The notes under the pieces were generated by a model, which saw nothing but the letters and a program-made list of their open reading frames with translations, was not told the origin of the DNA and did not search any database. From IMG/VR virus record IMGVR_UViG_2721755712_000003, positions 1 through 28,313 of that record: a stretch of 28,313 bases of DNA; one strand, written 5' to 3'. Position numbers and translations under genes: made by a program. Shown here piece after piece: positions 1 through 28,313 of the stretch; position 1 is the first letter of the stretch, and every line of letters begins with the position of its first letter. This DNA is from a virus (lineage: Duplodnaviria > Heunggongvirae > Uroviricota > Caudoviricetes).

Positions 1-996
1 TTAACGAACCAGCCAGACCAGCATCAGGATAATCGCGACTAACAGTATCCACAGCGCGGGACGCGTTGCCATATTTTGCAACGTGTCCATCATCGGTGGA
101 AAAGGATTAAGCAGCGGTTGCATAACACGCGGATCAATCCCTTTAACCCGCCGTTGATAAAGCTGATTAAGAATATCCTCGGCCTGGGCAGAAGAAAGCG
201 ATGATTGCGCAGAAAGACCATATTTTTGCTGGATATATGCCGATAACGCCGCCAGTTCACTGGCATCTAAAGGTTGTTTTAGCGTCATCTGTAGTGATTC
301 CAGCGTCGGCGTATTTTGCTGGCTTAGCGTCTGACGCGCCTGTAGCCAGGTCACCAGATGGTTAAACAGTTTCGCTGGAATTAACTCGCCATCTTTCACC
401 CCGGAAAGTTCCAGCATCGATTGCCAGATCTGTTTGCTGGGTTCCCCCGTTGCCGCCGCAAGTTTGGTCACCAGCTGTTTTAGCGCATTGTGCTCCGCCG
501 GTAATAAAGGACGGTCGGTCGCCTCGCGCTGCTGTGGTTGCGGAATAACCATCTTCCCTTCCTGCAACAGGGTGAGAATGGTTTTTAATTGCTCCGGTGA
601 GAGCTGATTCAGCGGCGTCTGACCAAAGTTATGACGGATATAATCCGTGACCGCCTGACGATTATTCCCCAGACGTAAATACTCCCCTAATTGCGCTAAA
701 AGCTGGCGGGCAGAATGGCTTTTTTGCGCGGCCAGCAGACGTTGCGCCAGATTATGCTCAGCGGCAGGGAAGTGACGCGAAAGCAGCGGTGAATCTCCCG
801 ACAGACCAATATCGTGCCTGATACCCGCCCACAGTTCTGCTCTTTGCTGTTGCGTCAGTGAGGTCACTTTCGTCATTAAGCTTTCCAGCGAAGTACGTTG
901 CTGACTGGATAAAGGCTGATTGCCCGTGCCAGACGGCAGATTATCTCCCTGACCTGGTGGTTGCCCAGGAGGAGGGCCGGAAATAGGTTGTATCAT
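1..996 (-). CDS. hypothetical Pro/Gln-rich protein with C-terminal transmembrane anchor (probable host flank gene)
   Basis: 331-aa ORF, ATG at 994-996 with AAGGA SD 9 nt upstream, stop at 1-3. N-terminus PPPGQPPGQ low complexity; C-terminal hydrophobic stretch ALWILLVAIILMLVWLV. Family not recognised. Confidence 0.5.
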   Translation of the reverse strand: MIQPISGPPPGQPPGQGDNLPSGTGNQPLSSQQRTSLESLMTKVTSLTQQQRAELWAGIRHDIGLSGDSPLLSRHFPAAEHNLAQRLLAAQKSHSARQLLAQLGEYLRLGNNRQAVTDYIRHNFGQTPLNQLSPEQLKTILTLLQEGKMVIPQPQQREATDRPLLPAEHNALKQLVTKLAAATGEPSKQIWQSMLELSGVKDGELIPAKLFNHLVTWLQARQTLSQQNTPTLESLQMTLKQPLDASELAALSAYIQQKYGLSAQSSLSSAQAEDILNQLYQRRVKGIDPRVMQPLLNPFPPMMDTLQNMATRPALWILLVAIILMLVWLVR

Positions 997-1195
997 TACG
1001 TATCCTTATACCTGAAATCTTCGCAAGTATGCCTGGCCGCGAGATTATGGCACACTTGTCCGGTTAACTCTCGTCTCATACAGGTAACACAAACGTGAAA
1101 ATCCTTGTTGATGAAAAAGATGTTGATTTAACTTTTTGATATAAAAGGATTTGTATCGGCGCATGTCCACGCAGTGACCACATTTTCGAGTTATA

Positions 1196-1233
1196 GATAA
1201 CACAAAGCCCGTTTTCACGGGCTTTGTGTTATC
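1196..1233. terminator. perfect 16-bp inverted repeat hairpin (GATAACACAAAGCCCG, loop TTTTCA); possible bidirectional terminator or island boundary
   Basis: Read directly: arm 1196-1211 is the exact reverse complement of 1218-1233. Sits between the 1..996 gene and the AT-rich islet. No clean U-run, so terminator function is inferred. Confidence 0.35.
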
Positions 1234-1245
1234 TGTGATTGTGGC

Positions 1246-2156
1246 TTAGCCGCATGATTTATACTGTTTCCAGTTACAGGCTTCTTGAAGCGGTTTTAGC
1301 GTGGTTGACAGGCCGTTTAAATTGAAAGTTGCACTTACAGGGCTTTCATTATAAGGGGTTATTTTTGCATACATTTTGTTTGAGTTGGCTAGTTTTCTGA
1401 TGAAGTTAATGTCATTGCCTTTATAAAAAACAGCCTTTGTATCTGTAGATACTAGCCAGTTTCGCTCAACTGCTTTCTGTTTATCAAGGCGATACAGCAT
1501 GCTGGTTTGTTCAAGGCCTAAATATACATCCCAATTAAGAAATACTTCGGTTTTCTTTTCTCGGCAAGCTATAAACAGAGTAGGGGTAACCGCTTCTCCA
1601 AATGGAGTTCTTATATAATCATCACTTTCTAACGATAAAATTACATTTTTCGAATCATCAATTGGCGATGTAGTAATGGATGTGTGCCATTTTCCTGTGT
1701 CTGTGGCTTTCTCTAATTTTGATTTAGATTGCGCAACTTTTTCCTGTGGAAATGGTTTATCGTAGCAGTTTATTCTAGTTTCTTTATCGTTTTCTGCTCG
1801 GCATTTAGATATCTCAGAAAGATTTGGTTGCTGAGCCTCTGTTGTTACTAGCTGTTTCGCTTTAGATTTTGAGCTTACAGGCGGAGTAAATGTTGGAGAA
1901 AAAAACGGTCATAACAAGATAAACGTCTGTCATCATCTTTCTCATCAGGGCATTGATCTCTGCTTTCGAATTTTTCAGCAACTGTCGTTCGAGTCGGTTG
2001 TATTGACTTATCATAACAAGAAAGTCTTTCTTTATTATTTTCTATTGCTCGGCACTGGAGTGATGACTTAAAGTTATTATGCTCAGTTGCTGCGTGAGCA
2101 GGTAGCACACTAATTGATATAAATGATGCACCTATAGAAATAATCATATTTTTCAT
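1246..2156 (-). pseudogene. frameshifted gene for a secreted Cys-repeat protein (signal peptide plus three C-x(6-9)-[RK]-[LI]-x-C-Y-D repeats)
   Basis: ORF 1875..2156 (signal peptide MKNMIISIGASFISISVLPAHA, repeats ...KERLSCYDK and ...RRLSCYDRFF) stops at 1875. Reading open in the +1 frame from about 1903 encodes a third repeat (RINCYDKPF) and continues into ORF 1246..1500. The frame switch lies at an A7/T7 homopolymer (1898-1906). AT-rich. Confidence 0.55.
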
Positions 2157-2160
2157 TTTG

Positions 2161-2493
2161 TTATCCCTTTGGTTTAGTAAGAAATACTAAATTTCCGATA
2201 ATGATATTGCAAATAACCCATAAGCCTCCAATAGCAATTAAACCTAAGCCCGTACCAATAACTGTACCGGCTTTTTCGGCATCGGATGTGGCGTTGTTTA
2301 TTATTTCACCCACCTCTCTTAGCCCAACACAAATCGTGTAGATTATAAAAATATTAAATAATATGAAAAAATACTTAATGAGTTCTCCAAAAAATGAACG
2401 TTTAAGTTTTTTCAGTTGTTTGCCACAAGCAGGGCAAGACAATACTGAATCGATCACCTCTTTCTGGCATTCAGGACATTTGATTAATGCCAT
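2161..2493 (-). CDS. zinc-ribbon membrane protein (CPECQ...CPACG followed by two hydrophobic helices)
   Basis: Start ATG 2491-2493 (MALIKCPECQ...) with GGAGG SD at 2502-2506. Stop is 5 bp before the start of the downstream secreted-protein gene, suggesting one operon. AT-rich. Confidence 0.6.
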   Translation of the reverse strand: MALIKCPECQKEVIDSVLSCPACGKQLKKLKRSFFGELIKYFFILFNIFIIYTICVGLREVGEIINNATSDAEKAGTVIGTGLGLIAIGGLWVICNIIIGNLVFLTKPKG

Positions 2494-2549
2494 ATAATCT
2501 GCCTCCTTTGGCTCTCTACTAGCTGACGTTTGTAACAAAACATTTTGAT

Positions 2550-2579
2550 TTTATCAGACTTTTTATTGATATGTGTCAA
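2550..2579 (-). promoter_or_regulatory. candidate sigma70 promoter for the zinc-ribbon operon (TTGACA, 18-nt spacer, GATAAA)
   Basis: Minus-strand TTGACA is the reverse complement of 2574-2579 and GATAAA of 2550-2555, about 50 nt upstream of the start codon. Pattern match only. Confidence 0.3.
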
Positions 2580-3001
2580 TTGATTAGCTGGTATAGAGTG
2601 AGACAGGATGCCTTATCGACCTTACTCTGGCAACTGATTGACGGGGGATTGCTCCCCCGTCGCGGTTTCCTTACTGCTTACACTGTAAGAACGCCGCAAA
2701 CTCCGCTCCCCAGAAACTCATCCGTATTTCACACAGCGAACCGTGCAGCATCCAGATGATGAGGATTGCCGTCACGCAGAACGTGATGGCCGTAAGCGAT
2801 TTTTGCGACATAGCACTTGCTCCTTTTCCGGAGAGGCGCTAACCTTTCACTTGTCAAGGTAATGCGGTTAGGGCCTCGGTTAAACAGATATGTTTTCCGG
2901 GGCCTTTCCACATCCGGCCTTCGGGTATTCCCTCCGACCATCAGCCGAAAGGCACCCGCACGTAATCTATCGCTTTTTTGTTACTCCGGCAATTCTGCCT
3001 G

Positions 3002-3262
3002 TTAATCCTGAGGTAAAGGCAAACTCATCTGATTGTTTCCCCTGTGTGAAGCTGGCAGCTCATGCCACGGGATACCTTCTGATGAGTGAACGCCGGAGGC
3101 GTGTTTCGATGTGAATTTATGGAAAGCTTCCAGTGTTGAGAAGCATACGCCGCATTCCAGATTGTTACACTGGTAATACTTTTGCCGCACGGTGTTTGAA
3201 TCATTTTCCGGACGACTGGTGCGGATACGGGCAGATGCGCCACAAAGCGGACAACGGAACAT
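3002..3262 (-). CDS. ogr: Ogr/Delta-type zinc-finger late-gene transcriptional activator
   Basis: 86 aa, MFRCPLCGASARIRTSR...YYQCNNLECGVCF with the C-x2-C...C-x4-C arrangement typical of P2 Ogr. GGGAGG SD before ATG at 3260-3262. Confidence 0.9.
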   Translation of the reverse strand: MFRCPLCGASARIRTSRPENDSNTVRQKYYQCNNLECGVCFSTLEAFHKFTSKHASGVHSSEGIPWHELPASHRGNNQMSLPLPQD

Positions 3263-4149
3263 AGCGACCTCCCTTAACGTGGTGCTGCCGCTATTCTAAG
3301 TTGCTCACTCTGTTTCCGCTATCCATTCCGGGATTTTTGCCTCAAGCTCAAGCTGCGTGGTAAAGCCGCTGTTATCAATGGTGTGCCCGGCTTTTGCAAT
3401 AATCCAGTCCTGATTATCAATCTCGCTTTTAAATCCTGTTACCGTGCCATGCATTTCGGGGTAGAGCTCTGCACGTCCACGCGCCAGCGTGATGGAGAAT
3501 GATGCGGCTCCGCGTTGTAGTTGCTGCCACTTTGCCGCCGCTGCGCGTCTTGCTGCCTGCTCGTTCTGATAAGTCTTGCGTAACACAAACACATTGCCTT
3601 CCGCGCCTTCCATATAATCACCTTCACGGCTGCTGCTTTTCTCCTTTTTGGGTTTTGGCGGTTTACGGCGTTTCACGCTGACTTTTTTCTTTTTCCCGTA
3701 ATTAAGATCAAGCCAGTAGGCGCGTACCCCCGTATACGCCTCGCGGTCAGCAATGCGGAACTGATGGCGATCGCCGCTGCTGCGTGTAATGGCGAACGAG
3801 GGCAACGGCTGGCCCTGTGCGTTCACGCCACCACCTGGCATGATGAATAACAGATTGCCGCTTTTTACCGTGGTGATTGCACCCAGCATTTCCGCCATGC
3901 GCGTAAGGAAGGACATGTCGCTTTCTTCGGTCTGGTCGGCGTGGTCGATTTCGATATCCATCAGCATTTCGCTGATTTGCGGTTTCAGACCATACCGATG
4001 AGCGATGGCGGATACCACACGCTCAACGGTCACATCATGCCAGGACACCTCACGTTTAACGTTAAATTCATCCCAAAAATCTGCGCTTCTGGCTGAAACA
4101 GTCAGCCTGTCCGGCGGTCCTTCGTGAGCGATTTCATCAACAATGTAAG

Positions 4150-5370
4150 TGTAGATTCAATTGGTCAACGCAACAGTTATGTGAAAACATGGGGTTGCGG
4201 AGGTTTTTTGAATGAGACGAACATTTACAGCAGAGGAAAAAGCCTCTGTTTTTGAACTATGGAAGAACGGAACAGGCTTCAGTGAAATAGCGAATATCCT
4301 GGGTTCAAAACCCGGAACGATCTTCACTATGTTAAGGGATACTGGCGGCATAAAACCCCATGAGCGTAAGCGGGCTGTAGCTCACCTGACACTGTCTGAG
4401 CGCGAGGAGATACGAGCTGGTTTGTCAGCCAAAATGAGCATTCGTGCGATAGCTACTGCGCTGAATCGCAGTCCTTCGACGATCTCACGTGAAGTTCAGC
4501 GTAATCGGGGCAGACGCTATTACAAAGCTGTTGATGCTAATAACCGAGCCAACAGAATGGCGAAAAGGCCAAAACCGTGCTTACTGGATCAAAATTTACC
4601 ATTGCGAAAGCTTGTTCTGGAAAAGCTGGAGATGAAATGGTCTCCAGAGCAAATATCAGGATGGTTAAGGCGAACAAAACCACGTCAAAAAACGCTGCGA
4701 ATATCACCTGAGACAATTTATAAAACGCTGTACTTTCGTAGCCGTGAAGCGCTACACCACCTGAATATACAGCATCTGCGACGGTCGCATAGCCTTCGCC
4801 ATGGCAGGCGTCATACCCGCAAAGGCGAAAGAGGTACGATTAACATAGTGAACGGAACACCAATTCACGAACGTTCCCGAAATATCGATAACAGACGCTC
4901 TCTGGGGCATTGGGAGGGCGATTTAGTCTCAGGTACAAAAAACTCTCATATAGCCACACTTGTAGACCGAAAATCACGTTATACGATCATCCTTAGACTC
5001 AGGGGCAAAGATTCTGTCTCAGTAAATCAGGCTCTTACCGACAAATTCCTGAGTTTACCGTCAGAACTCAGAAAATCACTGACATGGGACAGAGGAATGG
5101 AACTGGCCAGACATCTAGAATTTACTGTCAGCACCGGCGTTAAAGTTTACTTCTGCGATCCTCAGAGTCCTTGGCAGCGGGGAACAAATGAGAACACAAA
5201 TGGGCTAATTCGGCAGTACTTTCCTAAAAAGACATGTCTTGCCCAATATACTCAACATGAACTAGATCTGGTTGCTGCTCAGCTAAACAACAGACCGAGA
5301 AAGACACTGAAGTTCAAAACACCGAAAGAGATAATTGAAAGGAGTGTTGCATTGACAGATTGAATCTACA
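4150..5370 (+). mobile_element. IS30 insertion sequence, complete (1221 bp), flanked by 2-bp target duplication AG
   Basis: Left end TGTAGATTCAATTGGTCAACGCAAC at 4150; right end is its imperfect inverted copy (22 of 25 matches) ending at 5370. AG at 4148-4149 and 5371-5372. Length equals canonical IS30. Confidence 0.95.
4212..5363 (+). CDS. insI: IS30 transposase
   Basis: 383-aa ORF MRRTFTAEEKASVFELWKNGTGFSEIANILG... recognised as the E. coli IS30 transposase (HTH N-terminus, DDE core). Confidence 0.95.
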   Translation: MRRTFTAEEKASVFELWKNGTGFSEIANILGSKPGTIFTMLRDTGGIKPHERKRAVAHLTLSEREEIRAGLSAKMSIRAIATALNRSPSTISREVQRNRGRRYYKAVDANNRANRMAKRPKPCLLDQNLPLRKLVLEKLEMKWSPEQISGWLRRTKPRQKTLRISPETIYKTLYFRSREALHHLNIQHLRRSHSLRHGRRHTRKGERGTINIVNGTPIHERSRNIDNRRSLGHWEGDLVSGTKNSHIATLVDRKSRYTIILRLRGKDSVSVNQALTDKFLSLPSELRKSLTWDRGMELARHLEFTVSTGVKVYFCDPQSPWQRGTNENTNGLIRQYFPKKTCLAQYTQHELDLVAAQLNNRPRKTLKFKTPKEIIERSVALTD

Positions 5371-5794
5371 AGTGCCTTTTTCTGTCAGCGGTTCTCCCTT
5401 CCAGCCAATGAGAACCGTCAGGCGCGCGCCCCGTGGCGGTAGCTGCAACTGACCATCCGCATCATCCAGCGTGATGGTGAGCTGGTCCGCCTCAAATCCC
5501 CGGTTGTCGGTCAGTGACAGGCTCATCAGGCGCTCTGCCACGCCTGACAGCGTTTTACCCTCCGCGAGAATATCAAAATCCGGCATTTTTACGGGGTCTG
5601 TGCCCTGACTGAGCAATTGCATGGTGGTGTCGGTCATCTGCTCCCTCCCTGTGCGGCATGGTCGCATGTGCGTGCGGAGGGGGTTACTGCTTTTTGTTGT
5701 CGCCGTGGCGAGAGAACGGCGCAGGGGTGAGATTACGCGCGTGGTGGGTGATGATTGTTGCCGAATCATTTAACGGATACAAGGGGCTGAAGCT

Positions 5795-6979
5795 ATGAGT
5801 GAAACTCGTTTTCATGGTGCCCGTGTTACGGAAAATACCGACCTGGTAACAGCGATTAACGATGTTGATTCCAGCGTTATCGGTATCGTGGCAACGGCGG
5901 ATGATGCGGACGCGAAGCTGTTCCCGCTGAACAAGCCCACACTGCTGACCCGCGTCAATGACGTGCTGGGAAAATGCGGGACAACGGGGACGCTTTATCG
6001 TGCGCTTAAGGCCATCGCAGACCAGGTGAGTACAAAGGTGATCGTCGTTCGCGTGGCTGAACACAAAGAAGAAGACGGAAAAACGCAGGATCAACTGGTT
6101 ATCGGTGGTTCTGAATCTGACGGCAGCTATACGGGGATGTATGCGCTGCTTGTTGCAGAGCAGGATGAAAGCATCGGATACCGTCCGCGTATTCTGGCCG
6201 CGCCGGAGCTGGACACGGAGGCGGTAACAAAATCCCTGTGCGTGATTGCGGGTAAACTGCGCGCGTTTGTGTATGCCTCATGTCACGGCTGTAACACGAT
6301 GGCTGAGGCGATTACCTACCGCCAGAAATTCAACGAACGTGAGGTGATGCTCTTATGGCCGGACTTCATCGCCTACAACCCGAAAAGTGGCAAAAACGAA
6401 ACGTTCCCCGCGCCTGCCTATGCGTGCGGCCTTCGTGCGTACATTGACCATGAGCAGGGTTGGCACAAATCGCTGTCCAACGTTCCGGTTAAAAATGTGC
6501 TGGGGATGTCCAGGCATGTGTTCTGGTCGTTGCAGGCCGAAGACAGTGATGCCAACAGCCTCAACAACAAAGAAATCACGACCATTATTCGTCGCAACGG
6601 GTTCCGCTTCTGGGGCAACCGCACACCGGAAACGAACGCCTACATCTTTGAGGTGTATACCCGAACCGCACAGGTGCTGGCTGATTCAATTGCGGAAGCG
6701 CAGTTTGAAACCATCGATAGTCCACTGACGCCTGCGAACGTGAAGGATGTTATCAGTGCCATCAGGGCAAAACTGGATTCACTGGTGACTGCCGGGAAAC
6801 TGATTGGGGCGTCGTGCTGGTATGACGTGGTGGATAACAGCACCACGAATTTACGTCAGGGGCGTGTGCGTATTCGCTACAAATATACGCCCGTTCCTCC
6901 GCTGGAAGACATGGAGCTTTACCAGTCGTTTACTGATGAATTCTTTGGTCCCGCATTTGCGGTGCTGGGAGGTGCCTGA
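5795..6979 (+). CDS. FI: contractile tail sheath protein
   Basis: 394 aa, AAGGGG SD; conserved blocks FPLNKP, WPDF, GFRFWGNRT, YKYTPVPPLE matching P2 gpFI. On the opposite strand to the other late genes. Confidence 0.95.
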   Translation: MSETRFHGARVTENTDLVTAINDVDSSVIGIVATADDADAKLFPLNKPTLLTRVNDVLGKCGTTGTLYRALKAIADQVSTKVIVVRVAEHKEEDGKTQDQLVIGGSESDGSYTGMYALLVAEQDESIGYRPRILAAPELDTEAVTKSLCVIAGKLRAFVYASCHGCNTMAEAITYRQKFNEREVMLLWPDFIAYNPKSGKNETFPAPAYACGLRAYIDHEQGWHKSLSNVPVKNVLGMSRHVFWSLQAEDSDANSLNNKEITTIIRRNGFRFWGNRTPETNAYIFEVYTRTAQVLADSIAEAQFETIDSPLTPANVKDVISAIRAKLDSLVTAGKLIGASCWYDVVDNSTTNLRQGRVRIRYKYTPVPPLEDMELYQSFTDEFFGPAFAVLGGA

Positions 6980-7491
6980 TGGCTGTACCAAAACATCTTC
7001 GCTTTTTTACGCTGTTTGTGGATGGTGAAAACGAAGTGGGTAAGGTGACGTCCGTCACCCTGCCTAAACTGACGCGCAAAACCGACAGCTACCGGGGTGG
7101 TGGCATGATGGGTGCGGTAAGTATTGATCTCGGTCTGGACGACTCCGCGCTTGATGCGAGCTTTGTCATGGGGGGCGCAGTTCGTGAGCTGTTCCTTAAG
7201 TATGGCGGCACGATTGACGGCACGCTACTGCGTTTTGCGGGTGAATACTACACCGATGCAGAAAGCGACCTGTATGAAGTCGAAATGCGCGGACGCGTGA
7301 CGGAAATTGATATGGGGGAAGCCAAACAGGGCGAAGCCACATCACACACTTACGCCATTAAAAACACCTACTACAAGCTGAGTGTTAACGATCGTCCGTT
7401 GTGGGAGATTGACCTGCTGAACTTCATTTACCGGAAGGACGGCAAGGACATTGTGCCCGATCGCATCCGTTCCGCGCTTGGGCTTGGCTGA
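6979..7491 (+). CDS. FII: tail tube protein
   Basis: 170 aa; ATG overlaps the FI stop (TGATG), the usual FI-FII position and size. Confidence 0.9.
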   Translation: MAVPKHLRFFTLFVDGENEVGKVTSVTLPKLTRKTDSYRGGGMMGAVSIDLGLDDSALDASFVMGGAVRELFLKYGGTIDGTLLRFAGEYYTDAESDLYEVEMRGRVTEIDMGEAKQGEATSHTYAIKNTYYKLSVNDRPLWEIDLLNFIYRKDGKDIVPDRIRSALGLG

Positions 7492-7545
7492 TAAGTAATA
7501 TGCAGGCGGCGCAGTGCGTCGCCTCTGACTGAAAGGAGTTTCCTG

Positions 7546-7911
7546 ATGAAAGAGACGAAAAACATCGATACCGAAAACACGGTAGTTGCTGACACTGTGA
7601 AAGAAACCAGTGAGCGTGGCGTAAAACTTACCCAACCAATTGAGCGAGGCGGCGAAAAAATCACGTATGTGGAGATCACCGGGGCTATTGAGCAGGCTGG
7701 ATCTCTGCGAGATTTGTCGCTGTCTGATGTGCTGAATCTGAAAGCGGAATCCATGTTTACGCTGCTGTCACGAGTGACATCACCGCGACTGGATGAAGTG
7801 ACGATCAAAAAAATGGCATCCCGTGACTTTATTCAGTTATGTGTGGTTGCCGTAAATTTTTTGAGCGGTGCGGACTCTGGCGGGAAGAACGAACAGGCGA
7901 CGGAAGCCTGA
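7546..7911 (+). CDS. E: tail assembly chaperone gpE (zero-frame product)
   Basis: 121 aa, AAGGAG SD 7 nt upstream; lies between tube and tape-measure genes and contains the slippery heptamer near its 3' end. Confidence 0.8.
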   Translation: MKETKNIDTENTVVADTVKETSERGVKLTQPIERGGEKITYVEITGAIEQAGSLRDLSLSDVLNLKAESMFTLLSRVTSPRLDEVTIKKMASRDFIQLCVVAVNFLSGADSGGKNEQATEA

Positions 7912-8075
7912 TCACGGTTGTGTGCTTTGAGCACATAGAAGACTTTGTGGCAGATATTGCCGTTATTTTTAACTGGTCGCCCGCCGAAATCTTCATGATG
8001 ACGCCCGGCGAAGTGGTTAGCTGGCGTGAGCGGGCGGCACTTCGCAGCGGGAATGCAGACAATGAAGACTCTTGA
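7546..8075 (+). CDS. gpE+E' chaperone fusion made by programmed -1 frameshift at 7857-7863
   Basis: Zero-frame codons AAT TTT TTG (N F L). A -1 slip on T TTT TTG reads TTT GAG CGG..., which is exactly ORF 7839..8075 (FFERCGLW...), ending with TGA at 8073-8075. Confidence 0.75.
7857..7863 (+). promoter_or_regulatory. T-TTT-TTG slippery heptamer for the E/E' -1 frameshift
   Basis: Read directly; frame relationship verified by coordinate arithmetic (E in frame 1, E' in frame 0). Confidence 0.75.
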
Positions 8076-10869
8076 TATCCGGGTCGCTTTCAGCGCCGTT
8101 GACAGGCTGACCCAGCCTGCCGAAAACGCCCGCCGCCTGATGGGGCAGTTTGGTGACTCCATCCAGCGAACGCAGGGGGCGATCAAAAATCTCGAGCGTC
8201 AGGCGCGTTCATTTGAGCGCGCCCGCGACGCTGTCAGTAAAGCGGATGCGGGTATCGTGAAAGCACGACGCCAGCTTAACGCCCTTAATCAGTTACAACG
8301 CACGGGTACAGTGCTCAGCGAAAAACAACAAAAGCTGATGCAGCAGTTAAGCACCCGGCTTGAACGCCTGAATGAATCGCGCACGCGGGAAATTCAGAAA
8401 ATGCGGGAGCTTGGCGGAGAGCTGAAACGCCACGGCATTTCCCTGACAGGCAGCGATAACACCATCCAGCAGGCCATCAGACGCACCGAACAGTACAACA
8501 ATCAGCTTGAACGCGAACGGCAGGCGCTTGCGCGTGTAACGCGGGCGCGTGAGCGGTATTCGCGCGCGCAGGAAACAGCGGGAAAACTGAAAACAGGTGG
8601 TGCACTGGCAATTGGTGCGGCAGCGGCGGGCGGCTATGCTGCCGGGCGTTTTTTGCAGCCTGCGATCGGGTTCGGGAAAGAGATGTCCCGCGTTCAGGCA
8701 CTGACGCGAATCGACCAGAACAGCCCGCAGTTTAAGGCGCTGCGTGAGCAGGCGTTAAAACTTGGCTCTGAAACGCAGTTCACCGCAGGCGATGCCGCCA
8801 GTGGGCAGGCATTTCTGGCAATGGCTGGCTTCACACCGCAGGCCATTCAGGCTGCGCTTCCCGGCGTGCTGAGCATGGCAACGGCTGGCGGTATGGACCT
8901 TGGCGAGACGGCAGATATTGGCTCAAATATCCTGACGCAGTTCGGCCTCTCCGCTGACCAGATGGACCGGGTCGGTGACACGCTTACAGCAGTGTTTACC
9001 CGTACTAACACTGACCTTCGCGCACTGGGCGAAACCATGAAATATGCAGGTCCGGTGGCGGGTAAGCTGGGAATATCGCTGGAGCAGGCCGCAGCGATGG
9101 CGGGCGTGCTGGCGAATATGGGTATCAGAGGGAGTGATGCCGGGACGGCAATGCGTGCCAGCCTGGCTCGTCTGGCATCACCGCCAAAGGCGGCAGCAGA
9201 AGCGCTGAAAGAGCTGGGTGTGTCCGTCTCTGATGCGAACGGCAAAATGCGCCCGATGGAAGATGTGCTGGCCGACCTTTATAAAGCCACCCGTAAATAC
9301 GGGGAAGTTGACCGGGTATCGTTCTTTAAGGACATTGCCGGGGAAGAGGCTTTCACGTCGTTTATGGCTCTCGTTGATGCGGCGGGTGACGGCTCCCTGC
9401 CCAAACTGAGAAAAGAACTTGAGGGCGCACGCGGTGAGGCTGAACGCACGGCAAAGGTTATGGCCAATAACCTTGATGGCGACCTGAAATCACTCGGCAG
9501 TGCATGGGAAGGGCTGCGTATCCGCATTGCAGATCTGATTGATGGTCCGCTGCGTTCTGTCACGCAGTGGCTCACGCGGGTGGTCTCAAAGGTGACGGCG
9601 CTGGCACAGGCCCATCCGGTACTGACGCGCCAGTTACTGATAGCAGGCGGTGCGCTGCTGGCAATGACTGCAACGGTTGGCTCGTTGTCGCTGGTTATTG
9701 GAGTGCTTCACGGGAAGCTGGCCACGTTGCGTCTTGGTTTTTCTCTCCTGACCGGATCAATGAATGCTGTCAGGCTCCTGCCAGCACTATGGGGAATGGT
9801 GACGGGTTCCGTTTCGTTACTGGGGGGCGCTATCGGGGCGCTGTTCAGCCCGGTCGGATTGATTGCTGCTGCGTTTGTGGCTGCGGCAGTTCTCATCTGG
9901 AAATACTGGGAACCCATCAAGGCGTTTTATGCCGGGGTGTTCAGCGGGATTATGGAGCGGCTGGCCCCGTTACGCGAAACCTTTGAACGGTTTGGTCCTG
10001 TTTTTGACGCAATCGGAAGCGGGATAAGTCAGGTGTTTAACTGGTTTAAATCGTTGCTGTCACCGATGGAGTCCAGCAAGGAAACGCTGGATAAATGTAC
10101 CAGTGCTGGCGAGATATTCGGTAACGTTCTTGGCGGTGCGTTACAGCTTGTTCTGACGCCCGCAAAAATGTTGCTGGATACGCTGGCGTGGATACTTGAA
10201 AAACTCGGTGTGCTTCCGGATGAAGCGGAAAGGGCGAGAAAGAAAATCGAAGACGCACAGCGTGCGGCCATTCTTCAGGACAAGGTTGCTCTGTTTCAGG
10301 GAGACATTGCGAAAATCAATCCGCCGAAGTCTGCGGAAAATGGCAATGGCACCGGAGGTGATAAACCCAAAGACAATAAACCGCTCACAGACAGCAATAC
10401 CGGTACGCTACGCAGACTCAGCAAAATTGCTGATAACACAGGTAAGCTGGTTGATGAGACGAAAAAACGTATTGGCCCCGGCGATATTGTCTTTAAGAAC
10501 CTGCCCCGCGCACTTGCCGTTCGTGGGGAGTGGCAGGAGCGGAAGATTGTGCAGGTCAGTAAGCCTGCCCCCGCAATTAATATCACACCCGTGGTCCCGG
10601 CTCCGCTGCCTCCGGCGCTGGTCCCTGTTGTTGCGGCCAGCTCCCGCCCGGTGGCGGAGGCCATACGATCTCCAGTGGCATCAGTTCCTGTAACTTCCCG
10701 TAACCGGGAGCCTGTTGCCTCCGGATTTGGTGGTGAAATTCATGTTCATCTGCATAACGTTGTTACGCAGAATCCCCGCGAACTGGCGAAACTGGTCGGT
10801 GAAATGGTCAGGGCAGAAATGGAACGGCGCGCCCGTGCCGGGCGTGGCAGTTTTTACGATAAAGATTGA
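8053..10869 (+). CDS. T: tail tape measure protein
   Basis: About 938 aa, coiled-coil N-terminus, central hydrophobic block, Ala/Gly-rich segments, Pro-rich C-terminus. Start taken at ATG 8053 (or 8062), overlapping the E' end. Confidence 0.9.
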   Translation: MQTMKTLDIRVAFSAVDRLTQPAENARRLMGQFGDSIQRTQGAIKNLERQARSFERARDAVSKADAGIVKARRQLNALNQLQRTGTVLSEKQQKLMQQLSTRLERLNESRTREIQKMRELGGELKRHGISLTGSDNTIQQAIRRTEQYNNQLERERQALARVTRARERYSRAQETAGKLKTGGALAIGAAAAGGYAAGRFLQPAIGFGKEMSRVQALTRIDQNSPQFKALREQALKLGSETQFTAGDAASGQAFLAMAGFTPQAIQAALPGVLSMATAGGMDLGETADIGSNILTQFGLSADQMDRVGDTLTAVFTRTNTDLRALGETMKYAGPVAGKLGISLEQAAAMAGVLANMGIRGSDAGTAMRASLARLASPPKAAAEALKELGVSVSDANGKMRPMEDVLADLYKATRKYGEVDRVSFFKDIAGEEAFTSFMALVDAAGDGSLPKLRKELEGARGEAERTAKVMANNLDGDLKSLGSAWEGLRIRIADLIDGPLRSVTQWLTRVVSKVTALAQAHPVLTRQLLIAGGALLAMTATVGSLSLVIGVLHGKLATLRLGFSLLTGSMNAVRLLPALWGMVTGSVSLLGGAIGALFSPVGLIAAAFVAAAVLIWKYWEPIKAFYAGVFSGIMERLAPLRETFERFGPVFDAIGSGISQVFNWFKSLLSPMESSKETLDKCTSAGEIFGNVLGGALQLVLTPAKMLLDTLAWILEKLGVLPDEAERARKKIEDAQRAAILQDKVALFQGDIAKINPPKSAENGNGTGGDKPKDNKPLTDSNTGTLRRLSKIADNTGKLVDETKKRIGPGDIVFKNLPRALAVRGEWQERKIVQVSKPAPAINITPVVPAPLPPALVPVVAASSRPVAEAIRSPVASVPVTSRNREPVASGFGGEIHVHLHNVVTQNPRELAKLVGEMVRAEMERRARAGRGSFYDKD

Positions 10870-10881
10870 GGAGTCATGGCC

Positions 10882-11370
10882 ATGATGATGATCTACGGCA
10901 TGTTTGTTTTTGAGCTGCGCACGCTGCCGCATCAGCAGTTACAGCAAAACAAAAGCTGGCGGCATGTGAAAAATGAACGCGTTAACCGTTCAGCAAGCTG
11001 GCAGTATATCGGTGCAGGTGATGATCGCATCGTTCTTTCTGGTGTGCTTTATCCTGAAATTACAGGTGGCGAAGTGTCGCTGTCGCTGCTGACCACGCAG
11101 GCGTATACAGGACGACCCTGGCCTTTGATTGATGGCGTCGGGCAGATTTACGGCATGTATGTCCTGACCGGAACGAACACGACCCGTTCCGAGTTTGATC
11201 GCTACGGTAAGGCGAAAAAGATAGAATTTTCACTGACCCTTGAACGCTGTGATGAGGATTTGCGGGAGCGCCTGCAATCCTCATCGTTCAGCGATATGCT
11301 GTCCGGCTTCAAAGATAAAGTGACATCATCCCTTAACAGCGCGGCCAGTTCAGTTAAAGGGCTGTTCTGA
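10882..11370 (+). CDS. U: tail protein gpU
   Basis: MMMIYGMFVFELRTLP... matches the P2 gpU N-terminus as remembered (MMMVLGLFVFMLRT). GAGGAG SD 8 nt before ATG 10882. Confidence 0.9.
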   Translation: MMMIYGMFVFELRTLPHQQLQQNKSWRHVKNERVNRSASWQYIGAGDDRIVLSGVLYPEITGGEVSLSLLTTQAYTGRPWPLIDGVGQIYGMYVLTGTNTTRSEFDRYGKAKKIEFSLTLERCDEDLRERLQSSSFSDMLSGFKDKVTSSLNSAASSVKGLF

Positions 11371-11376
11371 TTTAAT

Positions 11377-11410
11377 GCTGGCCACTCATACCTGGTAATA
11401 AGTGGCCAGT
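11377..11410 (+). terminator. hairpin downstream of U (9-bp stem CTGGCCACT/AGTGGCCAG, 14-nt loop)
   Basis: Read directly; no U-run follows, so terminator function is uncertain. Lies at the proposed right inversion breakpoint. Confidence 0.3.
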
Positions 11411-11532
11411 CTTAACACTCACCATTTGATTGCACCCGCGTTAACGATTTGTTACTGGGTATCAGACATGCTGGATAGCCAGTAGAAACATACCATTAAA
11501 ATTATTACAATAATTGGTCACATGATTATCTT

Positions 11533-12020
11533 ATGCTGAATAATAGAGATATGAATATTAATGAACTTAAAGACTGTATTCACTATGAAGTAATCGGTAG
11601 CGAGCGTCCTTTCTCCTGGCGAAAGGCAATTGTTCGCGCAATAAAACATAGAAGACTTCGTTATTTATTTTGGTGGCGCATAGCCAAATACCTTTTTGAT
11701 AAAGGCGGATACTGCCGGAAGATTGCGGGGAAAATAGAACGTTTCATTCTTGATAAATATAATGTAACAGTCCCTTTAACTGTAAATATAGGGAAAGGCT
11801 TTGATATTTCTTATCTCAACAGTGTTGTTATCGGTCACAAAGTAACAATCGGTGAAAATTGTTCAATAAAACCGGGGGTAACTATTGGGCTACGTGGTGA
11901 TTTTAATGATATGGATATTGTTATAGGACATAATGTGACCATTGGTTGTAATGCCACCATTCTTGGTGGCAAAGTGCGTATAGGAAACAATGTCACAATA
12001 GGTGCTCATGCATTGGTAAC
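11533..12020 (+). pseudogene. left-handed beta-helix (hexapeptide-repeat) sugar O-acetyltransferase-like gene, WcaB/CysE-like, probably 3'-truncated
   Basis: AT-rich ORF with tandem [LIV]-G-x-x-x-x-[IV] hexapeptide repeats (VVIGHKVTIGENCSIKPGVTIG..., IVIGHNVTIG..., VRIGNNVTIGAHALV). Base composition switches at about 12010-12020, beyond which the ORF is antisense of the fibre gene. Confidence 0.6.
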
Positions 12021-12465
12021 CACCACCTTCAAGAACTTCAAGGAGTCCCTGACCATAACTTCCTTCTTCCGGATAGTTGCGGTCAAATGAAGCGATTGAG
12101 CCACTACTGTTTCGCCATAAACCAAGATGCTCTGCGCCTCCGAGCGTGTTCAGGTCAATGGTTGTGCTCAGGGGGCGTGTTGCAGACTGAACCTGACGCC
12201 AGTAACTCCACGGACCGTCTGAACCATTCCATGTGCCAGAAAGGTTGCGCATATAAACATTGCCTGTTCTGGTGGTGTAACGCTGCATTCCTGCAAAATT
12301 ACCGCCATTGAATACCTCCAGTACACCGACTGCACCGTCTTCAGGGAAATTTTTAGCAGCCGTCGCGTTAGTGGATGTAGCTTTAGACCAGACGCCAAGA
12401 TAAGCCTTAACGGGACCAAATGTATTCAAGTCAGCATCAAGCGGCATTTCGCCATTGTTTTTCAT
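12021..12465 (-). pseudogene. tail fibre C-terminal receptor-binding fragment (N-terminal shaft missing, C-terminus cut)
   Basis: Two tandem copies of a fibre-tip-like motif (DLNTFGPV...GVLEVFNGGNFAGMQRYTT...W..W and DLNTLGG...GLLEVLEGGG); the second copy breaks off at about 12021. Starts 5 bp after the J stop with no gpI gene between. Confidence 0.6.
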
Positions 12466-12470
12466 AAACG

Positions 12471-13316
12471 TCAGGCTGGTAACGCCAACATTGTCCAGAA
12501 AAGCGCCCTTATCTCCACGCGTTGCACACCGTGCACATGCAGTGCGGCAGCAATGGCGGACAACGCCACGTCCTGACCGATAAGCCCCTGCTCAGCCAGC
12601 CACTTCCTGAACGACGATTCAGCCGCAGCCAGAATAGGTTCGGATTCCGGGCCGGGATAAAAGTACAGTTTTGCATTCAGCCGCCATGTCACGATTCTGG
12701 CGCTCTGTACGGTCAGGCGGTCGGCCACCGGGCGGGTATCCTCTGCATTCAGAACGGCACGAACGGTATTAAGCAACGCCTCCGTTGCTGTGCCGTCGCC
12801 TTCAGTGGACAGGATGGAAACCGTCACACAGGCCGGAGACGGGCTGATGGCCCGCGCATCACGCACCAGACCGCTGGCGCTGCGTGCAAAATACTCGTAT
12901 GCACCTGACGGGCCAGCAACACTCAGGCCGTCGTACGCCCGCTGCGCCCGCAGTCTCAGCGAGGTGTCGCTCTCCATCACCGCGTCGGTGGTATCCGTTG
13001 CCGGAGTGATAACCAGGCGCTTTGTGTTCATATTGCCCGCGAGGTTGTCCAGGTCTGTCCCGGCGCTGTGGCTTAACATGCAGGCGCGTGCACCCTCATT
13101 GACCCGCTGGCGTAACAGCATTTCACGAAACGCTGTTGTCTGGGCGATAACGTTCAGGGGTTCCGATTCCAGCTCCAGCGCAGCGGAAACGGCTTCACGC
13201 TGTTCGGCGGGATAAGCTGCAATCATCATGGCCTTTGTGTCAGCCAGAATTGCTTCAAAGTCAGGCTCCGCGATGATGGCGGGTTCTGGTAACTGGGAAA
13301 GGTCAACGGCGGGCAT
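12471..13316 (-). CDS. J: baseplate assembly protein gpJ
   Basis: 281 aa, follows W in canonical order; slightly shorter than the roughly 300 aa expected, so the C-terminus may be affected by the adjacent deletion. Confidence 0.8.
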   Translation of the reverse strand: MPAVDLSQLPEPAIIAEPDFEAILADTKAMMIAAYPAEQREAVSAALELESEPLNVIAQTTAFREMLLRQRVNEGARACMLSHSAGTDLDNLAGNMNTKRLVITPATDTTDAVMESDTSLRLRAQRAYDGLSVAGPSGAYEYFARSASGLVRDARAISPSPACVTVSILSTEGDGTATEALLNTVRAVLNAEDTRPVADRLTVQSARIVTWRLNAKLYFYPGPESEPILAAAESSFRKWLAEQGLIGQDVALSAIAAALHVHGVQRVEIRALFWTMLALPA

Positions 13317-13319
13317 GAT

Positions 13320-13670
13320 TTACTCCCTCAGCGTGATGGTTAACTCAACATTCTGCATGGTCTGCATGACAGTGCCCGACAGCGTCACCCCGGCGCGGCC
13401 TCCCGCTTTCCAGACAACGTCAATGGCATCCAGGGCAATGCGGGGTTCCCATCGTGTCAGCGCAATCACGGCAGCACTCATGCATTGCAGACGCGTGGTG
13501 TTATTCATGGGTTCGTCAATCAAATCAGGCACAAGGCTGCCATATTCCCGTCGCATAACCCGGCTTGCCAGCGGGGTGGTCAGGATGTCCCTGACTGACT
13601 GTTTCAGGTGCTCCATATCGTTCAGGTTTCCCGTTCCGTCCGGGTTCATTCCTGTGTAGCGGGTTGTCAC
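13320..13670 (-). CDS. W: baseplate protein gpW
   Basis: 116 aa; position and size between V and J; start overlaps the V stop. Confidence 0.85.
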   Translation of the reverse strand: MTTRYTGMNPDGTGNLNDMEHLKQSVRDILTTPLASRVMRREYGSLVPDLIDEPMNNTTRLQCMSAAVIALTRWEPRIALDAIDVVWKAGGRAGVTLSGTVMQTMQNVELTITLRE

Positions 13671-14248
13671 TGTGGGCCTCCTGTCGAATCGCTGCCGCCT
13701 TTCACGCCACCGTGTTTATGCGTATGCACTGTAATGCCGTTTGAGGTGAAGTTGCCGCCGCTGTGCGTGATATTGCCGCTCATCTTTCCTCCTTTTGTGA
13801 CGTCAAGCGTCGCCGTTCTCAGAAGGTTTGTGCATTCCACGACGGGCGTATCCAGTTTCACGCTGACGGATGCCTGTAAAGTGGCCGTTTTCATGCCGCT
13901 GGCGCTCAGTGCGCCAGCGTCCGCGTCGTAGCGGAACACCGCGCCGTCCGGCGCGCTGATCACGATTTCTTTCAGGCTTTTGCCGGGGGCCGGACTGGCA
14001 TCACTCCACAGGCTGCCAATTATCATGGCGGTTTCCGGGTTGCCGCCAATGCAGGCAATTACCACCTGTTCGCCGGGTGATGGCGGCAGCCACACATTGA
14101 AGGCTCCCGCGCGCGTGGTGTTCCAGCGCAACCAGTCTGTTTCCAGTTCGCCGCTGCGAACGCGCACGCGCCAGGACTTCTCATCAACTTCAGAGATGAT
14201 CCCGGTGCGGATGATATTGCTCAGCAGTCGCATGAGTTCTGCGCTCAC
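13667..14248 (-). CDS. V: baseplate spike protein gpV
   Basis: 193 aa, canonical position; Gly-rich C-terminus. Confidence 0.85.
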   Translation of the reverse strand: MSAELMRLLSNIIRTGIISEVDEKSWRVRVRSGELETDWLRWNTTRAGAFNVWLPPSPGEQVVIACIGGNPETAMIIGSLWSDASPAPGKSLKEIVISAPDGAVFRYDADAGALSASGMKTATLQASVSVKLDTPVVECTNLLRTATLDVTKGGKMSGNITHSGGNFTSNGITVHTHKHGGVKGGSDSTGGPQ

Positions 14249-14889
14249 CGTACAGCCTCCGCAATCCGGCCCAGCACCGTGTTATAAATCAGGCGCTCAT
14301 CTGTCTGGCTGATACCCAGCAGCTCACGTGCCGGGTAATTGGTGAAAATGCCCGGCGCAACCTGATCGCGCTCACCGAACTGATGAACGCGGGCAATACG
14401 TGCGGCCACGCCGCTGTAACCCACCGTCACACCGGAAGCATCTGCACGGGCTTTCAGGTAGCGGGCGGTGCGCAGTTTTACGAACATGGGGACGCGCTTT
14501 GTGCTGTCCTGGTTGATGCGCCGGGTGCGTATTTCCAGAAAACGGTCGATGTCATCCCGGTAAAACGTGCGGATATTGTTTTTATCCTCATCCCACCCGG
14601 TAATGGTTCGCCCGTATTTCCCCGTGTCGTGATGCCAGTTTTTCAGCGTGCGTGCTTCGTTATTCCAGATAAAGCGAATGCGTTCCTGTATCCGGGTTAC
14701 GCGGCGTCTGCGTGGTGTCCACGCGGTCCCGTCCGGCGCTTTCTGTGACCGGATACGCGCCTGCTGGGCGCGGCGTAAATCCTGTGCCAGCTTTCTGGCG
14801 ATGTTATTGATGGCCTGCTGATTCAGGCTGTCGCGGATGGCCTCAAAGGTTTCATCCACGCGGGTGAATGCCTTATCCATCGCTTTCAC
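14245..14889 (-). CDS. S: tail completion / virion morphogenesis protein, gpS-like
   Basis: Between R and V; 214 aa if started at 14889, longer than the roughly 150 aa expected, so the true start may be internal. Confidence 0.6.
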   Translation of the reverse strand: MKAMDKAFTRVDETFEAIRDSLNQQAINNIARKLAQDLRRAQQARIRSQKAPDGTAWTPRRRRVTRIQERIRFIWNNEARTLKNWHHDTGKYGRTITGWDEDKNNIRTFYRDDIDRFLEIRTRRINQDSTKRVPMFVKLRTARYLKARADASGVTVGYSGVAARIARVHQFGERDQVAPGIFTNYPARELLGISQTDERLIYNTVLGRIAEAVR

Positions 14890-15340
14890 CCCACGTCACA
14901 TCCTGGAATACATGCGACCAGTCGCCTTCGGAAGATGGCAGGCGGGGTTTTGGCTCCGGCAGGTGTTCTGCCTGCGGTGTGCCCTGACTGCTGCGCGTGA
15001 TGCGAACGCGTTCCCGCAGGGGGAGCGTAAACAGGAGATCGGCGCTGTCATCGTCATTGATAACGGCGGAAAATTTGATGTCCTGATTACGCTCAGGGTT
15101 GAGCAACAATTGTGGCTGATTTTCGGATAACCACGCCAGCAGCGGCAGCGTGAGGTCGTCCAGCTCCCCGGCGTAATCCATGACAAACATCACCATCTGA
15201 TAGCGGTAAACAAACGATGGGGTTTCTCCTGTCGTTTCAATGTTGCCGCTCTCCACGAAAATGGTGAATTTTTCCGGGTTGGCCTGACACCATCGGCATG
15301 AACGGGTCATGGCTTCACGCAGGGAATCAGTTTTCAGCAT
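14873..15340 (-). CDS. R: tail completion protein gpR
   Basis: 155 aa, the size and position of P2 gpR downstream of the lysis genes. Confidence 0.8.
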   Translation of the reverse strand: MLKTDSLREAMTRSCRWCQANPEKFTIFVESGNIETTGETPSFVYRYQMVMFVMDYAGELDDLTLPLLAWLSENQPQLLLNPERNQDIKFSAVINDDDSADLLFTLPLRERVRITRSSQGTPQAEHLPEPKPRLPSSEGDWSHVFQDVTWGESDG

Positions 15341-15617
15341 GGTTGTTATCCTCGTTGTTCAGTCGTTGCAGCCTGCGCTGTTCCAGTAATTCAATGGCCC
15401 GTTTATCCGCGTTACAGGTTTCCAGTGCATCCAGAAGGCGGTCGCCCCATATACCGAGATTTCCCCATGTGGGAGTATCAGGGAAGGGGGGAGGCGTTAC
15501 CGGTATGGTCAGCGTCTGCGGTATAAGCCGGACTGACGGCGCTGGCCGTGGCGCGTTCTGCGTGCCTGCGCAGCCTGTCAGTAAAACGAGCGTCAGGCAA
15601 AGCGTGGGCGCATTCAT
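15327..15617 (-). CDS. o-spanin (Rz1/LysC-like outer-membrane lipoprotein)
   Basis: Lipobox LLTGC, Pro-rich mature region (PPPFPDTP); overlaps the i-spanin gene out of frame. Start at M1 (15647) or M11 (15617) is uncertain. Confidence 0.6.
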   Translation of the reverse strand: MNAPTLCLTLVLLTGCAGTQNAPRPAPSVRLIPQTLTIPVTPPPFPDTPTWGNLGIWGDRLLDALETCNADKRAIELLEQRRLQRLNNEDNNHAEN

Positions 15618-15885
15618 CTTTTGCAATATCGTTGCGTAGCTGTTCACGTCTTACCTCTCCGTCCTGATTGCGTTGCTGATTTTCCACGCGGAGTTGCGCC
15701 AGCACCTGCTGCATATCCTGTACCCCGGCGCTGATAATATTCAGGGTGTCGGCGGTACTTTTCAGGGTGCTGGCCTGCGCTTCGTTTCTGGCGTTCTCCC
15801 GGCCCAGCGACCACGACAGACGCATGGATGTTCCCCATCCAGCAATCAGAAGGAAAGCGACGCCCAGCGTGGGCCAGAGCTTCAT
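15478..15885 (-). CDS. i-spanin (Rz/LysB-like)
   Basis: ATG 15883-15885 overlaps the endolysin stop (ATGA); N-terminal TM (LWPTLGVAFLLIAGWG) then a coiled-coil-like periplasmic part. Confidence 0.6.
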   Translation of the reverse strand: MKLWPTLGVAFLLIAGWGTSMRLSWSLGRENARNEAQASTLKSTADTLNIISAGVQDMQQVLAQLRVENQQRNQDGEVRREQLRNDIAKDECAHALPDARFTDRLRRHAERATASAVSPAYTADADHTGNASPLP

Positions 15886-16274
15886 GCCGGATAGGCTCCG
15901 TGTGGTAACTGAAAATGCGGTCCGTCTTTCAGGGTCTTCCAGTCGCCGCCCCATTCCACCGGAATATTCAGTTCCCGGCTGGCCTGTCTGAATGCTGCTG
16001 CGATTTTTTCGTACAGCGGCCATTCCCATGACACCTGGCTGCCGATATAAGCCACAACATCCACGGCATGTCCCGTAAGGTGGCGGCTGTTCATGGTCTG
16101 GCTCTTACCCGTGGCCACCAGTTGCTTCTGGTGGTAACGGCTGCGCAACCCTTCGGTGATACCAAAATCCACTTCCGAAATTTCCAGTGCCCGTCGGGTC
16201 ACTTTCACCAGATCAGGATTTACGCCCTGCAAATTCTTTTCGCTCCGGCTGCTGAATTTAAATGTGTTGCTCAT
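15882..16274 (-). CDS. endolysin, M15-type peptidase (L-alanyl-D-glutamate peptidase-like)
   Basis: 130 aa with SRHLTGHAVDV and WGGDW blocks typical of peptidase M15 endolysins; start overlaps the holin stop. Confidence 0.75.
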   Translation of the reverse strand: MSNTFKFSSRSEKNLQGVNPDLVKVTRRALEISEVDFGITEGLRSRYHQKQLVATGKSQTMNSRHLTGHAVDVVAYIGSQVSWEWPLYEKIAAAFRQASRELNIPVEWGGDWKTLKDGPHFQLPHGAYPA

Positions 16275-16594
16275 TCGTCCTTCTCCTTCACCCTGCGATT
16301 AAAGGCTGCAATAACCTTGTCGCGTGCTTTCTCTGCGCCCATAAAACCGATTGATGCGCCGATAAACGTCACGGCATCTTCAGGAAAACCGAAGAAGCGC
16401 AACGATCCGGCCACGGCCATGGCAAGAACGCCGCACGCCAGCGATCCCGTTACGGTCTGAACCAGTGTTCGTCCGTCATAAAGACTCATCAGCGCGGAAA
16501 TGCTGACCGCCGCGCCTACTGCATACACCGTTGGCAGGTGGTCAAAGAGCCACGCAATAACCTGCTCTGTGATCCCTGTTTGAATGGTGCTCAC
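16271..16594 (-). CDS. holin
   Basis: GTG start with GGGGAG SD, 2 nt after the X stop; about 108 aa with two or three hydrophobic helices and a charged C-terminus (KVIAAFNRRVKEKDE). Confidence 0.65.
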   Translation of the reverse strand: MSTIQTGITEQVIAWLFDHLPTVYAVGAAVSISALMSLYDGRTLVQTVTGSLACGVLAMAVAGSLRFFGFPEDAVTFIGASIGFMGAEKARDKVIAAFNRRVKEKDE

Positions 16595-16596
16595 TG

Positions 16597-16797
16597 CTAC
16601 TCCCCCCACAACTGAATCATTTCTCGTTTCTTCTTCTCCGGCTCCGGCATCTCCACTTCCTGCCCGGCGTCCAGAAATACCTGCTGACAGAGTCCGGGGT
16701 TGGCATCCAGCACCTTTTCGGTGACGCCCTGCGTCGTGCCGTAGTACCGGAAACAGAGCGAATCCACGGTGTCGCCTTCCAGTACCTTCACTTTCAT
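16597..16797 (-). CDS. X: tail protein gpX (LysM-like)
   Basis: MKVKVLEGDTVDSLCFRYYG...ANPG... resembles P2 gpX as remembered (LQGDTLDAICVRYYG...ANPGL). Start overlaps the L stop. Confidence 0.85.
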   Translation of the reverse strand: MKVKVLEGDTVDSLCFRYYGTTQGVTEKVLDANPGLCQQVFLDAGQEVEMPEPEKKKREMIQLWGE

Positions 16798-17291
16798 CAG
16801 CACAACTCCGCAAAGATTCGCGGGCGGCACAGAATGTCAGAGATGGCCCAGCTCACATCACGCCACAAATCCGATGTCTGTATATCCAGAGCGTCCGCCC
16901 GGCGGTCGCCCTTGTCCGTTGTGTCTGCATCACGATAACGCTCCAGAATCAGGGCGCGCGTGGCGGTATAAACAGCATTGCGCCAGTGCCAGAGATTGAC
17001 GCTTTCTCCGTTAATTACGGGTGCCGGAACATCGGCCAGCGTCTGATGGCCAGCCGCCTGCTGTTCCTGCTGCCATGCTTCCAGCTCGCGGGTAACGTGT
17101 GCCACGGCCCCAGTGGCGGTATGCAGCAGGCGGGAGGTGGTCACACGGCCCGGCAGTCGTACCGCCAGACGCAGCTCACGCAGCACAATATCCGGCCAGA
17201 ATGCACCCGCTGAAATACGGGTATCACCATCATCGGTATCGGTGATGTCGTCCTCTGCGGGTCCGGGGTTGGTTCTGGCAACCATACTCAT
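16797..17291 (-). CDS. L: head completion/stabilisation protein gpL
   Basis: About 165 aa, downstream of M; GGAGTGA SD before ATG 17289-17291. Confidence 0.85.
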   Translation of the reverse strand: MSMVARTNPGPAEDDITDTDDGDTRISAGAFWPDIVLRELRLAVRLPGRVTTSRLLHTATGAVAHVTRELEAWQQEQQAAGHQTLADVPAPVINGESVNLWHWRNAVYTATRALILERYRDADTTDKGDRRADALDIQTSDLWRDVSWAISDILCRPRIFAELC

Positions 17292-17392
17292 TGGGTTCAC
17301 TCCTGAAAAAATCGGGCGGTGGGTGCGCGGTGTAAACGGTCACGGAGTCAAACCGGAACACCGCGCACGCCGCCCGCTGACGGGGTCAGTCG

Positions 17393-18193
17393 TTAACCGC
17401 GCTTCGCCTTCTGCGTCGCGGTGGTTTTTCGTGTTGCAGGCTTCCGCGTTGTCTTTTTACTTTTGCTGCTTTCGTCCTGCGCCTGCGGTGTGCTGGCGTC
17501 TTCTGGTTCGGCTGCGGAATCGGCTTTTTTCAGGGCGCGGGAAAGGGTTGCAATCTCGCGTTTCACACCTGCGTTCGGGTTCAGGTGCATCGCTTCGCGC
17601 AGCAGCTTCAGTGATGAGGCCATGCTGTCCGCATCGCTCAGGCCACGGCGGGCAAAGGCGCACGCCTTGCATAATTTGGCGCGCACTTCGTCCGGCATAT
17701 CCTGGTTGGCGACAATTTCCCAAAGTGTGTCCAGTGGTTCGATAAAGGCGGACAAATCCGCGTCGGCATCCGTCCCGGCCTGCGTCAGTACCGGGTTGCA
17801 GATTTCTTCGGTCAGTACCGTGGCAGCAGTACGGCCAAAGTTATCCGGCATGATGAGGTTGTGACGGACCACATACGCACCAATACGCAATGCCAGCGGA
17901 AGATCGCCGCAGTCAATCGCCCACACCATCAGCGTGGCAATCACCTCATCTTGCTGCCCGCCGTCAGCCTCCAGCGTTCCTTCAATCCAGCCGGAAAAGT
18001 CCGGTAACAACTCTTTTTTGATGGCGGCTTTGGCGCTTCTGGCCTGTACGCCCTTAAGTCGGGCCTGTGCCAGACGCAGACGATACAGCACCTCTTCATG
18101 CGCGGTACGTGCGGCGTGATCCACGCCTTCATTCGCCCGGCCTGCGCGCTGCGCCATCACGTTCTGCCAGTGTTGCTGTGCAGGGGTAATCAT
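17393..18193 (-). CDS. M: terminase small (endonuclease) subunit gpM
   Basis: 266 aa, GGAGAGAAAG SD, basic C-terminus; canonical position after N. Confidence 0.9.
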   Translation of the reverse strand: MITPAQQHWQNVMAQRAGRANEGVDHAARTAHEEVLYRLRLAQARLKGVQARSAKAAIKKELLPDFSGWIEGTLEADGGQQDEVIATLMVWAIDCGDLPLALRIGAYVVRHNLIMPDNFGRTAATVLTEEICNPVLTQAGTDADADLSAFIEPLDTLWEIVANQDMPDEVRAKLCKACAFARRGLSDADSMASSLKLLREAMHLNPNAGVKREIATLSRALKKADSAAEPEDASTPQAQDESSKSKKTTRKPATRKTTATQKAKRG

Positions 18194-18210
18194 TCTTTCT
18201 CTCCGTTACA

Positions 18211-18229
18211 GGCGGGCATGATGCCCGCC
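18211..18229 (-). other. 19-bp palindrome GGCGGGCAT-G-ATGCCCGCC between N and M
   Basis: Read directly; candidate stem-loop in the N-M intercistronic RNA. Confidence 0.3.
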
Positions 18230-18238
18230 GTGAGTTGA

Positions 18239-19243
18239 TTAGCTGTCGGCGAACTTCAGGCCTGTGACCATCGCGCACTTGCCATAGTCTTCAACGACAT
18301 AAGCGTCATTGATGGACTGGTAGGTGGCGATGCGGTTGTATTCCGGCTCGTCTTTCATCAGGCGACGCATTGAGCCTCTCTGCCAGTAAATTGACAGGTT
18401 GTTGAATGAGGTGATCAGCATCGTTGCATCCGGGAAGAACGGCGCAAGGAATACATCCAGCCCACCAATGGTGCGCGATGACAGGATGAGCTGTCCGGCG
18501 AGTAATTCCGCATTGGGATTCTGGCCGCTGATGCTGTTCAGCACGGGCAGACGCAGCGAGTTAAACAGGTTGCGCCCCATAATCACCACGAGGTCGTCTG
18601 CTTCCTTGTGCCATTCATCCAGCAGGGATGAGCGCGCGTCCTGTACCAGTGCATCAGCGTTCGCATACTTACCCGCGTGCGCCACTGTGTTGTCCATGTT
18701 GCGGGAAGTCAGCGTCACGTCATTCATTACGCGTTCACTGGCATCGGTTCTGATGTGCTCCAGCCAGCCCACGTTAACGTCCTGAAGCAGCTTGTTGGTG
18801 CTGAAATTGGATTTTTCCGCGTGTGATGTGCCGTTAAAGCCGATCATGATGCGGTCAAGCGCCACCTGCCGGGCAATCTGTGTGCTGATGCGCGACTGAA
18901 AATCGCTGTGAGCCGCCCAGGCATCAAGCTTCGGGTATGAAATAAACGTGTCGTAGTTCACCTGTTCACACTGGTACTGACGAGCCTTCATATCGACAGC
19001 GTTAATCGGATTACGGCGATCTGTGCCGTCATAACTGGTATTCGTGCGCGCAATCGGCCCGGTGGTGTCCAGGAGAACTTTTTCGCCTTTCTGGTCAGTT
19101 ACACCGATTACATTAATTCTTTTCGTAAATTCGGTACTTTCCTTTGAAGCGTTTTCAAAACGCTGTTGTACCGATGGATTGACGGTAAATCGCGATACCA
19201 GCGCAGAAACCGGGATATTGTTAAGCGACGCCTGCTGCGTCAT
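18239..19243 (-). CDS. N: major capsid protein gpN (5' end clipped relative to P2 N)
   Basis: 334 aa; FTVNPSV, RINVIGV and DAYVVEDYG blocks match P2 gpN. Homologous reading continues about 11 codons upstream of the first ATG into the P ribosome-binding site with no start codon. Confidence 0.9.
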   Translation of the reverse strand: MTQQASLNNIPVSALVSRFTVNPSVQQRFENASKESTEFTKRINVIGVTDQKGEKVLLDTTGPIARTNTSYDGTDRRNPINAVDMKARQYQCEQVNYDTFISYPKLDAWAAHSDFQSRISTQIARQVALDRIMIGFNGTSHAEKSNFSTNKLLQDVNVGWLEHIRTDASERVMNDVTLTSRNMDNTVAHAGKYANADALVQDARSSLLDEWHKEADDLVVIMGRNLFNSLRLPVLNSISGQNPNAELLAGQLILSSRTIGGLDVFLAPFFPDATMLITSFNNLSIYWQRGSMRRLMKDEPEYNRIATYQSINDAYVVEDYGKCAMVTGLKFADS

Positions 19244-19288
19244 GTAGCAGCCCAGCTTGTTACGGGCATTAATTACTCAGGGGGAGCA

Positions 19289-20542
19289 ATGATTCAGGAC
19301 GCTTTTGTGCGCCAGCGTGCGCGGCAACTTTACTGGCAGGGTTATCCGCCCGCAGAAATATCACGTCTGATGGGAATAAACCCGAACACGATTTATGCGT
19401 GGAAAAAACGCGACCAGTGGGATGAAACGCCCCCCGTGCAGCGTGTCACGCAGTCCATCGATGCGCGCCTCATCCAGCTTACTGAAAAACAGAATAAAAC
19501 AGGCGGTGACTTTAAGGAAATAGACCTGCTGACCCGGCAGCTTAAAAAGCTGCATGATGGCCAGCCGGATGTGATGGCCGCAGGAAAGAAAGGCCGGGCG
19601 AAAAAACTTAAAAATCATTTCACGCCGGAACAGATTGCCGCACTGCGGGAAAAAATCATCAGCAGGCTGGAGTGGCATCAGCGGGGCTGGTTTGACTCCC
19701 TGACACTTTGCAGGGAAGCCGGGATACGTAACAGGATGATCCTGAAATCCCGACAGATTGGGGCGACCTGGTATTTTGCACAGGAAGCTCTGCTGATGGC
19801 GCTGCGTGACGATGTGGCGCAACCTTACCAGCGTAACCAGATTTTTTTGTCTGCGTCGCGTCGTCAGGCGTTCCAGTTTAAAAGCATTATTCAGAAGGTC
19901 GCGGCTGAAGTTGATGTGGAGCTGAAAGGGGGCGATAAAATCATCCTCTCCAACGGCGCAGAGCTGCATTTTCTCGGCACTTCTGCTGCGTCGGCACAGT
20001 CCTATACGGGCAATTTTTATTTTGATGAATTTTTCTGGGTCAGTCGCTTTGCTGAACTGCGCAAGGTGGCTGGCGCTATGGCAACCCTCAGCGGACTGCG
20101 GCGCACCTACTTCTCCACGCCATCCACCGAAACGCACGAGGCGTACGCCTACTGGAACGGCGACCGCTGGAACGAGAAAAAGGCCTCGCATAAACGCCAG
20201 CGTTTTTCTGTGGACTGGAAAACGCTGCATAACGGGCTTATCTGCCCTGACCGGACTTGGCGGCAAATTGTCACGCTGGAAGATGTGGTTAATCACGGCT
20301 GGAAACACACCGATATCGACGAAATTCGTGATGAAAACACCGAAGACGAGTTCCTCAATCTCTATATGTGTGAGTTTGTCCGCGAAGGGGAATCGGCATT
20401 TAACCTGAATATCCTGATTGGCTGCGGTGTTGACGGATACGACGACTGGAAAGACTGGAAACCTTTTGCTCCCCGCCCGATGGGGAATCGTCCGGTATGG
20501 ATTGGGTATGACGCAAACGGCAGCAGTGGCAACGGCGACACC
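19289..20542 (+). pseudogene. P: terminase large (ATPase) subunit gpP, 3'-truncated at about aa 418
   Basis: GGGGGAG SD before ATG 19289; terminase-like sequence up to ...GYDANGSSGNGDT, after which the ORF is the antisense of gene A. Confidence 0.85.
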
Positions 20543-20544
20543 GT

Positions 20545-21822
20545 GCGGATGCCATACCAGCGCAGGCCGTCGCGGTTCAGTTTCTTGCGGACCGCCGCAA
20601 AAAACGAGTTAACCAGGTAATCGCTGGAGTCGCGCATAGTGGCCCCGTTCCATTTGGGATTCGGATGACCGTTCTCCGTTGTTGCGTGGTATTTTGACGG
20701 GCAGGTGACAGTCAGAAACACCGCTCTGTCGCCACGGGCTTCGGCCAGAAGTTCCAGCCCCTTCATGGTGGCCATCATTTCTGCCTTACGGTGAACCGGG
20801 TTACTTACTCCCGCGTAATACACTGTCTCAAGATCAATCGTGAACCCGTCTTCGTTTTCCAGCATGAAACTTTTCAGGAAATCGCGTGTTTTCTCGCGCT
20901 GTGCGCGAAACTCGCTTAACGCATCCTGGCTCAGATAGGGCGATGTTTTTCTGGAAACCAGACAGGCGGCGCGGAGTTGTTCTTCTCTCCACTCGCAACG
21001 TAACAGCCACAGTTTGCGTTTCCACCATTCCGCACAGGTCAGGCGAAGGATTGCGCCCGGCAGCAGCTCCGTGTCTGGTTCGTTCCTCCGGCCTTTGTCT
21101 GTTGTCAGTGCGTCATAATGCGGAGGCATGGCGTGCAGGTGTAACGCCATGCGGGCCAGCATCTGATACGCCTTCAGCGTTACATCCATGGTCAGCTCGC
21201 CATCAGTCGCACCAAAGCCATCGCAGAGTTTTTCGAAGGTGCTGCTGAACATCGCCGCCGTCATGGTGGCCAGCGTCTGTATCTGGTGTTTGTTGAGCTG
21301 CGGCAGGTAAAGCAAATCGTCCAGGCGTTCGCGTCCGGCAAGGGAGCGATAACCCGGTGTCAGCCAGTGTCCGTCAGTGCGATCCAGACGTTCGAATATT
21401 TTGCGCAGGGTTCCGCGTGCATAGCGTTCTGCCTGCCAGCTCTTTTTGCCTTTCCGGCGATCGACTTCCTGTTTTTTGCGCAGGAAGGAGAGGTGGCGAA
21501 TAAGCGGATCGCGCAGATAGGACGGCAGCAGGCGCAGCGAGGCCATGGCTTCATCCACCGCGCCGCGTGCCTGTCTTCTGGCGTCTCCTGCCAGCGTGAT
21601 GGTTTTGTCCTGTTTTTCCTGTGCGTCCAGGCTTTTATTAATCAGGTTGCCCAGTGGCGTGGCAGAGAACGCCGCATCAGCCTTTTCCTGTCGGCGCTCG
21701 TTCTCTGCCTGGTAGGCATCCAGCCAGGAGGAAAGCGCGGATTCAGGTGCGGGGATCCCCGTTCCTTCACGCCCCACTGCGTGGCGCGGTTGTTGCCAGT
21801 CCCTGATGTACTCTGTCGTCAT
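20545..21822 (-). pseudogene. A: replication initiation endonuclease gpA, 3'-truncated before the HUH active-site region
   Basis: N-terminal about 425 aa is gpA-like (…FLTVTCPSKYH…RWYGIR) and stops resembling gpA where the Val-Glu-Pro-His-His-Asp-Gly block would follow; beyond that the ORF is antisense of P. Confidence 0.85.
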
Positions 21823-21828
21823 ACTGAT

Positions 21829-22194
21829 TTACTGCGTCATACCGTTCAGGGTGTCACGGCAAACGGCAGCCAGCCGCTGAATTTCCAGCACGGTGTCTTC
21901 TGTGTCGGCATAGCGATGTGTGATGCGGATGCTGTCGGCAATCACATCGACGATTGCAGAGGATGGGCGCTGGTAAATGCCAATAACGGACGGAGTGCCA
22001 CCTTCAATGCGGTAAAGCCTGTAATTTCCCTCGTGGCTGTCAATCATGTAGCGACCATCAATAACAATCTTTCCGTCAGCGAGCTGCGGTACAGGCAGGG
22101 ATTTCAGGTACATGTCATAACGTTCACGCACGCGAACGGCAAGATCACGCTCTGTGTTGAGCAGGTATTCAAGAAAGTCGTTGGCGAGAATCAT
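21829..22194 (-). CDS. hypothetical early protein, 121 aa, immediately upstream of A
   Basis: Stop 6 nt before the A start; no recognisable motif. Confidence 0.5.
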   Translation of the reverse strand: MILANDFLEYLLNTERDLAVRVRERYDMYLKSLPVPQLADGKIVIDGRYMIDSHEGNYRLYRIEGGTPSVIGIYQRPSSAIVDVIADSIRITHRYADTEDTVLEIQRLAAVCRDTLNGMTQ

Positions 22195-22266
22195 TGCGGC
22201 AATCCTCTTGTTACAGATGTGCGAAGGCCTCCTGCCGCAAGGTGCAGGAAAGGCCCGGAACAGGAA

Positions 22267-22497
22267 TTAATGGAGTTTGTTTTGCTGCTGGATGAGCTGC
22301 TGAAGCTCGCGCAGATCATCCGCCAGATAACTGAAAACAGCGGATGAGTAGAGGTTTGAAAGTTCGCAGCTACGCTCATGCAGCATATTGATGTGCATGA
22401 TTTTAGCGACGCGGAATGCGCGGGAAAGTCTGCGGTTGATTTCAGTCTGGATGTGACGACGCTCCGCGATAGCGCGGTGCTGTTTGCGGTTTGCCAT
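22267..22497 (-). CDS. hypothetical basic 76-aa protein
   Basis: AAAGAGG SD 7 nt before ATG 22495-22497; preceded by a structured, GC-rich leader. Confidence 0.45.
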   Translation of the reverse strand: MANRKQHRAIAERRHIQTEINRRLSRAFRVAKIMHINMLHERSCELSNLYSSAVFSYLADDLRELQQLIQQQNKLH

Positions 22498-22674
22498 GGT
22501 GTGGCCTCTTTGGTTGTAAGTTTTGAAAACTCACCATCCAGAGCTGCGAAACTGTGGGTGGCGAGACGTACGGGGTTCGCAGTACCGGCAACCAAAGAAC
22601 CCGGCCCGACCGAAGTCGGCCCCGTACGCCCCGCCATAATTCTGACGCGAAAAAAACGTGGCAATACAGTACGC

Positions 22675-22702
22675 ACAAAAAAACCGCTGGCGCGGTTGTG
22701 CG
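22675..22702 (-). terminator. intrinsic terminator (hairpin followed by T7 on the minus strand)
   Basis: Minus-strand RNA reads CGCACAACCGCGCCAGCGGUUUUUUUGUGCG; the T-run is the complement of 22675-22681. Lies downstream of the SPFH gene. Confidence 0.55.
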
Positions 22703-22864
22703 CTTTGGTTGTCAGCAGGCTGCGAAACCCGGCACCCGTTTTATGAGGTGCAGCGAAAATGTAACCTGACTGATTGCGGCATGGCAAGCGGTTTTTTTGT
22801 GAGAACGGCATACTAAAAAATCCTGATACTGCTCCGGCCAGCGGTTTGCACTGGCCGGGTGTCA

Positions 22865-23695
22865 TTACTTCACGGGAACGAACGGAACAGCGGTGTTACT
22901 GGTCATGTATTGCGGCAGCGTGCCGTTCCATTTGTTGATTGCTTCCAGCTCCATAACGCCGGGATTCTGGCGCAGAGCTTCGCCGCGTAAACGAATGGCG
23001 TCGGCTTCAGCCTGGGCTTTTGTGCGAATGGCATCGGCCTGTCCGGCAGCTTCTGCGCGCAACATGTTGGCTTCTGCTTCGCGTTGCTTGACTTCCTGTT
23101 CGCGTTGCAGGGTTTTCTGGTTTGCCGTGACTTTGGCGTTAATGCTGTCGATAACGGTTGGCGGATATTCCGGTTTACCGACATAAGAGAGGCTCATGAC
23201 CTGAATACCGATGGGGGTCATCTCTTCCTGAATATCTTTAAGTGCTGAATCCAGCAGTTCAGACTTACCACCGTCGATAAACTTATCGGTGGTCATTTTG
23301 CTGGCCAGTCGGTTGAGTGCATCGGCGATCTTCTGGCGCAGGTCAGTGTCGGTAATGTCGTCCACGCCTTTGCGGTAGGTCTGAAACACCGTGGTAACTT
23401 TGGATGGATCAACTTTGTAGGCCACGCCGATGTGATAGCCGATGGTTGTGCCGTCACTCATCTGGAAGTTGAACGGCTCATCGTAACTCTTCATTTGTTT
23501 GAAGGTCGGGAAGATGTAAACCTCTGTATTCCAGCCTGTCCAGTAGCGGCCAACGCCAACCACTTCACCGACGCCTTTGTCGTCGCCCAGTTTGTTGACT
23601 TTGATGCCCACATTACCTGGCTCAACGCGATCGCAACCAACCAGCAGGATGGCGGCAAAAAGCGGGAGAATCTGAAAGAGTCTGAATTTCTTCAT
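22865..23695 (-). CDS. SPFH/band-7 (stomatin/prohibitin-like) lipoprotein
   Basis: 276 aa, lipobox LLVGC, SPFH-like core followed by an Ala/Gln/Glu-rich coiled coil (QREQEVKQREAEANMLRAEAAGQADAIRTKAQAEADAIRLRGEALRQ). Start overlaps the upstream gene stop (ATGA). Confidence 0.75.
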   Translation of the reverse strand: MKKFRLFQILPLFAAILLVGCDRVEPGNVGIKVNKLGDDKGVGEVVGVGRYWTGWNTEVYIFPTFKQMKSYDEPFNFQMSDGTTIGYHIGVAYKVDPSKVTTVFQTYRKGVDDITDTDLRQKIADALNRLASKMTTDKFIDGGKSELLDSALKDIQEEMTPIGIQVMSLSYVGKPEYPPTVIDSINAKVTANQKTLQREQEVKQREAEANMLRAEAAGQADAIRTKAQAEADAIRLRGEALRQNPGVMELEAINKWNGTLPQYMTSNTAVPFVPVK

Positions 23696-23895
23696 TGTTT
23701 GATTTCCTTGATGTACTTACTGAAAAGGCGAACAACGCCTGCCGGGTACAGCATGGCAATGAAAATTCCCAGCAATACCAGGAAGGAGCTGTCTGATGAA
23801 ATCATTCGGGGGAGTAGTCCTGCATACAGAATGAGAGAGACGAGGACGCATACCAGCGCCCACATGTATGCGCGAAACCAGGTCTTTTTGTTCAT
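23692..23895 (-). CDS. small two-helix membrane protein, partner of the SPFH gene
   Basis: 67 aa with two hydrophobic helices; translationally coupled to the SPFH gene. Confidence 0.55.
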   Translation of the reverse strand: MNKKTWFRAYMWALVCVLVSLILYAGLLPRMISSDSSFLVLLGIFIAMLYPAGVVRLFSKYIKEIKQ

Positions 23896-23906
23896 ATCGC
23901 GGTCCT

Positions 23907-24206
23907 TTACTGGTTAAGGAAAAAATCGAAAACGTTGTCGATGCGTTGCAGCGGCTCCTGCTGCATTGCTTCCGGCGTTTCTGATTCACCTGGTGACTCC
24001 AGCGTCGCGCAAAAATCCTTGATTTCATGATGGAGCGTCAGACGAATGGCAGGAGCCATGGTTCTGGCGTGCTCCAGCTCATCCAGCAGTGCCAGCACGG
24101 CAGATGGCGAGAGCATTGCGCGAAACGCCAGTAATTTTTGATGCGTTGCCATTCGTTGCAGGTCAGTCGCCAGTTCGCGTAATTCCTGGTGGTTGATGGC
24201 GCTCAT
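23907..24206 (-). CDS. hypothetical protein, 99 aa
   Basis: ORF start overlaps the upstream gene stop by 4 nt. Confidence 0.45.
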   Translation of the reverse strand: MSAINHQELRELATDLQRMATHQKLLAFRAMLSPSAVLALLDELEHARTMAPAIRLTLHHEIKDFCATLESPGESETPEAMQQEPLQRIDNVFDFFLNQ

Positions 24207-24469
24207 GCTCTGGCTTCCTTCAGTAGCAGGTTAAACATGTGAGTAAGTGGATTGCTACACCCGAACGGCATCGGGTTTACGTGGTAAGAAGCCTGGCCTC
24301 CTGCTTTGCGAGCGCGACCACCTGTGCTGCGGTTTGTTCTGATGACTAAGCCGCCGCGCCAGAGTCGGCGTAACTCAGCATTGATGGCTGTGGTTGGGGT
24401 ATTCAGTGCTGCGGCGATTTCTCCGCCGCTACAACCCGGATGGGTAGCGATGTAGTCCAGAATGGTCAT
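24203..24469 (-). CDS. small winged-helix-like DNA-binding protein, 88 aa
   Basis: MTILDYIATHPGCSGGEIAAALNTPTTAINAELRRLWRGGLVIR resembles an HTH/winged-helix fold; coupled to flanking genes. Confidence 0.5.
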   Translation of the reverse strand: MTILDYIATHPGCSGGEIAAALNTPTTAINAELRRLWRGGLVIRTNRSTGGRARKAGGQASYHVNPMPFGCSNPLTHMFNLLLKEARA

Positions 24470-24669
24470 CTGCGTGACTCCTGTACCTGTCGGATAAGGT
24501 TCACCCGCACCACATTCGTGGCGCAGAAGTAAGTGCCGTCAGTGAGATAGATGTGATGTGCATCCTTTTCCGAACGATGTTTGTCGATAGTGGTAATCAG
24601 TCGTTCGTCGACCTCGTATTCGCGGTCTCTGGAGGTGAAGCGAACGACAGGAAAATGCTTAATTGCCAT
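24466..24669 (-). CDS. hypothetical protein, 67 aa
   Basis: ATG 24667-24669 overlaps the upstream stop (TAATG). Confidence 0.45.
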   Translation of the reverse strand: MAIKHFPVVRFTSRDREYEVDERLITTIDKHRSEKDAHHIYLTDGTYFCATNVVRVNLIRQVQESRR

Positions 24670-24932
24670 TACACCCTCTTGGCTTTATGTCTGTATTTGA
24701 GCTTTTCTATTTCTTCTTTTTGTTCTTTTAATGTTCTTATGGCTGTGAAAACATTAAAGCCCATAAAATGTGCTCTGTTCGCTAATGTAATACTGGCACC
24801 TTTGTTAGCTATATCATCTTCAATATCAGTGAAATACTGACTGATTTCTTTTAGTGCGGCGCAAAGCTTTGCGAGATCTCGCCCCCTGTCAAAATATGCA
24901 TCCTTCAGTATTTTTTGATTTGTCCTGAGCAT
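24669..24932 (-). CDS. hypothetical AT-rich cargo protein, about 87 aa
   Basis: Internal ATG at 24930-24932 has a GAGGT SD; the longer ORF from 24986 lacks one. Distinctly AT-rich. Confidence 0.45.
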   Translation of the reverse strand: MLRTNQKILKDAYFDRGRDLAKLCAALKEISQYFTDIEDDIANKGASITLANRAHFMGFNVFTAIRTLKEQKEEIEKLKYRHKAKRV

Positions 24933-25021
24933 GCTAACCTCGTGTTTATATATATGGATACCTCCGCGAGTGCGGATTGTTTTCATGTTTTCTTATTTAA
25001 TCGTGTGTTTTATTTGTGCTG

Positions 25022-25135
25022 TTATTCTTCAGTGAAAAAACGCTCAATCTTTTTTACTGAATGAATAATTCGCATAATCCCAATAGCGCAGGCCACCGAA
25101 ATAATCAGAACAAGCCATGAGATAAATATACTCAT
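25022..25135 (-). CDS. 37-aa hydrophobic peptide MSIFISWLVLIISVACAIGIMRIIHSVKKIERFFTEE
   Basis: Translated by hand; ATG overlaps the upstream stop (ATGA). Single predicted TM helix. Below the ORF-track size cutoff. Confidence 0.4.
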   Translation of the reverse strand: MSIFISWLVLIISVACAIGIMRIIHSVKKIERFFTEE

Positions 25136-25374
25136 GCGATATTCCCCAGCTTATACGGTTCAATATGTTCCCCGCATTCTGCGGCACAGATCAGCTCGGA
25201 AAGTTCGTTAAGTGCATCCAGATCATCAGCGTAAAAAGCCACGTCATACAGACTTCGGATTGCTCTGGTCAATGAGTCACGGGCCGCACGTTCAGCATGA
25301 GCGCCTGATGCACTTAAGCGAAAATAAAAACGCTCAAGTGCTTTGTTAATGAGAGTTTTATATTCTTTGCCCAT
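25132..25374 (-). CDS. hypothetical protein, about 80 aa
   Basis: ATG 25372-25374 with AAGGG SD; the ORF-track start at 25377 is GTG. Confidence 0.45.
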   Translation of the reverse strand: MGKEYKTLINKALERFYFRLSASGAHAERAARDSLTRAIRSLYDVAFYADDLDALNELSELICAAECGEHIEPYKLGNIA

Positions 25375-25385
25375 CACAACGCCCT

Positions 25386-25673
25386 TTAATCTGCTTTCTG
25401 TATTTCAGCTTCTGAATCCATACAAATAATTTCGATATAGGGTTCATCGCCATTAACCTGGCGTGCCTTTTCAGCTTCGCTAATGATTTCTCGTACGGTC
25501 TGGTACGGAAGTTCCACAAGCAGCCGTGTGCCGTTCAGATAAATGTAAGTGGCTTCGGCGGCTCCGTTTTTACCCGCCGGAGTCACTCCATCAATAGCGG
25601 ATGCGCGTAATAACAGTTCACCGCGAAAATCAATAAAACGGATAAATACACCTTGTGCATGCTCTTTGGTCAT
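25386..25673 (-). CDS. hypothetical early protein, about 95 aa
   Basis: ATG 25671-25673 with AGGTG SD, 10 nt after the upstream stop; the longer ORF from 25787 would overlap the upstream gene. Confidence 0.45.
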   Translation of the reverse strand: MTKEHAQGVFIRFIDFRGELLLRASAIDGVTPAGKNGAAEATYIYLNGTRLLVELPYQTVREIISEAEKARQVNGDEPYIEIICMDSEAEIQKAD

Positions 25674-25683
25674 AAAGCACCTG

Positions 25684-26025
25684 TTATAAATCAGCCTGTT
25701 TAATAAAACTTTGCCCGCGAAGCAGACGATCAACCGTGCGAAGTGCTTCGTATAATGTGAAATCCTGCCCGAACTGATTGTCGCCACTGCTTAGAGCAAA
25801 AATGCGGTTTCCGGTAAACGGATTGCGTGGGCATTTGTGGATCACGATTCCAGCTTTCTCAATCAGCCAGGCATGCTCGCCGATTTGTTTTACTGGGTAG
25901 CCATCCGGCGTTGCGTGTGTATCACTCAGGCTGTAGCGGATGTTGCTGCGTGATGCACTGGTAGCAAAACGGTTAGCGTGGCGTTCTGCACCATTGCGAA
26001 AGCGTGAATTACGTTGCTGTTTCAT
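25684..26025 (-). CDS. hypothetical early protein, 113 aa
   Basis: ORF directly preceded by a coupled small ORF. Confidence 0.45.
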   Translation of the reverse strand: MKQQRNSRFRNGAERHANRFATSASRSNIRYSLSDTHATPDGYPVKQIGEHAWLIEKAGIVIHKCPRNPFTGNRIFALSSGDNQFGQDFTLYEALRTVDRLLRGQSFIKQADL

Positions 26026-26026
26026 G

Positions 26027-26134
26027 TTAAAGACTCTGTACAGATTTAATTATTCCGGCATAGAGGCCGAACTCAAAATATTTGCGATTAAATCGTATCG
26101 CATTGTTTTCACGTTTTGCGGACTGCTGGTTCAT
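26027..26134 (-). CDS. small ORF, 35 aa (MNQQSAKRENNAIRFNRKYFEFGLYAGIIKSVQSL)
   Basis: Strong GGAGG SD 8 nt before ATG 26132-26134; stop 1 nt before the next start. A further 35-39 aa hydrophobic ORF lies at 26131-26238/26250. Confidence 0.35.
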   Translation of the reverse strand: MNQQSAKRENNAIRFNRKYFEFGLYAGIIKSVQSL

Positions 26135-26277
26135 TTTCGTTTGCCTCCGCACATGAGAATTGCGCCGCTTAAGAGGTAACCGAAGTTAATTGATAGTATT
26201 ACAATTAACATAAGGTCCAATTTGTCCATGCCACACATAATTACCCTCATTGCAGTAGTTGTGGGTTGTCAGGTTTC

Positions 26278-26484
26278 TCACCCGATAAACCAGATAACAA
26301 ACGCTATAAACATCGCCCCAATAGCTGCCGGGAAAAGTCCTTTGGTATAAGCGGCGATATATTCAATGCTGAGTTCAATAAAGCGTTCTTCATGTCCCGT
26401 TAACTTGCGAAACAAATAGATCTCTATTACGCCTATCTCAATAAAAACAAGGGTCAGAATGGCGCTGATGATATGGCTGGTCAT
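26278..26484 (-). CDS. small membrane protein, 68 aa, downstream of cox
   Basis: Two hydrophobic helices; weak SD. Confidence 0.45.
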   Translation of the reverse strand: MTSHIISAILTLVFIEIGVIEIYLFRKLTGHEERFIELSIEYIAAYTKGLFPAAIGAMFIAFVIWFIG

Positions 26485-26490
26485 TTATGA

Positions 26491-26778
26491 CTAAAGTCCC
26501 AGCCACAACAACCATGCGTCGCGGCGTTCTTTCGGTTGCTCAAAAAACGCTTTGCGCATGCCTTCGTTAAATGCTGGCAGATATACCCAGTTTTCTGATG
26601 CACGCGTCTTCACTGAACCTGGTTTCACAAAGTCAATCGTTGGTAACTTTGCAGCGTCAATCATGGTTCTGACGGTTGATTCTTTGCGACCAATCATCTT
26701 GGCAAATAGTTGATATGGCACCGCTTCAAGTGGATATGGTGCTACCTGAATGAACCCCTCAAGCTCTGATTCGCTCAT
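26491..26778 (-). CDS. cox: Cox-like excisionase / lytic-switch repressor
   Basis: ...PYQLFAKMIGRKESTVRTMIDAAKLPTIDF...ENWVYLPAFNEGMRKAF...RDAWLLWLGL matches P2 Cox as remembered (...PYQEFAKLIGKSTGAVRRMIDKGKLPVIDM...YWVYLPAWNNGLKLAY...RDGWLMWLGL). Confidence 0.9.
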   Translation of the reverse strand: MSESELEGFIQVAPYPLEAVPYQLFAKMIGRKESTVRTMIDAAKLPTIDFVKPGSVKTRASENWVYLPAFNEGMRKAFFEQPKERRDAWLLWLGL

Positions 26779-26891
26779 TGTGGTAATCTCCCTAATTCGT
26801 TCGAATGGCTCAAAATGGCTTATATCGGCTTATTTGAGTGTTTTTATGTTTGTGCCCGATGTGGCATGTTGCGATGGAGGATATGCCCGAT
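26779..26891. promoter_or_regulatory. cox/C divergent immunity switch region with phased direct repeats (candidate operators)
   Basis: GGCT at 26807, 26817 and 26827 (exact 10-bp phasing; AATGGCT twice); TGCCCGAT-N-TGGCAT at 26853-26867 and 26884-26898 (14 of 15 identical), the second overlapping the C start codon. Confidence 0.55.
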
Positions 26892-27212
26892 ATGGCATCT
26901 TTGTCAAGCATGGGTGAAAAATTTCGCCTGATTCGTGAAGCAGAAGGTATGACCCGCCAGGAGTTTGCGGATTGTGTTGGGCTGCCTTATGGGACGGTAA
27001 CTAACTATGAGGTGAGGGGGAAGCAAGTAACAGAGGGTGCCTTACTTAAGGTTACGAAACACCCTAAATTTAAGAAGTATGCTTATTGGTTATTAACAGA
27101 TGAAACGATGCCGGAGGTCGGGCAAATTTCTCCGGCTCTCTCTCTTGATGGTTCCTGCAATTCGGAGGGAGATCGCGTTTCAACCGAAACAATCCAAAAA
27201 TTATCCCGCTGA
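26892..27212 (+). CDS. C: immunity repressor C (HTH)
   Basis: ...CVGLPYGTVTNYE...KHPKFKKYAYWLLTDETMPEVGQISPALS resembles P2 C as remembered (...GVPYGTLSYYE...QTPQFTKYTLWFMTNQIAPESGQIAPALA). Start chosen at ATG 26892; the longer ORF from 26838 is less likely. Confidence 0.8.
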   Translation: MASLSSMGEKFRLIREAEGMTRQEFADCVGLPYGTVTNYEVRGKQVTEGALLKVTKHPKFKKYAYWLLTDETMPEVGQISPALSLDGSCNSEGDRVSTETIQKLSR

Positions 27213-27308
27213 GGCCAGAAAACTGGTTAGACCTGCTTTTTGTCTGGTCTGATTATTGCTGGAAAGAGGCTGGAGAAATTGTAGAGCGGTTCATTGGAGG
27301 GCTTCGTA

Positions 27309-28313
27309 ATGTCGATTAAGAAGCTCGAAGATGGTCGTTATTTGCTGGACATCAGGCCGAACGGACGCAAGGGAAAGCGCGTGCGTAAGGTATTTGACAA
27401 AAAATCGGTAGCGGTGGCCACTGAACGCTACATCATGGCGAACGCTGAAAAGCGGGAATATATACAGGGCTACCGTGATCGTCGAACGCTAAATGATTTG
27501 CTTGAGTTGTGGTGGATGTATCACGGCCAGCACAGGCGTAAGGCGGAAGAAGACCGAAAACAACTGCGCAACATAATCAATGAGCTTGGCGCTGATATGC
27601 AGGCTGTGGATCTTGATAAGCTGAAAATTATCGCGTGGCGTTCTCAAAAGATAGCTGAAGGATTGAAACCGTCATCTGCTAACAGGTACATGAATCGGTT
27701 ATCCGGAATGTTTACCGTGCTGAAAAAAATAGGTCTTTGGGATGCAGAACATCCAGTAAGGGGAATTTCTATTCTTTATGTATCTCCACGAGAAATGGCG
27801 TTCCTGTCACAGAAGGAAGTGGCGCTATTGCTCGATACACTGGAGGGCGACTACTGGCGTGTTGCGCTTTTGTGTTTAAGCACAGGGGCGCGCTGGAGTG
27901 AAGCTTGTAAGCTTCGTGGTGAACAGATAGTTCATAACCGTGTAACGTTTCTTGAAACCAAAAATGGCCGGAAGAGAACAGTGCCAATTTCGCAGGCAGT
28001 TTGTGAGGCGATCAAAACCAGAGAAACAGGCGGCTTGTTTGAGGTGAAGTACCGGGAATTCTGCCTGGCGCTGAAAAGAGTTAAGCCCGATTTACCAAAA
28101 GGCCAGGCTGCACATGTGCTGCGGCATACGTTCGCCAGCCATTTTGTGATGAACGGAGGAAACATTATTGCGCTTCAGAAGATTCTTGGTCACGCAACCA
28201 TTCAGCAAACAATGGCATATGCGCATTTTGCACCGGATTACCTGCAGGATGCGGTGGCCCTTAATCCGCTGAAAGGTGGCGTAAGTGTCCACGCAGTGTC
28301 CACGGGGGATTAA
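27309..28313 (+). CDS. int: tyrosine integrase, P2 Int family
   Basis: MSIKKLEDGRYLLDIRPNGRKGKRVRKVFDKKS...LSTGARWSEA...HVLRHTFASHF...AYAHFAPDYLQDA closely parallels P2 Int including the R...HxxR...Y catalytic motifs. GGAGGG SD; stop TAA at 28311-28313. Confidence 0.95.
   Translation: MSIKKLEDGRYLLDIRPNGRKGKRVRKVFDKKSVAVATERYIMANAEKREYIQGYRDRRTLNDLLELWWMYHGQHRRKAEEDRKQLRNIINELGADMQAVDLDKLKIIAWRSQKIAEGLKPSSANRYMNRLSGMFTVLKKIGLWDAEHPVRGISILYVSPREMAFLSQKEVALLLDTLEGDYWRVALLCLSTGARWSEACKLRGEQIVHNRVTFLETKNGRKRTVPISQAVCEAIKTRETGGLFEVKYREFCLALKRVKPDLPKGQAAHVLRHTFASHFVMNGGNIIALQKILGHATIQQTMAYAHFAPDYLQDAVALNPLKGGVSVHAVSTGD

Follow-up and report, generated by a model that had tools for sequence, protein, structure and literature searches.

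In phage 186, the small non-essential genes fil and dhr lie ahead of terminator tR1, after a cox/apl-type gene and before the replication gene, and according to their annotations they act on host functions when expressed. Classical morons, as described by Juhala, Hendrix and colleagues, come with a promoter and a terminator of their own, and the lysogen expresses them. Anti-CRISPR and anti-defence loci consist of variable small orphan genes lying upstream of a conserved helix-turn-helix "aca" gene. Type I toxins and small exclusion proteins are small, with a single transmembrane helix and a charged tail. A defence hotspot of the P2 family, gpA-gpQ (old/tin), is flanked by the replication gene (A) on one side and the portal gene (Q) on the other (Rousset et al. 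2022, PMC9122126). The nearest counterpart of the locus described here is found in phage P88, whose gp07 is the same gene as our 37-aa ORF, of the same length, at the same position and with the same 4-nt overlap on the DUF4754 gene.

We analysed this locus in a 28,313-nt stretch of viral DNA (IMG/VR record IMGVR_UViG_2721755712_000003), called the window below. An earlier note on this DNA had described an AT-rich cargo block inside the early operon, including a hydrophobic peptide coupled to the gene upstream. We found that two independent things make this stretch AT-rich, namely a core peptide gene and a swappable cassette bearing an 87-aa gene.

The prophage and its early operon

As judged from its sequence, the host element is a P88-like, P2-family (Xuanwuvirus) E. 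coli prophage that is defective in the source strain. It adjoins pdxB. Positions 24400-25500 of the window were 100% identical to E. coli chromosomes and showed 88-96% identity, over 69-75% of their length, to P88-like Xuanwuvirus phages. The prophage in the window has no intact genes for replication, terminase or capsid, and the gpA-gpQ hotspot is deleted. Because of these defects, its early genes may never serve lytic growth here.

The annotated gene order is integrase, C-like helix-turn-helix gene, cox, DUF4761, DUF4754 and, further on, the replication endonuclease. On the minus strand, the DUF4754 gene (25132..25374, 80 aa; Pfam PF15946, E=2.8e-54; phrog_2549; RefSeq WP_000514277.1) is followed by the gene for the 37-aa peptide (25022..25135), whose start codon overlaps its stop, and then by the 87-aa cargo ORF (24669..24932). 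Next come a conserved 67-aa gene (24466..24669; phrog_3459, E=7.5e-45), present in 83/83 related loci at 82-100% identity, and an 88-aa gene of the MarR winged-helix type (24203..24469; Pfam MarR_2, E=2.1e-7; phrog_1687). The earlier note had the whole run from 25377 to 22865 chained by overlaps of 1-4 nt, but only five of the seven junctions overlap: DUF4754/peptide (4 nt), 87-aa/67-aa (1 nt), 67-aa/MarR (4 nt) and, further down, MarR/99-aa (4 nt) and 67-aa membrane protein/SPFH (4 nt). The junction from peptide to cargo is a gap of 35 nt (counted to 24986) or 89 nt (counted to 24932), and the one from the 99-aa gene to the 67-aa membrane protein gene is a gap of 11 nt. The start of the run had likewise been put at 25377, the position of a GTG, whereas RefSeq starts DUF4754 at ATG 25374.

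To locate signals, we scanned for matches to the promoter consensus, a procedure that weak or atypical promoters may escape and whose matches were no commoner than chance (5 found, 6.8 expected). The best promoter-like site, TTGACA-18-TATCCT (26878..26907, minus strand, 10/12), lies upstream of the cox-family gene. It is presumed to be the early, Pe-like promoter of the whole operon, peptide and cargo included, because the order of the C-like repressor and cox genes is as in P2 and 186. The region would then be part of the early (lytic) operon, its timing being read from gene order and from this promoter match. No promoter-like site was found on the minus strand from 25321 to 22787, nor on the plus strand from 22000 to 27400, which covers the peptide gene, and the sense strand showed no terminator-like site from 25713 to 23784. 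By these scans, the cargo would have neither of the two signals, promoter and terminator, that a classical moron carries.

The gene of a predicted 37-aa membrane peptide

The stretch from 24670 to 25130 is indeed markedly AT-rich, as the earlier note had it: its GC content is 36.2% as compared with 51.9% for the whole window, and just 2.1% of 461-nt windows have a value as low. The flanks have 46.1% (25136-25673) and 53.5% (23907-24683). Yet the stretch is not a single block. It is made of three parts: the peptide gene (34.2% GC), a conserved spacer (24958..25021, minus strand; 37.5%) and a 274-nt insert (24684..24957, minus strand; 35.8%). The low GC of the peptide gene is due to its Ile/Phe/Lys-rich composition, and it is kept in relatives (34% in locus L087).

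The peptide ORF itself was found as the earlier note had described it, running from 25135 to 25022 on the minus strand with its ATG overlapping the DUF4754 stop as ATGA. A Shine-Dalgarno-like GGGGA stands 7 nt upstream of the start. Residues 1-21 are strongly hydrophobic (mean Kyte-Doolittle value 2.48) and lead into a basic tail, for a GRAVY of 1.17 overall. The ORF had been thought unannotated, but a RefSeq record with 100% identity over 24400-25500 contains it as WP_001363442.1, and in P88 it is gp07, annotated "membrane protein" (YP_009113050.1; 97.3% identity over 37/37 residues by tblastn). A second RefSeq equivalent of gp07, besides WP_001363442.1, is WP_000021652.1.

In relatives sharing the flanking genes, the ORF was intact and kept its ATGA overlap in 83/83 loci, which makes it a real gene. 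The same arrangement after DUF4754 was seen in loci L087-L092 and L103. In relatives whose DUF4754 is only 76-78% identical, the peptide was 31/37 and 35/37 identical, and in a further diverged relative 25/37 (68%), the overlap being kept each time. The sole locus without an intact ORF is a low-quality, frameshifted phage record. We had considered phage 503458 as a diverged comparator; its record is full of frameshifts, DUF4754 included, and was uninformative. Among 5426 complete E. coli genomes, 1333 contained the peptide gene and 1365 the surrounding 1.1 kb.

Short ORFs are common in AT-rich DNA and the peptide matched no family in Pfam, PHROGs, PADLOC or NCBIfam, so the 37 codons might be open by chance only, in DNA that is regulatory or intergenic. 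The pattern of substitution argues strongly against this. The pN/pS ratio was 0.22 in frame, as compared with 1.62 and 1.12 off frame, which indicates purifying selection; segregating sites were distributed 8/3/15 over codon positions 1/2/3, with the bias towards the third; and the substitutions seen across loci were conservative and hydrophobic. As the ORF also stays open in diverged relatives, a chance frame is scarcely credible. On its sequence conservation, the peptide gene is a core gene of the P88-like phage group and not cargo, and low GC is, in its case, no sign of an imported block. As for published work, a full-text literature search for DUF4754 returned no paper, and the titles and abstracts found for phage P88, P2-like phages and Xuanwuvirus said nothing on these genes.

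Another reading takes the peptide for a factor expressed in the lysogen, that is, a protective protein or a Hok-like type I toxin, kept under an antisense RNA and acting in superinfection exclusion or post-segregational killing. Its size, single helix and charged tail are those of such proteins, and the prophage does have a genuine annotated Hok/Gef gene at another place (window 5301-5441). However, the peptide gene sits in mid-operon, coupled to the gene upstream, and matches neither Hok/Gef nor any other family. The opposite strand had no promoter-like site in 22000-27400 and Rfam found no RNA in the region. Moreover, the early operon of P2-family phages is normally repressed in lysogens, as established for P2 and 186. 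We hold this reading to be most improbable. As a core early lytic gene of inducible, plaque-forming phages such as P88, the peptide gene is no typical addiction or cargo toxin.

The slot and its 87-aa cargo gene

Between the peptide gene and the conserved 67-aa gene, which forms the downstream border, lies a slot whose content differs between loci. Among the 83 IMG/VR loci, 44 had it empty (about 90 nt), 34 had a 136-aa gene in it and 5 had the 87-aa gene; further states were a pair of 137- and 109-aa genes and a 92-aa gene, which brings the slot states to five. The slot of P88 is empty (3044 to 3131), and so is that of a strain whose integrase, DUF4761 and DUF4754 proteins are identical to those of the window. 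Alignment with four empty-slot loci showed that the 274-nt insert stands in place of 8 nt of the empty allele. The idea of a cargo inside the early operon consequently holds for the 87-aa gene (about 24684-24957), which is absent or replaced in relatives, and fails for the peptide.

The breakpoints of the slot fall within 10 nt of one another, just 3' of an inverted repeat (TCCGC-N4-GCGGA, 24963..24976) that lies directly upstream of the insertion point, within the spacer. Alignments showed the spacer in every slot allele. No allele lacks the repeat either, although it shows one compensated pair (TCCGT..ACGGA) and one G-U variant, and the 5-bp hairpin that it would form was predicted in 3/3 folded alleles (window, empty and 136-aa), being the sole structure consistent across them. 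The window spacer as a whole folded no better as RNA than its shuffles (z = -0.96). Read on the plus strand, the inverted repeat has a weak terminator-like score.

The 87-aa ORF (24932 to 24669) exists as the earlier note had listed it. Its ATG is preceded by GAGG at 5 nt, and its final codons and stop reach into the conserved leader of the gene that follows, with a 1-nt overlap (TAATG). The longest reading, which is that of RefSeq, starts at 24986 and gives 105 aa; its start codon and first 9-10 codons lie in the spacer. At the position of ATG 24986, all alleles taken together have GTA, GTG, CTG, GAG or ATG, and 8/8 cargo-bearing variants have ATG or GTG. The protein matched phrog_21900 over its full length (E=6.9e-72, residues 1-105/105), which was its sole family match in Pfam, PHROGs, PADLOC and NCBIfam.

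The gene is rare. It was found in 17/5426 complete E. coli genomes, each time in single copy and at least 99% identical, that is, in about 1% of the carriers of the peptide gene. It sat in the slot in every locus whose neighbourhood was read. Its homologues formed 9 clusters at 85% identity or more, and all the named ones are from E. coli. A HMMER profile run against 1.84 billion representatives retrieved only its own cluster, and tblastn gave no match in 50,697 phage records. AlphaFold2 predicted a two-helix hairpin (H2-43 and H50-86, pLDDT 75) for this basic protein (pI 9.6). Foldseek found no match in BFVD or PDB at E<0.3, the best being designed helical bundles and generic hairpins. The occupants of the slot showed no detectable kinship in profile-profile comparisons, nor did the 87-aa and 109-aa proteins in BLASTP. 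A shared "ALKEIS" stretch (pairwise E=0.054) had suggested a common ancestry of the occupants, a proposal we dropped after the profile-profile comparisons were negative.

With such an orphan, whose relatives are all E. coli sequences of at least 85% identity, one has to ask whether the ORF is a young or decaying, non-functional frame that hitch-hikes in an AT-rich insert. Its constraint is weak: pN/pS was 0.44 in frame, near the off-frame values of 0.64 and 0.87, segregating sites were spread almost evenly over codon positions 1/2/3 (20/15/21), and the copies in complete genomes are near-clonal. On these figures, the ORF could be non-functional. Against this, base composition lets one expect an open frame of 87 codons at 36% GC in only about 0.2% of cases, and the frame was open in 8/8 DNA variants despite 58 segregating sites, none of which made a stop codon (P=0.068). 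GAGG, the start ATG and TAATG at the junction were all conserved across the cargo variants, and the predicted helical hairpin is regular and of fair confidence. The gene also recurs in prophages with other immunity and integrase modules and a full-length gpA, which points to its spread by recombination; the prophages of GCA_021702555.1 and GCA_018131385.1, for instance, combine it with an intact gpA. A non-functional frame is thus rather unlikely in our opinion.

The earlier note had taken the whole AT-rich block, peptide and 87-aa gene together, as one acquired module of a toxin-like, Kil-like or membrane-depolarising kind. Low GC throughout the block speaks for it, as do the smallness, hydrophobicity and translational coupling of the peptide and the position of the small early genes of phage 186, which is comparable; fil is annotated as blocking cell division when overexpressed. 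In addition, a 10-residue motif of the peptide resembles the C-terminus of Fil (shuffle P about 0.035, single test, uncorrected), a likeness that is not significant because nine 186 proteins were inspected and it does not survive correction. On the other hand, the peptide is universal and the 87-aa gene is not, so the two have different histories; every allele conserves the spacer that separates them; and the low GC of the peptide matches its amino-acid composition. The distribution of peptide and cargo, together with the spacer alignment, ruled out a single acquired unit. No toxin or Kil family was matched, and BLASTP gave no alignment between the peptide and 186 Fil. We therefore consider such a module very unlikely. 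A toxin, Kil-like or membrane-depolarising role of the peptide taken alone is no more than a possibility. As to the slot, its polymorphism is ordinary temperate-phage mosaicism and does not demonstrate a toxin cassette.

A proposed two-part model and its relation to known systems

The best explanation of these observations, and in our view a fairly probable one, is a core membrane peptide, coupled to the gene upstream, next to a separate single-gene cassette in a recombination-prone slot of the early operon. Given the AUGA overlap with the DUF4754 stop, termination-reinitiation is the most likely way in which the peptide is made, keeping pace with DUF4754. The peptide would have a single transmembrane helix at its N-terminus and, at its C-terminus, a basic amphipathic tail, which should face the cytoplasm by the positive-inside rule. 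Early in lytic growth it would act at the inner membrane of the host, either partnering DUF4754 in the membrane or, as a small modulator, influencing some membrane protein or process of the host. What ties the peptide to DUF4754 is coupling and strict co-occurrence, and it is a possibility that the two form a conserved, two-part, membrane-directed early module.

Downstream, the conserved spacer with its small inverted repeat would end at the recombination-prone slot. The cassette found there has its own ribosome-binding site and is coupled through UAAUG to the next conserved gene; its transcription would depend entirely on that of the early operon. We infer that its basic hairpin protein is a dispensable, fast-evolving early accessory protein. 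It may bind and inhibit a host or competitor protein, in host takeover or counter-defence, instead of being a membrane toxin; this binder or inhibitor role is a guess at the level of protein class, since the structure searches gave only generic helical hairpins. A bolder and distinctly doubtful extension is that the slot is an unrecognised hotspot of P88-like phages for counter-defence or host takeover. Early in infection, each of its orphans (87, 92, 136/137 and 109 aa) would then disable another system of the host or of a competitor, and the hairpin of 87 aa would be a new inhibitor.

If our two-part reading is true, a conserved small membrane protein is separated from a rare accessory gene. 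The former, which prophages encode in roughly 25% of complete E. coli genomes, is a reasonable candidate for small-protein studies. The slot, for its part, supplies a compact natural collection of early genes that replace one another and that lend themselves to screening for anti-defence or host-takeover activity. Public annotation already includes both ORFs, and the window has its copy in a defective prophage.

With respect to known systems, the peptide is like Hok/Gef in its shortness, its single hydrophobic helix and its charged tail, and differs in having no match to the family, no antisense RNA or promoter in the scans and a coupled position in mid-operon. It shares with Kil/Fil-type inhibitors of host division, such as lambda Kil, Rac KilR and 186 Fil, the trait of being encoded by a small gene in the early operon, in its case between cox and gpA, with early expression that we infer; sequence comparison with that type covered 186 Fil alone. 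The genes of the window resemble 186 fil and dhr in that they are small, lie in the first part of the early operon and stand between the cox-type and replication genes. They differ in sequence, since tblastn found no homology between the early genes and 186 apl, cII, fil, dhr or orf81-84. Moreover, Fil has 75 aa and no N-terminal transmembrane helix, unlike the peptide, and the 186 genes precede tR1, whereas no intrinsic terminator follows the peptide gene on the sense strand of the window.

The cargo recalls a moron as a single extra gene of deviant base composition, present or absent between conserved neighbours, and departs from one in having no signals of its own by scan and in being translationally coupled inside an early lytic operon. 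Like acr/aca loci, the slot has alternating, unrelated small orphans followed by small genes, one of them for a winged-helix protein, and an inverted repeat upstream. In contrast to those loci, the helix-turn-helix gene comes two genes downstream and there is no promoter by scan; the variants of the inverted repeat do not track the MarR allele. The gpA-gpQ hotspot and the Z/fun locus are, like the slot, fixed positions in the P2 family with interchangeable, unrelated genes, but the slot lies upstream of gpA, in the early operon, and holds single small genes without a PADLOC match. Closest of all is P88, whose slot is empty where that of the window has the 87-aa insert.

A conserved small-protein gene in the early operon

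The earlier note had read positions 24670-25130 as a single AT-rich block of cargo, within which a toxin-like or Kil-like peptide is translationally coupled to the gene upstream. The composition was confirmed, with 36.2% GC as compared with 51.9% for the window, a value reached or undercut by only 2.1% of 461-nt windows. The lowest GC of the whole window lies in host DNA, in yfcJ (minimum 31% in 275-nt windows, start near 2100-2300). The gene structures were confirmed too: a 37-codon ORF (25135-25022, minus strand) begins at an ATG overlapping the DUF4754 stop codon as ATGA, and the following ORF ends at 24669, encoding 87 aa if read from 24932 and 105 aa if read from 24986. The chain of 1-4 nt overlaps proposed from 25377 to 22865 was found at five of seven junctions, with gaps between the peptide and cargo genes and between the 99-aa ORF and the gene for the 67-aa membrane protein. 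The peptide itself, said to be unannotated, has an annotation: the RefSeq record of identical sequence lists it as WP_001363442.1, and the reference phage P88 as gp07, a "membrane protein". Overall, the observation was largely correct, but its interpretation as one block of cargo was half wrong, since the downstream cassette varies among relatives whereas the peptide gene is intact in all those compared.

The peptide, MSIFISWLVLIISVACAIGIMRIIHSVKKIERFFTEE, consists of one hydrophobic helix and a basic tail. We compared 83 related loci, namely 80 IMG/VR loci encoding DUF4754 and three annotated ones, and the ORF was intact on the same ATGA overlap in every one. Residue changes were conservative (V/A/I, L/F, H/N), and a 45-aa form, seen in a few loci, differs only in its last residues, because a T run close to the 3' end has changed by one base. 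Conservation extended to relatives whose DUF4754 is only 76-78% identical (31/37 and 35/37 peptide residues identical, same overlap) and to the still more diverged strain JNEC-KY202, in which a 41-aa homologue, 68% identical, also sits on an ATGA overlap. Pairwise pN/pS over 28 distinct DNA versions was 0.22 in frame versus 1.62 and 1.12 in the shifted frames, and the variable sites numbered 8, 3 and 15 at the first, second and third codon positions. Searched for as DNA, the full-length gene occurred in 1333 of 5426 complete genomes, or almost all of those that carry the early region. Its GC content was equally low in relatives (34%) and low at all three codon positions, which fits an Ile/Phe/Lys/Ser-rich sequence and gives no indication of foreign origin. 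Judged by its conservation across relatives and its frame-specific substitution pattern, the peptide gene is thus a genuine, selected, core small-protein gene. The absence from related prophages that the earlier note had named as grounds for refutation was not observed.

A polymorphic slot holding a single-gene cassette

The distance from the peptide gene to the conserved 67-aa gene (24466-24669, phrog_3459) fell into three size classes: 44 loci have an empty slot of about 90 nt, 34 have 529-547 nt and hold a 136-aa ORF where they were read, and five have 356 nt, the state of the window with its 87-aa ORF. Alignment with empty loci showed that all alleles share the sequence from the peptide stop through TCCGCACTCGCGGAGGTAT, ending at 24958, and again from GCCAAG at 24683; thus, where the empty allele has 8 nt, the window has 274 nt. 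The entry point of the 136-aa cassette is 10 nt beyond this one. Diverged relatives showed other states, that is, a 137-aa gene followed by a 109-aa ORF (3367-3696 of locus L087) and a 92-aa all-helical ORF (1707-1985 of locus L103). The 109-aa and 92-aa proteins do not resemble the 87-aa protein, and no relation of the alternative occupants to it or, where compared, to one another was detected.

The slot is empty in one strain whose integrase, DUF4761 and DUF4754 proteins are the same as here and which retains the peptide. The 87-aa cassette was found in 17 of 5426 complete genomes, as a single chromosomal copy, and in the slot at every locus whose neighbourhood was read. The 136-aa family, very diverse at 55-97% identity, occurred in 836 complete genomes. 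In draft genomes, the 87-aa gene occupied the slot of prophages with other repressor/cox/integrase modules and a full-length gpA, indicating that the cassette moves among P88-like phages by recombination. Within the AT-rich stretch, only the 87-aa gene is cargo, and an architecture of a core peptide gene plus a separate single-gene cassette is very probable.

Two other variable positions were noticed in this region. At 22865-23895 (minus strand), a gene for a 67-aa membrane protein (phrog_1130) overlaps one for an SPFH/Band-7 lipoprotein (phrog_200); this second variable cassette of the operon, without a PADLOC match, is present in 19 of the 83 loci and in P88. A 68-aa hydrophobic ORF directly after the cox-family gene (26278-26484, minus strand) is replaced in relatives by 140 aa plus 63 aa, 202 aa or other ORFs.

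The 105-aa reading of the cargo gene takes its start codon, at 24986, and its first 9-10 codons from the spacer common to all alleles. The triplet at this position is GTA, GTG, CTG or GAG in other alleles, and ATG or GTG with an open frame in all eight cargo-bearing variants. Within the insert itself is the ATG at 24932, which has GAGG upstream at 5-nt spacing and is the choice of many gene callers; the 87-aa product is favoured.

The cargo protein matches phrog_21900 and nothing in Pfam, NCBIfam or PADLOC. A search of 5.8 billion sequences returned nine clusters, all of at least 85% identity and from E. coli wherever the source was named, and a profile run exhaustively against 1.84 billion representatives found nothing beyond its own cluster. 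AlphaFold2 predicted two long helices (2-43 and 50-86, mean pLDDT 75), for which structure searches returned generic hairpins only. The protein is basic (pI 9.6) and devoid of a hydrophobic segment. Constraint on the ORF appears weak, with pN/pS of 0.44 in frame versus 0.64 and 0.87 off frame and variable sites distributed 20/15/21 over the codon positions; none of the 58 variable sites created a stop codon (P=0.068). We consider it unlikely that the cargo is non-functional, and put the chances at about even that it acts as a binder or inhibitor.

Directly upstream of the insertion point, the spacer carries a conserved inverted repeat, TCCGC-N4-GCGGA (24976-24963). One variant carries a compensated pair (TCCGT..ACGGA), another a G-U pair, and all three alleles folded gave a 5-bp hairpin; taken whole, the window's spacer showed no folding advantage over shuffled sequence. 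The repeat has the look of a weak terminator when read on the plus strand, and it may serve as an RNA hairpin, as a site for protein binding or as a landmark for recombination.

A defective P88-like prophage

Fourteen complete E. coli genomes carried positions 24400-25500 on the chromosome with 100% identity, and 17 matched over the full length; many of these are O6:H16 or other human isolates. Partial matches occurred in 1365 of 5426 complete genomes. Phage-collection matches were confined to P88-like P2-family members (Peduoviridae, genus Xuanwuvirus); they came in two pieces that covered 69-75% of the query with 88-96% identity. In the RefSeq annotation of the identical strain, the order along the window's minus strand is pdxB, integrase, HTH repressor, Cox-family protein, 68-aa ORF, DUF4761, 95-aa ORF, DUF4754, the 37-aa, 105-aa and 67-aa ORFs, MarR-type protein, 99-aa ORF, 67-aa membrane ORF and SPFH lipoprotein, with the replication endonuclease farther on. 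The annotated 186 and P2 layouts identify this run as a P2-type early operon.

The prophage is defective, with only fragments annotated of the replication endonuclease (20533-21822), terminase (19289-20542) and capsid (18644-19243) genes and with truncated baseplate and tail-fibre genes (about 13400-14700). The serine acetyltransferase gene annotated beside the tail-fibre fragments (12958-13497, plus strand) is a candidate for lysogenic conversion. Positions 1-3626 lie outside the prophage and hold the host genes fabB, yfcJ and flk. Between flk and phage ogr, a TagO-like gene, a hypothetical gene, a zinc-ribbon gene and an annotated Hok/Gef toxin gene (5301-5441, minus strand) lie at 3876-5441 and may be cargo at the prophage end. 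Just upstream of a "derepression protein" gene (22267-22497), Rfam identified a C4 antisense RNA (22554-22641, minus strand, 87 bits, gathering score 45) and the Hfq-binding RNA isrK (22677-22751, minus strand, 66 bits, gathering score 50), in a stretch spanned by a RefSeq "ash" pseudogene. The arrangement resembles an antirepressor module under antisense control, of the P1/P7 type.

Expression, possible action and known systems

A scan of 22000-27400 revealed no promoter-like and no sense-strand terminator-like site flanking the cassette, whose end overlaps the start of the 67-aa gene (TAATG). The best promoter-like site (26907-26878, 10/12 matches) lies upstream of the cox-family gene. Because early operons are repressed in P2-family lysogens, as established for P2 and 186, the peptide and cargo genes would probably be expressed only with the early lytic transcript. 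The peptide is probably produced by termination-reinitiation with DUF4754 and would insert in the inner membrane, with the basic tail on the cytoplasmic side by the positive-inside rule. It is likely to act at the membrane, perhaps by partnering DUF4754 or by modulating some membrane component of the host; division block, depolarisation and exclusion are each improbable as its specific activity. The 87-aa hairpin protein may be a dispensable early accessory factor binding a protein of the host or of a competitor.

As the orthologue of P88 gp07, the peptide is known as a sequence and not by function. Its nearest studied analogues in position and size, fil and dhr of phage 186, have no sequence relationship to it. 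The cassette shows two of the four defining features of morons, presence/absence and deviant composition, but no promoter or terminator of its own was found in the scan. Its position also differs from that of the P2 defence hotspot already known from the gpA-gpQ interval (PMC9122126); that hotspot is missing from this prophage (region 18644-21822). Its likeness to anti-defence loci lies only in the pattern of alternating orphans beside a conserved HTH gene. A counter-defence role of the slot, or a defined target in the host for the peptide/DUF4754 pair, would make the region more interesting. The picture that remains is the usual mosaicism of temperate phages, here around a small membrane protein that is conserved and uncharacterised.
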